From: Vicinamibacterales bacterium | GTDB lineage: Bacteria > Acidobacteriota > Vicinamibacteria > Vicinamibacterales > UBA8438 | NCBI GenBank assembly: GCA_965249105.1 | Contig: OZ252219.1 | Coordinates: 3,634,941-3,698,940, forward strand | Direction: 5' to 3' | DNA length: 64,000 bases | Shown here: in pieces, positions 1 to 64,000 of the stretch | Numbering within the stretch: position 1 is the stretch's first letter | How the letters are laid out: the number at the start of each line of letters is the position of its first letter | Notes under the pieces: generated by a model | Seen by the model: the letters and a program-made list of their open reading frames with translations, nothing else | What the model was told of the DNA's origin: nothing | Database searches by the model: none | Position numbers and translations under genes: made by a program

Positions 1-1779
1 ATGGCGACGGTCGATACCGACCGAATCGAGGTCATGCGAGGCTCGGGGTCGTCACTCTATGGCTCGAATGCCATGGCCGGAGTGATCAACGTCGTGTCTC
101 GCACGGGTGGCGGGCGACCGGAGGGTGAGATCGTGGTCGAGGGTGGCGGCTTGGGTCTCGTGCGAACCGTTCCGAGGTTTCGCGGCGGGTTGGCCAATGA
201 CCGCTTCACCTACAGTGGCGCGTTGTCTTACGTCAACATGACCAGAGGGGTCCGGGAGAACCAGGCGTATCGGAATACCTCACCTCAGGGCACGGCCCGG
301 TATCAGTTCAGCCCGAGCCTCTCCGTTACCGGACGACTGTGGTACGCCAACGACGAGTTGCAGACCAACGAAAGCCCGACCTTCACCCCCGAAGTACTCG
401 CCAACTTTCCCGCCACCGGACCAGTCTCGGCCAACGCACTCCCGACAGACCAACTCGACTTGTTCGAGCAGGGGCTGCCATTCGACGCCGGCACGGCGAC
501 GTTCGTTCCGGACCAGCATGACCCTGACCAGCTACGCAGGTTGTCCTTCTTCAACGGGAGCGCATCCCTCCAGCACGTTGTTTCCGACAACACGTCGTAT
601 CGGGTCAGCTACCAGGGTGTCGATACAAGCCGACAGCTCATTGACGGGCCCCTGGGCGGCGGGATCTTCGACCCTATCGACCGGCAAATCAGTCGGTTCG
701 ATGGCCACATCGACACCGTACACGCTCGTCTGGATACCTCCGCTGGATCGCTCAACCTCATCACCGCAGGATACGAGTTCGAGCGAGAGAACTATCTCGA
801 CGTGAACTCGGGCAATGTCGGGTCGATCGACATCGACTCGAACAGCCAGTCATTCTTCGCGCAGGACCAACTTCAGCTTCTTGGCGGACAGCTGCAGGTC
901 ACGTTGGGCGGACGCCTGCAGACCTTCGATCCGCAGCCACCGACCTTTGCCGGGGGGAACAACCCCTACGAAGGCGTGCCAGTCGACACGCCGACGGCGT
1001 ACACCGGCGATGTGTCCGCTGCCTACTTCGTCGATAGCAGCGCGACCAAGGTACGGTTTCATCTTGGCAACAGCTACCGTGCCCCCGCGCTCTACGAGCG
1101 CTTTGGTGGATCGTACTCATCGTTCTTTGGCTCCTATAGCTACTGGGGTGACCCGCGGCTCAGGCCCGAGCGAGCGGTAGCGGTCGATGGTGGCGTGGAC
1201 CAGTGGCTGTTCGACTCGAGCGCGCAGGTCAGCGCGACGCTGTTCTACACCGACCTCAGGGAGACGATCATTTTCGACTTCGCCAACTTCCCACCGGACG
1301 ATCCGTTCGGTCGTTTCGGAGGCTACCGAAACAGTGGGGGGGGCACCGCGAAGGGCGTCGAGCTAAGCCTCAGGGCGTCACCGGCCACCCGGACGAACCT
1401 TCAAGTGAGCTACACCTTTACCGATTCCCAATCGGAGACCCCGACGATCGGCGATGACTTCTTCGGTGTGCTGGGCGTATCGAGACACATGTTCACGGCG
1501 ATGGCCAGCCACTGGATCACCCGGCGGCTCAACGTCACGTTCGACATGTTTGCGGCCAGTGAGTACTCGTTGTCCCCCTTTGGCGCGATGGGCCGCCAGA
1601 TGCTCTTCACCGGACCGGTGAAGGCCGATGTCGTGGTCCGCTATGACCTGCCGCTCGCCTCTGGACCGAGAGTCGACGTGTTCATGAAGGTCAACAACAT
1701 GTTCAATCAGCGACCGTACGAGAACGGCTTCCTTGGTCCAGGTGCCTGGGCGACGGGCGGTCTGCGTATCAGATTCTGA
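1..1779 (+). CDS. TonB-dependent outer-membrane receptor (BtuB-like), 5' part probably outside window
   Basis: Plug motif DRIEVMRGSGSSLYGSNAMAGVINVVS, barrel motifs (SYRAPALYER, LRPERA), C-terminal Phe (GLRIRF). Confidence 0.9.
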   Translation: MATVDTDRIEVMRGSGSSLYGSNAMAGVINVVSRTGGGRPEGEIVVEGGGLGLVRTVPRFRGGLANDRFTYSGALSYVNMTRGVRENQAYRNTSPQGTARYQFSPSLSVTGRLWYANDELQTNESPTFTPEVLANFPATGPVSANALPTDQLDLFEQGLPFDAGTATFVPDQHDPDQLRRLSFFNGSASLQHVVSDNTSYRVSYQGVDTSRQLIDGPLGGGIFDPIDRQISRFDGHIDTVHARLDTSAGSLNLITAGYEFERENYLDVNSGNVGSIDIDSNSQSFFAQDQLQLLGGQLQVTLGGRLQTFDPQPPTFAGGNNPYEGVPVDTPTAYTGDVSAAYFVDSSATKVRFHLGNSYRAPALYERFGGSYSSFFGSYSYWGDPRLRPERAVAVDGGVDQWLFDSSAQVSATLFYTDLRETIIFDFANFPPDDPFGRFGGYRNSGGGTAKGVELSLRASPATRTNLQVSYTFTDSQSETPTIGDDFFGVLGVSRHMFTAMASHWITRRLNVTFDMFAASEYSLSPFGAMGRQMLFTGPVKADVVVRYDLPLASGPRVDVFMKVNNMFNQRPYENGFLGPGAWATGGLRIRF

Positions 1780-1803
1780 GCGTCCTGACCGGTTTCACGC
1801 TCG

Positions 1804-1966
1804 TAGTGCAGTGGTTCAGAAATACCTCGGCATCCGGCCACCGATGCATCCCTTCTGCCTGCGTTGCTCCTCAGTCACAGATTCCCGATTTGCTCCTTCG
1901 TCGCGCCTGGCCAGACGGGTGCGTCGGCGCCCTCGGTGCACGAGGTATTTCTGAACCACTGCACTA
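1804..1966. repeat. 163-bp long-hairpin (MITE/ERIC-like) element, copy 1
   Basis: Perfect 27-bp inverted repeat GTAGTGCAGTGGTTCAGAAATACCTCG (1803-1829 / 1941-1967), TA at both ends, core shared with copies at 6583, 12458 and 18862. Confidence 0.85.
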
Positions 1967-1976
1967 CAGCGTCTAC

Positions 1977-3006
1977 TAACGCGTTTTTCGAAAAGCTCTA
2001 GTACTCGGTAGGCGGTTCATGGTACTCCTACGTGCAACGTCCACGGGGAGGATCAATGCGCGCCTATTCGATGGATCTTCGCGAACGTGTACTCCGCGAT
2101 AGCGACGCTGGGATGAAGGCGGCCGCGGTCGCGGTCAAATACCACGTGAGTGCCTCCTGGGTCCGGCGGCTCAAACAACGACGGCGGGAGACCGGCGAAG
2201 TTGCCCCCCGCCAGCAGCCCTACGGGCGGCATCCCGTGCTCGCGCCCCAGCTGCATACCCTCGTGGCGCTGATCCGGGAGCAACCGGACCGCACCCTCGC
2301 CGAACTCCAGGTGGCCCTGGGCACGTCCGCCAGTCTGGCAACGATCTGGCGGGCCGTGAAACGGTTGGGCTTCACCCTTAAAAAAAACGGTACGCGCGTC
2401 CGAACACGATCGCCCCGACATCGCGACCGCGCGCGCGCAGTGGGCGGCGACCGCCCCGACCCTCGACCCGACCCACCTCGTCTTTCTCGATGAAAGCGGG
2501 GTCGCCACCAATCTGCTCCGCCGCTATGGGCGCGGGCCGCGCGGCCAGCGGGTCGCCGATCACGCGCCCCAGGGGCGGTGGGAGAGCAGCACCTTCATCG
2601 CCGCGCTGCGGGTGACGGGGCTCACCGCCCCCGGAGTCCTCGATGGCCCCATGGACGGGGCCAGCTTCCTCGCCTACGTCGAACAGATCCTCGTCCCGAC
2701 GTTGCAGCCCGGCGACATCGTCATCGCCGATAATCTCGCCGCCCACAAGGTCGACGGCGTCCGGGCCGCCATTGAAGCGGCCGGCGCGACGCTGCGGTTC
2801 CTGCCGCCATACAGCCCCGACTTCAACCCGATCGAGTTGTGCTTCGCCAAACTCAAAGCCATCGTTCGCAAGGCCCGCTGTCGCTCGATCGACACGCTCT
2901 GGCCACTCCTCGGCGAGTGTCTGTCGCGCTTCACCCCCACCGAGTGTCGCAACTACGTCCGGCATTGCGGCTACGCGGCCGCCAAAGCGTTATGAAAAAC
3001 GCGCTA
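1977..3006 (+). mobile_element. IS630-family insertion sequence
   Basis: Imperfect terminal IRs TAACGCGTTTTTCGAAAAGCT (1977-1997) / AGCGTTATGAAAAACGCGCTA (2986-3006), TA ends, encloses a split IS630 transposase. Confidence 0.9.
2056..2995 (+). CDS. IS630 transposase in two frames (HTH orfA + DDE orfB) joined at the A8 run 2380-2387
   Basis: [15 protein letters not shown] start with GGAGG RBS; after the shift [13 protein letters not shown]...FLDESG...DNLAAHK...[12 protein letters not shown]. Confidence 0.88.
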
Positions 3007-3026
3007 GCTCGCCTGAGTGCCGGCCC

Positions 3027-4181
3027 TCAGAGCCGCTCCGCGCCGATGGTCAGCCGATGAATCAGACCGGCGGTCAGGGCCGCCCTCCACGGCAGCTGAT
3101 CGACGATCACGTGCTCATGCAGGGCGTGTGCGCCGTCACCGACCGCACCCAGGCCATCCAACGTCGGCACACCCAGAGCGGCCGTCAGGTTTCCGTCGGA
3201 ACCGCCACCGGTTGAACCCTCTCCGAGCTCGCGACCGAGCTCTGCCGCGAGTTCCTTCGCTATCGTGTACAGACCGATGACCTCGTCGGTTCGTTCGAGC
3301 GGCGGTCGGCTGAACCCGCCGGTGACCTCGACGGTGGTGCCCTCCAGCTGGGGAACGATCGAACGAACCGCCTGGTCGACCCGGTCACGGTCGGAGGCCG
3401 TTGACACGCGGATGTCGATGACGGCCCGTGCCTGTGGGGCCACGACGTTCGGTCGACTCCCACCCTCAACGACCCCGACGTTGACCGACACGCCGCGTTC
3501 ATGGTCGCGAAGAGACTCGATCGCCAGAATCTGACGCGCGATCTCGTGAACGGCACTCGCCCCCTTCTCGGGCTCAATTCCCGCATGCGCGGGCACGCCT
3601 CCCACGCGCAACTCGAACTCGCCGCACCCCTTGCGGGCCGTCTTGAGCGCCCCACCGGGCAAGGACGGCTCGAGCACCAGCACCGCGTTGCTCCGTCGCG
3701 CTTCGTCTTCGACCAGCCCCCGGGAGGTCTGGCTTCCACGTTCCTCGTCCGATGTCCACAGCATGACGACACGGGCGGCCGGCGGCCCAGCTTCCTCCAA
3801 AAGCGCACGCATCGCCAGCATCGCGATGGCGATCCCCGCCTTCATGTCATAGACCCCAGGGCCCAGGAGCCGCCCACCCTCTTGACGCAGTGACATGCGC
3901 TCGAGCTGACCGACTGGCCACACCGTGTCGAAGTGTCCGAGAACCAGAAGTTGCGCGGGACCGTCGCCGAAGCTCGCGCGCAGGTGATCGCCAGCGGTCT
4001 CACTGGGGATAGCTTCGACGACCGCGCCGGCATCCCTCAACCGGCACGTGAGCTCGTCCCCACACCGATCAACCGCGGTCTTGTCAGTCGTCGGCGACTC
4101 CAGGGCAGCCAAGGCCATCGTCGTCTCGACCAGCCACTCCCGCTCGCTCTCACAGAACTGGAGGAGGTTTCCCAGATGCAT
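3027..4181 (-). CDS. M20 family metallopeptidase (carboxypeptidase G2-like)
   Basis: GHFDTVW, GPGVYDMKAG, DEERGS, GGGSDGN, GAHALHE metal-binding motifs. Confidence 0.9.
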   Translation of the reverse strand: MHLGNLLQFCESEREWLVETTMALAALESPTTDKTAVDRCGDELTCRLRDAGAVVEAIPSETAGDHLRASFGDGPAQLLVLGHFDTVWPVGQLERMSLRQEGGRLLGPGVYDMKAGIAIAMLAMRALLEEAGPPAARVVMLWTSDEERGSQTSRGLVEDEARRSNAVLVLEPSLPGGALKTARKGCGEFELRVGGVPAHAGIEPEKGASAVHEIARQILAIESLRDHERGVSVNVGVVEGGSRPNVVAPQARAVIDIRVSTASDRDRVDQAVRSIVPQLEGTTVEVTGGFSRPPLERTDEVIGLYTIAKELAAELGRELGEGSTGGGSDGNLTAALGVPTLDGLGAVGDGAHALHEHVIVDQLPWRAALTAGLIHRLTIGAERL

Positions 4182-4279
4182 CAGGTCCCCATATGAGCCA
4201 GCTTGCGTGGCGTCCGGCTGCTCCGCATAATGGTCATGTGACCCTGGCGATACGGCGTCCGCTCTCGGTGGCGACCGCG

Positions 4280-4747
4280 ATGAGTTCGGCGCCTCCAGCG
4301 CTCCTGATCATGCTGACATTGGTGTTCACCAGCGCCCATGTCACCGCGCAACAAGGGAACCCCGCCGATCCCGCCGGTGACACACCGTCGGAAACCGAGG
4401 TGGGGTTCCCGATCTATCCCGCTTCCGTGTACCTCACCTCGTATGACGCCGGGCGCGGTCAGCGATACTATCTGTTCGGTACAGCGTCCGGCTACGAAGA
4501 AATGGTTCGCTACTACGCCATCGTGCTGGATGAGCGCGGTGACGAGGTGTTCAAGGCGCCAGCCACCCACGTGTTCGAGATCGGCAGGTTTCGGGAGGAC
4601 AGCATGGCGTTCCCACCGGGCGTGACGATCAAGGACTACACGTGGAACGGGTCGGAGGGCTATCTCGACCCGACTCCCGGGTCGAGTGCCCGCTACGCGA
4701 CCGTGATTCAGTTCGTGCCGCCGCCATCGGGCGAGGTAACGCGATAG
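4280..4747 (+). CDS. Hypothetical exported protein (start uncertain; ORF open from 4193)
   Basis: Signal-peptide-like ALLIMLTLVFTSAHVTA followed by a plausible globular domain; fills the gap between genes. Confidence 0.65.
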   Translation: MSSAPPALLIMLTLVFTSAHVTAQQGNPADPAGDTPSETEVGFPIYPASVYLTSYDAGRGQRYYLFGTASGYEEMVRYYAIVLDERGDEVFKAPATHVFEIGRFREDSMAFPPGVTIKDYTWNGSEGYLDPTPGSSARYATVIQFVPPPSGEVTR

Positions 4748-4762
4748 GCCAGCCCTTGTGTC

Positions 4763-6742
<1,980 letters not shown>

Positions 6743-6745
<3 letters not shown>

Positions 6746-7918
6746 GCCCAGACGACGCATGACCAGGCACTTGAGGTAGGACGTTTCCGGCACGCTGACC
6801 AGCACCGGATGGTCACGACTCTGGAGCCGCCTCTCCAACAGGACCGCGCGAGCGCGGGCGTCGTTGGCGGCGTCGGACACGAGCTCCGTGAACGTCGCCT
6901 CATCGACGTGGGTCGACCGGCAACAGGTCACCAAAGTGCCTCCGGGAGCCAGCAGGGCAAAGGCCCGAAAGTTGAGCTCCTTGTAACCAGCCAGAGCCTT
7001 CGACATCGCACTTCGGTTTCGGGCCAGAGCCGGTGGGTCGAGGACGATCGTGTCGAATCTGACCCCGGCCCGGCTCAGTTCAGGCAGGAGCTCGAAGACG
7101 TCGGCCACGCGCGGACGGAGTGTCGTGACGCCGTTCAACGACGCGTGCTGCGTGAGCCTCTCCACGGCCGTTGGTGACGAATCGACCGCCACCACCTCCG
7201 CGCAGCGTCGGGCGAGATGAAGCGCGAATCCACCGGTGTAGCAAAAGCAGTCCAGTGCCCGTCCGCGCGCATACTCGGCGGCCAGCAGCCGATTCTCCCG
7301 TTGGTCGAGAAAGAGCCCCGTGGAATCACCCTCCCAGGGATCGACCCGCAGGTCGACCGACCCGTCCCTCACCACCACGTCGCGAGGAACCTCGCCGTAC
7401 AGCAACTCGACGCGCCGCGGTAGCCCCTCCAGCGCCCGAATGTGTGCATCGTGTCTGGCCAAGATGCCTGTCGGCCGCACGAGCTCGACCAGGGAGTCCC
7501 GAATGAGCTGGAGGTGCCGATCGACACCCTGTGAGAGCGCCTGAAGCACGAGAACATCTGAGTAGCGGTCAACCACAAGCGACGGCAGCAGATCTCCCTC
7601 GGCATGGACCAGCCGATACGCCGTGGCATCGATGGCGAGCGTCTGCCGATACGCGATGGCGTCCGCGAGTCGCTCTCGCCACAGCGAGGCGTCAGGCGGT
7701 CTCCCGGTCCGAGTCATCAACCGGACCGCAATCGGCGACCGGTCACTGAACAACCCGTGACCGAGTGTTCGGCCGCGCGGTCCAACCAGCGCAACCACGT
7801 CGCCGGGTTGTGCGTCGACCGTTTCTATGTCGGCACGATTCACCCACAGGTGACCGGCTCGAATCCGATGCTCAGCCCGTGAGGTAATCCGGGCCGTTGC
7901 CGTCTCACGATCGCGCAA
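6743..7918 (-). CDS. RlmI-like class I SAM-dependent methyltransferase (PUA-like N-terminus)
   Basis: GHLWV, AYRLVHAEGDLLPSLVVDRY, TGLFLDQRENR, LDCFCYTGGF, DTIVLDPP, DHPV..PETSYLK. Confidence 0.88.
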
Positions 7919-7925
7919 GGGGGCT

Positions 7926-7935
7926 ATAGTACAAT
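7926..7935. promoter_or_regulatory. Overlapping divergent -10 boxes (TACAAT +, TACTAT -), probably leaderless transcripts
   Basis: TACAAT 7930-7935 lies 6 nt before the rpiB ATG; minus-strand TACTAT 7926-7931 lies 7 nt before TTG 7918; no SD on either side. Confidence 0.55.
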
Positions 7936-7941
7936 CTCGTC

Positions 7942-8415
7942 ATGCGAATCGCGCTGGGCTCTGATCACTGGGGCGTCGCCCTCAAGGCGCGGGTGATCGA
8001 GAGGCTACGTCAGCGGCCCGAGGGTGACCTCGAGTGCCATGACTTCGGACCGTCCACCGACGAGGCGGTTGACTATCCAGACTACGCCGCCAAAGTGGCC
8101 GAAGGTGTGGCATCAGGTGACTACGACCGCGGCATCCTCATCTGCGCCTCGGGTATCGGCATGGCGATGGCCGCGAACAAGGTGCATGGAGTTCGCGCGG
8201 CATCGATCGACGACGCTGAAGCGGCTCGTGCAACGCGAGAGCACAACGACGCGAATATCCTGGCGCTCGGAGCGCGCCGTGTGTCCGACGACGAGGCGCT
8301 CGCGATCATCGACGCGTTCTTGACGACGCCGTTCGGTGGCGGGCGACACCAACGGCGGGTCGACAAGATCGCAGAGATTGAAGGCGCCCAGGCCGGCACC
8401 CTCCACGACGCCTAG
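7942..8415 (+). CDS. rpiB: Ribose-5-phosphate isomerase B
   Basis: GSDH, VDYPDYA, GILICASGIG, REHNDANILALG, GGRHQRRVDKI. Confidence 0.95.
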   Translation: MRIALGSDHWGVALKARVIERLRQRPEGDLECHDFGPSTDEAVDYPDYAAKVAEGVASGDYDRGILICASGIGMAMAANKVHGVRAASIDDAEAARATREHNDANILALGARRVSDDEALAIIDAFLTTPFGGGRHQRRVDKIAEIEGAQAGTLHDA

Positions 8416-8448
8416 TCCTAGAAAACGGGACACCCGAAAAGACGAGAA

Positions 8449-9747
8449 ATGACGGACACGCTCGACTCGGTGACGAACCTAACACCCGCGGGCCACGGCC
8501 TGATGCGTCCCCTCGCGGAGACCGACCCTGAGATTGCCCAAGCGTTGCGGGACGAGATCAACCGGCAGAACACCGGAATCGAACTGATCGCATCGGAGAA
8601 CTTCGTCGGCACCGCGGTGCTCGAGGCGATGGGGTCGGTGCTGACCAACAAATACGCCGAGGGATATCCTGGGCGCCGGTACTATGGCGGGTGCGAGTGC
8701 GTCGATGTCGCCGAGCAACTGGCCATTGACCGGGCCAAGGCGCTGTTCGGGGCCGAGCACGCCAACGTCCAGCCCCACTCCGGGGCCCAGGCCAACATGG
8801 CGGCCTACTTTGCCCTGGTCAAACCCGGAGACACGGTCCTCGGGATGAGTCTCGACCATGGTGGGCACCTGACGCACGGCCACGCCCTGAACTTTTCCGG
8901 ACAGCTTTACGACATCGTGGCCTATGGCGTGCGGCGGGAAGACGAGCGGATCGACTATGACGAGCTCGAGCAGCTCGCCCGGGACCGTCGACCCAAGATG
9001 ATCATGGTCGGTGCCAGCGCGTATTCGCGGGTCATCGACTTCGAGCGGATTGCCACGGTCGCCCAAGAGGTGGGCGCCGCTATGGTCACGGACATGGCTC
9101 ACATCGCAGGTCTGGTAGCCGCCGGCATCCATCCCAGTCCGGTACCACACTCCGATGTCGTCACCACGACCACCCACAAGACCCTGCGCGGACCACGCGG
9201 CGGACTCGCGCTGTGCCGAGAGGCGCACGCCAAAGCCCTCAACCGGGCACTCTTTCCCGGGGTGCAGGGTGGCCCCCTGATGCACATCATCGCGGCGAAA
9301 GCGGTGTGCTTCAAGCAGGCCGGCGAACCGGGGTTCGTCGAATACCAACACCAGGTCGTCGCCAATTCCCAGCGACTTGCGGCGTCCCTGGCGGCGCAGG
9401 GCTTCAGGCTGGTCAGCGGAGGAACCGACAATCATCTCTTGCTCGTCGACGTGTTCTCGCAGGGACTGACCGGCAAGGTAGCCGAAGCCGCCCTCGGAAA
9501 CGCCGGGATCACGGTCAACAAGAACGCCATCCCCTTCGATCAGAACCCGCCGATGGTCGCGAGCGGTATCCGCCTCGGCACACCGGCGGTCACGACGCGC
9601 GGGATGAGGGAGCCGGAGATGGATGTCATCGGCGACCTGATCAACCGCGTTCTTTCGGCTCCCGACGACAACACGGTCGCGAGCTCGGTGCGCGACGAAG
9701 TTGAAAGCCTGTGCCGGACGTTCCCCCTGTACCCAGACCCGAGCTAG
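8449..9747 (+). CDS. glyA: Serine hydroxymethyltransferase
   Basis: [52 protein letters not shown]. Confidence 0.98.
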
Positions 9748-11723
9748 CGGCGCTGCGGGCCGACGTCGACGACGCGTTTGCCGACGACGGTCCGCTTGCC
9801 CAGGCACTCCCGACGTTCGAGCCCCGACACAGCCAGCGCGAGATGGCGGCGGCAACGGCCGACATCTTCGAGGACGGCGGTGTCCTCCTCGCGGAGGCCG
9901 GCACGGGCACCGGCAAGACGCTCGCGTATCTGGTTCCCGCGATCTTGAGCCGACAGCGCGTGCTCATCTCCACCGGCACGAAGAATCTGCAGGATCAGAT
10001 CTACGACAAGGATCTGCCGGTCCTCCGAGACGCACTCGATATCCCGTTCACCGCCACCTATATGAAGGGCCGAGGGAACTATCTGTGTCTCCACCGGTTC
10101 GATGACCTCCGAGAAAGCGACGAGTTACGGACGCCCGTCGAGCTGGCGTATCTCGAATCGCTGAGGCAGTGGTCGACCCAGACCGAGACGGGCGACCGAT
10201 CGGAAGTCGAGGACCTGCCTGACGACCTGCCCATCTGGCACGAGATCGCGGCAACCTCGGAGAACTGTCTGGGGACCGAATGTCCCCAGTACGACGAGTG
10301 CTTCGTCACACGAATGCGGCAACGGGCGAACGAGTCGGACCTCGTGATCGTGAACCACCACCTGCTCTGCGCCGACGCCAGTGTCCGCCAAAGCGCCTAC
10401 GGTGAGGTGATCCCGAGTTGCAGCTACGCCGTGATCGACGAGGCCCATCAGCTCGAGGATGTCGCCACGCAGTACTTCGGCGTCGCGGTCAGCAACTATC
10501 GCGTCGACGAGCTGGCCCGTGACGCCCACCGCGTGCTGGGCTCCGACCCGACGGCCGCCGACCCGGCCGCCGCTGACATCCATCGCATCGTCGACCGGAC
10601 GCGGGACCACGCGCGAGTGTTCTTCGGCGCGCTGCTGAGACCCGGGGCTTCTACCGGCGAACGGACCCGCGTCACCGCCGAGGCGCTGGCTCCCGCCACG
10701 GAACCAGGACGCGGCGTGATGACCGCCTTGACCGACCTCGAGCAAGCGCTCTCGCACCTACATGACGCCTCCGAGGACATGCTCGCAATCGGCCGGCGCG
10801 CGGCCGAGATCCGCGACCAGCTCACCTTCCTGTTGGCTGCTTCGGACCCCGACTTTGTGTACTTTCTCGAGGTGCGGGGGAAGGGTGTGTTTCTTCGTGC
10901 CGCGCCTATAGACGTATCGCGCATCGTCAGGGACGCTCTGCTCCACCGAAACCAGGGGACGGTGCTGACTTCGGCCACCCTCACGGTTGATGGGTCCTTC
11001 GACTACATCCGAGGACGGCTCGGGCTCGCCGACGCCTTCGAGGTCCGATTGGCATCGGAATTCGACTTCCGCACGCAGGCCGTCCTGTATTTGCCAAAAC
11101 ATATGCCTGACCCGAGGCACGACACCTTTACCTCCTCCGTTGCCAGCGAGCTCATCAACCTCCTCGCGCTGACGGAGGGGCGCGCATTCGTGTTGTTCAC
11201 AAGCTACGCGAACCTCAGAGCGGTCCACGCGCAGCTGGCGGCACGGCTGCCCTACCCGCTCCTCGTTCAGGGGACGGCGCCGCGGACCGTGCTCCTTCGC
11301 GAATTTCGAACGACCCCTCACTCCGTCCTCCTCGCCACGTCGAGTTTCTGGCAGGGCGTGGATGTCGCCGGTGACGCGCTGAGCTGCGTTGTGATCGACA
11401 AGTTGCCGTTCGCGTCCCCCGGCGACCCGATCACGTCGGCCCGTATCGAGGCGATCACGACCCGTGGCGGCGATGCCTTCGGTGAATACCAGGTGCCGTT
11501 GGCGATCCTCGCGCTGCAGCAGGGCCTGGGGCGGTTGATCCGCCATCGCCAAGACCGAGGGGTGCTCGCACTACTCGACCCCCGTGTTCGGACAAAAGGG
11601 TACGGGGCGCGTTTTCTCGCTAGCCTGCCCCCAGCGCCCGTGGTGCGCGACCTCGAGCAGATCGCCGAGTTCATTGGACCATCCGAGCAGCCTGCGCCAT
11701 CGGGCGGCCTGCCCCTGCGATAG
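9711..11723 (+). CDS. dinG: ATP-dependent DNA helicase DinG/YoaA family (Fe-S)
   Basis: [17 protein letters not shown], Fe-S Cys cluster, IDEAH, TSATL, GRLIR. Confidence 0.93.
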
Positions 11724-11734
11724 ACTGGCGTGGC

Positions 11735-12460
11735 GTGAAGGAGAGTCGCTCTCTCGCGGCCACGACGGCCGCCAATGCCGCCGGCGTGCGCGAAAGGATC
11801 GACAAAGCGGCACGCCGGGCCGGACGCGACCCTGGGTCCGTCTGTGTGGTGGCCGTCGCCAAGAAGTTTCCCCTGACCCATGTCCGTGCGGCAGTCGACG
11901 CAGGGCTCGAGCACATCGGGGAGAACCGCGTTCAGGAGGCCGTGGAGAAGATCGCCGGGGCTACCGGCCTCTCGGTCACCTGGCATTTGATTGGGCACTT
12001 GCAGTCCAACAAGGCCGGTCAGGCGGTCGCCAGCTTCCCGTGGATTCATTCTGTCGACAGCGTCGGGCTGCTCCAGCGGCTCGACCGGCTGTCAGCGGAA
12101 GCCAACACCACACCCAACCTACTGGTCCAGGTCGACCTGGCGAACGAGGCCACCAAGCACGGCGCGTCGGTCGACGACACCCATCGCATCTTCGAGGCGG
12201 CCGCGCACTGTCACAGCGTCAGAATGCGAGGCCTGATGGTGCTGCCACCACGGACTGAGGTCGCCGAGGGAGCACGACCGTTCTTCCGCCGGCTCCGTGA
12301 GATGCGTGACACGCTCATCGAGCAGGGCGTCGATCGAGCGATGCTCGGCGAGCTGTCGATGGGAATGAGCGGCGACTTTGAGGTCGCGGTCGAGGAAGGT
12401 GCGACGATTGTGCGCGTGGGCACCGGAATCTTCGGCCCCCGGCCACGCCCTGAAGCCTAG
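11735..12460 (+). CDS. yggS: YggS family PLP-binding protein
   Basis: VAVAK, GENRVQEA, WHLIGHLQSNK, LSMGMSGDF, GATIVRVGTGIFG. Confidence 0.95.
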   Translation: MKESRSLAATTAANAAGVRERIDKAARRAGRDPGSVCVVAVAKKFPLTHVRAAVDAGLEHIGENRVQEAVEKIAGATGLSVTWHLIGHLQSNKAGQAVASFPWIHSVDSVGLLQRLDRLSAEANTTPNLLVQVDLANEATKHGASVDDTHRIFEAAAHCHSVRMRGLMVLPPRTEVAEGARPFFRRLREMRDTLIEQGVDRAMLGELSMGMSGDFEVAVEEGATIVRVGTGIFGPRPRPEA

Positions 12461-12620
12461 TGCACCGCCGTCGAGAAACGGTCAAGGGATCGGGTTCGCA
12501 GCGTGCCCAACCGCAAGGCGCCGCGACGAGGAATACATGACGTATTTCGAGAAGCGGGAACGCAGCGGATGGGTGTGCTGCGAGCGCGAGGATTGACCGG
12601 GTCTCGATGGCGTTGCACTA
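12458..12620. repeat. 163-bp long-hairpin element, copy 3 (most divergent core), CTAG at both ends
   Basis: 28-bp imperfect IR 12458-12485 / 12593-12620; core GCAAGGCGCCGCGACGAGG...GAGAAGCGGGAACGC; fills the whole yggS/lepB gap. Confidence 0.8.
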
Positions 12621-13304
12621 GGTCACCTGCTTGAGCATCCGCCCCCAGCGGGTGCCGGTGAAGAAGTTGACCGCCACCGAGCCCAGCCGTCGTATCGTCG
12701 CGACAAGTCCAGTTTCTGGCATGAGCTCGGGGACCCCGTCGAACGACCAGTAGATGACGAACGCCTTGCCCTTCACGTAGGCATGCGGCAACGGACCCCA
12801 GAAGCGACTGTCCTGCGAGTTGTCGCGATTGTCACCCATCATGAAATAGTTCGCGTCGGGGATCGTGATCGGCCCGTGGTTGTCCCGGCGGTCTATGGCA
12901 ATCGCGCCGGCACGTGAGGGCGGCTGGTCGTCAAGGTAAGGCTCCTCGATCGGGCTCCCGTCAATGAACACCTGCCGGTCTCGAACCTCAAGGGTCTCAC
13001 CGGGCAACCCGATCACGCGTTTGATGAAGTCGCGCTCCGGGTCCTCGGGAAACTTGAACACCAGGATGTCACCACGCCGCACATCGCTCGTCGGCGTGAA
13101 CACCTCGTCACCGGTCAACAACGGGTTGAAGACGAACTTGTTGACCAGCAGGTGGTCGCCGATCAGCAAGTTGTTCTCCATCGAACCAGTCGGGATCTTG
13201 AAGGCCTGCACCACCCAGGTCCGGATAAACAGGGCAAGAACCACCGCGATGGCGATCGTCTCGAAATACTCTCGTGCCGTCGACTTCTTGAACGGTTCAC
13301 CCAT
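12618..13304 (-). CDS. lepB: Signal peptidase I
   Basis: IPTGSM (catalytic Ser), FIKRVIGLPG (Lys), MGDNRDNSQDSR. Confidence 0.96.
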   Translation of the reverse strand: MGEPFKKSTAREYFETIAIAVVLALFIRTWVVQAFKIPTGSMENNLLIGDHLLVNKFVFNPLLTGDEVFTPTSDVRRGDILVFKFPEDPERDFIKRVIGLPGETLEVRDRQVFIDGSPIEEPYLDDQPPSRAGAIAIDRRDNHGPITIPDANYFMMGDNRDNSQDSRFWGPLPHAYVKGKAFVIYWSFDGVPELMPETGLVATIRRLGSVAVNFFTGTRWGRMLKQVT

Positions 13305-13307
13305 CGA

Positions 13308-15110
13308 CTACTCCGCGCGGAGCTTGAGGACCGCGAGAAAGGCTTCCTGTGGTATCTCGACTTGCCCTACCCGCTTCATCCGACGCTTGCCTTCCTTCTG
13401 CTTCTCCAGCAACTTTCGCTTCCGGCTGATATCACCACCGTAACACTTGGCCAGCACGTTCTTCCGGAGGGCGTGGACGGTCTCGCGAGCGATGATCCGG
13501 GTCCCCACTGCGGCCTGGATCGCCACCTCGAACATCTGACGAGGAATCAGCTCTCTCATCTTGGTCGCCAGCGCGCGCCCTCGCTGATACGCCATGTCAC
13601 GGTGGATGATCACCGAGAGCGCATCGACCGGCTCACCGTTGACCATGAGGTCCAGCCTCACCAGCGGCGATTCCCAGTACCCGGTCACATGATAGTCAAG
13701 CGACGCGTAGCCGCGCGAAATCGTCTTGAGGCGGTCATAGAAATCGAGCACGATTTCGTTGAACGGCAGATCGTAGGAGATCATCACCCGATTGGACGCG
13801 TGATACTCGAGATTCTTCTGAACCCCACGTTTCTCCTGACACAGTTTGAGAATAGCGCCTACGTAGTCGGCCGGCGTAAGGATCATCGCGGTGATCACCG
13901 GCTCCTCGACCTTGGCGATCCGACTGGCGTCTGGAAGCTTCGCCGGACTGTCGATCTCGGCAACCTCGCCGTCGGTGGTCGTCAGCCGATACAGCACCCC
14001 GGGCGCGGTCGTGACGAGGGCCATACCGAACTCCCGCTCCAGTCGCTCCTGCACGACCTCCATGTGTAGAAGGCCAAGAAACCCGCACCGGAAGCCGAAT
14101 CCGAGTGCCGCAGACGTTTCCGGCTCAAAGAAGAACGACGAATCGTTCAGCCGCAGCTTGTCCAACGCGTCGCGAAGCTCAGGATACTGGTGGCTCTCGA
14201 CCGGATACAGACCGGCAAAGACCATGGGCTTGAGCTCCATGAAACCGGGCAAGGGCTCGGTGGTTGGGCGGACGGAGTCGGTGATCGTGTCACCGATCTT
14301 GGCATCGCGGACATTCTTGAGGCCGACGATCACGAAGCCAACCTCTCCAACTCCGAGGATGTCAACCGGCTCGGGCTTTGGCGAGAACACACCCACCTGC
14401 TCGACCTCATAGTCCTGCCCTTGCGCCATGAAGCGCACCCTGGCCTGCGGCCGGATCTCGCCGTCGAACACCCGGATCAAGGCGATGACGCCGCGATAGG
14501 CGTCGTACCACGAGTCGAAAATCAGCGCCTTGAGTGGCCCCTCGGGTGGGCCGTGGGGCGGCGGCACCCTGGTGACCACAGCCTCCAAGATCTCACGAGT
14601 ACCTGTTCCGGCCTTGGCGCTCGCCAGGAGTGTGCCCGCCCGGTCCAGACCAACGAGGTCCTCGATCTGGGTATGAACGTCATCGATCTGAGCACCCGGC
14701 AGGTCAATCTTGTTGATGACGGGAATGATCTCTAGATTGTTGTCGACGGCAAGATAGGCATTGGCCACGGTCTGCGCCTCGACCCCCTGCGACGCATCGA
14801 CGAGCAGCAGGGCCCCTTCGCACGCCGCCAGCGACCGGGTGACTTCGTAGGAGAAGTCCACGTGACCGGGAGTGTCGATCAGATTCAGGACGTACTCGTC
14901 ACCGTCGTCAGCCGTGTAGAGCAATCGGACCGTCTGCGCCTTGATGGTGATCCCACGCTCGCGCTCCAGGTCCATGCTGTCGAGCACTTGCGATTCCATC
15001 TCGCGCGGACGCAACGCCCCCGTCAATTCGAGAAAGCGGTCTGCCAGCGTCGACTTGCCGTGGTCGATGTGGGCGATGATGGAAAAATTGCGAACGCGGT
15101 GATGATTCAT
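13308..15110 (-). CDS. lepA: Elongation factor 4 (LepA)
   Basis: [59 protein letters not shown]; start set at ATG 15110. Confidence 0.98.
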
Positions 15111-15141
15111 CTCTGCCTGCCGGGCGAATTCGACCGCTACG

Positions 15142-16293
15142 CTACGAACGTTCGGGGCGTTGGTCGAGCGGCACGAACGTCTGCGGGTACGCTGGCCCGA
15201 CGTACTCGGCCCGGGGCCGGATGAGACGGTTGTTGGCGTACTGCTCCAGCACGTGAGCCGTCCACCCCGAGACACGGCTGACCGCGAAGAGCGGTGTGAA
15301 CAGATCGATCGGAATGCCGAGCAGGTAGTACGTGGAGGCTGAGTAGAAGTCGACGTTGGCGTCGATTGTCGTCTCCTCTTTCATGACCGACTCGATCCGC
15401 GTCGAGATCTCGAACCACCGCGTGTTGCCGACCCGTTCGCCGACCTCCTGTGACATCCGACGAAGATGGGTGGCGCGTGGGTCCTCCGTGCGATAGACCC
15501 GATGACCAAAGCCGGGGACCTTCTCTTTCTTGCCCAGCTTCTGCCGGACGAAGTCCTCGATGCGCTGGTCGTCGGCATCCTCTCCGATCGCGAGCAGCAA
15601 CCGCATGACGGCCGCGTTCGCACCGCCATGCAACGGACCCTTCAGGGCGCCGACGCCGGCGACGATGGCCGAGTACAGATCGCTCAGCGTGCCCGCCGTC
15701 ACCCGCGCAGCAAAGGTAGAGGCATTCAGCTCATGGTCGGCATGAAGGATCAGGGCAATGTCGAGTGCGCGGGTCTCCACCGCGCTCGGCCTGCGCCCCG
15801 TGAGCATGAGCAGGAAGTTTGCGGCCTGCCCGAGCGCTGGGTCAGGTTCGATGGGGCCGCCACCCTGCGTTAGCCGACCATAGGTGGCAACCAGGCTGCC
15901 CATCTGCGCCGTCAGGCGAACGGCCTGCCGGTATCGTGCGGCCTCAGAGGTGTCGTCCACGTCAGAGTCGAAATGGGACAACGTTGACGTCAGGGTACGC
16001 ACGGCGTCCATTGCGCCGCCCGGTGGCAGCGTACGCATGGCGCGCAGCACACCCTCGGGAAGACGTCTCGCGGCGGCCAGCTGCGACTGAAGGTCACCGA
16101 GCTCGGCGCGCGTGGGTAACCGCCTGTGCCACAAGAGGAAGCAGACCTCCTCGAAGGTGGCGTGCCTGGCCAATTCGTGAATGTCGTGGCCGGCATACGC
16201 CAACACGCCATTCGCGCCGTCCAGGTAACAAATGGCCGACGAGGTCGCGACGACGCCCTCGAGCCCGGCCTCAGAAGGAGATGCTGCGCTCAT
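15142..16293 (-). CDS. gltA: Citrate synthase (short type; citrate/2-methylcitrate synthase family)
   Basis: [47 protein letters not shown]. Confidence 0.92.
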
Positions 16294-16333
16294 ACTGTCG
16301 AGTGTACCGCAAGCACCGACCGGACCAGGAGGC

Positions 16334-17986
16334 TTAGGGGCGCTCGAGTGTGGTGAGTGTCCCGGTGATTGGCGACGCGATGTCTGAGCCACGACCCCCG
16401 GGTGGCCATCCGCCAGTCATTGGTATCCGATGCGCATCGCCCCGCGACTGCTGCTGCACGAACGGGAGCAGCGCACTGTAGAGAAAGCCCGCCTGGAACA
16501 GACACAGAACCGGGAGCAAGGCGAAGAGCCCGGTCGAACCAGCGTAGACGACAGCCGCCGTATAGTAGAGCCCGAACCCCAGCTCGACGAGGGGCTGCGC
16601 GACCGACGACCGCCGATAGCGTTTGGACAGCCAGTCATCCCTCCGGTCGACCACCGCGTACTTGGCGGTGCGTTCGAAATCGTGCCGACCATCAACCCGC
16701 GCTCCCACCACGGCCAGCGTGTTGTTGACGGTCAGCCCGACCCCAACCGCCATGAGCAAGGGAAGATACCGGAGCTGGGCAACCCAGTTCTCTCCTACGG
16801 CTCGCTGGCTGAGGACATAGAAGTTCGCCACCGACACCGATGCCGCGCAAAACAGCGGTAACTCGACGACGAGGAGGGTCTCGAGGCCCACGCTGGCTCG
16901 AAGGAAGAGGGCGGGAACCATGACGACGCACAGGAGCAACAGAAGCGGATAGTTGAAGTTCGCCGTCAGGTGAAACAACGCTTCTACCTTGTTCCGGAGA
17001 GGAATCTCTGCTCGAAGTAACCTCGGTAACAGCTTGAGGCAGGTCTGGATCGAGCCTCGTGCCCACCGAAACTGCTGGGTCTTGAACCCGCTCATCTCGA
17101 CCGGCAGTTCGGCCGGCGCGACCACATTCGGAAGGAAGACGAACTTCCATCCGGCGAGCTGAGCCCGATAACTCAGGTCGAGATCCTCCGTCAGCGTGTC
17201 GTGATGCCAACCGCCCCCGGATTCAATCGCCTTGCGTCGCCAGACACCGGCGGTACCGTTGAAATTGAAGAAGAGCCCACCACGATGTCGGGCACCGTGC
17301 TCAAGCACAAAATGCGCGTCGAGAAACATCGCCTGGATACGGGTCAGTATTGAATACTCGCGGTTGAGGTGTCCCCACCGCGCCTGGACCATCCCGACGT
17401 CAGGGTCGTCAAACGGTCGGACTGCTCGTTGCAAGAAGTCCGGATGTGGCACGAAGTCCGCGTCAAAGACGGCGATGAGCTCACCCCGAGCCGACCGCAG
17501 CCCATTGGCCAGGGCTCCCGCCTTGAAGCCAGTCCGGTGGTCACGGCGTAGGTATCGGATCTGGACGCCGCGGGCCGATGCCCGCTCACAGGCTCGTCTG
17601 GCGAGCGGGCCGGTCTCGTCGTCATCGGCCGAGTCGTCGAGTATCTGCACCTCGAAACGCTCTCTGGGATAGTCCATCGCTGTCACAGCATCGACCAGGC
17701 GGTCGACCACGTACATCTCGTTGTACACGGGCAACTGGACGGTGACGAACGGCCAGGCGATAGATCCGTCCGAGCGACGGGCGTCGATGGCCGTGGCGTG
17801 AGGTCGTGCCGGATCGACACCGGCGTTGGGAGGGGCCGACCGTCGATGTTTTATGTAAAGATACACGAGGTAACAGCGATGCAACCCGTACACGCTCAGA
17901 CATCCCACGAGGGCGAAGTAGAGCCCGAGCAGAAGTGATTCGGGTGCAGTCATCGGCGGGGGAAGTCGATGAGGACGCTCGTTCAC
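16334..17986 (-). CDS. GT2 glycosyltransferase, cellulose-synthase-like, multi-TM
   Basis: VTVQLPVYNE, GFKAGAL, FDADF, TEDLDLS, QQFRW (QxxRW). Confidence 0.92.
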   Translation of the reverse strand: MNERPHRLPPPMTAPESLLLGLYFALVGCLSVYGLHRCYLVYLYIKHRRSAPPNAGVDPARPHATAIDARRSDGSIAWPFVTVQLPVYNEMYVVDRLVDAVTAMDYPRERFEVQILDDSADDDETGPLARRACERASARGVQIRYLRRDHRTGFKAGALANGLRSARGELIAVFDADFVPHPDFLQRAVRPFDDPDVGMVQARWGHLNREYSILTRIQAMFLDAHFVLEHGARHRGGLFFNFNGTAGVWRRKAIESGGGWHHDTLTEDLDLSYRAQLAGWKFVFLPNVVAPAELPVEMSGFKTQQFRWARGSIQTCLKLLPRLLRAEIPLRNKVEALFHLTANFNYPLLLLLCVVMVPALFLRASVGLETLLVVELPLFCAASVSVANFYVLSQRAVGENWVAQLRYLPLLMAVGVGLTVNNTLAVVGARVDGRHDFERTAKYAVVDRRDDWLSKRYRRSSVAQPLVELGFGLYYTAAVVYAGSTGLFALLPVLCLFQAGFLYSALLPFVQQQSRGDAHRIPMTGGWPPGGRGSDIASPITGTLTTLERP

Positions 17987-18102
17987 CGACGGTACAGTTC
18001 GGCGGTCGGCAAGTCAAACGGTCGATCGTGTACGATTCGCCCCCTCTGCCCCACTGATACTTCGGCAACCCAACAGAGCGGCTGCCGCGCGGCGGACCAC
18101 AC

Positions 18103-18864
18103 ATGAACCAGCAGCAAGTGCGCGACATCCTCAAGGGTGTCGAGGGTGGCGCGGTGACGGTGGACCAGGCGGAGGGGCAGCTCGTCGACATCCTGCGTCG
18201 CATCCCCTTCGAAGACCTCGGGTTCGCGCGCGTCGACCACCACCGGTCCGTGCGACAGGGATTCCCGGAAGTGGTGTTCGGCGCGGGTAAGACGGCCAGT
18301 CAAGTCGCCGCCATCGCTGAGAGTATCGTCGAAGCGGGACACAGTCTGCTGGTCACCCGGACCGATAGGGCGGCACACGAGGAGGTACAGAAGGTTGTCC
18401 CCGGCGCGACGTTTCATGAGTGCTCCAGGACGATCGCCTACCGCAGCACGGGGCAACCGACCGGACAGGGAACGGTGCTCGTTGTGGCGGCGGGCACCTC
18501 AGATCTCCCGGTCGCTGAAGAAGCCAGGGTGACGGCGGAGACGTTGGGCAATCACACCGACACGCTGTATGACGTGGGGGTCGCGGGACTCCATCGCATG
18601 CTCGCTGAACGGGAGCGTCTCGAGGCAGCGCGGGTCATTGTGGCGGTGGCGGGAATGGAGGGCGCCCTGCCCAGTGTCATCGGCGGTCTTGTCCGAGCCC
18701 CAGTCATCGCCGTGCCCACGAGTATCGGATACGGTGCAAGCTTCGGGGGTCTCGCAGCCCTGCTGGGCATGCTGAACAGTTGCGCATCGGGTGTCGCCGT
18801 CGTAAACATCGACAACGGGTTCGGTGGAGCGGCCATGGCGAGCGCCATCAACCACTTGGCCTAG
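18103..18864 (+). CDS. larB: Nickel-pincer cofactor biosynthesis protein LarB (PurE-like)
   Basis: FARVDHHR..GFPEVV, AGTSDLPVAEEA, DVGVAGLHR, AGMEGAL, PTSIGYG, VVNIDNGFG. Confidence 0.93.
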   Translation: MNQQQVRDILKGVEGGAVTVDQAEGQLVDILRRIPFEDLGFARVDHHRSVRQGFPEVVFGAGKTASQVAAIAESIVEAGHSLLVTRTDRAAHEEVQKVVPGATFHECSRTIAYRSTGQPTGQGTVLVVAAGTSDLPVAEEARVTAETLGNHTDTLYDVGVAGLHRMLAERERLEAARVIVAVAGMEGALPSVIGGLVRAPVIAVPTSIGYGASFGGLAALLGMLNSCASGVAVVNIDNGFGGAAMASAINHLA

Positions 18865-19025
18865 GAGTCCGTGGTGAAAGTCGCTCTGCATTCGACCGAC
18901 GACGCATCTCGGCTGGCGGCGTTGCTTCTCGGTCACATAGGCCCACTATTTTCCCTCGTCGCGTCTTGCCAGCCGGGCGCCTCGCCGGTCTCGGTGCGTC
19001 GCGCGACCTCCACCACGGGCTCCTA
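18862..19025. repeat. 164-bp long-hairpin element, copy 4
   Basis: 23-bp IR with 3 mismatches (18862-18884 / 19003-19025); minus-strand core GGCAAGACGCGACGAGGG...GTGACCGAGAAGCAACGCCGCC. Confidence 0.85.
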
Positions 19026-19032
19026 ACGTCCA

Positions 19033-21546
19033 ATGCTGGCACGTACGCTTCAGGCGCTCGAGTTCGACCGGATCGTAGAGGTGGTTCAGGGTCTGGCCCT
19101 CACGCCGCTGGGGGCGAACGAGTTGCGCCAGCTTCGTCCGCTGACCGACCCGACACGCGTCAGCACCGCTCTGTCGACGACCACGGAGTGCGTGCGATAT
19201 CTCGATACCAACCCTCCGCTCGATTTGCAGGCGACCGAGGATCTCGAACCTGCTCTGGCGGCGCTGGCGGTTGAGGGGCACGCACTCGAACCAGCCCAGC
19301 TCCTCGCACTTGCCGACTTCCTCGCGTCCGTGGGGCGGCTCCGCACGACGGTGAGCGAGGCTACCGGTGGTCCCTTCCCGGCGCTGCGCACGATTCTCGA
19401 CGGCTGCCGCCGGTTCGACAGAGAGGTGGACGAGGTCCGGTCCAAGATCGACCCCACCGAGGGCGTTCGGGATGATGCGTCGGTCACCCTCAGGGCGATG
19501 CGCGATCGGCTGAGAAAGCAGCAGAACCGGTTGCGCAGCACGCTGGACTCATTCCTCCGCGGCAAGGACACCGCGCGCTACCTTCAAGAGCAGGTCGTCA
19601 CCGAGCGCAACGGGCGGTTCGTCCTGGTCGTAAAGGCCGAGCACCGGAGATCGATTCCAGGCATCGTGCATGGCAGCTCGGGGAGCGGGGCAAGCCTCTT
19701 CCTCGAGCCGTTGAGCACCGTCGAAATCAACAACGACATCGTGGCACTGGAGCAAGATGAGGCGCAGGAAGTGCACCGAATTCTGGTCACCCTCGCCGAC
19801 GCGCTCCGAAAGAGGGCGCTCGACCTCCGGACGACGATCACAGCTGCCACTGAGCTCGACTCCGTCCAAGCCCGGGCGACCTTCTCCCGTCTGGTGGACG
19901 GTGTTGAACCGCAGCTCTCTGCCGATGCCCGCGTCGACTTCCTGCAGGCGCGCCACCCCCTCCTCATCCCGGCCGTGCGACACCGGCTTGGTCCGACGCT
20001 CGAGACTCGGAGTTCCGGCCCCGTCCCGGTCGATATTCGAATCACTCCACCCACGACCGCACTGGTCGTCACCGGCCCCAACACCGGCGGAAAGACCGTC
20101 GCTCTCAAGACGGCTGGGCTCTTGGTGCTGATGGCCCAGGCCGGCCTACACATCCCAGCCGGTCCGGGGTCGACCACCACGACGTTCCGGTCCGTATTTG
20201 CAGATATTGGTGACGAGCAGTCAATCGGGGCCAGCCTCTCCACATTTTCTGGTCATGTTGCCAATCTCGTCACGATGGACCGCCGTCTGACGCTCCCCGG
20301 GCTTGTCCTCATGGACGAACTTGGCGCCGGCACTGACCCGGTCGAAGGTGGAGCGTTGGCTGCTGCCGTGATCGACCACTTCCGGCTTCGGGGTGCGCTG
20401 GTCATGGTCACAACCCACGACGACACCCTCAAGTCGTACGCCTCGACCACTCCCGGCGTCACCTGTGCTGGATTCGGCTTCGAGCCAGAATCCTACGCTC
20501 CGACGTATCGCCTGACGTACGACTCACCAGGACGAAGCCTGGCCCTCGAAATCGCCGCCAGACTTGGGATGCAGCCGTCGATCATCGCCGCAGCCAAACG
20601 GCGGCAGAGCGAACGTGAGGCGACCCTCGCCGAACATCTGGCCAAGGTCGACGACGACATGCGCCAACTGGAATCAGAACGGCGAGCCCTCGCGAGCCTT
20701 CGAGGCCAGCTGTCCGCAGAGCAGTCGCGACTCGCGACCAAGACACGCGAGGTCGAGGCGCGCGAGGGCAGAGCGCGCCAGAAGCTATCGGACGGAATCG
20801 CCGTACAGCTGCGTACCGTCCGCGCGGAGATGGACGAGGTCGTCGAGGGTCTCCGCGCGAAGGTCGCGAAACTCGAGAAGGCGGCAAAGGCACGGACAGG
20901 CGAGGGTCGACGGGCTCTTTCGACCGGCGACACCGGTACACTCAGAGCCGGCGCACGGCTCGTCGTGAACGAGATCGTCACGCGAACTCAGGCGGCAGCC
21001 TCAGTCTCGGGAGAAGGGACGGACCCCGCGGAGGCGTTCTCAGTTCCAGCGGACACCGGCGTGCCGCTCCAAGGGCTGCCGCAGGTTGGAGACCGGGTAC
21101 GAGTGAGGGCGCTCGGCGTTGTCGGAAAGGTGCTGGCCGTGCATGGCACCCGTATCGAGCTCGAGGTGCGAGGAAAGCGTCTGTATGTCCCGGTCGACGA
21201 GCTCTCCCACCCTGGCGAGGACGACCGCCACCCGGACCGAACGATCTCCCCGCGACCGGAGCGGAGCCGGGTGACCGTCCACGCCCAAACTATGGATGGA
21301 CCGCTGCCCGACCTGAACGTGATCGGCTGTTCGGTAGACGATGCACGCGAGCGCGTTGAGAAGTATCTCGACCGGGCGCTGCTGCAGGAGCAGCCGCAGG
21401 TCAAGATCATTCACGGCCATGGAACCGGTCAGCTCCGGCGATCAATAGCCAAACTGCTCGAGCACCATCCTGAGGTCGATACGTTCGCACTGGCACCCAG
21501 AGAGCAAGGTGGCGAAGGTGCCACGTTGGTCGAGCTGAAAGCGTAG
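19033..21546 (+). CDS. mutS2: Endonuclease MutS2 with Smr domain
   Basis: TGPNTGGKT, DIGDEQSI..SLSTFS, DELGAGTDP, C-terminal IIHGHGTG..GGEGAT. Confidence 0.95.
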   Translation: MLARTLQALEFDRIVEVVQGLALTPLGANELRQLRPLTDPTRVSTALSTTTECVRYLDTNPPLDLQATEDLEPALAALAVEGHALEPAQLLALADFLASVGRLRTTVSEATGGPFPALRTILDGCRRFDREVDEVRSKIDPTEGVRDDASVTLRAMRDRLRKQQNRLRSTLDSFLRGKDTARYLQEQVVTERNGRFVLVVKAEHRRSIPGIVHGSSGSGASLFLEPLSTVEINNDIVALEQDEAQEVHRILVTLADALRKRALDLRTTITAATELDSVQARATFSRLVDGVEPQLSADARVDFLQARHPLLIPAVRHRLGPTLETRSSGPVPVDIRITPPTTALVVTGPNTGGKTVALKTAGLLVLMAQAGLHIPAGPGSTTTTFRSVFADIGDEQSIGASLSTFSGHVANLVTMDRRLTLPGLVLMDELGAGTDPVEGGALAAAVIDHFRLRGALVMVTTHDDTLKSYASTTPGVTCAGFGFEPESYAPTYRLTYDSPGRSLALEIAARLGMQPSIIAAAKRRQSEREATLAEHLAKVDDDMRQLESERRALASLRGQLSAEQSRLATKTREVEAREGRARQKLSDGIAVQLRTVRAEMDEVVEGLRAKVAKLEKAAKARTGEGRRALSTGDTGTLRAGARLVVNEIVTRTQAAASVSGEGTDPAEAFSVPADTGVPLQGLPQVGDRVRVRALGVVGKVLAVHGTRIELEVRGKRLYVPVDELSHPGEDDRHPDRTISPRPERSRVTVHAQTMDGPLPDLNVIGCSVDDARERVEKYLDRALLQEQPQVKIIHGHGTGQLRRSIAKLLEHHPEVDTFALAPREQGGEGATLVELKA

Positions 21547-21562
21547 CGAGGACTGTCCATTC

Positions 21563-23332
21563 ATGGGTCGTTTCCCCCAAGGTTTCGTCGACGACCTCAA
21601 GTCTCAGGCCGACATCGTCCAGGTCGTCCAAGACTTCGTCCCTCTCAAGAAGGCCGGGGTGAGCTTCAAGGGTCTGTGCCCGTTTCATACGGAGAAAACA
21701 CCGTCGTTTCACGTCAATCGCGACAAGGGTTTCTTCCACTGCTTCGGCTGCGGTACGGGTGGCGACGTCGTCAAGTTCGTGGAGCTGCAGGAGAAGCTCA
21801 GCTTTCCTGACGCGGTACGACAGCTCGCGCACCGATTCGGTGTCCAGGTCCCCGAGTCCGACGACCCCGAACAAGACGCCGCCGCGCAGGCAAAACGCGA
21901 AACCCTGCTCAAACTTCACGAGCTCGCGGCCGAGTATTTTCGCGAGCAGCTCGACACGCCGACTGGAAGCCGAGCGCGCGAGGCGTTGAAGGCCCGCGAC
22001 ATCTGGCCAGAAACGATCGAGCGACTCGGTCTAGGATATGCTCCCTCGCAGCGGGAAGGCCTGAAGCGTCGATTGCTCGACAGCGGCCAGCCACTCGAGC
22101 TTGTCGTGGCAAGTGGCCTCGTCGTTCAGCGCGACGGTGGTCAGGTCATCGACCGGTTCCGAAACCGGCTGATGATTCCGATCTGCCGTGATGGCGGATC
22201 GGTCATCGCGTTCGGGGGACGCGCTCTCGAACAGGGTCAGCAGCCGAAGTACGTGAACTCCCCCGAAACCGCGCTCTACACCAAGGGGCGTACGCTCTAT
22301 GGCCTCCATCTGACGAAGGCCGAGATCCGTCGTCTCGGGTACGCCGTCATGGTCGAAGGTTATTTCGATTTCGCGCAGGCGTTGCAGGCCGGCGTCACCC
22401 CGGTCGTGGCCACCTGTGGCACCGCCGTCACCGACCGTCAGACCAAGTTGCTCAAGCGATTCACCGGCAAGGTGATTCTCAGCTTTGACCCTGATGACGC
22501 CGGCGCAGGGGCATCGGAGCGTTCGGGTGAGCTGTTGCTTTCTGAAGGGTTCCAGGTCAACGTGGCGCTTCTGGCGGAGGGAGAAGACCCCGATACGTCG
22601 GTCCGCCGCCACGGCGGCGCCCACTACGTTGAGCAGCTGCGAGCGTCGCAGCAGTACTTGGAGTACGTGCTCGACCGAGCCGCAGCCCGGCGCGATTTCT
22701 CGCGTGACGAGCAGCGACGTGCGTTCCTCACCGACATGCTGACGGTGGCCGCGCGGATTCCCGATGCCGCCGCGCGCGACCAGTTCGCAGACCGCCTGGC
22801 CCACAAGGCCCGGATCATGGAGGACGTCGTCCGCACAGAGATCCGCCGCGCGGCGGTCGCGAGGCGCACGACGGTCTCGACCCGCACCACCAGCGACCTC
22901 GGCCGCGTGACCCCCGCGGAAAAGGGGTTGATCTGGTCAACCATGCGTGAACCTGAGGCCGCGCAATCGGTGCTCGTCGGGATGGAGCCCGAAGACTTTG
23001 AGGGACTCGCGACTGCCTCGATCCTCCGCATCGCACAGACCCTCTCCGAGTGGCCGCCCAACTCGGTGAGGCAGACGTTGCTCGAGCGGGTCGATGACAG
23101 TGAGGCCGCACTCGCCTCTCGGATTGCCGATGAGCCCGAGGCGCCGGCTCAGGTCGACGATTGCGCGGTGGAGCTGCGACGACTCCGCTGCGAGCGCGAG
23201 CGCGACGCGCTCCAGGACGCCATTGACCGGCATCAGCGGACAGGCGGGGACGAGATCGAACAGGGCAAACTCGATACACTCTTACGACGCAAGCATGAGC
23301 TCCAGCAGCGCATTGAGGCTCTAGGGGGTTAA
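21563..23332 (+). CDS. dnaG: DNA primase
   Basis: [15 protein letters not shown] zinc finger, [27 protein letters not shown]. Confidence 0.97.
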
Positions 23333-23405
23333 TATCCGCACTAGCACGACGCACCGCGACGGACGAGGCGAACATCGCGACCCGAGGACGTCTGGAGGCA
23401 CGCTC

Positions 23406-25106
23406 TTGTCGATCGAAGAGAAATACGACGAGATTCGACAGCTCATCGTCATCGGCAAAGAAAAGGGCTACCTTCTCTATGACGAGGTCAACGACGTATT
23501 GCCTGCCGACCTCACGTCCTCTGAGGACCTCGACGATCTCTTCACCATGTTCGGGAGCGCCGGCATCGAAGTCGTCGACTCGGAGCAGAAGTATCGCGAG
23601 GAGAAGGTCGTCGACCGGCGGAGCGAAGGGACTGGCGACCCCGAGAACGGGGGGTCTCCCGCCGACGTCGACAAGACCAACGACCCGGTCCGCATGTATC
23701 TCCGTGAGATGGGGACGGTGCCTCTGCTCAATCGTGAGGGCGAGGTGGCGATCGCCAAGCGGATCGAGCGTGGGAATCTGGCCGTGATCCGGTCGATCTC
23801 GCGCACGCCAACGATTGCCCACATCATCGTCCGGTTGGGCGAGCAACTTCGGAGCGGCGAGCGCACGATTCGTGAGCTGGTCGTCTTCAAGGACGATGAG
23901 CTCACCGACAACAGAATCGCCGACCGCGGCCGACAAGTCCTTCGTCACATTGACGCGGTCCGGGCCAAGCGAACCGAGGTCGAAAAGAAGGAGACCAAGC
24001 TCGCCACGATCTCCAAGCGCGACCGGCGAAAGTACCGTCGGTACTGGTGGCGGGCCGCACGGTCGCGAGTCGAGCTGTCTCAGCTCAGTCGGCAGCTCGA
24101 ATTCAACGCGCCCGTCACCCGCAAGCTCATCCACGTGATCAAGGGTTCCGTCGAGGGCGTGCAGCGCGTGCAGCGCGAGATTGAGCTGCTCGACCGACAG
24201 CTGAAAGGCAAGGGCCGACGGGGCGGACGACTCAAGGAGGAAGACCGCAAGCACCTGATGCGGCGTCTTCGAGAACGCCGGGCCGAGCTCCGCACGCAGG
24301 TGCGGGAGCTTGAGGACACGCCCGACGCCCTCACCCGAACCCTGTTCACGATCTCACGCGGCGAATACCAAGCCGAGCAGGCCAAGAAGGAACTGGTCGA
24401 AGCCAACCTTCGACTGGTCGTTTCGATCGCGAAGAAGTACACCAATCGAGGTTTGCAGTTCTTGGATCTCATCCAGGAAGGCAACATCGGCTTGATGAAA
24501 GCCGTGGACAAATTCGAGTATCGGCGCGGGTACAAGTTCTCGACCTACGCCACCTGGTGGATCCGGCAGGCCATCACACGGGCAATCGCCGACCAGGCGC
24601 GCACGATCCGTATCCCGGTTCACATGATCGAAACGATCAACAAGCTCATCCGAACGTCTCGAGCGTTGGTACAAGAGCTCGGTCGCGAGCCGACGTCCGA
24701 AGAGATCGCCGCACGCATGGACATCCCGGTGATCAAGGTACGCAAGGTCCTCAAGATCGCGCAGGAACCGATCTCACTGGAAACGCCGGTCGGGGAGGAA
24801 GAGGACAGTCATCTCGGTGACTTCATCGAGGACCGCCAGGTTGTGTCACCGTCGGAGGCCGTGATTACCCTCGACCTCAAGGAGCAGACCGATTCGGTGC
24901 TGAAGACGTTGACGCCTCGAGAGGAGAAGGTCATCAAAATGCGCTTCGGGGTCGGAGACGGCAGCGAGCATACGCTCGAGGAGGTCGGGCAAGATTTCGC
25001 CGTGACGCGGGAGCGCATTCGCCAGATCGAGGCCAAAGCCCTTCGCAAGCTCCGTCATCCGTCTCGGAGTCGCAAACTGCGCAGTTTTCTCGAGGGCGGC
25101 ACCTAG
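23406..25106 (+). CDS. rpoD: RNA polymerase primary sigma factor
   Basis: [64 protein letters not shown] start. Confidence 0.98.
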
Positions 25107-25123
25107 TGTGGTGAGGCTTCAGC

Positions 25124-25199
25124 GGGCCCATAGCTCAGCGGTCAGAGCCGCCGGCTCATAACCGGCTTGTCCCAGGTTCGAATCCTGGTGGGCCCACCA
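25124..25199 (+). tRNA. tRNA with CAT anticodon, probably tRNA-Ile2 (lysidine type)
   Basis: GGGCCCA acceptor, D-arm TAGCTCAG, anticodon arm GCCGG-CTCATAA-CCGGC, GTTCGAATC, encoded CCA; 76 nt; lacks initiator features. Confidence 0.93.
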
Positions 25200-25251
25200 T
25201 CTTGGGCTTAGGCCCACCATTTCAGACGTCAGTCCGTCGACGTGAGACCAC

Positions 25252-26444
25252 TCATTCCTTGATGCTGTAGACCTTGGACCGCGTCCGGAGGAGGAGCCGG
25301 TCGCCGACGATTGCCGGCGACGCCATGATCATTTCGTCGAGGCTGTTGACACCGACAACCTCAAACTCCGGTCCGGCCTTGATGACATACGTGTCGCCCT
25401 GCTCACTGGCCGCGAAGATCTTGCCGTTGTAGGCCCACGGTGAGGCCGAAAAGCTCGCTCCCACTGAGACGCGCTGACGATCATAGACGGGCTCGCCGGT
25501 CAGTGCGTCGTAGCTCTCGAAGAATCCCCGATCGAGCAGGCTGTAGTAGGTATCGCCGTACACCAGCGGAGACGTGTTGTAGTTGCCAGCCTTCGGCTGA
25601 TACCACGCTACATATTCATTGGACGTCTGGCCGTCCGCACGTTGCCGTCGAGGTCGTACGAACGAATGCGGTTTAGGGCGGATGTGACGATCTCGGTGCG
25701 TTGTTCGTGTTCCCGGACAAAAGGAGTCGACCAGCTCGATATCTCGTCGCGCGCCGTCCGCCAGACTTCCTCGCCCGTCCGCTTGTCGAGGGCGGCGATC
25801 CAAGACTCTTCCTCGTTGTCGTTGAGCACGATCAGCAGGTCGCCGTGGACAATCGGCGAGGACGCCGGGCCCCAGTCGTTCCGCGTCCGCTTGAACGGAA
25901 TCTGAACGTTCCAGACCTCCTGCCCGTCCATGTCGAAGGCATAGAGACCCAGGTCTCCAAAGCGCACGTAGACGCGCTCGCCGTCCGTCGTGGGTGTCTC
26001 GGTGGCGTAGGTGTTCTTCATGTGGCGCGGGAAGTCGGGCACTCCTGACCTGACCGACCGCTGCCAGACGATCTCCCCGGTCGCCAGGTCAAGGCAGTAG
26101 ACGAGCCAGTCCTGATCGACCTGGGGCGGCTCCGGTCGGCCGTTTGGCGCGTACAGCCCAGGCTTCGGCAGTTCGAACTCGCCCGCCGCGGTGACGGTGG
26201 TCAGGAACACGCGGTCGCCCCAGACCACGGGGCTCGACCAGCCAAGCCCGGGAATCTCAGTCGACCACTCGATGTTCTCCGTCTGGCTCCACACCTCCGG
26301 CAGATTCGGGTTCTCCGCTACCGCGGCATTCATCGTCGGTCCTCGAAACTGCGGCCAGTCTTCAGCCGCGGAAACCAGACCGCTGAGTGCTGCCGTCAGG
26401 GCACTTGTCCAAAGAAGCGTGGATCTCCCGTTCATCACTCTCAT
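25252..26444 (-). pseudogene. PQQ-binding-like beta-propeller protein, split by an apparent internal deletion/frameshift near 25640
   Basis: N-part (signal, DWPQFRGP, GWSSPVVWGD, SWSTP, IRSYDLDG) and C-part (YNTSPLVY, FSASP, IMASPAI) are in different frames. Confidence 0.75.
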
Positions 26445-26541
26445 ATTCTCCCTTTACACGGAACGCTTGATCCTACCTGACCTCATGATCATCTCCTCAC
26501 TACCCCTGAGGTGGTTGGAGCCCCATGCTCCGTAGGAGCAA

Positions 26542-27648
26542 CTATCGTTGGTTCTTGACCATGCGGTCGAACTCGTCGTAGCGCACGGCGATACGCTGGT
26601 GGAAGGCTTGGTCGAACGAGGCACCTTGGGCAAGGTCCTTCAAGAGCAGGACAACGGCGGACGCGCCTCGCAGACCGATCATACGGTCGACGGCGAGCGC
26701 GCTGTGGGCGTAGGCGATGCTCGCGCCCGCTCCCGCGAGCCCCGCAAAGCTACCGTGCAGGGAACGCAGTGATGGCCGGCCCGACACTGACGCGACCGTC
26801 GCGGATGCACGGTCCACACCGCCAGGCTCCAGCGCTGTCGCGAGCCCTTCATTCAGCCACACCGGCACCATCCGACCACCCAGTTGGGCAACCATGGCAT
26901 GCACGTACTCGTGAGTCAGTACGCGTCGGAGTTCCGCTCGTCGACCCGACTTCATGGCGCCTTGGACCGGAACCCGTATCTGACCGTCGTAGGCCGCACC
27001 GGCCCACGCGGGCAAGCGGGTGAGATCCTGAAACTGCTCCTGCGTGTAGAGCACGACGTTGATTGGGACGGACGGATAGGTTCTCAGCGCCGCACCAACA
27101 TCTCGATAGGCGCTGTCCAGCATCTCCACGATGCGACGGGCCAACGCGTCGTCAGTCGGTCCTTCGAACAGCACCCGAAAGTGAGCGCCACGTGATTGGT
27201 GGAACCGACTCTGGATCGCATCCTCTCGCTCCCAGTCCTCGAGCTTCTCAGCCAGGTGAGCGTCGTCGGGCGCGACGGCCAGCGCGTCCGCGTACAGGGT
27301 GATGGCCCGTTCGACCTGCCCCCTCCGATGGTAGAGCTCCCCCAGGAACCGGGCTGCCTCGACCAGTTGCGGGTTCAGGTCGAGCGCCTGTTCGAGCGCC
27401 GCTTGGGCCTGGTCATCTCGCCCGAGCATGAAGGCAGCCGCCCCGGCGCCCAACCAGAGTGTTGGCTCCCGGGGTGCCGATTCGAGGGCCGTGTTGAAGG
27501 CCGTCAGCGCCTCCCCGAACCGCTCTGCCTGGACGGCTGTCCATCCCTCTTGGGCCAGCTGTTCCACGGCGCTCTGGTCCTGCCGCGCTCGACTTTCGCT
27601 GGCGGTACCCAGCAGCCCGATGAGGGTCAGAATCGCGATGACGCGCAT
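26542..27648 (-). CDS. Secreted TPR protein with peptidase MA-like (HExxH) domain
   Basis: Signal peptide, TPR-like helices, LTHEYVH...WLNEGLA gluzincin pattern. Confidence 0.8.
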   Translation of the reverse strand: MRVIAILTLIGLLGTASESRARQDQSAVEQLAQEGWTAVQAERFGEALTAFNTALESAPREPTLWLGAGAAAFMLGRDDQAQAALEQALDLNPQLVEAARFLGELYHRRGQVERAITLYADALAVAPDDAHLAEKLEDWEREDAIQSRFHQSRGAHFRVLFEGPTDDALARRIVEMLDSAYRDVGAALRTYPSVPINVVLYTQEQFQDLTRLPAWAGAAYDGQIRVPVQGAMKSGRRAELRRVLTHEYVHAMVAQLGGRMVPVWLNEGLATALEPGGVDRASATVASVSGRPSLRSLHGSFAGLAGAGASIAYAHSALAVDRMIGLRGASAVVLLLKDLAQGASFDQAFHQRIAVRYDEFDRMVKNQR

Positions 27649-27732
27649 GAGTCGTGAGTCGAGCACCCTGTCCCCTGTAATCGGCCTCTGCACCCCTTGA
27701 TTGCAGCGCCTTGGTTCGCCGAGGCGCGAACA

Positions 27733-27741
27733 TGCTAGGAT
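27733..27741 (+). promoter_or_regulatory. Extended -10 promoter candidate TGcTAGGAT
   Basis: TGn-TAnnnT match upstream of a structured leader and terminator. Confidence 0.45.
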
Positions 27742-27837
27742 CTTGGTTCCCATGAGCCCGTCTCGTCACAAGCGGTGTCGTCACGCCTGGCGGCGAACGT
27801 CAGGACCGCTGGACCGCCTGCCATCGGTGAACAGAGC

Positions 27838-27863
27838 GCCCCGCCCCCGCGGGGCTTTTTTTT
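27838..27863 (+). terminator. Intrinsic terminator just upstream of the zinc-ribbon gene
   Basis: GCCCCGC-CCCC-GCGGGGC hairpin followed by T8. Confidence 0.75.
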
Positions 27864-27882
27864 GCTCGCAGCCCCAGAATTC

Positions 27883-28605
27883 ATGCTCCCCGACCTCGAA
27901 CATCTGATCCGACTGCAACAGCTGGAGAACTCCGCGACGGAGGCCCGCGAAGAGATCGGAAGCCTGCCGTCCCGCCTCGAAACCCTCCAAGTCCGCGTCG
28001 CCGAACGCCAGAACGGCGTCAAGACGACCACCGATCGTCTCGAGAAACATCGGCGGTCTCGGGCCACGCTGGAAAAGGAGGTGGCCGAGGTACAGTCGCG
28101 GCTCGCCCGGTTCAAAGACCAGCTGATGGCCGTCAAGACCAACAAGGAGTACACAGCGATGCAATCGGAGATCGCTGGCGGCGAGAAACAGCTCCAACAA
28201 CTGGAGGACCGTCTGCTCGAGCAGATGCTCGAGGGCGACGAGTACGAGCGCGACGTCAAGGAAGCTGAGAAGCTGCTCGCGGACGAACAGGTGGCGGCGG
28301 ACAAAGAGCGCGGCATCCTCGAGGAGAATCGGAAGACACTGCAAGAGAAACTGACCGAGGTCGACGGCAGCCGGGCGACCGTGGCCGACGAGCTCACTGC
28401 GCCGACGCGAACACTCTTCGAGCTACTGACGCGGGGCCGGAAGGGTGTGGCCGTCGTCGAAGCTCGTCGGGGCCTATGCACGTCGTGCCAGGTTCGTCTC
28501 CGCCCACAGCTCTTCAACAACGTGCGGTCAAACGCGAGCCTCATCCAGTGCGAGAACTGTCAGCGCATTCTGTACTTCGCTGAGCAACGTCCCGTCGCGT
28601 CGTAG
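27883..28605 (+). CDS. Coiled-coil protein with C4 zinc ribbon (DUF164/CT398-like)
   Basis: LIRLQQLE, VKTNKEYTAMQSEI, CTSC...CENCQRILY. Confidence 0.9.
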   Translation: MLPDLEHLIRLQQLENSATEAREEIGSLPSRLETLQVRVAERQNGVKTTTDRLEKHRRSRATLEKEVAEVQSRLARFKDQLMAVKTNKEYTAMQSEIAGGEKQLQQLEDRLLEQMLEGDEYERDVKEAEKLLADEQVAADKERGILEENRKTLQEKLTEVDGSRATVADELTAPTRTLFELLTRGRKGVAVVEARRGLCTSCQVRLRPQLFNNVRSNASLIQCENCQRILYFAEQRPVAS

Positions 28606-28624
28606 GCTAGAGTCCCAACACCCG

Positions 28625-29098
28625 ATGACGCCCGGTCCCCGCCACGCCTCACCGGAGTCGACGGAGCGACACGATCGGTCAGCGTCGGTCACCGTGGGGC
28701 GGGCCGAGCTTCCTGCTGGCTCCGTCCTCTCGATCGGTGTCGACTTCGAGTCGATTCGCCGGGTTGACCAGCTCTTGCAACGCTACGGGGACCGCTTTCT
28801 GAATCGCGTATTCACCGAAGAGGAAATAGCCTACAGCCTGCGCCGCAAGCAGCCAGCCCAGCATCTGACCGGTCGTTTCTGCGCCAAGGAGGCGGCGATG
28901 AAGGCCCTTGGCACCGGGCGCTCACTCGGTGTGCTGTGGCGCAACGTGGAAGTTGTGCGGGTGTCTGGTCCCCCCCAGCTTCGGCTACACGGCGGAGCCG
29001 CTCGGCGTTTCGAGCAGCTCGGTGGAGGCCAGGCACTCATCACCATCACCCACGCCGGGGATTTCGCGTTCGCTCAGGTCCTTTTCCTTCGCGCCTAG
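28625..29098 (+). CDS. acpS: Holo-ACP synthase (start uncertain)
   Basis: IGVDF, FLNRVFTEEE, GRFCAKEAAMKALGTG, ITITH. Confidence 0.9.
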   Translation: MTPGPRHASPESTERHDRSASVTVGRAELPAGSVLSIGVDFESIRRVDQLLQRYGDRFLNRVFTEEEIAYSLRRKQPAQHLTGRFCAKEAAMKALGTGRSLGVLWRNVEVVRVSGPPQLRLHGGAARRFEQLGGGQALITITHAGDFAFAQVLFLRA

Positions 29099-29289
29099 GA
29101 CGAAGACGGCGTCTCCTCGGGTTGACGGTCTGTCCGACTCCGAGCGGGGCCACCGTGGCGTTCGGCGACGTATTTCCACAACCTGATTAGGTCCAGGCAC
29201 TTGCATCCACGACGAGGTCGTGGCCCAGCGATTGCTTTCTTCGACCCAGAGCAGGAGGTCTTACGAGAGGTCAGACAGGGAGCGGCACA

Positions 29290-29598
29290 ATGCAGGTGAA
29301 CATCCTACCGACCACCAACGGAGCGCCGGCCGGCAAACTCGCGGAAGCCGAGCTCTGCTTTGCCGATGGCTTGCTGTCAGGCTTGAAGCTTGTCGGCTTC
29401 AGTATCTGGGAAGGCCGCGACGGACGCGGGCGGAACGTCACGTTTCCGGCCCGCCAGTACGCAGTGAACGGCGAGCGCCGAAGCTACGCGTTGCTCCGAG
29501 GCATCGAGCACAGCGGGACCGGGCACCCGCTCCGCGAACGAATCCTCCAGGCGTACGCGGAACGGGAGGACGAGGCGCTCCCAGCAAGCCCCTCGTAG
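29290..29598 (+). CDS. Small hypothetical protein, possibly SpoVG-like fold
   Basis: GGGAG RBS; KLAEAEL..GLKLVGFSIWE...VTFPARQY pattern. Confidence 0.6.
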   Translation: MQVNILPTTNGAPAGKLAEAELCFADGLLSGLKLVGFSIWEGRDGRGRNVTFPARQYAVNGERRSYALLRGIEHSGTGHPLRERILQAYAEREDEALPASPS

Positions 29599-29606
29599 GA
29601 ATCCCG

Positions 29607-30851
29607 CTATCCGTTCTGTCGTCGCAAGAACGCCGGTGTGTCGAGAGACATGTCCAGCTCGAGCCGGTCTCCATCGTCGGACGCATCGGGGGCCGACGAC
29701 GGCGCTGGAGGCATCTCAATCGTCGGCCGCCGTGCCACCGGCACGTCTGCGCCGACGGCTTGCGGCAAGGGCTGGTCCTGCTGCCAATCGGTGTAGTGCT
29801 GGAGGTCGACCGGTGTCTTGGCATTGGCGCCGGCGGGCCGGTTGCCAAAGCCGGTCGCGATCACGGTGATCTTGACCTGTCCCTTCATGGCCTCGTCGAT
29901 GACGGCACCGAAGATAATGTTGGCCTCCTCGTGCGCCGCCTCGTGAATGATCGACGCCGCCTCGCTGACCTCGATCATCGAGAGGTCGGAGCCGCCGGTC
30001 ACGTTGACGATGACACCGCACGCACCGTCGACGGAGGCGTCCTCGAGCAACGGACTGGAGACGGCACGGGTGGCGGCATCGACCGCCCGATTCTCGCCCT
30101 CGCCCACGCCGGTGCCCATGATCGCCAGTCCCATCCCCGACATGATCGTGGTCACGTCGGCGAAGTCCAGGTTGATGAGGCCAGGCATCAGGATGAGATC
30201 CGAGATCCCCTGGATCGCTTGATGCAAGACATCGTCCGCTTTGGTAAAGGCGTCGGTCAGACTCGTGGTGCGTTCGATCGTCGAGAGCAGCTTCTCGTTC
30301 GGGATCGTGATCACCGTGTCGACGCAATCTTTAAGCTCCTCGAGTCCCCGTTCGGCCTGCAGTGCGCGCCGCCGGCCCTCGAACGTGAACGGCTTCGTGA
30401 CGACGGCAACCGTGAGCGCTCCAAGCTCGCTGGCCAGGTTGGCGATCACCGGTGCACCGCCGGTGCCCGTCCCCCCGCCAAGACCGGTGGTCACAAAGAC
30501 CATGTCGGCGCCATCGAGTGCGCCAATGAGTTGCTCGGTGTCCTCCAGCGCGGCCTGACGGCCGACATTCGGGTCGGCACCGGCACCAAGCCCCTTGGTC
30601 AGCTTGGCGCCAAGCTGGATCCTGACGGGCGCGACGCTCTGGGACAGCGCCTGCGCGTCGGTGTTGGCGGCGATGAAGTCAATGGTGTTGAGGCGGGCCG
30701 CCACCATGCGGTTGACGGCGTTGCTGCCGCCGCCACCGACACCGATGACCTTGATGCGGGCGCCTGGTTTGAAGTCGTGTTCCAACGTTAGGCGAAGCTC
30801 CGCCTCGGCGTTCGTGTCCATCTCGTTCTCGATCTTTCGCTGCTTGGTCAT
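29607..30851 (-). CDS. ftsZ: Cell division protein FtsZ
   Basis: [32 protein letters not shown]-terminal DTPAFLRRQ. Confidence 0.98.
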
Positions 30852-30870
30852 CGCTGCATCTCCTCCGAAC

Positions 30871-32109
30871 CTAGAAAAACTCCTTGAACAGGCCCCGTAG
30901 TCTTCCCGCAACCCGGCTGAGGGTGCCCACACCCACCGAGCGGTTGTATTCGATCATCTGGTTGCGACGGGCGTACATCACGAGCCCGACCGCCGTCGCA
31001 AACGCCGGGTTGTTCACGTGGTCGGTCAGCCCCCCGACCCCAACCGGACATCCGCGTCGCATGGGCAGATCGAAGATCTGATCGGCGATCTCAGGCATCC
31101 CGTCCAGGATCGATCCGCCACCGGTCAGGACGATACCCGAGTTGAGCGAGCGTTCGTACCCAGCGCGCCGAATCTCATCCCACAACTGATGAAATATCTC
31201 CTCGGCCCGCGGCTGCAAGACCTCGGAGAGGATTCGACGCGACATGACCCGTGGCTGTCGACCGCCGACACTTGCGACCTCAATCGTCTCTTCCTCTTCG
31301 ACCAGCGCCGACAGCGCACATCCAGACCGTCGCTTTGTCTTTTCAGCTTCAGGAATCGGGGTACGAAGGCCGACGGCGATGTCGTTGGTGAAGTGGTCGC
31401 CGCCGAGCGCGACGACGCCCGTGTGCCAGAGACTGCCCTTCTCGAAGATGGCGAACTCAGTCGTGCCGCCCCCGATATCCACCAGTGCGACACCGAGCTC
31501 CTTCTCGTCGGCGGTCAGCACCGCTTCGGAAGCAGCCAGCTGCTCCAGCACCGTGTCGGCCACTTCCACGCCTGCGCGATTGACGCAGGCGACGATGTTC
31601 TGCGTGGTCGACGTGCTCCCTGTGACCACGTGGACGTTCACCTCGAGACGTGCGCCCGTCATCCCGATCGGCGCCCCGATCCCGTCCTGCTCGTCCACCA
31701 CGAAATCCTGCGGCAGCACGTGGACAATCTCTCGTCCACTTGGGAGCGCTACCGCCTTGGCTGCATCGATCGCACGACGGACGTCCTCTCGCGTGATCTC
31801 GCGGTTCTTCCCGGCAACGGCCACGACGCCCCGGCTGTTAAATGCCTTGACGTGCGCGCCGGACAGTCCCAAGTGCACGGAGTCTATCTCGACCCCAGCG
31901 GTGAGCTCAGCCTCCTCGATCGCCTTCTTGATTGATTCGACCGCCGCCTCGAGATTGACGACCGCGCCTCGGCGAATGCCGTTCGCCTCGGCCAGACCGA
32001 TGCCGATGACGTCGAGACCCTCGTCATCGTCCATCGCCTCACCGACGATGGCGGCGATCTTCGATGTGCCAACATCAAGCCCAACCAGATACTGCTCCCT
32101 ACGCGCCAC
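30871..32109 (-). CDS. ftsA: Cell division protein FtsA
   Basis: [30 protein letters not shown]-terminal amphipathic helix LFKEFF. Confidence 0.97.
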
Positions 32110-32135
32110 TCATCCTCCGATACCGATGTCGTTCA

Positions 32136-32993
32136 TCATTGAACACTCAGGCTGCGAGTCTGAGGGATCTCAACCAGTGGACCCGAAAGCTCGCCTTGAA
32201 CCGCGGGCCGGACAAACACGCGATTCTCGAAACGCATGTCTACGTAGTCGATCTCGGGAATATAGCCGCGGAGCGTCGGAGCCAGCTCCAGATACCGTCG
32301 AAGCCGCTTGACGAATTGCTCGTGCCCAAGGTGGATCAGCGTCGGTCCGTCGCTGAGCAGGACGACCGCATCATACGGGTCGCCGACACCGATCTGGGAC
32401 ACCTGGCCGGCCAGGCCACGGTCGGCGTCCAGGGCGGAGATGAGGCTCGACGCCAGCTCGGCTCGGCGCTCGTCGACCGCCTCCCCCTGGGCTGCCGACA
32501 ATCCGTCCACGATAGGAAGATCCACGTCTGCGAACCTCGGACCATACTCCTCGATGAGCGTCCCACGTCGGTCCATCAGGTAGAGCCTGCTTCCGAACCT
32601 GGCAAGACCGGCCGGTTCACGCTCGGTGACACCGACCTTCACCGTCGATGGCAAGATTCGACTCAACGTGGCGTTCTCGATCCAAACCGACGTGAGCAAC
32701 TGGTCGCGGCGGGCTTCCAGGTCGACTGTCACGATGTTCCGATCCCTGAGCTGACCGACGAGGGCCAACACCTCGCCGTCGGATACACGAGTGTTGCCTT
32801 CGACCACGATTCTGTCGACCTGCAGAAACCTCGCGGTGCGGATCACCTCAGGCACGGCTAACGCGCCGAGCGTGACGAAGACGATGACGACGGCACCGAG
32901 GACCAATCGTCGCGTCGTCTCGGCCCGTCTTCGTCTCGACGGCTTGACATGAGCCCGGCGGAACCGCCGGTCGGTCGTCGTCTGGACCGCCAT
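32136..32993 (-). CDS. ftsQ: Cell division protein FtsQ/DivIB
   Basis: Single TM, POTRA region, YVDMRF, position in the dcw cluster. Confidence 0.9.
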   Translation of the reverse strand: MAVQTTTDRRFRRAHVKPSRRRRAETTRRLVLGAVVIVFVTLGALAVPEVIRTARFLQVDRIVVEGNTRVSDGEVLALVGQLRDRNIVTVDLEARRDQLLTSVWIENATLSRILPSTVKVGVTEREPAGLARFGSRLYLMDRRGTLIEEYGPRFADVDLPIVDGLSAAQGEAVDERRAELASSLISALDADRGLAGQVSQIGVGDPYDAVVLLSDGPTLIHLGHEQFVKRLRRYLELAPTLRGYIPEIDYVDMRFENRVFVRPAVQGELSGPLVEIPQTRSLSVQ

Positions 32994-34387
32994 CAGGTCG
33001 CGCCCTCGCTATCGCGACGGCCGAGGGCGACCACGATCCGTGCCGCCACCGTACCAATTGACCCCGCGCCGAGTGTCAGCACTACGTCACCCGGACGCGC
33101 GTCCTGCACGACGACATCAACCGCCTCGTCGAGCGACCGTACTCGGCGGATCGGCACGTCGGACCGCTGCTGCACGGCCTCAGTCATTGCCTCAGCACTG
33201 GCGCCAGGAATCGGTGTCTCGCTCGCGGGATAGACCTCCGTGAGGATCAGCTCATCTGCCCCGCCCAACACGTCGGCGAACCGGCCAAGCAAGCGGAGGG
33301 TCCGGCTGTATCGATGGGGTTGGAACACCACCCGGAGGCGGCCGGGGGCGCGCAATCTGGCGGTGTCGATCACCGCGGCGATCTCGGTCGGGTGATGGGC
33401 GTAGTCATCGATCACCAGAACGCCGTCGACCTCGCCGTGCACCTGAAAACGCCGGTCGGCACCAGCAAAGCTGCGAAGCGCAGTAGCCACCGCGTCGGTC
33501 GGTACTTCGAGCGCGACAGCCACGCCGATGGCGGCAAGCGCGTTCTGGACGTTGTGGCGTCCAGGCTCGGTCAGCTCGATGTCGAGGCTCTCACCAGTCG
33601 GACACTCCACGCTGAATCGCGACCCGGTGGCGCCAAGCTCCACGAATGACGGTCGGAGATCGGCTGACTCGTCGTCGATCGCATAGCTCACCACACGCCC
33701 CGGCACCTGCGTGACCACCCGGCGCACTCGTGGGTCGTCGATGCAGGCGACCACACATCCGTCTCCAGCCGTGCGTCGCGAGAACTCGAGAAATGACGCC
33801 TCGAGGTCAGCCATCCCGTCGTACGCGTCGAGGTGCTCATCGTCGATGTTGGTCAGCACCGCGATCTCCGGCGACAGCTTGAGAAACGACCGGTCGCTCT
33901 CGTCCGCCTCGACCACCATCAGCGCTCCGCTCCCGAGACGTGCGTTGCTGCCGAATGCGCTCACCCGGCCGCCGATAACGGCCGTCGGGTCGAGACCGGC
34001 AGTTTCGAGCACCAGCGCCACCATCGCTGTGGTCGTGGTCTTCCCGTGTGACCCGACCACCGCAACCGTCCGTTTCTGGGCAGCCAGCTCGGCAAGCATC
34101 GCACCGCGAGGCACGACTGGTATCCCCTGTTCGGCGGCCGCAGTCCACTCGGGGTTCTCAACCGGTATGGCGGCCGAGACCACCACGATGTCGGCGTGCC
34201 CGATGTTGCGTCCGTCGTGACCCAGACTGACTCGGGCGCCCAAGCTCTCGAGCCGCCTGGTGATCACCGATGACGCCACGTCGGACCCAGTGACGTCATG
34301 CCCCATGTTGACGAGCAACTCGGCGATTCCACTCATCCCGATACCACCGATCCCCACGAGGTGAACGTGCCGAGGCTGTTCGAGCAC
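32993..34387 (-). CDS. murC: UDP-N-acetylmuramate--L-alanine ligase
   Basis: GIGGIGMSG, GSHGKTTTT, EADESD, DDYAHHPTEI, FQPHRY. Confidence 0.97.
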   Translation of the reverse strand: MLEQPRHVHLVGIGGIGMSGIAELLVNMGHDVTGSDVASSVITRRLESLGARVSLGHDGRNIGHADIVVVSAAIPVENPEWTAAAEQGIPVVPRGAMLAELAAQKRTVAVVGSHGKTTTTAMVALVLETAGLDPTAVIGGRVSAFGSNARLGSGALMVVEADESDRSFLKLSPEIAVLTNIDDEHLDAYDGMADLEASFLEFSRRTAGDGCVVACIDDPRVRRVVTQVPGRVVSYAIDDESADLRPSFVELGATGSRFSVECPTGESLDIELTEPGRHNVQNALAAIGVAVALEVPTDAVATALRSFAGADRRFQVHGEVDGVLVIDDYAHHPTEIAAVIDTARLRAPGRLRVVFQPHRYSRTLRLLGRFADVLGGADELILTEVYPASETPIPGASAEAMTEAVQQRSDVPIRRVRSLDEAVDVVVQDARPGDVVLTLGAGSIGTVAARIVVALGRRDSEGAT

Positions 34388-34390
34388 ACT

Positions 34391-35488
34391 TCAATTACCA
34401 TGCGCCAGCAGGCGCTCCATCCGGTCGACGATGAGACGAGTTGCGTCCGGGGCTCCGAGTTGTCGGTTGGCGTCGGCCAACGCGAGACGCCGGCGATCGT
34501 CCCTGATCACGTCGAGCATCCTTTGTGAGAGCGTCAGACCCGACAGTTCGGTCGGGTCGATGACCTCCGCGGCTCCAGCCCCTGCGACGACGGCCGCGTT
34601 ACGGCGCTGATGGTCGTGAGTCGCGTGTGGATAGGGCACCAGAATCGCTGCGCGTCCGGCGGCAGCCAGCTCCGCGAGGGTCGTGGCGCCCGCCCGACAC
34701 ACGATCACATCGGCTTCGGCCATCTCTCTATCCATCCCGTCCAAGAACGGCTCCACACGTGCCGTTGCGCCGGCCAACCGATATCCCTCGCGCACGAACT
34801 CCAGGTCGGCTTCGCCCGATTGATGCGTGAATCGAACCGCTTCGCAGGCGGCCGCGATGAGCGCCGCCGCCTCGACCATCGCCAGATTGATGGAATGGGC
34901 TCCCTGTGAGCCACCCAGTACGAGAACGTGGGGTTGAGTCAGCGTGGTCCTCGGAGCCGGAACGTCGAAGAACCCCGATCGGACCGGGTTTCCGCTTACG
35001 AACCCGACCGACCCGAAGTGTGGCAACGCCGCCTCGTATGACACGGCGGCGGCTCGAACCAGACTCGAGAGCAGACGGTTGGTCACGCCTGGCACCGCGT
35101 TCTGTTCGAGCAATAGAGTCGGAACGTCGCGGAGCGCCGCCAAGGCCATGACCGGACCGGAGCTGTACCCCCCGAGCCCAACGACCAACCCAGGCTGGTG
35201 TTGGCGCAGCACTCGCCACGCATCGAGAAACCCTGCCGGCAAGAGGAGCAGCCCTCGCGCCACCGCCGTCAACGAACGACCGACCAGTCCCACGGCGCGA
35301 ACACGCTCCAGCGAAAAGCCCTCCCGCGACAAAACACGACTTTCCAGGTCGCGGCCAGACCCCACGAACACGATCCGCGTCGCCGGGCTCCGCCGCGCCA
35401 GCTCCCTGGCGACAGCCACTCCAGGAAACAGGTGACCACCCGTTCCGCCACCGGTGAACAGCACACACGTCGACGTCTCGGTCGTCAT
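34391..35488 (-). CDS. murG: Lipid II GlcNAc transferase MurG
   Basis: GGGTGGHLFP, EQNAVPG, GNPVR, GGSQGA, RAGATT. Confidence 0.97.
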   Translation of the reverse strand: MTTETSTCVLFTGGGTGGHLFPGVAVARELARRSPATRIVFVGSGRDLESRVLSREGFSLERVRAVGLVGRSLTAVARGLLLLPAGFLDAWRVLRQHQPGLVVGLGGYSSGPVMALAALRDVPTLLLEQNAVPGVTNRLLSSLVRAAAVSYEAALPHFGSVGFVSGNPVRSGFFDVPAPRTTLTQPHVLVLGGSQGAHSINLAMVEAAALIAAACEAVRFTHQSGEADLEFVREGYRLAGATARVEPFLDGMDREMAEADVIVCRAGATTLAELAAAGRAAILVPYPHATHDHQRRNAAVVAGAGAAEVIDPTELSGLTLSQRMLDVIRDDRRRLALADANRQLGAPDATRLIVDRMERLLAHGN

Positions 35489-35515
35489 CTGGTGTCCCGT
35501 GACACTGACCGGTGG

Positions 35516-36619
35516 TCATGCCTCCGCCGACGCGTGCTGAGAGATGTTCAGCAACATACCCATAGCCAGCAAACTGACCAGCATCGACGACCCGCCGCTG
35601 CTGACGAAGGGAAGCGGTATCCCCTTCGTCGGCACCAGACTCAAGACGACGCTGATGTTGAGAAACGCCTGCAGGGCCACCATCGTCGTGAGCCCAACCG
35701 CAAGCAACGCGCCAAACTGGTCCGGCGCCCGCACCGCAATGCGCAGACCGCGCCAGGTGATCACGCAAAAGCACAGCAGGATCAGGGTGGCGCCGATCAA
35801 GCCTGTTTCTTCGGCGATCACGGCGTAGATGAAGTCGGTAAACGGCTCCGGCAGGAAGAAAAGCTTCTGAACCCCGCCCATGATCCCCTGGCCGAGCAAT
35901 CCGCCGGTCCCAACCGCGATCAGGGACTGGATGATCTGAAAACCGGACCCGAGTGGATCTTCCCAGGGATCGAGAAACGCCAAGAGGCGCTGCCGGCGAT
36001 ACGGCGCGCTGGCCAGCACGATATAGAGCACCGGCCCCAGAGTGACGACCAGGCCAACAAGGTAGCGATACCCGAGACCGGCCGTGAACACCATCATGCC
36101 GACGATCAGGAGGATGGTCAGCGCCGTTCCGAAATCTGGCTCCATGACGATCAACGCTGATACCGCGCCGGCCACGATCACGATTGGCAGCAGCGAATAG
36201 GACAACTCGTCGATCCGGTTCATCCGTCGGGCGAGGTTGTCGGCCGAAAAGACGATCACGGCGATCTTCGCCAACTCCGAGGGCTGGACACCGACCCCCC
36301 CAACGGCAAACCATCGGCGCGTGCCGTTGATCTCCGGTCCGAAGAAGAGCACCGCGATCAGCGCCAGAACTGACGTACCAAGAGCCGTCCAGAGGACGAC
36401 CGGCTGCTTCAGATTCCGGTAGTCCACCCGCATGGCGACCAGCAGTAGACACAGGCCAAGAAGCACCCACGTGACCTGCTTAAACAGGAAGTAGTACGGC
36501 TGACCGTGCTGCTCGTCGGCGATCATCGCAGACGCGCTGTACACCATGACGACGCTGCAGCAGACGAGCAGCAGCACCGAGAGAAAGAGCAGCTTGTCCG
36601 ATTTCAGTTTTCGCGCCAT
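35516..36619 (-). CDS. ftsW: Peptidoglycan polymerase FtsW
   Basis: VYSAS, QPSELAK, EPDFGT, LPEPFTDFI, PTKGIPLPFVSSGGSS. Confidence 0.96.
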   Translation of the reverse strand: MARKLKSDKLLFLSVLLLVCCSVVMVYSASAMIADEQHGQPYYFLFKQVTWVLLGLCLLLVAMRVDYRNLKQPVVLWTALGTSVLALIAVLFFGPEINGTRRWFAVGGVGVQPSELAKIAVIVFSADNLARRMNRIDELSYSLLPIVIVAGAVSALIVMEPDFGTALTILLIVGMMVFTAGLGYRYLVGLVVTLGPVLYIVLASAPYRRQRLLAFLDPWEDPLGSGFQIIQSLIAVGTGGLLGQGIMGGVQKLFFLPEPFTDFIYAVIAEETGLIGATLILLCFCVITWRGLRIAVRAPDQFGALLAVGLTTMVALQAFLNISVVLSLVPTKGIPLPFVSSGGSSMLVSLLAMGMLLNISQHASAEA

Positions 36620-36695
36620 ACTCGGCGTTTCCTTGGCCGCCGTGTTTCGGGGCGGCTATAGTCTTGACCCGTTTGGCCCGACACTACGATTGCGG

Positions 36696-36823
36696 GTGAG
36701 CGGTCAGCAGTCATCAGCCAGCGCCGAGGGTGAAGACACTAGCCTCGCAGGCCGGGGCAGCCTGCACTCCCAGCGGCCGGCTCTCCACCGCGTCAGTCCG
36801 GCTGATGACTGCTGACGACTCAC
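36696..36823. repeat. Inverted repeat between murD and ftsW
   Basis: Perfect 17-bp IR GTCAGCAGTCATCAGCC, extending to 24 bp with 2 mismatches (36696-36719 / 36800-36823). Confidence 0.75.
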
Positions 36824-38199
36824 CTCGCATCCTTCTCTGTCTCGAGGCGTTCAACCTCCACCTTGAACGCCCCGCCTCGTTCCGCGTAGTCCGAAAACAT
36901 GTCAAAGCTCGCGCACGCTGGGGCGAGCAGGACCGTGCCGCCAGGTGGTGCCGCGGCAAACGCCAGCCGCACTGCTTCGCCCATCGTGTCGGCCTCCTGC
37001 ACGTGGACGACGGCCCCGAACGCTTCGCGAAGGCGTGAGCGTGCCTCGCCGATAGCGACGACCGCTGTCGCCCTGGTGCTCAAGGGCGGGGCGAGCTCGC
37101 TTAGCTCTCCACCCTTGAACTGCCCCCCCATGATCACGACGAGGTCCTCGTCGAAACACTCGATCGCGGCACGGGCTGCCGCGATGTTGGTCGCCTTCGA
37201 GTCGTTGACAAAGCACACACCGTCGACCTCACCCACCGTCTCAAGCGCGTGCGGCAGACCAGCGAACGACTCGACCGCACGCCGCATCGCACCGGCCGAC
37301 GCATCTGCCACGGTACCGACGGCAGCGGCCGCCAGCACGTCGCTGAGCAGGTGTCTACCACGGACCCGAATCGAGGACAGCGGCAGCAGCGGTCGGTCGC
37401 CCGCGGACGATCGATACGTGACGTGGTCGTCGGTCACCGTCACGCCCTCGTCCAACGAATCGGTCATCCCGAAGAGCAACCGCCTCGCTCGGCCCCGGCG
37501 GGCGATCTCCAACACCTGCGGATCGTCGGCATTGATCACCATGGCGTCGCTGCTCGTCTGATTGGCAAAGATTCGCGCCTTGGCCTCGGCGTACTCGCCA
37601 AAGCTGACGTGTCGGTCCAGGTGATCGGCCGACAGATTGAGAAACACGGCGATCCACGGCCGGAACATCTCGGTCAACTCGAGCTGAAAGCTGCTGGTCT
37701 CCACGACGTGGATCACGTCTGGCGCCGACTGCTCGACCTGACTGCTGAGTGCCGTGCCCACGTTGCCTCCAACCAGCGCCACCTCGCCGGCTGCCTCGAG
37801 TATTCGTCCGGTCAGCACCGTCGTCGTCGACTTCCCCTTCGTGCCAGTTACCGCCACGATCCGGCCACGCAGCCAACGTGCGGCAAGCTCCACCTCGCTG
37901 ATCACCGGAATGCCGCGCTGCCGCGCTCGGTCGATGACCGGTAGCCGAGGCGACACACCTGGGCTGAGCACGATCAACTCGGCCTCCGCCAGCGTCTCCG
38001 CGCCATGCCCGCCCAACTCCAACGTGATCCCCAAGCTCCTCAACCGTTCGGCCTCGGCGATCGTCTCTCGCACATCGGTCAGCACGACCACACCACCCCG
38101 GCGCGCGATCAGCTCGGCGGCGGCCACGCCACTGCGGGCGGCACCCACGACCACCACCCGCGCGCGTTCGACCGAGAACTCCATCGTGCCGGCACCCAT
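36820..38199 (-). CDS. murD: UDP-MurNAc-L-Ala--D-Glu ligase (start 38199 or 38184)
   Basis: GAARSG, SPGV, TGTKGKSTT, ETSSFQL, DHLDRH, NDSKATN, LAPACASFDMF. Confidence 0.96.
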   Translation of the reverse strand: MGAGTMEFSVERARVVVVGAARSGVAAAELIARRGGVVVLTDVRETIAEAERLRSLGITLELGGHGAETLAEAELIVLSPGVSPRLPVIDRARQRGIPVISEVELAARWLRGRIVAVTGTKGKSTTTVLTGRILEAAGEVALVGGNVGTALSSQVEQSAPDVIHVVETSSFQLELTEMFRPWIAVFLNLSADHLDRHVSFGEYAEAKARIFANQTSSDAMVINADDPQVLEIARRGRARRLLFGMTDSLDEGVTVTDDHVTYRSSAGDRPLLPLSSIRVRGRHLLSDVLAAAAVGTVADASAGAMRRAVESFAGLPHALETVGEVDGVCFVNDSKATNIAAARAAIECFDEDLVVIMGGQFKGGELSELAPPLSTRATAVVAIGEARSRLREAFGAVVHVQEADTMGEAVRLAFAAAPPGGTVLLAPACASFDMFSDYAERGGAFKVEVERLETEKDAR

Positions 38200-39284
38200 C
38201 AGCGCAGCTTCAACGTCGTCAGGCTGAAGAGCGCAAAGACGATCGCGACGATCATGAACCGAGTAATCACCTTCGGCTCGCTCCAGCCGATCAGCTCGAA
38301 GTGGTGATGAATGGGCGCCATCCGGAACACGCGCCGGCCGGTCAACTTGAAGACCCCGACCTGGACGATCACCGAGAGTGCCTCGATCACGAAGACGGCG
38401 CCGACGATCGGCAGGAGGAGTTCCTGCTTGATCAGCAGCGCCACCGTGCCAAGCGCCCCGCCAAGGGCCAGCGACCCGACATCGCCCATAAAGACCTCGG
38501 CGGGATAGGAGTTGTACCAAAGGAAGCCAAGACCGGCACCGACCAGCGACCCACAGAAGATCGTCAGCTCGGCCGCGGGCGAGAACCGCACCAAGAGGAG
38601 ATACGAGGCCAGCACTGCGTGACCGCTGATGTAGGCCAGGGCGGTGAACGCGACGGCTGACACCGTGAACACGCTGATCGCCAGCCCGTCGAGCCCGTCC
38701 GTGAGGTTGACGGCGTTCGAGAAGCCGACCAGCCAGACAATCGAAAACGGCACATAGAGCCATCCGATGTCTGGCATCAACCCCTTGTCGAATGGGAAGA
38801 GCAGCTGTGTGTTGTAGAGTCCCTGCGCGCTCAGCACGAGCAACGACACGCCCACACCGGCGGCAACAACACACTGAAAGAAGAACTTGGACCTCGGCCT
38901 CAGCCCGTGATGCGACTTGTGTCTTATCTTGAGCGCGTCGTCGGCGAACCCGATAGCTCCGAACCCCAAGGTCGACAGCACAGCCACCCACACATACGAG
39001 TTCCGCAAATCCACCCAGAGCAGCGTCGGGACGATCGCGGCGCCGAGGATGAGCAGTCCGCCCATGGTCGGCGTGCCCGCCTTGGCGCCATGTGTCTCCG
39101 GACCATCGTGCCGCACGACCTGGCCGATCTGGCGGGCTCGCAGTGTCCGAATCACGGGCGGCCCCAACACCACCGAGAACACGAATGCCGTCAGACTCGC
39201 CGCCGCCGTCCTGAACGTGATGTATTGCGTCACGTTCAACACAGACCATTGCGTGTGAAGTGGGTAGAGCAGGTGATAGAGCAT
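38199..39284 (-). CDS. mraY: Phospho-MurNAc-pentapeptide transferase
   Basis: GTPTMGG, NAVNLTDGLDG, FMGDVGSL, MAPIHHHFEL. Confidence 0.98.
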   Translation of the reverse strand: MLYHLLYPLHTQWSVLNVTQYITFRTAAASLTAFVFSVVLGPPVIRTLRARQIGQVVRHDGPETHGAKAGTPTMGGLLILGAAIVPTLLWVDLRNSYVWVAVLSTLGFGAIGFADDALKIRHKSHHGLRPRSKFFFQCVVAAGVGVSLLVLSAQGLYNTQLLFPFDKGLMPDIGWLYVPFSIVWLVGFSNAVNLTDGLDGLAISVFTVSAVAFTALAYISGHAVLASYLLLVRFSPAAELTIFCGSLVGAGLGFLWYNSYPAEVFMGDVGSLALGGALGTVALLIKQELLLPIVGAVFVIEALSVIVQVGVFKLTGRRVFRMAPIHHHFELIGWSEPKVITRFMIVAIVFALFSLTTLKLR

Positions 39285-40702
39285 CAGCCCAACTCCGCCA
39301 CCAGGCGGTCCACGACGCGCTCAGTCCTGACTCCCCGCGACCCCTTGACCAGCACAAGGTCCCCGCCCTCCACCAACCGGACCATGTCCTCTGCCGCGTC
39401 CTCGCTGGTGGCGAACGTGGAGACCGATCCACCGGGTAACCCGGCCGCGATCGCGCCGTCGGCGAGGGCATGCGCCGCCGGACCGCCGACTGAAACGAGA
39501 AGGTCGAAGCCGGCTTCGACAACCGCCCGACCCGATCGCCGATGGAGCCTCTCAGCGTGCTGACCCAACTCCAGCATCTCGCCGACCACCGCGATGCGAC
39601 GTCGTGCGGTCGCGGTTTGACCCACGGTCGCCAACGCTCCTTCGAGCGCGAGAGGATTCGAGTTGTAGCTGTCGTCAACGACAGTCACGTCACCCAGATA
39701 CAATATCCGGCCGCGACCGGGCTCCGCCGTGACGCCGCCGACTCGGGACAGCACTAACTCCAGCGGGATCTGAAACTGGCAGGCCACGGCGACCGCGGCC
39801 AGAACGTTGGCGACGTTGCCCTCTCCAAGAAGGGGCGTGCGAAGGGCGCCGGAGCCAGTGGGGGTCGTGACGGTGGCCTCCATCCCGGCCAGGCCCAGAC
39901 TACGAACCTCGGTCGCCTGAACGTCCGCCTCTACGTCGATGCCGAACGTCGTGACCTTTCCGGGAAAGTCCGAGATTCGCGACATCACCCTGTCGTCCGC
40001 GGCGTTGGCGACGAGCGCGCTCCCCGCCGTCGCCGACTCTAAGATTTCCGCCTTGGCGTCGGCGATTCCCTCGACCGATACGAAGAACTCAGAATGGACC
40101 TCGGCCACATTGGTCCACACGCGATGCTCTGGCTCGGCGATGTCGACCAACGTGCGGATCTCTCCCGCGTGATTCATACCAAGCTCGACCACCGCCACCT
40201 CAGGTCGCCGGCGCAACTCGATCAGCGAAAGCGGAAGACCGATGTGGTTGTTCAGGTTGCCGACCGTGCGAAAGACATCATGCTGGCTAGCCAGCACCGC
40301 CGCCGTAAGCTCCTTCGTCGTCGTCTTGCCAACGCTCCCGGTGATCGCGACGACACGAGTCCCCGATGCCCGCCTCACGAACTGCCCGAGAAGTTGCAGC
40401 GCGCGGGTGGTGTCCGGGACAACGATCACGAACGGCACGCCCGACGACCCTCTCTCGACACCGACCGCCGATGCATTGCTGACGATCACACCCGTCGCTC
40501 CCTCACCCAGCGCGTCGGCGACGAAGTCGTGACCGTCAAACCGATCTCCCCGAATAGCCACGAAGAGGTCGCCCTGCGTCATCCGACGACTGTCGATCGA
40601 CACCCTTCCGACTTGAGCATCCGAACGGCCGGCAAAGAGCCGCCCTCCCACCGCCGAGACCACATCGGCGGCTCGGAGCACGACCGGCACACGTGTCGGC
40701 AC
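39284..40702 (-). CDS. murF: UDP-MurNAc-tripeptide--D-Ala-D-Ala ligase
   Basis: DSRR, GSVGKTTTKE, NNHIGLPL, ELGMNHAGEI, DDSYNSNP, KGSRG. Confidence 0.97.
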   Translation of the reverse strand: MPTRVPVVLRAADVVSAVGGRLFAGRSDAQVGRVSIDSRRMTQGDLFVAIRGDRFDGHDFVADALGEGATGVIVSNASAVGVERGSSGVPFVIVVPDTTRALQLLGQFVRRASGTRVVAITGSVGKTTTKELTAAVLASQHDVFRTVGNLNNHIGLPLSLIELRRRPEVAVVELGMNHAGEIRTLVDIAEPEHRVWTNVAEVHSEFFVSVEGIADAKAEILESATAGSALVANAADDRVMSRISDFPGKVTTFGIDVEADVQATEVRSLGLAGMEATVTTPTGSGALRTPLLGEGNVANVLAAVAVACQFQIPLELVLSRVGGVTAEPGRGRILYLGDVTVVDDSYNSNPLALEGALATVGQTATARRRIAVVGEMLELGQHAERLHRRSGRAVVEAGFDLLVSVGGPAAHALADGAIAAGLPGGSVSTFATSEDAAEDMVRLVEGGDLVLVKGSRGVRTERVVDRLVAELG

Positions 40703-40708
40703 GGCCCG

Positions 40709-42211
40709 TCATCCCACCCGCGAGCCCGATCGCCGCCGTCGGGCCAAAGCATCACGCGCGACCACGGCGTCCTCGAAGGGCAACAAGCGCGAGCCGACCA
40801 CCTGATAGCGCTCGTGCCCTTTGCCGGCGACCACCACCAGATCACCGGGACGGGCCTCCCCGATCGCCCGCGTGATCGCTTCCTCCCTATTCAGCACCGT
40901 GATCCACTCTGTGTCGCCTGCCGCAGCGCCGGCCTCGATATCCCTCGCGATGGCGGCAGGATCCTCCGACCGCGGGTTGTCGGACGTGATAACGACCAGG
41001 TCGCTCAGACGGGACGCCACCGTCCCCATGAGCGGGCGCTTCGTGCGGTCGCGGTCACCGCCGCATCCCAGGACGGTGATCAGACGACCGCGCGCCAGCG
41101 GTCGCGCGGTGTCGAGAAGTCCCTTGAGCGCGTCGTCGGTATGAGCGAAGTCGACGACCACACCAACATCGTCATCGGAGCCAGAAACGATCTCCATCCG
41201 GCCAGGAACGCTCTCAACCGACGCCAGCCCGCGCTCAATCGCGCTAAACGGGAGAGACAACGCGGCACCGGCAGCCGCGGCGGCGAGCACGTTGTAGGCG
41301 TTGCTTCGACCAGGGAGCCGTGACCTCACGTGCAGAGGGCCGCGAGGAGTGCGAACGTCGAGCTCAACCCCGTCCAGCGACAACTCCAACCGGTCCGGCC
41401 TGACATCGGCGGCCGAGTCGATGGCATAGGTCACCGGCCGGCCAACCTCCTTCGACAGACGCCGCCCGTACTGGTCGTCGACGTTGACGACGGCGGGTGA
41501 TGACCGGTCCAACATCCCGAACAGTTTTCGCTTGGCCGCGAAATAGCTGGACATGTCGGGGTGAAAATCGAGGTGGTCCCGCGTCAGGTTCGTGAAGATC
41601 CCGGCAGCGAACCTGATGGCATCCACTCGATGAAGGTCCAATGCGTGTGACGAGACTTCCATCACGCAACCCTGGCGGCCGTTGGTGACCATGTCGCGCA
41701 GCATCGCTTGTAGGTCTGTCGACTCGGGCGTCGTGCGCTCCGCGGACCGCTCCTCGCCGTCACCGACGCAATACGACACGGAGCTCACCCGACCGCACGG
41801 GATCCCGGCTTCCTCGAGAATCCCCTCTACGAGATAGGTAGTGGTCGTCTTGCCATTCGTACCAGTGGTCCCGACCACAAGCAGCTCGTGGCTGGGATTG
41901 CGGTGATAGGCAGCGGACAAGCGGGCAAGTGCCTCGCGCGTGTCCGCCGTCTGTATCCAGTGACCGGAGAATCCAGGAACCGCGTCACGCTGCGCGACGA
42001 CGGCGGCCGCTCCTCGTTCCTGAGCCTCGAGCGCGAAGGCGGCACCGTCAACCCGCTGTCCCGGCATGGCGACGAACAGGTTGCCCGACCGTACGGCACG
42101 CGAGTCATACGCCACCCCCGTCACCAGCGTGCCCTCGATCCCCACAGGCATCCCGGCCGGGTCCAGACCGGCATCTCGCCATAGCCTCTCCAGCGGAACC
42201 GGCTGGCTCAC
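40709..42211 (-). CDS. murE: UDP-MurNAc-dipeptide--DAP ligase
   Basis: GTNGKTT, TTPES, MEVSSHAL, DHLDFH, DFAHT, DNPR (DAP-type), GKGHE. Confidence 0.97.
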   Translation of the reverse strand: MSQPVPLERLWRDAGLDPAGMPVGIEGTLVTGVAYDSRAVRSGNLFVAMPGQRVDGAAFALEAQERGAAAVVAQRDAVPGFSGHWIQTADTREALARLSAAYHRNPSHELLVVGTTGTNGKTTTTYLVEGILEEAGIPCGRVSSVSYCVGDGEERSAERTTPESTDLQAMLRDMVTNGRQGCVMEVSSHALDLHRVDAIRFAAGIFTNLTRDHLDFHPDMSSYFAAKRKLFGMLDRSSPAVVNVDDQYGRRLSKEVGRPVTYAIDSAADVRPDRLELSLDGVELDVRTPRGPLHVRSRLPGRSNAYNVLAAAAAGAALSLPFSAIERGLASVESVPGRMEIVSGSDDDVGVVVDFAHTDDALKGLLDTARPLARGRLITVLGCGGDRDRTKRPLMGTVASRLSDLVVITSDNPRSEDPAAIARDIEAGAAAGDTEWITVLNREEAITRAIGEARPGDLVVVAGKGHERYQVVGSRLLPFEDAVVARDALARRRRSGSRVG

Positions 42212-44340
42212 CTTTCGCCTCCCGCTGCTTGGAACTGTCGCTCCAAGTGGAGCGTCACCGTCCGGCCTCGCTCAAGGGCGGTCCCCGTCGCTGGCTGCTG
42301 CCGCGCGACGAAGCCATCGCCGTCCAGGATTGGCGTCATGCCGAAGGAACCCAACACGGCGATTGCTTGACGTGGGCTCAGGCCACGAAGGTCAGGCATC
42401 AGACCACTCTGCGGGTCGTCGTCGGCAGAAGCCGTCAGCATGGCAGGCGTGGGCAGCTGTCTGGTTGACGCGAGAGCGACGGGTGGCGGCCCCGGTTCTT
42501 CTCTGAAGATGGGCGGGTTGGGGTTGACCGTCGGCACGACCGCGCGGTGGCGCAACGTGGCTTCGGCAATACGCTGGAAGATCGGCGCGGCCACCGCGCC
42601 CCCGGTGTACTTCGGGCCACGCGGCGTGTCGATCATCACCAGGATCGTGAGCTCGGGTCGGCGCGACGGAACGAACCCGACGAAAGTGGCGTAGTGGTCG
42701 GTGTTCGAGTATCCGCCAGCGACGGCCTTCTGGGTTGTGCCGGTCTTGCCGGCAACCCGATACCCAGCGACCCGTGAGGCCTTGGCCGTGCCACGTTCGG
42801 CAACGCCTTCCATGATCTCTCTGAGTTCGACGGCGGTCTCCTCACTGATGGCACGTCGAACGACGCGGCTCGGGTTCTCGGCGCGCAAGCCGTTGCGAAT
42901 AGTGGCCCGTACCAGTCGGGGCTCGAGCAACTCACCGCCGTTGGCGACCGCACTCACCATCGCGGCCACCTGCAACGGAGTCACGGCGACCTGGTAGCCC
43001 ATCGAGATCGAGGCGATCGCACGATCGCTCTCCAGATCCGACGTCGAGTAGACGATGCCACGAGCCTGCGCCGGGAGGTCACGCGCCAGGGCTTCGCCGA
43101 ATCCGAACCGACGGATATAGCGACTCAAACCCTCCGCCCCGATCCGCAAGCCGATTTTCACCGCACCCACGTTGCTCGACTTGATGATGACGTCGTCAAA
43201 GCTCATCGGGTCCGGGTAGACGAACATGTCCTCGATCGGCTTTCCTCGGTCCACCCGAATGATCCCGGCACTGACATCGAACAGATCAGTTCGGCTCGCG
43301 ACACCTTCCTCCAGCGCGGCTGCGGCCGTCACTATCTTGAAGGTGGAACCAGGCTCGTAGATGTCCTGGATGGACCGGTTTCGCCGTGCACTTTCTTCCG
43401 AGTCTGAAAAAATGTTCGGAAGAATGTTCGGATTGAACGTCGGCCAGTTGGCCATGGCAAGAATGTCACCGGTGTACGGGTCGAGGACCACCACCGCCCC
43501 CGCGTCGGCCTTGCGCTCGCGAACGCCACGCTCGAGCTCACGCTCGGCGATGTACTGGATGTGCTTGTCGATCGTCAGTTCCAGCGTGGCACCGGTCGTG
43601 GGCGGTCGCTCAAGACGGCTAAACGCCCGTCCACGCGCGTCGATTTGAGTGAGACTCAGACCCTCCCGCCCCTTGATCTCCGAGTCATAGGTAGACTCGA
43701 TTCCCGCCAGCCCCTGGCTATCTACGCCGACATATCCAAGCACATGAGCTGCCAACTGTCCGTTTGGGTAATACCGCCGACTCTCCGGCAGGAACAAGAC
43801 CCCGGTGAGGTCAAGTTCAGCGACACGCTTGGCCATGTCCGGCGGCACCTGACGCCGGACATAGGCGAACTCACCGGACCCGGAGAGCCCCGCCTCTATC
43901 TCCGCCCGCTCCTCGTCAGAACAGTCGAGGACGCCGCACAACTGCGCCGTGACCCCGGGCGCGTCGTCGATCTCACGGGGCACCGCCCAGACCGCGTCGC
44001 CGTCGACGCTATAAGCGAGGATGCGACCATGTCGGTCGAGAATCTCACCGCGCTTGGGTTGCACTTTGATGCTTCGACTCCGCTGGCGCTCGGCGCGGAC
44101 CGTCAACTCGTCGTGGCTGATGACCTGCAGGAAGATCAGTCGTGCCTCGATCGCGACCGTCCAGACGGCGAACACGAGTCCGGCGGTGAGCAACCGGCGG
44201 CGAACCACCTGCTTCCACGAGTGCGGTCGTCGCGCACGCGCACGTCGTCCCGTCCGACCGAGAGTCGTCGGGATCCGAGGTCGAGCCGACCAGAGCCGGT
44301 CAACCCAGCTATGGATGGATGTCCACGTTGTCATCAGCAT
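42208..44340 (-). CDS. ftsI: Class B penicillin-binding protein FtsI with PASTA domain
   Basis: RGEILDR, EPGSTFK (SxxK), SSN, GKTGT, C-terminal MPDLRG. Confidence 0.95.
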   Translation of the reverse strand: MLMTTWTSIHSWVDRLWSARPRIPTTLGRTGRRARARRPHSWKQVVRRRLLTAGLVFAVWTVAIEARLIFLQVISHDELTVRAERQRSRSIKVQPKRGEILDRHGRILAYSVDGDAVWAVPREIDDAPGVTAQLCGVLDCSDEERAEIEAGLSGSGEFAYVRRQVPPDMAKRVAELDLTGVLFLPESRRYYPNGQLAAHVLGYVGVDSQGLAGIESTYDSEIKGREGLSLTQIDARGRAFSRLERPPTTGATLELTIDKHIQYIAERELERGVRERKADAGAVVVLDPYTGDILAMANWPTFNPNILPNIFSDSEESARRNRSIQDIYEPGSTFKIVTAAAALEEGVASRTDLFDVSAGIIRVDRGKPIEDMFVYPDPMSFDDVIIKSSNVGAVKIGLRIGAEGLSRYIRRFGFGEALARDLPAQARGIVYSTSDLESDRAIASISMGYQVAVTPLQVAAMVSAVANGGELLEPRLVRATIRNGLRAENPSRVVRRAISEETAVELREIMEGVAERGTAKASRVAGYRVAGKTGTTQKAVAGGYSNTDHYATFVGFVPSRRPELTILVMIDTPRGPKYTGGAVAAPIFQRIAEATLRHRAVVPTVNPNPPIFREEPGPPPVALASTRQLPTPAMLTASADDDPQSGLMPDLRGLSPRQAIAVLGSFGMTPILDGDGFVARQQPATGTALERGRTVTLHLERQFQAAGGER

Positions 44341-44776
44341 CAGCTCGAGGCGCGGTACTCGCGTCGCTCATGGCGGCGGCATCGTCGGAACGTCGGGCGA
44401 TCATTGCCTGGGGAACCGGCGACGGCCGTTGCCGCTCGATGATGATCGCTTCGTCGGCCCTGGGCGCCACGAGATGCAGCTCTTCGGTTGCGATCTGCTC
44501 GATCCGCTCTGGCGCCTTGAGAGTCTCGATCTCGAGCCGGAGATGGCGATTGAGCTCGAGCTCGCGTGCGCGCCCTTGTTGCATCTGCTCGATCTCATAC
44601 CCGTGACGCAACAGCTCGAAGTGCTGCCAGGCGGAAAAGAGCACCACCGCAACCAGGAAGACGCCGATGCCGGCTGATCGCCACAACTCGAGCTGGCGAT
44701 CCTGATCGATCTCGCGGACGATCGGGTTGTTCCGAATGTCCTTCTTGATGGCGCGTTCGAAGTCCGTCGGGGTCAT
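44309..44776 (-). CDS. ftsL: Cell division protein FtsL
   Basis: TM plus coiled coil, PERIEQIATEEL, located between rsmH and ftsI. Confidence 0.85.
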   Translation of the reverse strand: MTPTDFERAIKKDIRNNPIVREIDQDRQLELWRSAGIGVFLVAVVLFSAWQHFELLRHGYEIEQMQQGRARELELNRHLRLEIETLKAPERIEQIATEELHLVAPRADEAIIIERQRPSPVPQAMIARRSDDAAAMSDASTAPRADADDNVDIHP

Positions 44777-45696
44777 GGGGCCACTCTTTCCACTGCACGC
44801 AGCTTGGCGCTCCGGGCGCGCCGGTTGCGATGGGCTTCGTCGGGAGCCGGTCGCATTGGACGTTTGGTCAACACGCGCACCAGGACTTCAGCCTCGCCGC
44901 GCTCGCGACTAAGCTCGCGAAAGACCGTCTTCACGACCCGGTCCTCGAGCGAATGAAACGCGACAACGACGAAACGAGCACCGGCCGCCAATCGCCTACA
45001 GACCGATCGCAGAAAAGAGTCGAGCCCGTCGAGTTCGTCGTTGACCCAGATCCGCAGCGCCTGAAACGTGCGGGTCGCCGGATCGATCCGGGGTCGGCCC
45101 CTCCGCGGCACCGCACGTCGCACCAGCGCGGCCAGTTCACCGGTGGTGGCGATTGGCTGACGTGCCTGCTGGTCGACGATGCCCCGAGCAATGCGGCGAG
45201 AGTATCGCTCCTCGCCATACTTGAAGATGATGTCGGCGAGTGCGGACTCCGATACATCGCGCAGGAGGTCTGCCGCCGTGGGGCCGCGCGAACGGTCCAT
45301 TCGCATGTCGAGCGGCTCATCTCGCCGAAAGCTGAATCCCCGCCCCTCCCCGTCGATCTGCATCGACGACATCCCCAGGTCGGCGACTGCCCCGTCAACC
45401 GCCGAGATCCCGCGCTGGTCGAGAATGTCATCGATCTCCCGATAGTCGGCGTGCACCAGCTCGACCTGACGCGACCAGGAGGACAGAGCGCCGGCAGCGA
45501 CCGACAGTGCGTCGGGGTCGCGGTCGATACCGATGATCCGACCCGCACCCGCCTCGAATAGCGCCCGCGAGTGCCCACCAGCTCCGACCGTGCAATCGAG
45601 GATGCGCATGTCCGGACCGGGCTCAAGACAGGCGACCATCTCGGTGGTCATCACCGGCTCGTGTCCCCGTACTCGGCCTTCGTCGATCTGGTCCAT
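44773..45696 (-). CDS. rsmH: 16S rRNA m4C1402 methyltransferase
   Basis: HEPVM, DCTVGAGGHS, DLGMSSMQ, LDMRMD, FQALRI, FHSLEDR, RARSAKLR. Confidence 0.97.
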   Translation of the reverse strand: MDQIDEGRVRGHEPVMTTEMVACLEPGPDMRILDCTVGAGGHSRALFEAGAGRIIGIDRDPDALSVAAGALSSWSRQVELVHADYREIDDILDQRGISAVDGAVADLGMSSMQIDGEGRGFSFRRDEPLDMRMDRSRGPTAADLLRDVSESALADIIFKYGEERYSRRIARGIVDQQARQPIATTGELAALVRRAVPRRGRPRIDPATRTFQALRIWVNDELDGLDSFLRSVCRRLAAGARFVVVAFHSLEDRVVKTVFRELSRERGEAEVLVRVLTKRPMRPAPDEAHRNRRARSAKLRAVERVAP

Positions 45697-45698
45697 GG

Positions 45699-46139
45699 TC
45701 AGATGTCGTATTCGGCCAGCGCTCGCGCGTCGTCGTCGGTGAAGGGATAACGTTTGCGACGTTCGACGAAGACGTCGTGGTTCCAGACTTCGAGATAGTC
45801 CAACTGCCCGAGCACGTCTACCTCTCCCGCCATACGCGCCGCTTCGCGCACGCGGCTATGGACCAGGACGCGACCTTGTTTGTCGAACTCTGCCGGCTGC
45901 CCAAAGAAGTTGACCTGCTCGGAGTACCGTTTTCGAGACGGATGAGTGGAGGGAACCTTGGCGAGCTTTCGCTCGACGCGGGTCCACACCCGCATTGGGT
46001 ACAGCAAGACTGACTCACCCGTGAGGCTTGTCACGAACAGCGAGCGTCCATACTTCTGCTCGATGTAGGCACGGAAAGCCGTCGGGATCTTTAGTCGTCC
46101 CTTGTCGTCAATTTTTGCGGAGAAGTTGCCCCGGAGCAC
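45699..46139 (-). CDS. mraZ: Transcriptional regulator MraZ
   Basis: IDDKGRLKIP and FDKQGRVL repeats, LEVWN; GTG start 46139. Confidence 0.93.
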   Translation of the reverse strand: MLRGNFSAKIDDKGRLKIPTAFRAYIEQKYGRSLFVTSLTGESVLLYPMRVWTRVERKLAKVPSTHPSRKRYSEQVNFFGQPAEFDKQGRVLVHSRVREAARMAGEVDVLGQLDYLEVWNHDVFVERRKRYPFTDDDARALAEYDI

Positions 46140-46147
46140 CCTATTAC

Positions 46148-46172
46148 TCCACTTCTGTCCACAGGAATCCAC
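46148..46172 (-). promoter_or_regulatory. MraZ-binding direct repeats (3 x GTGGA, 10-nt period)
   Basis: Plus-strand TCCAC at 46148, 46158 and 46168, directly upstream of mraZ; matches the known MraZ box arrangement. Confidence 0.8.
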
Positions 46173-46255
46173 CGCGATGTTAGGCAAGAGGGTGATCCTT
46201 GTCAACGAAAAAATCCAGTATTTCAGGGGCGTACGGTAGAATCACCGCCCCGATC

Positions 46256-47347
46256 ATGCTTCGAGCTGGACTGATAGGCCTTCCCTCGACCGGCAAGACC
46301 ACCCTCTTCCAGTTACTGACCCACGGGCACGGGGATGCATCCGCGGGCAAGTCGGGGAAGTTTGGCCGAGCCAACGCGCAGATCGGCGTCTCGCCGGTTC
46401 CGGATCCGAGACTCGACCGCCTTACGGCACTGTTCGAGCCGAAGAAGCATGTGCCGGCGACGGTGACGTTCGCCGATATCGCCGGGTCAGCGGCGGCGCG
46501 TACGATCGTCGACCTGTCTGCGTTTCGGGAGGCCGACGCGTTGCTCCATGTGGTCCGAGCCTTCAATGCCGATGACATCCCCCACGTCTCAGAGACGATC
46601 GACCCCGGGCGCGACGCACGAGCCGTCGAAGACGAGCTGATCCTCGCCGACCTTTCGGTCGCCGAGAAGCGACTCGAACGGATCGAACGCGACCGACGCA
46701 AGGGCGCGAGCAAGGAGCTCGACCGGGAGGCCGAACTGCTGGAGCGATGCCGTGCTCGCCTGGAAGAGGGACTCCCGATTCGGGGCCTCGACCTCGACCC
46801 AACCGCCGCCAAGACGCTGCGTGGTTTTCAGTTCCTCTCGGCCAAACCTCTGCTGCTCGTCATCAACCTGGACGAAGCCAACACCCACGAGGCCGCACGG
46901 GCCGCCGAGTTGGCCAATCTCAGCGACATCCTCGAAGACACCCTCACCCGAGCCGTCGGCGTCTGCGCCAAAATCGAGCTCGAGATTGCCCAACTCGAAT
47001 CCGGTGATGCAGAGGCGTTCATGGCCGACCTGGGGCTCGATGCTCCAGGACTGGACCGCGTGATCAACGCGGCCTACGACCTGCTGGGCTACATCTCCTT
47101 CTTTACAGTTGGCGAGGACGAGTGTCGGGCGTGGTCGATTCCCAGGGGAACGAAGGCCCAACAGGCTGCCGGAGAGATCCACACCGACATCGAGCGGGGC
47201 TTCATTCGGGCCGAGGTCGTAGGATGCGAGCCCCTGCTGCAGCGAGGCTCGATCGCCGCCTGTCGGGACAAGGGTGAGGTGCGACTCGAAGGCAAGGAAT
47301 ACGGGGTGAAGGACGGGGACGTCATCAATTTCCGGTTTGCGACGTAG
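46256..47347 (+). CDS. ychF: Obg-family ATPase YchF
   Basis: GLIGLPSTGKTT, VPDPRLD, DIAG, FFTVGEDECRAW, IHTDIERGFIRAE, EGKEY..DGDV. Confidence 0.92.
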   Translation: MLRAGLIGLPSTGKTTLFQLLTHGHGDASAGKSGKFGRANAQIGVSPVPDPRLDRLTALFEPKKHVPATVTFADIAGSAAARTIVDLSAFREADALLHVVRAFNADDIPHVSETIDPGRDARAVEDELILADLSVAEKRLERIERDRRKGASKELDREAELLERCRARLEEGLPIRGLDLDPTAAKTLRGFQFLSAKPLLLVINLDEANTHEAARAAELANLSDILEDTLTRAVGVCAKIELEIAQLESGDAEAFMADLGLDAPGLDRVINAAYDLLGYISFFTVGEDECRAWSIPRGTKAQQAAGEIHTDIERGFIRAEVVGCEPLLQRGSIAACRDKGEVRLEGKEYGVKDGDVINFRFAT

Positions 47348-47352
47348 GACCC

Positions 47353-47358
47353 TATAAT
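47353..47358 (+). promoter_or_regulatory. -10 box TATAAT, probable leaderless start
   Basis: Perfect TATAAT 6 nt before ATG 47365, no SD. Confidence 0.6.
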
Positions 47359-47364
47359 TCCCCT

Positions 47365-48072
47365 ATGGACACCGGTATGCGGGCGGTGGTGATTGCCATG
47401 ATGACGTGGGTTGTCGCCGTGGCTCCGATCGACGCCGCGGACGGTGTGGACGTGTCATTTGCAGATGGTCGAGTCACCGTCATCGCCGACCAGGTTCCAC
47501 TCCACACGATCCTCGACGAATGGTCGAAACTGGGTGACACCCAGTTCGTAGATTCCAAAGATGACGGTGATGCTCGAGCCGCCATCGAGCAGCTTGCCCC
47601 ACAGCCGATGCAGATCCATCTGGTTGATGTGCCGGAAGCGGACGCGCTCCGAATTCTGTTGCGCGACGCTGCCGGTTTCATTGCCGCACCAAGAGCCGAG
47701 CAAGTCGCAGGTGCGTCGCGTTTCGGCCGGGTGCTGGTGATGGCCACGAGTCGCACGCCGGCGGGAAGCACCTTGTCCCCGGTTGCGTCCGGGACTCCCA
47801 GTCTGCCGCCGGCCCAGAGGGGCCCGCGGATCGCGGTACCAACCGGCGCGGCAGGTGTTGCCCAGGAAGCGAACGAAGGCGAGGCGATGGAAGCGCTGCG
47901 GCGAATCTTGCCGCAACCGTTTGACCAGCCTCGGACGAGTCAGCGGCCCGCGCAGCAACCCGAGCCTGCCGCCCTTCCGGCGACCGCCCCACGTCCAGGA
48001 ATGCCGGTCTCCTCGACCGATGAGACGGCGCCAGTGTTCCGACCCGTCCGTCCGCAGGCGGGCGATCGGTAG
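47365..48072 (+). CDS. Hypothetical exported protein with Pro-rich tail
   Basis: Signal peptide, globular N-domain, low-complexity C-terminus. Confidence 0.7.
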   Translation: MDTGMRAVVIAMMTWVVAVAPIDAADGVDVSFADGRVTVIADQVPLHTILDEWSKLGDTQFVDSKDDGDARAAIEQLAPQPMQIHLVDVPEADALRILLRDAAGFIAAPRAEQVAGASRFGRVLVMATSRTPAGSTLSPVASGTPSLPPAQRGPRIAVPTGAAGVAQEANEGEAMEALRRILPQPFDQPRTSQRPAQQPEPAALPATAPRPGMPVSSTDETAPVFRPVRPQAGDR

Positions 48073-48103
48073 AGCTGTCTGGCCGCAGGCGGGCGACCGG
48101 TAG
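48052..48103 (+). repeat. 21-bp direct repeat duplicating a gene's 3' end
   Basis: CCGCAGGCGGGCGA(T/C)CGGTAG at 48052-48072 and 48083-48103. Confidence 0.8.
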
Positions 48104-48121
48104 CCCCGCTGACCGCCTCGG

Positions 48122-48880
48122 TCACCCGAGCCTGTGACGGTGTCCTTCAAGCTCCAAGAGCGCCTGCTTGACTTCGACCCCACCAGTAAATCCGCCGAGC
48201 TTGCCGCCGTGCGCCACCACCCGATGACACGGTACGATGATCGGCACCGGGTTGCGACCGAGCGCACCACCCACGGCCCGGCTTGCACCCGGCGAACCAA
48301 TCCGTTTGGCGACGTCACCGTAACTCAGCCGCGACCCAAAGGGAATCCGTCGGGTCGCCCGAAGCACCCGCTCCGTGAATGCCGTTACGCCGCGCAGATC
48401 AATCTGCAGTGAGAACCGTTGTCGGTGCCCCGAGAAGTACGCATCCAGCTCTGCCAGAGCGGTCTCGACAGCGGCTCGATCGCGCCACACCTCGGGTGCC
48501 CGAGTCGCCAGTCGTCGTCGATACGCGTCCTCGCTCGATTCATCGAACGTGACGTCACAGACACCGCGATCCGACACCCCGACGAATACCCGACCGACCG
48601 GCGTTCGCAGCCAGTCGAATCGCACGACCGGGTGCCCGGCTCGCGCGAACGCCACCCGTAAGTCCTCGCGGGCCCTCCTGGCCATAGCCGTTACGCCCTT
48701 GAGCTCGTCGCCATCCGCCGCCTCGCAGGCACTGAGAAAATCCCGGGCACTCGCCCACGCGGCGGAGCACCGGCCGCAGCGCTTCATATGCGCCCTCCCG
48801 GACCGCCCGGGGAAATGCCCCGACGCGAGGTCGCCGGCAAGATACGCATCGAGCTGACGTGTGAACTCTGAGCACGTCAC
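48122..48880 (-). CDS. ogt: ZAS (zf-HC2) anti-sigma domain fused to methylated-DNA--protein-cysteine methyltransferase
   Basis: N-terminal MTC..LDAYLAGDL..HMKRCGRC; C-terminal SYGDVA..ASRAVGGALGRNPVPIIVPCHRVV..LLELEG. Confidence 0.88.
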   Translation of the reverse strand: MTCSEFTRQLDAYLAGDLASGHFPGRSGRAHMKRCGRCSAAWASARDFLSACEAADGDELKGVTAMARRAREDLRVAFARAGHPVVRFDWLRTPVGRVFVGVSDRGVCDVTFDESSEDAYRRRLATRAPEVWRDRAAVETALAELDAYFSGHRQRFSLQIDLRGVTAFTERVLRATRRIPFGSRLSYGDVAKRIGSPGASRAVGGALGRNPVPIIVPCHRVVAHGGKLGGFTGGVEVKQALLELEGHRHRLG

Positions 48881-48881
48881 G

Positions 48882-49391
48882 TCATGCCCCCTCTCCTCCG
48901 GTGTGCCGAAGTTGACGTCTCAACCGACGGACCGCCTGATACACATTGGCGCGAGCTCCGGCCTCACTCCCACCCATCGTGCTGGCAATCTCAGCGTAGG
49001 TACGGCCGAGGAGCTTGCGCTGGACGAACGCCGCCCGCTGACGACGCGGTAGTCGCGAAACGGCTCGACGATACACATCGGGGCGCGCGTACGTGTCGTC
49101 TCGGGTCTCCGAGCGCCGAGGTTCCGGCACATCGACGGTGAGCGGTATTTCCTTGCGTCGGCGTGACGCTCGCCGATCGTTTAGGAATACGTTGGTCGCA
49201 ATCCGATAGAGCCACGCTCGGTGGCTCGACCCCATCCGAAGTCGACGGAACGCCGGAAGCGCTCTGAGGAACGTCTCCTGAAAGAGGTCCTCTGCCTCGG
49301 CGCCGTTGCTCGTGAGACGGCGCAAATAGCGCAACACGTCGAGCTGGTGGGCATCGACCACCTCACCAAACGTCTGGACGGCACGTGTCAT
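48882..49391 (-). CDS. ECF sigma factor
   Basis: Region 2 AEDLFQETFLRA, WLYRIATN; region 4 LPRRQR..TYAEIA; 169 aa. Confidence 0.93.
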   Translation of the reverse strand: MTRAVQTFGEVVDAHQLDVLRYLRRLTSNGAEAEDLFQETFLRALPAFRRLRMGSSHRAWLYRIATNVFLNDRRASRRRKEIPLTVDVPEPRRSETRDDTYARPDVYRRAVSRLPRRQRAAFVQRKLLGRTYAEIASTMGGSEAGARANVYQAVRRLRRQLRHTGGEGA

Positions 49392-49470
49392 CTACGACTA
49401 CTCAAACACCGGCGACGGCCGAATGTGAAATCGGTTGTGGCATCGCCCGTATGCTACGCTGACCGCCAGC

Positions 49471-51108
49471 ATGTCGCCCTCCGAACCCACCGCGCCCGCG
49501 GTGGCTTCATCTGACCCCTCCGATAGCGGATCCACAACCACGAAACTTGCTAAATCAGCCGGTCTGGTCGGCTCCGCTACGCTGACGAGCCGCGTGCTCG
49601 GGCTGGTGCGTGACCAGGTCTTGGCGTTTCTCTTCGGAGCCGGCGACACGATGGACGCCTTCAACGTCGCCTATCGCATCCCCAACTTGATGCGGGACCT
49701 CTTTGCCGAAGGCGCGATGAGCGCCGCGTTCGTCCCGACATTTACCAGACGGTTGACGCTGCTAGGAAAACAAGCGGCATGGCACGTCGGGAACCAGCTC
49801 ATCAATGCGCTGCTGGTGGTCACGGGAGCGTTGGTGATGCTGGGCATTGTCTTTACGGAGCCACTCACGCTGCTGTTGGCAGAGAGCTATGCGGAGGTTC
49901 CCGGCAAACTCGAGCTCACGGTCACCCTGACTCGAATCATGCTGCCGTTCCTCACTTTGGTCGCACTCGCCGCCGCCGTGATGGGAATGCTCAACTCGCT
50001 CAATCGGTTCTTCACCCCGGCGCTCTCTCCTGCCATGTTCAACGTGGGGGTGATCGCCAGCGCACTCCTGCTGGTCCCCGCGATGCCTCGCGTCGGTCTG
50101 GAGCCGATTCTGGGCATTGCCATGGGCGTCGTCATCGGGGGTGTTGGGCAGATCGTGTTGCAGCTGCCCGTGCTCTACAAGGAAGGCTATCGATACAAAC
50201 CGTTACTGAATCCCTTCGACCCTGGCCTGCAGGAGATCCTCCGATTGATCGGACCGGGAACGTTGGCGGGCGCCGCCGTGCAGATCAACCTCCTGGTCAA
50301 CATGGTGCTGGCCACCGGCGAAGGCACGGGTGCCGTCTCCTGGCTTAGCTACGCCTTCCGTGTGATGTATCTGCCGATTGGAATCTTCGGGGTGTCGATC
50401 GCCACGGCCACACTCCCCGAAGTCTCGCGTCACGCCGCTCAGGCAGAGATAGGGAGCATCCGGAAGACCGTCTCTAGCGCGCTTCGGATGACGCTGATCC
50501 TGAACGTCCCCGCTCTGGTGGGACTAATCGTCCTGGCCTCCCCGATCGTCGGATTGATCTTCGAGCGCGGGAGCTTCCTGCCATCTGACACCCCTCAGAC
50601 GGCAGCCGCACTCATATTCTACGCACCGGGTCTCCTGGGATACGCCGCCGTGCGGATCGCCGTCCCCTGCTTCTATGCCCTACAAAACAGCGTCACGCCG
50701 ACTCTCGTCAGCGTCTTTTCGGTCGCGCTGAACATCGTGCTCAACCTGATCCTCGTACGACTTATGGGCTTCCGCGGTCTCGCGCTCGGGACATCCATCG
50801 CTGCCCTCGTGAACGGCGGCATCCTGCTGGTATTGCTCAGAGGTCGACTCGACGGTCTGGATACCGCCCGGGTCTTCCGCACCTTCGTCAAGATCACGGT
50901 GGCCGCCGGCCTCATGGGCGTCGCGGTCTGGGCGGCGCATGGCTGGCTCGTCGATGTCGTATCTGGAACGGGCCTCTTCGCCCGCCTACTCCAAGTGTTT
51001 GGCAGCATCGGATGCGGCCTCCTGGTGCTCGTGGTGGGCGCCCGCCTCCTGCGCATCGACGAGCTCGAGCAAGCGAGACGACAGATACTCGGCCGGCTCG
51101 GCTCATAA
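49471..51108 (+). CDS. murJ: Lipid II flippase MurJ
   Basis: SRVLGLVRD, AYRIPNLMRDLFAEGAMSAAFVP, FERGSF, GLALGTS. Confidence 0.96.
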   Translation: MSPSEPTAPAVASSDPSDSGSTTTKLAKSAGLVGSATLTSRVLGLVRDQVLAFLFGAGDTMDAFNVAYRIPNLMRDLFAEGAMSAAFVPTFTRRLTLLGKQAAWHVGNQLINALLVVTGALVMLGIVFTEPLTLLLAESYAEVPGKLELTVTLTRIMLPFLTLVALAAAVMGMLNSLNRFFTPALSPAMFNVGVIASALLLVPAMPRVGLEPILGIAMGVVIGGVGQIVLQLPVLYKEGYRYKPLLNPFDPGLQEILRLIGPGTLAGAAVQINLLVNMVLATGEGTGAVSWLSYAFRVMYLPIGIFGVSIATATLPEVSRHAAQAEIGSIRKTVSSALRMTLILNVPALVGLIVLASPIVGLIFERGSFLPSDTPQTAAALIFYAPGLLGYAAVRIAVPCFYALQNSVTPTLVSVFSVALNIVLNLILVRLMGFRGLALGTSIAALVNGGILLVLLRGRLDGLDTARVFRTFVKITVAAGLMGVAVWAAHGWLVDVVSGTGLFARLLQVFGSIGCGLLVLVVGARLLRIDELEQARRQILGRLGS

Positions 51109-51191
51109 CCCAAGTAGAACCGCTAGCTCACCACCGACGGCCAGCGAAGTGGTACGATGGCGATGTCTTTCTTTCCACCTGACCACCAGCC

Positions 51192-51980
51192 ATGCGACGC
51201 GCCGCCTACGGAGGTCCCGGATACGTCCAGTTCGGCCCAGGCACGATGACGCCGGTCGTCAAGAAACTGATCTATGCCAACATTGCGGTCTTTGTCGTCA
51301 TGGAGTTGGCGCCCGACCGGCTGCATCAGTGGCTCATCCAGGTATTCGCGTTCACACCGGCGGTGGCCCTGGAACAGTTCCGCATCTGGCAACCGTTCAC
51401 CTACATGTTCATGCACGGGGGTGTCTTTCACATCCTCGTCAACATGCTGGTGTTGTGGATGTTCGGCGTGCAGCTCGAGCGGCTCTGGGGTTCGCGTTTC
51501 TTCCTGAAGTTCTACCTGGTCGCTGGGGCGGGCGCCGCGATCGTCACGCTCGTCGCGTGCTGGCTGCCGTTCTCGTTCGCCCCGATGACCTACATCACGC
51601 CGACCATCGGTGCGTCAGGGGCGACGTATGGCCTACTGCTTGGCTTTGCGCTGTATTACCCGGAAGCCCCGATTCTCATGCTCCTGATGTTCTCGATTCC
51701 GGCCAAGTATTTCGTGATGATCCTCGGCGCAATCTCGTTCATCTCCGCGCCGCGTGGCGGAGGGGTCGCCCACGTGACCCATCTGGGCGGTCTCCTCGCT
51801 GGGTATCTGTTCCTGAGGCAGTATCGGAGCGTCTCGGGTCAGAGGCTCGGCTTCGGGCGGCTGGGTCTCATGGCTGACATCAAGTATCGCTGGGTCAAGT
51901 GGAAGATGAATCGTCTCCGCAAGCGATTCGAGGTTCACCAGGGCGGGAACGACACCGACTGGGACAAGCGCATTCACTAG
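51192..51980 (+). CDS. Rhomboid intramembrane serine protease
   Basis: WQPFTYMFMH, HILVNM, IGASG, AHVTHLGG. Confidence 0.93.
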   Translation: MRRAAYGGPGYVQFGPGTMTPVVKKLIYANIAVFVVMELAPDRLHQWLIQVFAFTPAVALEQFRIWQPFTYMFMHGGVFHILVNMLVLWMFGVQLERLWGSRFFLKFYLVAGAGAAIVTLVACWLPFSFAPMTYITPTIGASGATYGLLLGFALYYPEAPILMLLMFSIPAKYFVMILGAISFISAPRGGGVAHVTHLGGLLAGYLFLRQYRSVSGQRLGFGRLGLMADIKYRWVKWKMNRLRKRFEVHQGGNDTDWDKRIH

Positions 51981-52042
51981 TGGAGTGTCGTGGAGTGTCC
52001 TCGTGATTCGTGAGAGGACACTCCATTAGCGCACCCGTATGG

Positions 52043-52360
52043 CTACGCTGGGTGCGCGTCGATGACCAGAACGAAAGTGTCGTCGAGCGCCACCGCCTGG
52101 TGACGAGTCCCGGCAGGCACCCGCAAGACGTCACCCTCGAGGACGGTCAGATCTCGACCGGCCACCGCACACGCCAATCCACCCTGGAGTACGTACACCA
52201 TCTGTTCGCTGTCGTGAACGTGCAATGGGACATGCGCACCGCGCTTTAGATGGACCTGAGCCAGCATCTGCTGCCCGCCCGGCATCACCTTTCTCGACAC
52301 CATCTCCGTCACCTTCTCGAGAGGGAGCTCGTCCCATCGTTGCACACCACGGTCGGCCAC
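52043..52360 (-). CDS. Cupin domain protein
   Basis: PLHVHDSEQMVYVLQG...GDVLRVPAGTRH. Confidence 0.88.
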   Translation of the reverse strand: MADRGVQRWDELPLEKVTEMVSRKVMPGGQQMLAQVHLKRGAHVPLHVHDSEQMVYVLQGGLACAVAGRDLTVLEGDVLRVPAGTRHQAVALDDTFVLVIDAHPA

Positions 52361-52436
52361 TAGATGTCTCCCTGTATTTGTCCTCTTAATATCGTGTTTT
52401 GTTGAACTTACGCGTCGCGTGTCCCGTCCGACCCCA

Positions 52437-52445
52437 TGATATAAT
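52437..52445 (+). promoter_or_regulatory. Extended -10 promoter TGaTATAAT for the E1 gene
   Basis: Perfect TGnTATAAT about 75 nt upstream of ATG 52522. Confidence 0.65.
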
Positions 52446-52521
52446 TTGCCGGCGTGCGCCTCAGAATCGGAGATCTAGGTGAGGAGATTGCTAGCGCTGT
52501 TTCCCGCAGGGATCCTGCACT

Positions 52522-54666
52522 ATGAAAGCTGCACCGGTCAGTAGCGGAGCAACCCCTCACACGACGTCAACCGCCCGCGAAACACCAGGTGGGCTCTCTC
52601 GTGAAGACTGGCTTCGCTTCTACCGTACGATGTTGCTCTCGCGGCGGCTGGACGACAAGGAAATTCAACTCAAGAACCAGAGTAAGAGCTATTTTCAAAT
52701 CAGCGCGGCCGGTCACGAAGCCATCCAAGTGGCGGCCGGGATGGCCTTGCGACCGGGCTACGACTGGTTCTTCCCGTACTACCGGGACCGCGCGCTCTGC
52801 CTCACACTCGGTGTCACCCCTCTCGACATGCTCCTGGGCGCGGTCGGAGCGGCCACCGACCCGAGCTCTGGCGGTCGGCAGATGCCCAATCACTGGAGCT
52901 CGCCCGCTCTATATATCGTGTCGCCTTCGAGCGCCACAACCACGCAGTGCCTGCACGCGGTCGGGGCGGCCGAAGCGGGAGAGCTGTACCAACGGGCCGC
53001 TCACCTCGAGGGCCTCGGCGACGCACAACCTGACGAGGTCGCCTTCGTCTCGTTGGGCGACGGGTCCACCAGCGAGGGCGAATTCTGGGAGTCGCTCAAC
53101 ACCGCGTGTTCCGCGCGGCTACCAGTCGTATTTCTTGTCGAAGATAACGGATACGCGATCTCGGTCCCGGTCGATGCGCAAACACCCGGGGGGGACGTGG
53201 CCCGTCTTCTGGAGAACTTTCCGAATCTCAAGGTCATTCGCGTAGACGGGACGGACGCGGTCGCCAGCCTACGCGCGATGACGGCGGCGGTTGACTATGC
53301 TCGGGCACGGTCCGGACCGGCGCTCGTGAGGGCCTCAGTCGTGCGACCGTACTCGCACTCGATGTCGGACGACGAAGGCCAGTACAAGAGCCGGGCGACA
53401 CGGGACGAGGAGGCCACGCGCGACCCGCTCGCGCGATGCGCTGACCTGTTTGAGCTGGAGTCGCTGGCTACCGACGAAGACCTTGAGTTGATAGCGACCG
53501 ATGTCGACCGCGAGATTCACGAGGCCACCGAGCTGGCCCTGGAAGCCGCGAAGCCTGACCCGGCAACGACAGTCCTGTATGTGTACTCGCCGACGATTGA
53601 CCCCACTTCCGATACCTTCGACGCCGTTCCCCTGGCCGACACCGAGCCCACCACGATGGTGTCGGCGATCAACCGGACGCTCAAGGACGAGATGGCCGTC
53701 AACCCGTACATCGTGGTGTTTGGCGAGGACGTAGCCGATGCTAGCCACCCCGACATTCTGTCTGAGGTACAGGGCAAGGGTGGCGTGTTCAAGGCAACGC
53801 TCGGACTCCAGAGAGAGCACGGCAGCGACCGGGTCTTCAACACACCGCTCGCGGAGGCCAACATTGTCGGCCGGGCGATAGGCATGGCGGTTCGGGGGCT
53901 CAAACCCGTCGTCGAAATACAGTTCTTCGACTACATCTGGCCAGCGATGATGCAGATTCGGGACGAGCTCACGATGATGCGGTACCGGTCCAACAACGAC
54001 TTCTCCTGTCCGGTCGTCATCAGGGCGCCGGTTGGCGGATACCTGAAGGGTGGCTCGTTGTATCACTCGCAGTCGGGTGAAAGCATCTTCGCGCATTGTC
54101 CGGGGTTGCGAGTCGTCTATCCGTCGAACGCCATCGATGCCGCTGGACTACTCCGAACGTCGATTCGATGCGATGACCCCGTGCTCTTCCTCGAGCACAA
54201 GCACCTCTATCGGCAGACCTACAACAAGGGCCCGTATCCTGGGGCCGACTTCACGGTGCCGTTCGGTCGCGCCCAGGTCTGTCGCCCGGGGTCCGACCTT
54301 ACGGTGATTACCTGGGGGGCACTCGTCCAGCGCAGTCTCCTGGCGGCAGAACAGGCGGCCCAGGAGGGGATAGACACGATGGTGGTCGACTTACGCACCA
54401 TCGCGCCTTACGACTGGGAGGGCATCGCCAAGGCCGTCTCCGCCACGAGTCGGGTCATCATTGCTCACGAGGACCAGGTGACGTGCGGTTTCGGCGCTGA
54501 GATCGCAGCCCGGATCGCCAGCGATCTCTTCGATCAGTTGGATGCACCGGTTAGGCGGGTGGGCGCCCTCGACTGCCCGGTGGCCTACAGCCCGGTGCTT
54601 GAAGAACGGATTTTGCCCCAGGCATCAGACATCCACGCAGCGATACGCGACACCGCCGCCTACTAG
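52522..54666 (+). CDS. 2-oxoacid (branched-chain type) dehydrogenase E1, fused alpha+beta subunits
   Basis: [21 protein letters not shown] motif, HSMSDD, GEDV, NTPLAE, EIQFFDY, LEHK. Confidence 0.94.
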
Positions 54667-55694
54667 TGCCCTATCCCCCCTTGGCCAGACTCACGATCGT
54701 TGCTCTGGTGGCTGTCGTGTGCCTCGGTCTGACCCGAACCCAGGGCCGGGTCGACGTCATCCAATCGTCGGGCGGCCTCCCCGCCACGATCGCTGGATCG
54801 TTTCGCGAGCCCACAGCTTTTCAGCAAGGTCCGAATGGCGACTACTACGTCTTCGACCGCGGGACGCAAACGGTCCACCTGATTTCCGCCTCCGGCCAGG
54901 TGACGTCGATCGTCGAGATCGGCCCTGAACAGGGTCGCATCATCGGTGCCAGCGCATTCGACGTGGGCCCCGATGGACGTTTCGTCGTCGCCGATGCACC
55001 GGACGGTCGCGAACGGGTGCAGATCTTCGAGGCTGACGGCAGCCGTCTCGGTGGCTTCACCCTTCCCGGTCGGGCGGCGCCGCGCCTCACGATCGGGAGC
55101 CAGACGCTCAGCGGGGTCGGATCGCTGCACTTCACCGGTCACTCGATCGTGATGAGTCAACCGGAGCTTGGCGGACTCGTGACGCAATTCAACCTCAACG
55201 GTCAGCCGTTCCACACGTTCGGCGTGTTCCGGGCGACTGGTCACGAGGATGATCGCGACGTGCACCTTGCGCTCAACAGCGGGATCCCGTTGTCCACCTC
55301 CACTGGGGATTTCTACTTCGTGTTTCAGGCAGGGCGCCCGCTCTTGCGAAAGTTCGACGCACGGGGACAGCTGCGCTTCGAACGGTACCTGCAAGGCCCG
55401 GAATTGGACGGTCTCATCGCGAGCCTCCCCACGACGTGGCCCAGACTCGCCGACGACCGCGGCCGAGAGTTTCCCGTAGTTCCGCCAACCGTGAGGGCTG
55501 CCGCCGTTGACCTGAACGACAACCTCTGGGTCGCGCTGACCGCTCCGGTCGTCTACGTTTACGATTCAGACGGTGAGAAGATCCGAACGCTCAGGTTACG
55601 GGCCGCGGGCACCGTTCGCCCCACTAGCTTGTCGTTCTCGAATGGGAACGACCTACTGGTGACCCCCGGCTGTTACGAGTTCGAGGTCTGGTAG
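54666..55694 (+). CDS. Exported beta-propeller (NHL/6-bladed-like) protein
   Basis: Signal peptide, repeated blade-like motifs (YYVFD, FVVAD, VYVYDSDG). Confidence 0.7.
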   Translation: MPYPPLARLTIVALVAVVCLGLTRTQGRVDVIQSSGGLPATIAGSFREPTAFQQGPNGDYYVFDRGTQTVHLISASGQVTSIVEIGPEQGRIIGASAFDVGPDGRFVVADAPDGRERVQIFEADGSRLGGFTLPGRAAPRLTIGSQTLSGVGSLHFTGHSIVMSQPELGGLVTQFNLNGQPFHTFGVFRATGHEDDRDVHLALNSGIPLSTSTGDFYFVFQAGRPLLRKFDARGQLRFERYLQGPELDGLIASLPTTWPRLADDRGREFPVVPPTVRAAAVDLNDNLWVALTAPVVYVYDSDGEKIRTLRLRAAGTVRPTSLSFSNGNDLLVTPGCYEFEVW

Positions 55695-55864
55695 CGGTTT
55701 GGCCGCGACCTGCGGGAGCGATCGTCGGCGCGATCGTGTTGCCGCGTTCAGGGCCGTTTGTTATCATTGGCTGTTTTGTTCCGCCTCGGGAGACGGCGTC
55801 GTGTCCCTGGCTTTTCGGGACGGCGCCAGGACGGCCCCGGCAGCCTGTCTGGGCCACAATTCAC

Positions 55865-56107
55865 ATGCCCGATGAGCGTGACCCGTTCCTGGCGAGTTCT
55901 TTCCGGCACATGCAGGAGAACTTCCGTCGGGCGGGACCGGCAGCAACGGCTAGCTACACGCTAACCGGTGCCATCCTGCTTCTTGGTGGGATCGGGGTCG
56001 CGGTGGACCGCTGGCTGGAGACCTCGCCATGGTTTGTGCTGGGCGGCTTGGTCCTTGGAATGGTCATAGGGTTCTACGGACTCGCGAAGACAATGTGGAA
56101 GCGGTGA
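55865..56107 (+). CDS. AtpZ/AtpI (ATPase gene 1) family membrane protein
   Basis: GIGVAVDRWLETSPW..GLVLG..GFY, upstream of atpB. Confidence 0.85.
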   Translation: MPDERDPFLASSFRHMQENFRRAGPAATASYTLTGAILLLGGIGVAVDRWLETSPWFVLGGLVLGMVIGFYGLAKTMWKR

Positions 56108-56111
56108 AGGG

Positions 56112-56468
56112 ATGAAGTCAGCAGCCTACATGACGGGCGCGTGCGTGGCGTCGTGGCTCATCGGCGTCGTGCTCTTCGCCCCTGAGGCCGCGATCGAACT
56201 GCTTGCGGGTATGGCGCTACCGCTCGTGATGGCGGCTGGGACGATGACGCTAGTCGAGCGGACCTGTGCCCGTGACCCACGCCAGCTGACGCCGCTCATG
56301 ATGAAAGCCTTCGGAGCGAAGATGGTCTTGGTCGGCGCGTATGTGGCGGCGGTCTTGGGTGTCACACCACTCGACCCGGTCCCGTTCGCGGCGAGCTTCT
56401 TCGTGTATTTCATCGGCCTCCATCTGACCGAAGCGCTACAGCTGCGGTCGTTGTTCTCTCATCGATGA
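56112..56468 (+). CDS. AtpI-like membrane protein
   Basis: About 4 hydrophobic segments, between atpZ-like and atpB. Confidence 0.65.
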   Translation: MKSAAYMTGACVASWLIGVVLFAPEAAIELLAGMALPLVMAAGTMTLVERTCARDPRQLTPLMMKAFGAKMVLVGAYVAAVLGVTPLDPVPFAASFFVYFIGLHLTEALQLRSLFSHR

Positions 56469-56490
56469 CAGCTGGCCCGGTCTTAGTGTC

Positions 56491-57417
56491 ATGAGCCAAC
56501 CTGACGAGCACGCGGCCGACCACGCCGAAGAGGGTTTCGACGCGGGCGAGATGATCATCAGTCACGTGGCCAACGGCGGATTCGACCATCCAATCGTTCA
56601 TCTCCGACCGCTCTTCGGAATCGACTTCTCGATCACCAAGCACGTCTTCATGCTCTGGTTAGTAGCGACGCTGGTATTCCTCGCCGTCACACTGACGACG
56701 CGTCGATACCTGAAGCAGGACCGCATGATTCCTTCGGGCTTCATGAACGCCCTGGAATTCTTGGTCCAGCTCATCCGCGACTCGATCGTGCTGCCCAACG
56801 TCGGGGCGAAGTGGGTCAACACCTGGACACCCTTGATCCTCACGTTGGCTGTGTTCATCCTGGGCGCGAACGCGATCGGTCTGATCCCGGTCTTCGATCT
56901 CCTTGGCCTGATCGACCACATCGTGCTACGCACGGAAGAGCATTCAGTCATCAAGAACATCGTCCATGGTGGCACCACGGCAACGGCAAACTACAACGTG
57001 ACAGCCGCACTGGCTACGATCACATTCGTGTCGATCATCATTGCCGGCTCGAAGGCGCACGGGTTCATCAGGCACTGGATCAACCTGGTCCCTCGTGGCT
57101 TGGCGTGGCCGATCTACATCCTGTTGATCCCGATCGAGGTGATGTCCATGTTCGTCAAGCCGTTCGCGCTCACGATGCGGCTGGCGGCAAACATGACCGG
57201 GGGGCACATCGCCATCCTGGCGATGCTCTCGTTTGTATTTGTGTTCAGCGAGCGATTCTCGAGCGCCATGGCGGGGATCGGTGTCGGTCTCGTGGTCTCG
57301 GTTCCGCTGGCTACCGGCATCATGGCCCTTGAAATCATCGTGGTGCTGATCCAGGCCTACGTCTTTACGCTACTTACAGCCGTGTTCATCGGAATGGCTA
57401 TCAACGTGCACCACTAA
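56491..57417 (+). CDS. atpB: ATP synthase Fo subunit a
   Basis: SITKH, KPFALTMRLAANMTGGH (essential Arg), IQAYVFTLLT. Confidence 0.96.
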   Translation: MSQPDEHAADHAEEGFDAGEMIISHVANGGFDHPIVHLRPLFGIDFSITKHVFMLWLVATLVFLAVTLTTRRYLKQDRMIPSGFMNALEFLVQLIRDSIVLPNVGAKWVNTWTPLILTLAVFILGANAIGLIPVFDLLGLIDHIVLRTEEHSVIKNIVHGGTTATANYNVTAALATITFVSIIIAGSKAHGFIRHWINLVPRGLAWPIYILLIPIEVMSMFVKPFALTMRLAANMTGGHIAILAMLSFVFVFSERFSSAMAGIGVGLVVSVPLATGIMALEIIVVLIQAYVFTLLTAVFIGMAINVHH

Positions 57418-57445
57418 TCGCGAGAAAAGAGGGAGGGTTACCTGC

Positions 57446-57667
57446 ATGGACGTCTTGCACTTATTTGGGGCCGGGATCGGCCTTGGACTGGTCGTTATCG
57501 GGGCCGGACTGGGCATTGGAAAGCTGGCCGCCGCCGCCGCTGACGGCATCGCGCGTCAGCCAGGCGCCGCCGACAAGATCACGGGCGCGATCAACCTGCC
57601 GCTCTTCCTCCTTGAAGGCGTCGCCATCATCGCCGAGGTTTTGATCCTGATGGTCGTCTTCAACTGA
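57446..57667 (+). CDS. atpE: ATP synthase Fo subunit c
   Basis: GAGLGIG, ARQP loop, LLEGV ion-binding Glu. Confidence 0.93.
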   Translation: MDVLHLFGAGIGLGLVVIGAGLGIGKLAAAAADGIARQPGAADKITGAINLPLFLLEGVAIIAEVLILMVVFN

Positions 57668-57683
57668 CGCCAAGGAGCAGTGA

Positions 57684-58184
57684 ATGGATAACCTCGTCCA
57701 GCCCGACCCGGGGCTGTTCATCTGGACGATCTTCACCTTCCTGGTGTTGCTGTACTTGCTGGCGAAGTTCGCCTGGAGGCCGCTCCTCGCGGCACTCGAG
57801 AGCCGGCAGGAGGACATCCGCAAGTCACTGGACGACGCGGACAGGGCCAAGAAGGAGTTAGAGCACGTCCAGGAGGAATCGAACCGGATCGTCTCGAAGG
57901 CCCGAGCAGACGCCGACGCCATTATCGCCGGCAGCCGCGTCGACGCCCCGAAGCTCCAGGATGAGCTCAAGCGGAAGGCCCGAGCGGAAGCGGACGGCAT
58001 CATCCTGAACGCCCAGAAGGAGATTCAGCGGCAGACTGACCAGTCCTTGACTCAGATCCGCGAGGAGGCGGTCGACCTGTCCCTCATGATCGCCTCGAAA
58101 CTGATCCAGAAGAACCTGTCCAAGGAAGACAACGACAAGCTGATCGAGGACGCCCTCAGTCAGGTCCAACCGCCCCAGGCCTAG
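57684..58184 (+). CDS. atpF: ATP synthase Fo subunit b
   Basis: PGLFIWT..LLAKFAWRPL..ESRQ, charged coiled coil. Confidence 0.93.
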   Translation: MDNLVQPDPGLFIWTIFTFLVLLYLLAKFAWRPLLAALESRQEDIRKSLDDADRAKKELEHVQEESNRIVSKARADADAIIAGSRVDAPKLQDELKRKARAEADGIILNAQKEIQRQTDQSLTQIREEAVDLSLMIASKLIQKNLSKEDNDKLIEDALSQVQPPQA

Positions 58185-58228
58185 GAGCCTCTATTGGGCC
58201 TGAGGCCCTTCGTAGGCTAAGATGCCAG

Positions 58229-58996
58229 ATGAGCATTTCGCCCGACGAGGTTCAGGCAAAAGGAGAACCGATGGCACTGGCGAGTAGGATGATCGGCGGC
58301 TGCGCGCTCAGCGTTCTGGGAATGGTGTTCGCCCTACCGGGGATGGCGTACGCAAAGGCGGACGAGACCCCAACCTACACGAAGGATGTGGCGCCGATCT
58401 TCCGCGAGAAATGCGAGGCCTGTCACCGGCCCGGCTACATCGCGCCTATGTCGCTGCAGACCTATGCTGAATCGCGGCCCTGGGCTCGTTCGATCCAGAA
58501 CCGTGTCGCAACACGTCAGATGCCGCCCTGGCACATAGACAAGTCGGTTGGCATCCAAGATTTTCAGAACGATAGGTCGCTTACGGATACGCAGATCGCC
58601 ACCATCGTTCGATGGGTCGACGGTGGCGCCCCCCAGGGAGACCAGGCAGACCTTCCGCCGGCGGCCGTCTTTGCCGACGACGACGTCTGGAACTTCGCGG
58701 AACGGTTTGGCGGACCGCCGGACCTGATCATCAAATCGCCGCCGCACACCATGCCGGCCTTGGCCCAGGACCACTGGTGGAAACCGGCTGTGCCAACCGG
58801 CCTGACCGAAGACCGCTGGGTCCGCGCTATCGAGATCCGGCCATCGACGTCGGACGGCCGTCGCATCACGCATCACGCGCTGGCCAGGCTGCGACGAGAT
58901 CGCCATTCCGCCGAGTCCATCGAGCCACGGTTTCGCGGTGCTCGGGAGGCTCAGTGCAAACCGTTGGACAGGTCTAACGTCATCATCCCCGCCTAG
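58229..58996 (+). pseudogene. Exported CxxCH-containing protein, truncated near 58892
   Basis: PTYTKDVAPIF..CEACHRPG..APMSL..RQMPPW..DRWVRAIEIRP..HHA, then reads into the antisense of the kinase. Confidence 0.7.
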
Positions 58997-59968
58997 CAGG
59001 GCGGCCCCAATCGCCACGCCGGCAACCAGGGCTATGCCGCCAACGACGTAGAGCAGAGAGCGCTGCCAGCCAGCGGTTCCAGAGGATTCCGCCGCGCTGG
59101 TTGGTCGCAGCAGGCTTTCAAACGCTCCCTCCATTGCCAGCTGCACGTCGCCAATATCTCGAACGCGACGCGCTCGGTCTTTCTCGAGACAGGCGTGCAG
59201 GATCTGAGTGAGTCGGGGAGCTGTGTCGGCGGGCAACGCATCCCACGCTGGCTCGCTCTTCATGACTGCTGCAATCGTGTCGGTGAGGTCCTCACCGGGG
59301 AACGCCCTGCGCCCCGTCAGCATCTCGAACAACACCGCACCGAATGCCCACACGTCTGCTCTCTTGTCTACCGTTCGACCCTTCGCCTGTTCAGGGGCCA
59401 TATACGCCGCCGTCCCCATGATCACGCCCATCTGGGTGGCAGCAGCAGTGAGGGTCGGCGACAGCGAGGGATCACCTTGCGGTGTTGTGTTCTGGGCTTT
59501 GGCGAGGCCGAAGTCCAGCACCTTGACGGTCCCGTCATCTCGCACCTTGATGTTGGCCGGCTTCAGGTCGCGGTGAATGACACCGGCTTCATGCGCCGCT
59601 TCTAGGGCCTCAGCGATCTGTTTCGCGATGGGTAGGGCTTCATCCAGCGGGATCGGTCCTTTGGCGATGCGATCAGCCAGCGTTGGCCCTTCGATCAACT
59701 CCAAGACGAGCGCCCGCGTGTCGCCCGACTTCTCTAGCCCGTAGATCGCGCCAATGTTGGGATGGTTGAGCGAGGCCAGCACCTTCGCTTCACGCTCGAA
59801 CCGAGCCAGCCGGTCGGGGTCTGCGGTGAAGGCGTCGGGTAGCACCTTGAGGGCTACGTCCCGGTCGAGGGTCGTGTCGGTGGCCTGATAGACCTCGCCC
59901 ATGCCGCCTTCGCCGATGAGGGCGGTCACGTCGTAATGGCCGAGGCGGGAACCGACTTCGAGCGCCAT
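58892..59968 (-). pseudogene. Hanks-type Ser/Thr kinase with TM helix; C-terminal propeller lost at ~58892 (ORF reads on to 58334)
   Basis: GEGGMGEVY, VALKVL, HRDLKPAN, DFGLAK, GTAAYMAPE intact; family-like sequence stops at GGMAIS. Confidence 0.8.
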
Positions 59969-60060
59969 GATCTAAGGATGGAGAACTGGAGGCCATTCTA
60001 TGCCCAAGCTATGGTTCGCTCCAGTTTGACAGTGCCAGCCGTGGCCTATAGCGTCCGCCC

Positions 60061-60420
60061 ATGGACGTGTCGGAGCTCACACCCGAGCAGCTTGAGAAGC
60101 TACATCAGGCTCTCGAGCGCGATCGACTACGCCTGGAAGAACACCTCCAGCTCACCAAAGAGGGCTCGAAACCCGTCCAGATCGGCACCCCGATGGGGCG
60201 TGTCTCGCGCATGGACGCCATTCAACAACAGCAGATGACCAAGGCGGGCCGCGCCTCGCTCGACATCAAGCTGCGGCAGGTCCGCGCCTCGCTCGAGGCG
60301 TATCGAAAAGGTGACTACGGCTACTGCCGTTCCTGCCACGAGCCGATCGGATACCCACGGTTGAAGGCTCGTCCCGAGGCACCGTTCTGTTTGAACTGCC
60401 AGGACACCAGCGAGTCTTGA
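60061..60420 (+). CDS. TraR/DksA family C4 zinc-finger protein
   Basis: GRVSRMDAIQQQQM, YGYCRSC..RLKARPEAPFCLNC. Confidence 0.9.
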   Translation: MDVSELTPEQLEKLHQALERDRLRLEEHLQLTKEGSKPVQIGTPMGRVSRMDAIQQQQMTKAGRASLDIKLRQVRASLEAYRKGDYGYCRSCHEPIGYPRLKARPEAPFCLNCQDTSES

Positions 60421-60905
60421 ACGACCTCGGCACACGCCCAGTTGGTGTACAGCGAGATGACCCGAGCGGACACTCGGCTAGACAGAACGCAGTCGTGCCG
60501 CCCAACCGCCTCTGCGAAGCTTGCGTACGCTTTCTGACGGCATTTCGAGTCGTGAGGCGACTCAGGCTAGGTCGGGACGGAGATCGTGCGGGAGAACCCG
60601 TGCGTGCGCTTTGTGGCGAGACGGCTCAGTGCAACGTGTTGCACTCGCCACATGTGAGGCGGGCTTCAACTATCAGTCGACGGGCACGTCACCGAGGCCT
60701 AGGGTCGTCGTTTCGTGAAGTGGCGAGCGCACAGCGCCAAAATGTGTGTCGCGTAGCACAGGCCGGCGCTATGAGCGTCTAGAATCACGCACAACCTGCG
60801 CCATCGTCACTCCGCTTGACGCCCGCTTCAGATCTACCTGAGGGCAACCCGTTGCTCAAGGATAAGCGGAGCGAGCGGTCGGCGATCCGGAGGGAGCGGC
60901 AAGAC

Positions 60906-61814
60906 ATGCACCATGTCCAGGTTCATTACGTGGAGCACCACGACGCGAACATCGACATCGGGCCGCACGTGTTCCGGACCGAGAAGTACGGAATTGTCCC
61001 GCGCGTGCTCAGGTCAGAACTCGGGGTCGGGGACGAGCGTTTTCATTCGGCCAACAGGCTCGAGGAGGACGATTTGGCTCGGGTTCACACAGCCGCGTAC
61101 ATCTCCGACCTGCAGCATGCCCGTACCACCCCGGCCACTGCCGCCAGCGAGCTGCCGGTCAACCGCGCCGTCATCCAGGGGTTCTTGGCCATGACGGGTG
61201 GCAGCATCACGGCGGTTCGACTCGCCCTCGTGCACGGCATCGGCTTTCACCTCGGCGGGGGGTTCCACCATGCCTTCTCAGACCACGCCGAGGGCTTCTG
61301 CTACGTCAATGATGTGGCCGTCGCTATCGAACGCAGCCGCGCCGACCGAACGCTGGGTAAGGTGCTGATCGTCGACGTGGACGTGCACCAGGGCAACGGC
61401 ACGGCGGCGATCTACGCGCACGACTCCGACATCTTCACCTACTCCATCCATCAGGACCACAACTACCCGGTCAAACAGCGCAGCGACTTCGACCGCGGCT
61501 TGGTGGACGGCCTCGAGGATGCAGAGTATCTGCGGATCTTGGCCTCTGACCTGGACGCGATCGCGCTGCGCTTTGCTCCGCAGCTGGTCTGCTATTTAGC
61601 CGGCGTCGACCCCTACGAACACGACCAACTCGGGGGTTTGAGACTCACGCAAGAGGGCCTCCAGCGACGCGATCGCTACGTGTTCGACCGGTTCGTCCAG
61701 CGTGGGATACCCATCGCCGTGCTGCTCGCCGGAGGCTACGCCCGAACCCCACAAGAAACCTCCATGCTTCACGCTGGCACCGCACGAGCCGCCGAGGCAG
61801 CGTGTGTGGCATAG
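60906..61814 (+). CDS. Histone deacetylase family (Zn-dependent) protein
   Basis: GGGFHHA, GFC, DVDVHQGNGT, GVDP, LAGGY. Confidence 0.92.
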   Translation: MHHVQVHYVEHHDANIDIGPHVFRTEKYGIVPRVLRSELGVGDERFHSANRLEEDDLARVHTAAYISDLQHARTTPATAASELPVNRAVIQGFLAMTGGSITAVRLALVHGIGFHLGGGFHHAFSDHAEGFCYVNDVAVAIERSRADRTLGKVLIVDVDVHQGNGTAAIYAHDSDIFTYSIHQDHNYPVKQRSDFDRGLVDGLEDAEYLRILASDLDAIALRFAPQLVCYLAGVDPYEHDQLGGLRLTQEGLQRRDRYVFDRFVQRGIPIAVLLAGGYARTPQETSMLHAGTARAAEAACVA

Positions 61815-61856
61815 CGTGTGTCAGCCCGCCGGACGGCGCAGGTGAGCCATCCGGCT

Positions 61857-62036
61857 TCAGTGTGACATCCGCTGCTTCAGATCGGGATCGGCCGCGACGT
61901 GTTCGGGCAGCACCTTGGTGGCGACGGTGCGGTCCAACCGGGTATCGGTGCCCTGGTAGACCTGCCCCATGCCCCCCTCGCCGATGAGGGCGGTGACGTC
62001 GTAGTGCGCGAGGCGGCTACCGACGGTTAAGGCCAT
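61857..62036 (-). pseudogene. Ser/Thr kinase 5' stub (59 aa)
   Basis: Hand translation [59 protein letters not shown]. Confidence 0.85.
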
Positions 62037-62275
62037 AAGTTGTACGAGTTAGCCCGATTCAGCGCCATGATAACGAAGCCGGTGAGGTGGCGCACTTCTC
62101 CCCCGCTCTATACGTGCAAACGACAGGAAAGAAGGCTCGGGCCGTACTGGCGGGAGTGCCACCGGTGCCAACTGGCTGATCCCGATGCGACGTGTCGTTC
62201 AGGGCAACGTGCTGTGGGACAGCAAGTTAGGTTCGGCCGAGTTTTGGCACAGCACGGGGTGGTTTCAGAGTCAAA

Positions 62276-63019
62276 TCACGGTTTGGTTGTGACCACAGCC
62301 GCCAGCGCGTCCCGTTCCTGGCGACTCACGCGCCGACCGTGCAGCGGATGCATGACAGGCAGCAGGAAGTAGGCGAGGCCGGCAAAGCCCTGGTACGGCG
62401 ACGGAAGCCCGAGCGCCAGGACGACCGAAGCTAAGCCGACGCCGGCCTGGATAAGGTGGGTCGCCACCAGACCCCGCGTGAGGACGACCTCCACGTCGTT
62501 GAGCTCGAGCTCTTGACGCCGCTTCAGCGCCTGCGCCGCCATGAGGGCGAGCAGCACGTACATGGCGACGAACCCAATTCCATAGATCGCCAGCAGCGTT
62601 CCGACCGATCGCGGCCCAAGGCCGAATTGTTCGACCGCTGGCTGCCCCCCTGCGGTCACCCACGCGGTCAGAAACGCCCACATGAACTTGAGCGGGTAGA
62701 CGTAGACGAGCACGACAAACAGCAGCGACAGGTTGAGCAGCGTCGTCGGCCCGTCCTCGAGGCCGTAGCGGCGGAAGTGGATGAAGTGGAAGTACCAGAC
62801 CAAGACGATGAGTACGAAGCTGAGGGCGAACGCCGGCAATGCCTGCATTGCCGCGATGAACTCACCATAGGAATTGGGTACCTCGGCCGAGACCACCAGC
62901 AGCGTTACAGACAGCGCGAACACAGCGTCGGCGAACGCCTCGATACGCGAGACTTGCCCGCCGCGCCAACGGAAGTTCTTCTCGAAGGGAATCTTGTGCT
63001 GCAGGTAGCTCCAGTCCAT
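62276..63019 (-). CDS. TMEM175 (DUF1211) family potassium-channel-like membrane protein
   Basis: SRIEAFADAVFALSVTLLV motif (RxxxFSD variant), multiple TM segments. Confidence 0.85.
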   Translation of the reverse strand: MDWSYLQHKIPFEKNFRWRGGQVSRIEAFADAVFALSVTLLVVSAEVPNSYGEFIAAMQALPAFALSFVLIVLVWYFHFIHFRRYGLEDGPTTLLNLSLLFVVLVYVYPLKFMWAFLTAWVTAGGQPAVEQFGLGPRSVGTLLAIYGIGFVAMYVLLALMAAQALKRRQELELNDVEVVLTRGLVATHLIQAGVGLASVVLALGLPSPYQGFAGLAYFLLPVMHPLHGRRVSRQERDALAAVVTTKP

Positions 63020-63086
63020 GACTCGGCATCCTGATTGTCGTGTTGACTCCGGATGGTTAGTTCGTACGACCCGCACCTCGGTTGGG

Positions 63087-63209
63087 CTACCGCGCCACTT
63101 GCCGGTTCAGCTTGGTATCAGTGGCCTGATAGACCTGCCCCATGCCGCCCTCGCCGATGAGGGCGGTCACGTCGTAATGGCCGAGCCGGGAGCCGACGGT
63201 CAACGGCAT
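63087..63209 (-). pseudogene. Ser/Thr kinase 5' stub (40 aa)
   Basis: Hand translation [40 protein letters not shown]. Confidence 0.85.
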
Positions 63210-63248
63210 GGGTTGGGGGAATTGGCCCTGGTGCTGCGTCTCGCCAGA

Positions 63249-63659
63249 CTACTTCCATTCCCAGCACTTGTTCACGGCGTTCCCATCGGCTGTGACCTCG
63301 TAGTTGCCGACAAGACCGATGCTGTTCAGATCGACATACTTCGCGGCGACGGTGTGGACGTGGAGCATCGTACGAAACTTGGTTGGGTCACCAGGCGAAG
63401 GGGCCTGCCCAGAACCATGCCCGGTCAATTGGAGCACGTCGCCAGCTTGGGTGGTCAACACTCCGTCGCCGTGCCCGTAGATCGAACCATCGGGCCTGAT
63501 AAGCTGCCAATACGTCCAGAGGGTGGATTCCGCCACTCCCCGAATGGTTCCCGTGGTCCGAAGACATACCTCAATTTTTGTGCCTGACGCATCGTTGGAC
63601 ACGACACGAATGCCGGTCACCGTACCAGTTTCCTCGAGAATGAGATCACCTAGAGCCAT
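63249..63659 (-). CDS. Hypothetical beta-rich protein
   Basis: Strong AAGGGAGG RBS, non-repetitive 136-aa ORF ending CWEWK. Confidence 0.75.
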   Translation of the reverse strand: MALGDLILEETGTVTGIRVVSNDASGTKIEVCLRTTGTIRGVAESTLWTYWQLIRPDGSIYGHGDGVLTTQAGDVLQLTGHGSGQAPSPGDPTKFRTMLHVHTVAAKYVDLNSIGLVGNYEVTADGNAVNKCWEWK

Positions 63660-63717
63660 CGACTTCCTCCCTTTTTGAACGAGTTCACGAAGGTACCGGT
63701 CGCTAGACTGACACCTC

Positions 63718-63867
63718 TCAGGACGTCCTCCCTTTCGGCAAGACCTTCAGCGCCACGTCCCGGTCGAGCTTGGTGTCTCTGGCTCGATACATCTGGCCCA
63801 TGCCGCCTTCGCCGATCTTGGCGGTGACGGCATACGGGCCGAGGCGGGAGCCGGGGCCTAGGGACAT
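63718..63867 (-). pseudogene. Ser/Thr kinase 5' stub (49 aa)
   Basis: Hand translation [49 protein letters not shown]. Confidence 0.85.
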
Positions 63868-63869
63868 GG

Positions 63870-64000
63870 TCAGTTCACTGGCACCCGCGCAGTGAGTTCC
63901 TCGAACCAGTTGAGCACGACGGTGATCGCAGGTTGTGCCGAATCTTCTGTGTCGTCCTTGAGCAGCAGGAACCGCTCCCCATGGGGATCGACGGCGATGC
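63870..64000 (-). CDS. C-terminal end of a probable kinase-associated beta-propeller protein (continues beyond window)
   Basis: Hand translation ...[14 protein letters not shown]...[19 protein letters not shown]; stop lies 2 nt before the next stub's ATG. Confidence 0.75.

Follow-up and report, generated by a model that had tools for sequence, protein, structure and literature searches.

Within the 64,000-nucleotide window that we analysed, which comes from the genome of a Vicinamibacterales bacterium (contig OZ252219.1, positions 3,634,941 to 3,698,940), four repeats lie at the positions given below. A sequence-only reading of this DNA had reported their coordinates, their lengths (163, 163, 163 and 164 bp) and the single long hairpin into which each copy folds, and all of this was confirmed. 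Those lengths count the target duplications, and the elements proper measure 158-160 bp. The repeats are MITEs, non-autonomous DNA transposons of one lineage, and no fifth full copy was found within the window. Their conserved core, scored here with a covariance model termed R1, lies on the minus strand in copies 1 and 4 and on the plus strand in copies 2 and 3.

1804..1966, minus strand: copy 1, subfamily A, with TA duplications at 1804-1805 and 1965-1966 and the element at 1806-1964
1851..1918, minus strand: core of copy 1, with three tandem GA/GA, a CAA bulge and an apical stem-loop (R1 76.2 bits)
1977..3006, plus strand: IS630 adjoining copy 1, two ORFs with an A-run frameshift
6583..6745, plus strand: copy 2, subfamily B, with IS630-type ends
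6630..6697, plus strand: core of copy 2 (R1 81.2 bits)
12458..12620, plus strand: copy 3, subfamily G, TA-bounded, with a divergent core
12506..12573, plus strand: divergent core of copy 3 (R1 28.3 bits, E 5.9e-5)
18862..19025, minus strand: copy 4, subfamily F, with ends of the IS1182-like class
18909..18976, minus strand: core of copy 4 (R1 64.9 bits)

The left duplication of copy 2 has decayed to TG, and its right TA (6744-6745) falls within the stop codon of a minus-strand methyltransferase gene. Both TAG ends of copy 3 are stop codons, belonging to convergent alanine-racemase-domain and signal peptidase genes. For copy 4, assuming a 4-bp duplication with one mismatch, the element spans 18865-19022 between CTAG and CTAA, and a TA reading fits too.

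Across the 6.1-Mb genome there are nine subfamilies, four of which are represented in the window, and 71 full copies (70 of 161-164 bp plus copy 4), bearing out the fixed length proposed from the first four. The full copies are non-coding, uniform in length and multi-copy, and none lies within any predicted gene. Subfamily A has 28 full copies (mean identity 96.6%), B has 12, G has three (98% identical) and F has two (79% identical). At E≤1e-3 a core profile matched 77 places in the genome, whereas its best match in the reversed genome had E 2.3, so the matches are not due to chance. In a hairpin scan blind to the core, 69 of 126 long inverted repeats fell in the 160-179 span bins. Left-end spacing is preserved in forms of ~200 and ~270 nt, the latter bearing a second, inverted core.

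Empty alleles in strains, together with target duplications, support the earlier view that the repeats are mobile. The comparison of orthologous loci that had been called for found empty sites for copies 1 and 2: conspecific runs X5 and X9 carry an empty copy 2 allele, net 161 bp shorter, and copy 1 is missing from runs X8 and X9, which have a single TA at the site. The copy 3 and copy 4 loci are empty in congeners, with the element in 0 of 10 at each (nine retaining both neighbours of copy 3). Insertion produces duplications of 2-4 bp, and NTAG 4-mers, ATAG, GTAG and TTAG among them, are repeated at 13 of 15 IS1182-like copies. Within the genome, no paralogous empty sites were found for 70 copies. 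The IS630 at 1977..3006 is absent along with copy 1 from X8 and X9. Its ends are unlike the terminal inverted repeat (TIR) of copy 1, and it was therefore rejected as the partner of that copy; the two probably co-inserted at one TA region.

The core is conserved more than the TIRs, as the sequence-only reading had maintained. In global alignments, core identity is 46/57 for copies 1 and 2, 46/58 for copies 2 and 4 and 41/57 for copies 1 and 4, values near the earlier hand counts, and the core of copy 3 matches the others at 29-37 of 56-60 positions. The outer ~28 bp, which are the true TIR, have only 9-17 of 28-30 positions in common between copies and are self-complementary at 22-26/28 in the four copies. 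The description of the 55-bp arms as unlike between copies held for these outer ~28 bp and failed for the inner arms, which are homologous between some copies (19/27 and 17/26 identical for copies 1 and 4).

A single interior occurs with ends from three IS families, and the duplication differs with the family. The end classes are IS630 (TA; copies 1, 2 and probably 3), IS1182-like (4 bp; copy 4), a label given under the curated cut-off (162.9 vs 270 bits), and ISAzo13 (3 bp; relatives). An autonomous IS whose ends match occurs in the same genome for copy 1 and in relatives for copies 2 and 4. Both TIRs of copy 1 resemble the right end of the resident IS630-A at 22/25 (its left end, 16/25), and this IS630 partner scores 251.6 bits with NF033545. 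For copy 2 the matching end is that of an IS630 at locus L325 of relative G195, the subfamily C TIR matches IS630-C at 18-19/25, the TIRs of copy 4 and L036 match the left end of an IS1182-like element of G067 at 20-21/25, and L045 matches an ISAzo13 end within its own genome at 19/25. Off-class TIR scores are 5-14/25 overall, with copy 4 reaching at most 14/25 against IS630 and ISAzo13 ends, and IS1182-like and IS630 ends have the target bases alone in common and differ in duplication length. Such matches to transposases outside the elements point to an enzyme acting in trans, as had been supposed. No partner IS for copy 3 or subfamily E was found among the ends examined; as partners of subfamily E, IS701 was rejected because the ends seen differ (14 of 30 loci examined) and ISAzo13 because the ends in 30 loci gave no match. 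One of 18 stretches chosen for ISAzo13-type partners contained the IS, and the other 17 held MITEs or nothing.

The interior is not derived from a partner IS, as that of a deletion-derivative MITE would be. R1 had no match inside IS630, IS1182-like, ISAzo13 or IS701 elements at 25 loci, the sole match among these loci falling outside the IS, and the core is absent from the resident IS630s. Interiors of different end classes are up to 85-90% identical, with a similarity of 0.74 within classes vs 0.69 between them. The interior tree requires eight changes of end label against a minimum of three, at weak support (4 of 43 branches starred), and no intermediate, an IS end freshly captured by an element, was found. 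The exact core is present in records with titles from nine phyla. Carriers of the element include a cultured organism, represented by a Nannocystis radixulma record (locus L064).

Rfam searches with window positions 1-25000 and 20 loci gave weak matches only, far under gathering (one to Transposase-2 RNA, E 4.9, was dismissed), and the core had no match in a plasmid collection and 0 exact matches in viral contigs. We found no description of the element in the literature accessible to us; copies may sit, without this anatomy, in ISfinder, in subscription journals or in the MITE supplement of 10.1101/2024.01.18.576219. The TIRs do match separate IS families, an outcome that the sequence-only reading had counted against itself, yet lengths cluster and no described family was matched, leading us to a description of one interior with several end types.

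Selection on the fold and core, also proposed earlier, gains support from a covarying fold. The folded core contains three tandem G·A/A·G pairs, and the fold as a whole has 91.9% of cells paired and 115 double changes, against 36.3 in shuffled alignments (0/500). In alignment A2, which has 42 rows, 37 of them with invariant core columns set by the search pattern, the lone pair 19-53, flanked by two GA/GA tandems, covaries and is paired in 39 of 42 (CG 17, GC 14, AU 6, UA 1, GU 1). In the inner arms G·A oppositions number 152 vs 20 for C·T, and this polarity of purine-purine mismatches holds over the full length of the rod in 43 of 46 elements. Of 27 TIR mutations private to one copy, 10 have a mirror change on the opposite arm (0.23 expected), and the mirroring is restricted to the TIRs (0/15 in inner arms, 1/9 in the core). 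In all end classes the core sits 55±1 bp from the end, with end-to-core distances of 54-57 bp in 13/17 IS630-like, 24/24 IS1182-like, 11/11 ISAzo13-like and 2/2 fourth-class elements.

Replication-strand bias towards the leading-strand template is strong in this genome and is not general. By subfamily, the leading-template counts are 15/26 in A, 7/7 in E and 3/3 in G. Strand counts in other genomes are 23/32 (G025), 12/16 (G016), 8/12 (G069), 56/96 (G068) and, counted by hand from listed rows, 23/50 (G035), with the opposite trend in G021 (23-26/63). Partial copies lie more often on the lagging template (10/26), which is suggestive only, given duplicates and symmetric remnants. Subfamilies E and G match A in their young age but show the bias, and no remnants of B are detectable, so simple loss of lagging-template copies is not the whole explanation. 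A scan found no promoter at copy 2.

One hairpin middle with the ends of different transposase families suggests a portable scaffold that probably swaps its ends. We favour, with a little better than even confidence, an explanation in which a shared hairpin interior of ~105 bp carries outer segments of ~27 bp fitted to different IS ends, which were likely replaced several times by other IS ends, and is likely kept because it folds into a single-strand DNA rod that would aid spread; whichever matching DDE transposase is present would move the element in trans. The role of the core is inferred. Exposure, whether at a replication fork or within a cruciform, would let the GA strand fold, and template switching on this hairpin could copy one TIR onto the other, thereby symmetrising a new IS end. 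The tandem G·A pairs may provide a stable single-strand fold without a perfect palindrome, which would be unstable in duplex. The element is about as long as one persistence length of DNA (~150 bp), and folding would bring its two ends side by side and aid their synapsis, which is the reason we propose for the fixed end-to-core spacing. A bolder version, which we put forward only tentatively, is a ‘universal adaptor’ that does not depend on any particular transposase, in which the folded rod with its three sheared G·A tandems pre-pairs the ends and makes any grafted DDE end efficient, transposition proceeds from a hairpin or cruciform and not from bent duplex, and serial capture of IS ends has carried the element into many phyla.

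We doubt, while granting it some plausibility, that the core of an end-swapped MITE is instead bound as duplex, at a set distance from the ends, by a protein either of the host or associated with the transposase, with the complementarity a by-product of template switching. The fixed spacing suits such a site, the two core halves read too as GA-rich direct repeats, and the mirrored mutations show that some symmetrising process is at work; DNA folding scores are weak, the interior being little better than shuffles in three of four copies (z -1.9, -1.2, +0.4), and the available part of PMC2229807 describes a 155-bp Correia element with an internal IHF site. However, mirroring is confined to the TIRs, whereas in the core isolated pairs covary across four pair types, and the mismatch polarity spans the whole rod. 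It is unlikely that the interior is kept as a host-useful RNA structure, such as a transcript stabiliser, attenuator or nuclease site at gene ends. The RNA fold of the GA strand reaches z -2.95 to -8.65 with the GA tandems visible, private changes are scarcer at GA positions (3/768 vs about 1.5%, p=0.01), 42 of 70 copies overlap a predicted stop codon, and A-type copies occur in contigs of two RNA runs. Yet the CTAG target already accounts for the stop-codon overlap, the RNA contigs extend into the flanks with no discrete RNA, the arms show no preference for G·T over A·C (41 vs 51), and the loci are polymorphic among strains and absent in congeners. Without any orientation bias to transcription (16 sense vs 18 antisense between tandem genes; 17/36 at single stop codons), the regulatory half of the earlier suggestion of a mobile or regulatory unit has little support as RNA.

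A history without end replacement, in which a single ancestral MITE diverged little by little alongside its transposases and the core was merely inherited, seems to us very improbable. Interiors are somewhat closer within end classes, the starred branches are compatible with one origin per class, and such divergence may apply among IS630-type subfamilies, ISAzo13 being a distant relative of IS630; but IS1182-like and IS630 ends and duplications differ while their interiors reach 85-86% identity, and a neutral core would not remain better conserved than the arms beside it in records whose titles span nine phyla. We give hardly any credence to mobilisation by a structure-specific enzyme that recognises the core as single-stranded DNA, be it an integron integrase, a RAYT or another HUH enzyme. 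The strand-specific fold has fixed bulges, the leading-template bias resembles that of sedentary-integron attC arrays (25/30 in the part of PMC5371416 available), and the genome has 61 Y1 matches. Against this, the TIRs and the duplications of 2-4 bp are consistent with DDE enzymes, no integron integrase scored above cut-off (TIGR02249 best 114.9 bits vs 265), and the copies are solitary, with no cassette arrays, leaving the attC/REPIN-like enzymology of the sequence-only reading unsupported. In a comparison by eye, a single multi-copy IS200 accounts for most of the Y1 matches, those beside element remnants abut the terminal CTAG, and none of the 61, RAYT and IS200 taken together, is core-flanked.

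REPINs of REP-RAYT systems are, like these elements, short hairpin repeats at gene ends in many copies, but here no core-flanked RAYT was seen and the ends belong to IS families. Integron attC sites share the imperfect palindrome, the one-strand fold and, in this genome, the leading-strand-template bias (PMC5371416, in part); here, in contrast, there are no integrase and no cassettes, the TIRs and duplications are DDE-type and the bias is not general. Correia/NEMIS, ERIC and RUP are bacterial TA-flanked MITEs of 100-200 bp with TIRs and a long stem-loop, according to the parts of PMC2229807 and PMC3184786 available. Our elements resemble them in these respects and in being non-coding with an internal motif (an IHF site in Correia), and resemble RUP in having an IS630 partner. 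Core sequences of different MITEs are said to show no similarity (PMC3184786, in part), and those families have their own interiors, whereas here one interior has the ends of three IS families at a fixed end-to-core distance. In mPing and other plant MITEs, too, internal sequence modulates transposition beyond the TIRs, but that interior comes from the autonomous element, acts through sequence and belongs to a single transposase system (PMC9921582, in part). Coral CMITEs likewise have an interior better conserved than the TIRs across families, not derived from the partner transposon and proposed as a transposition aid, and they too form tandem arrays; they are eukaryotic, all families are piggyBac-type with TTAA duplications and CC[C/T]T ends, and the passages available of PMC2872659 mention neither cross-superfamily ends nor a covarying fold. 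The present elements have duplications of TA, TNA or NTAG and ends starting GT, GG, CAG or GAG, and so fall outside the CMITEs.

MITEs are classified by their ends and are usually considered IS deletion products, a view that ties each family to one transposase. Here, a single interior appears to have outlived its transposases by adopting the ends of unrelated IS families, which would explain how a non-coding parasite persists and crosses phyla. A core model recovers MITEs that TIR-based clustering divides into unrelated families, and a 160-bp system makes testable both the contribution of the interior to MITE transposition and the synapsis of ends in very short elements. Should the core prove to enhance transposition regardless of the end attached, transposon tools would gain a useful component.

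The hairpin family is real, and the four elements that the sequence-only reading had placed in the window were confirmed in position and length (163, 163, 163 and 164 bp), each folding as one rod:

1804-1966, core on minus strand: copy 1, subfamily A
6583-6745, core on plus strand: copy 2, subfamily B
12458-12620, core on plus strand: copy 3, subfamily G
18862-19025, core on minus strand: copy 4, subfamily F

The shared core it described also held, with identities of 46/57 (copies 1 and 2), 46/58 (copies 2 and 4) and 41/57 (copies 1 and 4); copy 3 is indeed the most distant (29-37 of 56-60 identical) and still homologous, matching R1, our covariance model of the core, at E 5.9e-5. Its view that the arms share little sequence stood for the outer 28 bp, the terminal inverted repeats (TIRs), which are unrelated past the first bases, and failed for the inner arms between TIR and core, which are partly homologous (19/27 and 17/26 for copies 1 and 4). 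A weak R1 match at 3675-3713 in an M20 peptidase gene (20 bits, E 0.008) is probably chance, and four 143-nt direct repeats at 59814-63855 (69-76% identical) probably reflect a repeated protein domain. The region upstream of thiC (6400-6580), the site of copy 2, yielded no TPP riboswitch.

Across the 6.1-Mb genome the core profile matched at 77 places (best E in the reversed genome, 2.3), and in a core-blind scan 69 of 126 long inverted repeats spanned 160-179 bp. BLAST with nine subfamily representatives (A-I) recovered 70 full copies of 161-164 bp, or 71 including copy 4, which was joined by hand (79% identical to its sister in F).

Full copies (BLAST) and remnant loci per subfamily
A: 28 full, 4 remnants
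C: 13 full, 29 remnants
B: 12 full, 0 remnants
E: 7 full, 5 remnants
D: 4 full, 9 remnants
G: 3 full, 0 remnants
F, H, I: 1 full each

Mean identity within subfamilies is 93-98%, F excepted. By our gene calling, no full copy lies inside a predicted gene; 42/70 overlap a stop codon, as expected from the target CTAG. The remnant at G000:C1:4952245 (G000:C1 being the contig of this genome) is chimeric, with a left arm of subfamily D and a right end of subfamily C. A palindromic repeat family of ~245 bp (G000:C1:474172, 3212943, 6059026) had no core-profile match.

We compared the element ends with those of insertion sequences. Both TIRs of subfamily A resemble an IS630 of 1138 bp resident in the genome, agreeing at 22/25 with its right end and at 16/25 with its left (based on 16 right ends and 13 paired IS630 copies). 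For subfamily C the match is to another resident IS630 (18-19/25), and for subfamily B, compared by eye, to an IS630 of the relative G195 (24/28); all three IS630 proteins passed NF033545. The ends of copy 4 agree at 20-21/25 with the left end of a DUF772 element (1465 bp) in another relative, G067. The best NCBIfam family for that element is IS1182, with a score below cut-off; copies of this IS1182-like element make a 4-bp duplication, exact in 13/15, non-CTAG cases among them. A third end class in other genomes, TNA then GGG, matches an ISAzo13 of the same genome at 19/25 (protein NF033519, 558 bits). Off-class matches score 5-14/25. Among the ends compared, no partner was found for copy 3 or subfamily E, whose duplication is 3 bp. 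The core was absent from every IS examined (25 loci), and the elements are not deletion derivatives of IS. A mover of attC or RAYT type, as the sequence-only reading had suggested, is highly improbable beside these end matches.

The interior crosses both genomes and end classes. This genome probably belongs to the Vicinamibacterales, judging from its relatedness to named records. A copy-2 query matched 39/61 genomes of that order, mainly over positions 40-115, and R1 matched 13/101 genomes across the phylum. The exact core pattern occurs at at least 120 loci in GTDB; among the 120 listed, 84 are titled Acidobacteriota, 30 come from eight other phyla and 6 are unassigned, and since most records are MAGs, some phylum labels may be binning errors. 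One record is an isolate, Nannocystis radixulma. Of these loci we kept 63 of standard form with classifiable ends (contig ends, long forms and unclassified loci left out), which with eight of our own representatives were dereplicated to 46 for a tree. Interiors are up to 85-90% identical across end classes, and the tree, weakly supported, needs 8 end-label changes against a minimum of 3; gradual drift with no end swaps is very unlikely. Of 54 elements with both ends parsed, 50 have 54-57 bp between left end and core, and this left spacing is retained in long forms (~200 nt, bearing a side hairpin, and ~270 nt, bearing an additional inverted core). In the ~270-nt forms (L172, L131, L136, L050), which occur in Nitrospirales, Verrucomicrobiota and other records, each strand bears one of the two oppositely oriented cores. 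Different elements are also stacked in tandem on one target duplication at L170, L184 and L176 (G065, G063) and at G021:C1:2421761-2422156. Together these elements form a MITE lineage with a single structured interior and ends from at least three IS families.

On the strand carrying tandem GA (the GA strand), the core reads C-GA-N-GA-GN-GA-G-CA, loop, TG-T-GA-NC-GA-N-GA-G, with a CAA bulge. This gives three tandem G·A/A·G oppositions, a stable sheared motif, with one or two pairs between neighbours. Across 42 non-redundant cores the proportion of cells that pair is 91.9%, and double changes number 115 against 36.3 in shuffled sets (0/500) and 13-26 in slid controls; invariant columns were set by the search pattern in 37 rows and are uninformative, the variable columns being free. 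The single pair flanked on both sides by tandems is CG in 17 cores, GC in 14, AU in 6, UA and GU in one each, and unpaired in 3. RNA energies support the fold (GA strand z -2.95 to -8.65), as a host RNA role for the interior would have it, but the inner arms, where G·A outnumbers C·T by 152 to 20, show no excess of G·T over A·C (41 vs 51), so that such a role fits poorly and is unlikely. DNA energies support the fold clearly in copy 3 only among the four copies; that the core is a protein site on duplex DNA is the less remote of these two readings, though still doubtful.

Copy-specific substitutions in the left TIR are mirrored in the right TIR of the same copy in 10/27 cases (expected 0.23), against 0/15 in inner arms and 1/9 in the core. 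Template switching at quasi-palindromes is described as producing mirrored changes (PMC7202029); the TIR pattern is what it would yield, and may be a sign of folding in vivo. The elements have no orientation bias to transcription (16 vs 18). With dnaA at 4.90 Mb, the terminus near 2.0 Mb and an inverted segment excluded, the GA strand lies in the leading-strand template for 35/39 non-A copies (p 3e-7), the placement reported for attC bottom strands in sedentary integrons (PMC5371416); subfamily A shows no such bias (15/26). In four other genomes the lean is in this direction too (99/156 exact-pattern matches, terminus assumed opposite dnaA), G035 has no lean (23/50 among matches listed), G021 leans oppositely (23-26/63), and G019, G020, G033 and G046 had too few matches for a count. 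The bias is real in this genome and not general. An IS200-like element is present on G000:C1 in 50 exact-match copies; 40 of these run in the direction of the fork, and several are located at the CTAG that terminates an element remnant. At G000:C1:3700000-4450000 GC skew is inverted, yet IS200 orientation is as in the surrounding replichore; this segment is likely an inversion predating the IS200 burst.

The elements are mobile. In contigs of closely related strains (runs X5 and X9) copy 2 is absent with a net difference of 161 bp, consistent with a 2-bp duplication, and CA stands in the empty allele in place of the expected TA. X8 and X9 lack copy 1 and the adjoining IS630, leaving a single TA. 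In X5 all but 9 bases of copy 1, from its right TIR, are deleted (window 1788-3004), and the joint shows 4 bases of microhomology. All ten congeners lack an element at both the copy-3 and the copy-4 locus, and no paralogous empty sites were found within the genome. In four of the ten, 351-444 bases that look like a small ORF separate the convergent genes at 12460-12618, where our genome has copy 3 only. The 10 bp that separate copy 1 from the IS630 (1967-1976) also lie upstream of another copy of this IS at G000:C1:5447851 and are missing from the empty allele; this IS630 may have carried the flank of a donor site.

By definition the elements are MITEs, with no Rfam match and no published description found in literature searches. 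Reviews describe the interiors of bacterial MITEs as unrelated to each other (PMC3184786, PMC2229807). The nearest precedent is the coral CMITEs, whose interiors are likewise described as more conserved than their TIRs; those stay within piggyBac (PMC2872659), whereas the ends here come from at least three IS families. We propose that cognate DDE transposases would act on the TIRs, and that the GA strand would fold while single-stranded. Template switching could then preserve TIR symmetry and would establish a newly gained end on both sides, while interior mismatches may keep the duplex tolerable. The interior would be retained for aiding proliferation, the likeliest means being that it pairs the two ends of DNA too short for easy bending.

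Follow-up and report, generated by a model that had tools for sequence, protein, structure and literature searches.

We analyzed a stretch of 64,000 nucleotides from a genome of the order Vicinamibacterales, referred to here as the window. Two minus-strand genes sit between the gene of a 235-aa hypothetical protein and the divergent murJ gene. The first encodes an ECF sigma factor, and the second a soluble protein in which a zinc anti-sigma-type domain is fused to a complete O6-alkylguanine-DNA alkyltransferase (AGT). The first-pass annotation had described a 169-aa ECF sigma gene that ends 1 nt before a 252-aa protein with a GTG start, and the open reading frames at 48882-49391 and 48122-48880 confirm this. 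The features of the locus are the following.

48882-49391, minus strand: ECF (group 4) sigma factor, 169 aa, ATG start (open reading frame, Pfam, NCBIfam, trees)
48122-48880, minus strand: 252-aa soluble fusion of a zinc anti-sigma-type domain and a complete AGT, GTG start
48629-48880, minus strand: N-terminal part of the fusion, residues 1-84, with four predicted helices (alignment, model, profile)
48767-48790, minus strand: HxxxCxxC motif of the fusion, H31-C38, kept in 103/120 best homologues
48143-48628, minus strand: AGT domains of the fusion, residues 85-246 (Pfam, alignment, Foldseek)
48221-48232, minus strand: PCHR acceptor-cysteine motif (C218), kept in 120/120 best homologues
48877-48885, minus strand: coupling junction of sigma and fusion genes (sequence; junctions of relatives)
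49400-49430, minus strand: predicted promoter of the sigma gene, -35 TTTCACA at 49430-49424 and -10 GGTGTTTGA at 49410-49402

At the junction, the stop codon of the sigma gene overlaps a two-codon mini-ORF (ATG ACG TGA), and the fusion's GTG start in turn overlaps the stop of this mini-ORF. Two tandem copies of the 5-nt unit TGACG (48877-48886) stand here in place of the plain ATGA overlap, which is the form of most sigma-AGT junctions among relatives. The repeat is real, because a contig from another study, which matches 48236-49314 with 10 substitutions, crosses the junction without gaps. A further contig from a DNA run matches 47300-49504 with 0 differences and may come from the source sample. 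Coverage by these two DNA contigs shows that the locus did not arise from misassembly. In two metatranscriptome runs, the matches were limited to short contig pieces from near relatives (229 nt of sigma and two 151-nt AGT pieces), which are no evidence for transcription or induction.

The surroundings in the window are chromosomal housekeeping genes, comprising a cell-division cluster, ychF, murJ, and ATP synthase genes. The 235-aa protein (47365-48072, plus strand) is predicted to be secreted, is encoded convergently with the fusion, and is syntenic in many relatives; it has no match in Pfam or NCBIfam. On the other side, TATGCTACGCTG (49450-49463, plus strand) lies about 20 nt upstream of the murJ ATG at 49472 and is conserved in relatives even after loss of the sigma gene. 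It is likely the -10 element of the divergent murJ; a sigma-70 scan of 47900-49600 returned no site and did not flag TATGCTACGCTG either. For murJ itself, the start at 49472 is more likely than the listed TTG at 49435.

Domain composition of the two proteins

The sigma factor matches Sigma70_r2 (E = 1.3e-16, residues 12-79) and r4_2 (E = 3.9e-12, residues 107-157) in Pfam and scores 77.5 bits on TIGR02937 (cut-off 42.9). It has regions 2 and 4 only and no region 3, which places it among the ECF (group 4) sigma factors.

From residue 91 onward, the fusion is a complete Ogt-type alkyltransferase according to Pfam and NCBIfam. It matches Methyltransf_1N (PF02870, E = 8.6e-7) and DNA_binding_1 (PF01035, E = 2.4e-32) and lies above the cut-off of TIGR00589, and a Foldseek comparison of the AGT part with Mtb OGT gave E = 7.9e-16. 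The acceptor motif reads NPVPIIVPCHR (C218). Y187, R201, N210, P217-R220 (with C218, H219, and R220), K238, and E245 are invariant in all 59 rows of a family alignment, whose rows were picked as full-length; we take the catalytic roles of these residues to be those of human AGT. With an RNase-H-like domain, an HTH domain, and PCHR, the protein is of the Ogt/MGMT type and is predicted to carry out methyl transfer. The earlier reading of a complete Ogt domain with an intact PCHR cysteine is thus upheld by Pfam, by TIGR00589, and by the best homologues. The combination that defines Ada, Ada_Zn_binding with an AraC HTH, is absent from the fusion by Pfam, and on the Ada equivalog the fusion scores 101 bits (cut-off 345).

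The N-terminus of the fusion contains C3 and H31MKRC35GRC38. C3, H31, C35, and C38 follow the pattern Cys/His-x(~23-30)-HxxxCxxC that marks the N-terminal domain of zinc anti-sigma (ZAS) factors encoded beside an ECF gene. Helices are predicted in this domain at residues 3-14, 26-34, 36-55, and 58-80, and an AlphaFold model of the fusion (pLDDT 92.8) places four N-terminal helices before a normal AGT fold. On Pfam zf-HC2, the window protein stays below the cut-off (E = 0.14, 12.7 bits vs 22.2), so that, of the suggested zf-HC2 + DNA_binding_1 architecture, only the second part is matched outright. In the family, 22 of the 59 aligned members match zf-HC2 at E<=0.05 (best 7.8e-6), and 7 of 20 distant relatives are above its cut-off. 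A profile of the N-terminal domain built from 17 loci (A3) had anti-sigma chains as its best three PDB sequences, namely RsiW (5wuq_C, E = 6.6e-4), DdvA (8rlz, E = 2.2e-3), and 3hug_B (E = 3.8e-3), the last of which we take to be RslA, the partner of M. tuberculosis SigL. Because of these family matches and profile hits, we regard the Cys...HxxxCxxC domain of the window protein as a zinc anti-sigma-type domain, as the first-pass annotation had proposed.

In a structure comparison with the N-terminal model, RsiW (Z 4.3, rmsd 3.5, 56 aligned) and 8z6g_A, an anti-sigma-sized chain from the AlgU-MucA complex (Z 4.1, rmsd 3.9, 53 aligned), scored level with unrelated helical proteins. A wide structural search with this domain gave no Z > 4.4 and Foldseek gave no match; a small helical domain is an uninformative query for both.

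Conservation of the fusion and its pairing with one sigma clade

Among the best 120 homologues, PCHR is kept in every one, HxxxCxxC in 103, and all four zinc ligands in 102. One of the 17 that lack HxxxCxxC is the window protein read from a later start, and the others are shorter, some of them internally deleted. In the full-length rows, C3, H31, C35, and C38 are invariant (59/59), and residues of helix 1 and helix 4 are conserved across sequences that are about 50% identical. When the homologues were clustered at 50%, HxxxCxxC and PCHR occurred together in 34 of the best 150 representatives; the other representatives have zinc-less helical extensions, an Ada_Zn-like tail, or an N-terminal sigma domain. 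No Cys-less alkyltransferase-like version was found among the 120 close homologues or the 34 zinc-motif representatives.

Some relatives join the parts in a single chain. P0273 and P0310 consist of a degenerate sigma-like N-terminus, a helical linker, and an AGT, with the zinc motif present in P0273; the similar P0315 has no Pfam sigma match. In P0305 and P0338, a zinc-motif AGT is followed by an Ada_Zn-like tail just below the Pfam cut-off. Three other candidates for natural sigma-AGT fusions (P0017, L118, and L115) were rejected as products of deletions or frameshifts, their sigma region 4 being missing or garbled. C-terminal Ada_Zn-like tails on an AGT, with or without the zinc motif, were seen at L029:594-1574 and L020:3028-3870 and in P0305, P0327, and P0338. 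An AGT followed by such a tail is the reverse of the domain order of Ada.

All five Acidobacteria loci with a full fusion have an orthologous sigma gene directly upstream. The host order belongs to the Acidobacteriota: the locus labelled 'Acidobacteria bacterium' (L005) is also that of G157, a genome of the window's own order. We searched 401 genomes of the order with a sigma profile; this sample includes one unpublished genome, G596, which is used in denominators only. The 13 best hits (2 of them partial, the other 11 at E<1e-65) all have a zinc-motif AGT at +1, and none of the 17 next-ranked ECF loci that were fetched has an AGT within 1.5 kb.

We constructed a tree of 45 sigma factors, comprising 20 AGT-linked sequences and 25 others hand-picked from a 112-row quick tree, from which broken and duplicate loci had been left out. 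All 20 AGT-linked sigma factors were found on one branch (support 97/99). Each has an AGT-like gene at +1, although the one at L027 is cut by the contig end before the active site. The partner carries the zinc motif in 12 cases and a zinc-less extension in L027; in the other 7, the AGT is preceded by a short helix alone. Loci from Arthrobacter, Tsukamurella, and Rhodococcus belong to the short-helix group, and the actinobacterial operons of this group further include another ogt, genes of alkB type, tag, or an Ada metal-binding gene. The alignment of the Arthrobacter partner with the window protein starts in predicted helix 4, at residue 66. Since a zinc site is entirely missing from seven members of the clade, the pairing does not depend on the zinc domain. 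Five matches in a plasmid collection were fetched, and three of them (L021-L023) were set aside as unrelated ECFs without an AGT.

Predicted promoter and regulon

The upstream regions of the clade share the motif (T/A)CAC(A/G)-N16/17-GT(T/C)..A. It was present in 19 of 23 clade upstream regions and in 1 of 86 other ECF loci, a count that is partly circular because the pattern was read from the same regions. We built a promoter matrix on 13 sites, all at other loci and one of them in the same genus, leaving out the window's own site. The matrix ranked the window site at 49430-49400 first among 12,219,210 positions of the genome, with a score of 28.1 against 21.8 for the next. The predicted -10 element, GGTGTTTGA, lies about 10 nt before the ATG of the sigma gene. 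A possible autoregulated promoter had been placed at about 49403-49430, and this position is confirmed by the matrix, whose ranking of the site goes beyond chance.

No second clear target was seen in the matrix scan of the window's genome, where all remaining scores are 21.8 or lower and, judged from flanking sequence, these sites resemble coding regions or repeats. The predicted regulon in this genome may thus be the two-gene operon only. Six near-identical repeats (G000:C1 near 422482, 1295917, 1369638, 2802249, 2903501, and 3001958) match the matrix weakly (13.6) and look like a dispersed repeat or the end of a mobile element.

The genome, which is 98% complete, has no match to Ada_Zn_binding (PF02805), AlkA_N, or the AlkB family. 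Since there is neither another clear target nor one of these matches, the system resembles an AGT resupply loop rather than a broad response. The first-pass annotation had suggested an Ada-independent alkylation response. Independence from Ada agrees with the missing PF02805 match, and autoregulation is supported; a multi-gene response like that of Ada is not, as the predicted regulon is confined to the operon. A mutual exclusion with Ada was considered and dropped: PF02805 occurs in 0/13 sigma-bearing genomes and in 4/23 of the rest (Fisher p = 0.27), and these genomes are related to one another. The only other DNA_binding_1 protein of the genome is a 100-aa single-domain protein with PCHR kept (G000:C1:5540070-5540306, minus strand), and short open frames with such matches occur in many relatives.

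The regulon also bears on a redox reading, in which the zinc domain would be an RsrA-type thiol or redox sensor and the AGT a passenger co-induced under electrophile or oxidative stress. Soluble zinc anti-sigma factors are described as often being redox sensors (PMC7406223), which speaks for this reading. Against it, no thioredoxin-type target sites were found in the matrix scan of the window's genome, and some clade members have lost the zinc ligands yet keep the AGT. Moreover, the RsrA redox signature consists of two acidic residues preceding the first Cys (PMC3177212). Both signature positions are acidic in only 2 of 103 homologues, and the window protein has K33 and R34 before the first Cys of the HCC motif and S39 and A40 after it. 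We therefore consider a redox sensor very unlikely.

Loss and retention among orthologues

An AGT orthologue was found in 30 of the 401 genomes; 28 of these keep murJ upstream, and two adjoin ychF. Zinc domain and sigma gene occur together in 13 of the 30, with the sigma intact in 9 and broken by a frameshift, an in-frame stop, or a deletion in G592, G559, G457, and G373. The sigma genes of L003 and L028 are likewise broken, and some of the breaks may be assembly errors. The zinc domain is absent from 16 orthologues, 15 of them without a trace of sigma and one, G622, with a 40-aa sigma remnant and the promoter. The remaining orthologue, G612 (L178), is an intact zinc-motif AGT with only a trace of sigma. 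An intact sigma without the zinc domain was seen in none of the 30. Of the 15 loci without a sigma trace, 14 have also lost the promoter motif.

At G622 (L181), a deletion has joined the promoter and 40 sigma residues to an AGT without zinc ligands. G612 and G622, both of the window's genus, thus show this locus at two different points of its decay. Internal deletion of the domain with the old start kept was observed in G652, G627, P0044, P0093, and P0119.

In a tree of the AGT core from 29 of the 30 orthologues (the frameshifted G373 was left out), both traits need 8 changes (sigma 6-8 over bootstraps), 2 of which are forced by well-supported branches. An independent-pairs test on co-loss gave p = 0.5. 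The co-loss is not statistically independent, and a single deletion could take the adjacent sigma gene and zinc domain together. Co-retention among the 30 orthologues is suggestive of a zinc domain that serves the sigma factor, and we take the losses as evidence for a dispensable regulator alongside a retained enzyme.

The same losses can be read to mean that the N-terminal domain is structural or vestigial and that the sigma factor drives the AGT constitutively or under other control. The sigma is often decayed and the domain lost with the AGT retained, the domain occurs without a sigma in G612, and the description of the related group ECF122 in PMC7826278 names no anti-sigma. We consider a vestigial domain quite unlikely, however, because the four zinc ligands are invariant and helix 1 and helix 4 residues are kept at about 50% identity, and because 0 of 30 orthologues combine an intact sigma with a missing domain. 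An autoregulated sigma factor without an inhibitor would also be expected to run away.

A proposed model of sigma release by self-alkylation

We propose, in line with the first-pass annotation, that the zinc domain of the fusion silences the sigma factor and that methylation of C218 during repair frees it to transcribe the operon again, which we hold to be reasonably likely as a whole. The N-terminal domain would bind the sigma factor mainly by placing helix 4 against sigma region 2, much as helix 4 of class I anti-sigma domains is described as contacting sigma2 (PMC7406223). By analogy with these domains, such binding is very probable. Methyl transfer to C218 would then make the fusion unstable, and the sigma factor would come free through unfolding, domain opening, or proteolysis. 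According to two AGT reviews (PMC10779285, PMC5751216), alkylation destabilises AGTs and disrupts the contacts between their two domains, and alkylated AGT is degraded in humans, mice, yeast, and archaea, the reach of this in other organisms not being established. Given sigma binding, release after self-alkylation is, by comparison with these AGTs, quite likely. Helix 4 would join the anti-sigma-type domain to the AGT's N-terminal domain, and release of sigma by spent enzyme would be the simplest model. The freed sigma factor would rebuild sigma and fusion until unspent fusion is in excess. Output in the window's genome would be limited to resupply of enzyme and sigma, so that spent enzyme is counted in a negative-feedback loop.

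An anti-sigma that carries an alkylation signal could also be triggered elsewhere than at C218, by binding of the lesion or of DNA through the AGT part or by direct alkylation of the zinc thiolates, a chemistry like that of Ada-N. The reviews describe the switch of Ada as methylation of a zinc-bound cysteine and report that DNA binding alone shifts AGT conformation reversibly (PMC10779285, PMC5751216), and an Ada_Zn-like domain has been added in some of the relatives. Such a trigger is nevertheless unlikely, since PCHR is kept in 120/120 close homologues and 34/34 zinc-motif representatives with no Cys-less version among them, and zinc-less clade members show the same pairing and -35 motif.

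Self-alkylation at C218 may have a wider reach. For the multi-phylum ECF clade that includes ECF122, we lean slightly towards a scheme in which a suicide AGT is the anti-sigma and one inhibitor is lost per repair, so that lesions are counted. The zinc domain, the zinc-less domain, and the single helix would be graded versions of one brake, and the actinobacterial ECF122 partners, by analogy, likely function similarly, the last helix being all that they retain of the domain. The natural single chains, both sigma-AGT and zinc-AGT-Ada_Zn-like, point to one circuit.

Comparison with known systems

The first-pass annotation had left it to be checked whether this architecture is already catalogued. 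The pairing of an ECF with an MGMT gene is catalogued, as ECF122 and ECF203, with ECF122 described without an anti-sigma; no paper on an anti-sigma-AGT fusion or its mechanism was found in a literature search at the level of titles and abstract openings. The word 'sigma' is absent from the main text of the AGT reviews PMC10779285 and PMC5751216, and 'methyl' and 'ECF122' are absent from the anti-sigma co-evolution paper PMC7406223. The fusion family is real and conserved; the pairing of sigma and AGT is known, and the zinc anti-sigma-type fusion on it appears to be new.

ECF122 is described as 100% actinobacterial, with MGMT at +1, no putative anti-sigma, and the promoter CTCAC/CGTCTAC (Casas-Pastor et al. 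2021, PMC7826278). It is listed under 'unknown mechanism', with its methyltransferases possibly involved in regulation (PMC8999054), and the model would offer a concrete mechanism for it. ECF122 and the window locus share the MGMT gene at +1 and a similar -35 element (CTCAC and TTCAC, respectively). Three actinobacterial ECF122-like loci (L019, L024, and L025, assigned by the published description) fall into one clade with the window sigma (97/99), and L025 carries CTCAC-N17-CGTCTAC exactly. However, the window sigma is in a separate subclade at 36% identity, and its host belongs to the Acidobacteriota rather than the Actinobacteria. The +1 protein has a full zinc anti-sigma-type domain where no anti-sigma is described for ECF122, and the -10 element is GGTGTTTGA in the window and GTT(G/A)TA or GTTTGA in its group, in place of CGTCTAC. 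Because host, -10 element, and anti-sigma differ, we do not place the locus in ECF122, and the assignment of the sigma factor goes as far as a relative of that group.

ECF203 is likewise an ECF with MGMT at +1, for which a nearby Ada zinc domain is described and TetR control proposed (PMC7826278); neither TetR nor an Ada zinc domain is present at the window locus. The only ECF203-like locus fetched (L020, assigned by description) lies outside the window's sigma clade.

SigW-RsiW of B. subtilis (5wuq), DdvA (8rlz), the SigL partner of M. tuberculosis (3hug), and SigR-RsrA of S. coelicolor all have a Cys...HxxxCxxC four-helix domain directly after the ECF gene, as predicted here. In the window, this domain precedes a suicide enzyme and not a membrane helix, a CHAT/cupin domain, or a redox switch, and unlike RsrA the fusion lacks the acidic signature. 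Sigma factors are released by regulated proteolysis, redox, or partner switching; if the model is true, covalent, catalytic self-alkylation would add a novel mode of anti-sigma inactivation and would provide a ready-made genetic reporter for O6-alkylating agents.

As in E. coli Ada, the signal to transcription would come from a repair protein that alkylates itself. In Ada, methylation of a zinc-bound cysteine is described as yielding a DNA-binding activator (PMC10779285, PMC5751216), whereas here an inhibitor would be lost after methylation of the acceptor cysteine, acting through a sigma factor. If true, this would constitute a second, Ada-independent logic of inducible alkylation repair for bacteria without Ada.

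Follow-up and report, generated by a model that had tools for sequence, protein, structure and literature searches.

The truncated kinase starts described here, which duplicate the beginning of an expanded gene family, are likely integrase-free cassette handles, whose homology would let unrelated cassettes be stored and exchanged with no dedicated integrase. The reason is that strains, species, and genera have exchanged the cargo between these stubs, with crossover points falling within the kinase gene starts. A sequence-only reading of this DNA had regarded the kinase 5' sequence as a recombination handle in an integron-like array. Chimeric stubs, homology ending within stubs, and reordering of cassettes uphold the handle, whereas the integron mechanism was abandoned, as neither IntI, a fixed break, nor an invariant core was found.

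Kinase starts and cargo in the window

The window is the whole 64,000-nucleotide stretch of Vicinamibacterales DNA that was analysed. As reported earlier, four kinase starts lie on its minus strand, at 63867, 63209, 62036, and 59968, with ORFs of 49, 40, 59, and 544 aa, respectively. They form one repeat family (143 nt), in which the stubs show 69-76% identity to the long copy, and all four keep the IGEGGMG motif in frame. The DNA homology to the kinase stops at nt 136 in stub 1 (63732..63867, minus strand; ORF 63718-63867), at nt 118 in stub 2 (63092..63209, minus; ORF 63087-63209), and at approximately nt 157-171 in stub 3 (61866..62036, minus; ORF 61857-62036), the later limit of the last being read from the sequence. 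The start of stub 1 is coupled to an upstream stop: the ORF containing VVLNWFEEL ends 2 nt before it and encodes a C-terminus belonging to that same family of kinases, namely the 3' end of a kinase-propeller gene (63870..64000, minus) that is interrupted by a Mutator-family transposase beyond the window edge.

The fourth copy does start at 59968, but the description of it as a long gene needs correction, since it is not intact. It holds the entire kinase domain and the TM segment, with 368 aa of homology (58896..59968, minus), is broken off at the start of the propeller, and is fused head-on at 58895 to a truncated cytochrome-c-like gene (58229..58895, plus), which continues into different sequence in other samples. 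The ORF itself runs past the end of homology to 58334. Upstream of this start are a promoter-like site (59969..60010, minus; TAGAAT at 60000-59995), which is common to other kinase starts and putatively functions as a promoter, and the left part of a spacer termed U (60504..60681, minus; model positions 7-171).

Pfam searches confirmed the TMEM175, histone deacetylase, and dksA/traR identities of cargo between the stubs. The first cargo gene encodes a 136-aa hypothetical protein with its own RBS (63249..63659, minus), beginning 73 nt past the break of stub 1; it has no Pfam family, its Atlas look-alikes are all unnamed, and its predicted structure is of low confidence (pLDDT 54). The second, a TMEM175-family membrane protein (62276..63019, minus), likewise begins 73 nt past the break of stub 2. 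It has relatives at five metagenome loci and an 83%-identical copy in the congener G009, where no handle was detected in the 20-kb locus. The third cargo consists of a histone-deacetylase-family protein (HDAC; 60816..61814, plus) and a DksA/TraR zinc-finger protein (60061..60420, plus), both antisense to the stubs.

The stub family across the genome

The genome contains 144 kinase-family starts, comprising 118 5' stubs versus 26 long genes. A comparison of 5' stubs with other kinase fragments, proposed in the sequence-only reading as a check, revealed a strong 5' excess, with internal fragments almost absent. When 36-nt DNA profiles trained on only 21 long genes were used, nt 1-36 gave 130 matches and the windows up to nt 96 gave 116-130, compared with just 23-32 beyond nt 240, catalytic core included (null, 0-1 in all cases); hence the 5' bias holds against an equally detectable kinase core. 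The DNA identity of the paralogues was 0.75-0.79 in codons 1-220 and 0.43-0.54 beyond. The stubs had been thought to break at or shortly after VAxK, which did not hold genome-wide: break positions are spread between 26 and about 500 nt without clustering at VAxK. A hard lower limit of 60 nt was also ruled out by stubs of 26-60 nt, and a soft limit applies to promoter-bearing handles, as 50 of the 52 promoter-anchored starts retain at least 61 nt.

The complete handle corresponds to a tandem-kinase junction, consisting of the 3' tip of one kinase, spacer U of about 235 bp with the promoter-like site, the ATG, and the first 26-500 nt of the next kinase. Besides the 5' end proposed earlier, the handle includes the upstream spacer and the 3' tip of the previous kinase. 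U normally separates the stop of one kinase gene from the start of the following one, and the handles are trimmed to variable lengths on both sides.

Among adjacent handles spaced within 6 kb, 122 of 125 were co-oriented. The same stub arrays were present in three congeneric species (G007, G004, and G001) at loci chosen for containing stubs, and no handles were found at the orthologous ATP-synthase locus in six relatives. Many arrays have no intact kinase at their end, where a pure insertion model predicts one.

Cargo pool and junctions

Among 75 first genes after stubs, 47 had a non-mobile Pfam family (mostly hydrolases and oxidoreductases), two were transposases, one was a kinase piece, and 25 had no family. 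The gene following the stub was on the same strand or fused to it in 94 of 118 cases, as co-oriented cassettes with minimal flanks; the other 24 were antisense, the HDAC and TraR genes of the window among them. With genes called by a simple custom caller, stub breaks fell within 60 nt of a gene boundary in 39% vs 5%, and stub frames running out of frame through the cargo start were depleted (10 observed against 24.3 expected, n = 93, p = 2e-5). ATGA coupling at the stub/cargo border was not enriched (9 vs 7 and 7). Judging from these sequence signatures, many stubs likely supply a promoter and translation to their cargo.

Exact microhomology of 5-11 nt was present at five of 12 independent junctions (null, 0.001 each), although break-calling can inflate short runs, and the remaining seven had 0-2 nt; this set was obtained from 16 rows by removing two stub-to-stub joints, one duplicate, and one IS end. 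No motif was found at the stub breaks. IS ends were excluded as the cause of the breaks, accounting for only one of 118, and so was target-site duplication as the origin of stubs, as neighbouring stubs are only about 70% alike. An origin by reverse transcription was rejected because many stubs retain the promoter, which lies upstream of any transcript start; by coordinates, none of the ten RT matches is inside the main arrays, the nearest being a few kb from an isolated handle.

Exchange of cassettes between loci and lineages

Several pairs of stubs were chimeric. The stubs at G000 1544845 and G007 L018:7179 share their cargo junction and differ to nt 51-60, and those at G000 2764148 and 3093711 also combine the same cargo junction with different 5' halves; conversely, 2391044 and 2396264, as well as 3150450 and 3984699, have the same upstream sequence followed by different cargo. 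Between L036:5456 and 1026127, there were patchy third-position differences from nt 45 on. Linkage between marker sites dropped across the G-loop, from an r2 of 0.5-0.9 within nt 13-51 to 0.2-0.5 with nt 73-124. Furthermore, the same stub and cargo junction occurred at several loci in three species.

The genome and its congeners have 42 low-copy segments in common with 85-99% identity, compared with 70-74% for core DNA. For 13 of the 84 segment ends, both genomes had the end within the stub zone, which makes up about 5% (binomial P = 6e-4); this count is to be read with the tendency of BLAST alignments to extend to the end of any shared stub. Since 60 of the 84 ends were outside the stub zone in both genomes, the handles are not the sole joints. 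In another genus (G012), the 12 blocks listed were 91-99.7% identical and in a new order, two of them being joined at handle nt 39-45.

The HDAC-TraR cassette was found in all four sequencing runs analysed, from four other studies. Its contigs departed from the window sequence at kinase nt 55 in three runs and ended in stub 3, and TMEM175 and the kinase body were uncovered in the runs carrying the cassette. The comparison of cargo order called for by the sequence-only reading gave both reordering in another genus and strain polymorphism at the window locus. No excision circle and no trustworthy skipping joint were seen in the read contigs, which also break at repeats and from which stub-to-stub joints were left out, their sides being mostly shorter than 30 nt. 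Two RNA runs, with just 5-6% of the sequence words, were also set aside. Taken together, these comparisons show that crossovers fall inside the handles and that cassettes travel from one locus to another as well as among strains, species, and genera.

Alternative explanations

Promoter capture through microhomology deletion is known, as described in the available text of PMC6614815, and the arrays could be ascribed to directional decay with such capture alone, in which kinase bodies are deleted and the promoter and first codons are kept to drive the next gene without any movement of cargo. Stubs joined directly to a kinase 3' tip (1742113 and 3154642), the 20 of 44 kinase C-tips that are isolated, the mixed arrays of whole genes and stubs in other gene families (17 whole and 14 stubs at the examined G070 loci), and the expression signature at the junctions are all in keeping with this account. 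However, it leaves unexplained the chimeric stubs, the junction repeated at several loci in three species, the joins at nt 39-45 in G012, the antisense cargo, and the length retained by nearly all promoter-anchored starts. Such decay probably describes how junctions first arise; as the whole explanation it is improbable.

It is still less probable that a dedicated recombinase or nuclease recognising palindromes of spacer U or G-loop DNA drives capture and shuffling. Spacer U contains three short inverted repeats that are conserved, the locally G-rich strand carries 146 of 184 handles compared with 56% of genes, and five of the ten elements combining a tyrosine recombinase with an IS91-type transposase are within 10 kb of a handle, against a background of 19-28%. 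On the other hand, the breaks form a continuum, as do the left borders, variation at third positions extends over the whole stub, and there is no break motif, fixed crossover point, or invariant core. Many handles have no U. The spacer showed no covarying fold (covariation term 0.01), and the Rfam search gave nothing significant, with only two weak matches below the gathering score; an RNA structure in U was rejected on these grounds. The IntI model TIGR02249 had no match over the cut-off in the genome; the best proteins covered only model positions 2-177 and 212-315 and were paired with IS91-type transposases. These IS91-type elements were ruled out as the driver, having neither similarity to U nor a link to the breaks.

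The earlier alternative that the stubs are retained as expressed N-lobe peptides modulating full-length kinases now seems very unlikely. The frames are mostly open (internal stops in seven of 217 stubs), differences lean to third positions, and stub frames look translated; yet stub lengths form a continuum between 9 and about 170 codons and the tails are arbitrary, and the patchiness of the third-position bias is what recombination with coding copies would produce. Collapsed-repeat misassembly is refuted by window copies only about 70% alike, by contigs from run X1, which may be the source sample, that show 0 differences from the cargo and span both the 58895 junction and the start of stub 3, and by the same arrays in independent genomes.

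Proposed mechanism

For the preferred reading, in which the stubs serve as homology handles, we propose that a stub and cargo junction would first arise by an illegitimate, often microhomology-guided join, either through a deletion or through uptake of foreign DNA facilitated by homology, and would be kept if it lay immediately ahead of a gene or directly behind one. Cargo between two handles of 70-90% identity could then be excised, inserted, or replaced by RecA-type recombination, with crossovers mostly at nt 40-100, around the G-loop common to all subfamilies. The genome has recA, comEC, and ku genes. The 5' end would be favoured because it is conserved across paralogues, unlike the 3' halves, because a crossover there would leave the downstream kinase intact, and because its promoter and translated leader would express promoterless cargo.

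Comparison with known systems

In the available text of PMC5361080 and PMC1797815, it is proposed that the arrays of orphan modules in T6SS effector-immunity, Rhs, CDI, and MafB systems expand through illegitimate recombination facilitated by homology, and that their modules are exchanged by homologous recombination with a parent-gene fragment as the anchor and no integrase. The kinase arrays likewise have modules headed by an anchoring parent-gene fragment. They differ in keeping the gene start and promoter, in deriving from a signalling kinase family, in having more than 100 handles at many loci, and in the cargo, which has no relation to the parent gene and, unlike a toxin C-terminus with its immunity gene, does not complete it.

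In the Staphylococcus aureus lpl cluster, the exchange unit spans adjacent tandem paralogues shuffled at a conserved stretch (PMC2568036, available text). Chimeras and linkage decay point to crossovers in a conserved stretch of tandem paralogues here too, but lpl reassorts parts of paralogues and yields intact paralogues, whereas most kinase bodies are replaced by foreign genes. Minimal mobile elements are exchanged by natural transformation and RecA, and the genome here has comEC and recA. A minimal mobile element is a variable cassette between two conserved, single-copy, intact genes at one locus, unlike the kinase handles, which are multicopy coding fragments dispersed over the genome; therefore, cassettes change locus and order. 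In the available text of PMC1797815, the minimal mobile elements and NIME arrays of Neisseria exchange genes via homologous flanks or repeats without mobility genes. NIMEs are non-coding, in contrast to the kinase handles.

Integrons line up small accessory genes in one orientation, often without promoters, with one repeat per cassette, and vary between strains. The kinase arrays have the same organisation, but they lack IntI and a fixed crossover point, and each handle can carry its own promoter. An attC hairpin follows each integron cassette; spacer U showed no covarying fold and is missing from many handles. SXT/R391 elements restore their target gene on integration. They integrate in the 5' end of prfC and form tandem arrays (PMC2786100, available text). 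Insertion at a gene's 5' end and tandem arrays are common to both systems, but SXT/R391 elements are large and self-transmissible and use a site-specific integrase at one site. The kinase-stub system resembles both the orphan toxin arrays and the minimal mobile elements, except that its cargo is unrelated. In the literature searched, which comprised titles and the starts of abstracts with few subscription journals and no supplements, no account of kinase 5' stubs or such arrays was found.

If the preferred reading is true, ordinary recombination acting on a family of paralogues is enough for a gene-cassette system to build itself, without any dedicated enzyme, and genes would cross a 30% divergence barrier by virtue of the common handle. 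A bolder view, which we hold tentatively and regard as nearly as apt to be right as wrong, is that in a lineage of Vicinamibacterales the start of the most expanded signalling gene has become a universal, self-propagating cloning site. This would be an integron counterpart that needs no recombinase: every handle would combine att site, promoter, and leader, and about 120 enzyme cassettes per genome would be traded across genera. The arrays would also offer a traceable route for the birth of promoterless cassettes, an open question for integrons. Kinase stubs, which are too short to pass gene-calling cut-offs and would escape annotation, may serve as a marker for the accessory enzyme pool of uncultured Acidobacteriota.

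Results

The four minus-strand kinase starts reported by a sequence-only reading at 63867, 63209, 62036, and 59968 were confirmed with the ORF lengths claimed, and the cargo (unrelated genes) between the stubs (short 5' pieces of the Ser/Thr kinase gene) was as described there. The starts constituted one repeat family of 143 nt with 69-76% identity to the long copy at 59968. This copy had been described as long; its homology covered only 368 aa, followed by a head-on fusion at 58895 to a truncated gene. With nine intact close copies as the reference, a full-length family member was about 890 aa and consisted of a kinase, a membrane segment, and a tail that we take to be of the propeller type. 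The gene ending in VVLNWFEEL indeed preceded the first stub, but it was the terminal part of a further gene from the kinase's own family. The cargo at 63249-63659 encoded a 136-aa all-beta hypothetical protein, whose Atlas look-alikes at 0.95 were unnamed clusters drawn from both bacteria and archaea.

Run X1, possibly from the source sample, agreed with the assembly, which speaks against misassembly. The HDAC-TraR cassette, located between the long copy and the stub at 62036, was nearly unchanged in runs from four other studies. In three runs, its contigs left the window sequence at kinase nt 55 and continued elsewhere; the opposite end lay within that stub, bearing in mind that repeats break contigs. 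Neither the TMEM175 cassette nor the kinase body was covered in the other-study runs, which does not prove their absence, and the truncated flanking gene extended beyond 58895 in three runs in total.

The source genome is a single gap-free contig (C1) of 6.11 Mb. A nucleotide profile built solely from 21 long genes matched 130 times at nt 1-36 and 116-130 times in windows up to nt 96; the count fell to 58 at nt 97-132 and to 23-32 past nt 240 (null, 0-1). With protein windows, aa 1-25 gave 158 matches and the best-conserved window, aa 126-150, gave 35. The genome-wide comparison of 5' stubs with other kinase fragments showed a 5' excess in both counts. There were 144 kinase starts (26 long and 118 stubs), and the top relatives of the start were from Vicinamibacterales. 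Breaks at or just after the VAxK strand, as had been claimed, were not a genome-wide rule: break positions ran continuously from 26 to about 500 nt. Matches were also found in the congeners G007 (132), G003 (59), G001 (51), and G004 (43); fetched loci of G007, G004, and G001 contained the same arrays, and those of other families, chosen for their hits, contained arrays mixing whole genes and stubs.

The kinase starts fell into two classes, one within a few bases of the upstream stop and the other preceded by a spacer of about 235 bp, termed U, which began at a kinase stop, contained three short inverted repeats, and ended in a promoter-like TGGACA-17-TACAAT site. No covarying fold was detected among 20 copies of U. 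The left borders of U were cut at variable points, 20 of 44 kinase C-tips stood alone, and a left piece of U was located at 60504-60681 in the window, between HDAC and TraR; therefore, the retained unit is the junction of two tandem kinases, with cargo replacing the gene body. We call this unit, from the 3' tip to the first nucleotides of the next kinase gene, the handle. Among 58 promoter copies, a start followed in 52, of which 50 kept at least 61 nt, and none was detected after six. At C1:803490-803565 and 1084062-1084108, the kinase promoter was joined directly to the RBS and ATG of the cargo with no stub, which is plain promoter capture.

Neighboring handles at most 6 kb apart were on one strand in 122 of 125 cases. 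Handles lay on the locally G-rich strand in 146 of 184 cases versus 56% of genes, their clusters not being independent. The skew of C1 showed several sign changes and dnaA was at 4.90 Mb, suggesting inversions. Two long arrays met head-on at C1:2380074-2381565, where a 574-nt piece was 98% identical to a G004 cassette. One unit of a stub plus an acidic tail occurred in three copies (C1:1996281, 2375488, and 5299833), one with an internal stub deletion. The source genome was rich in multicopy elements, with 402 segments (475 kb) present at least four times. In the window, ATP synthase F0 genes at 56112-58184 (subunits a, c, and b assigned from the sequence, with Pfam confirming b) formed a conserved block that stopped at atpF with no F1 genes after it and adjoined the stub array; no handle was found at this locus in six relatives.

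Gene calls for the following counts came from a purpose-made hexamer caller. Of 16 junctions with a handle-free cargo copy, four were dropped (two stub-to-stub, one duplicate, and one IS end); of the 12 independent ones, five matched the stub end exactly over 5-11 bases and seven over 0-2 bases. Of 205 breaks, 39% were no more than 60 nt from a gene boundary, versus 5% of random points. Among the 118 genes that came next after a stub, 71 were on the stub's strand, 23 formed an in-frame fusion with it, and 24 were on the opposite strand, the genome-wide baseline for same-strand neighbors being 66%. The stub frame crossed the cargo start out of frame in 10 of 93 cases versus 24.3 expected, suggesting that the stubs may be translated leaders under selection; ATGA overlaps were not enriched. 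Named first genes were mostly hydrolases, dehydrogenases, and transferases, and 25 of the 75 scanned (79 listed minus three window genes and one duplicate) had no family.

Recombination within the handle was examined in 15 hand-picked pairs aligned at the ATG. Some chimeric stubs had different 5' halves ahead of one shared cargo junction, others had shared upstream DNA with different cargo, and the switch points were mostly at nt 40-100. Among 254 handles, linkage at 42 marker sites dropped across the G-loop, and third codon positions were variable throughout; therefore, the handle has no invariant site. Low-copy segments at least 85% identical between the source genome and congeners numbered 42. 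Of their 84 ends, 13 were in the stub zone (about 5%) in both genomes, 24 in either, and 60 elsewhere. Since core DNA identity is only 70-74%, we infer that these segments represent recent transfers. In G012, from another genus, 12 listed blocks with 91-99.7% identity to scattered sites of the source genome appeared in a new order, three of them touching no handle. One cassette met an amidase cassette, located elsewhere in the source genome, at handle nt 39-45.

An integron-like mechanism was not supported: IntI was not found in the source genome, the breaks are continuous, and an invariant site is lacking. recA, comEC, and ku were all present. Ten C1 copies of a 2.5-kb element (e.g., 4747099-4749574), with short flanks alike at both ends, encoded a 308-aa tyrosine recombinase and an IS91-type (Y2) transposase; these recombinases belong to the IS91-type elements, have no sequence link to U or the breaks, and were rejected as handle enzymes.

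Discussion

DNA identity between paralogues was 75-79% across codons 1-220 and 43-54% in the rest of the gene; therefore, recombination between paralogues is not possible through their 3' pieces. A handle from inside the gene would interrupt the kinase it enters; one carrying the promoter and ATG would instead leave a whole gene downstream and the cargo expressible. Once 5' handles dominate, cassettes losing theirs would presumably fall out of the pool. Many arrays had no intact kinase at the end; therefore, deletion also acts on them.

For orphan T6SS, Rhs, and MafB arrays, homology-facilitated illegitimate recombination together with homologous exchange has been proposed (PMC5361080, PMC1797815). 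The kinase stub arrays resemble these arrays in working, and likewise lpl shuffling (PMC2568036) and promoter capture (PMC6614815); a membership test placed them in none of these groups. No description of kinase 5' stub arrays was found in the literature searched.

The stub arrays are real and occur genus-wide and beyond. The proposal that the conserved kinase 5' sequence acts as a recombination handle is supported by the chimeric stubs, the shared cassettes, and the G012 join, which are direct comparative evidence that handles serve as crossover joints.
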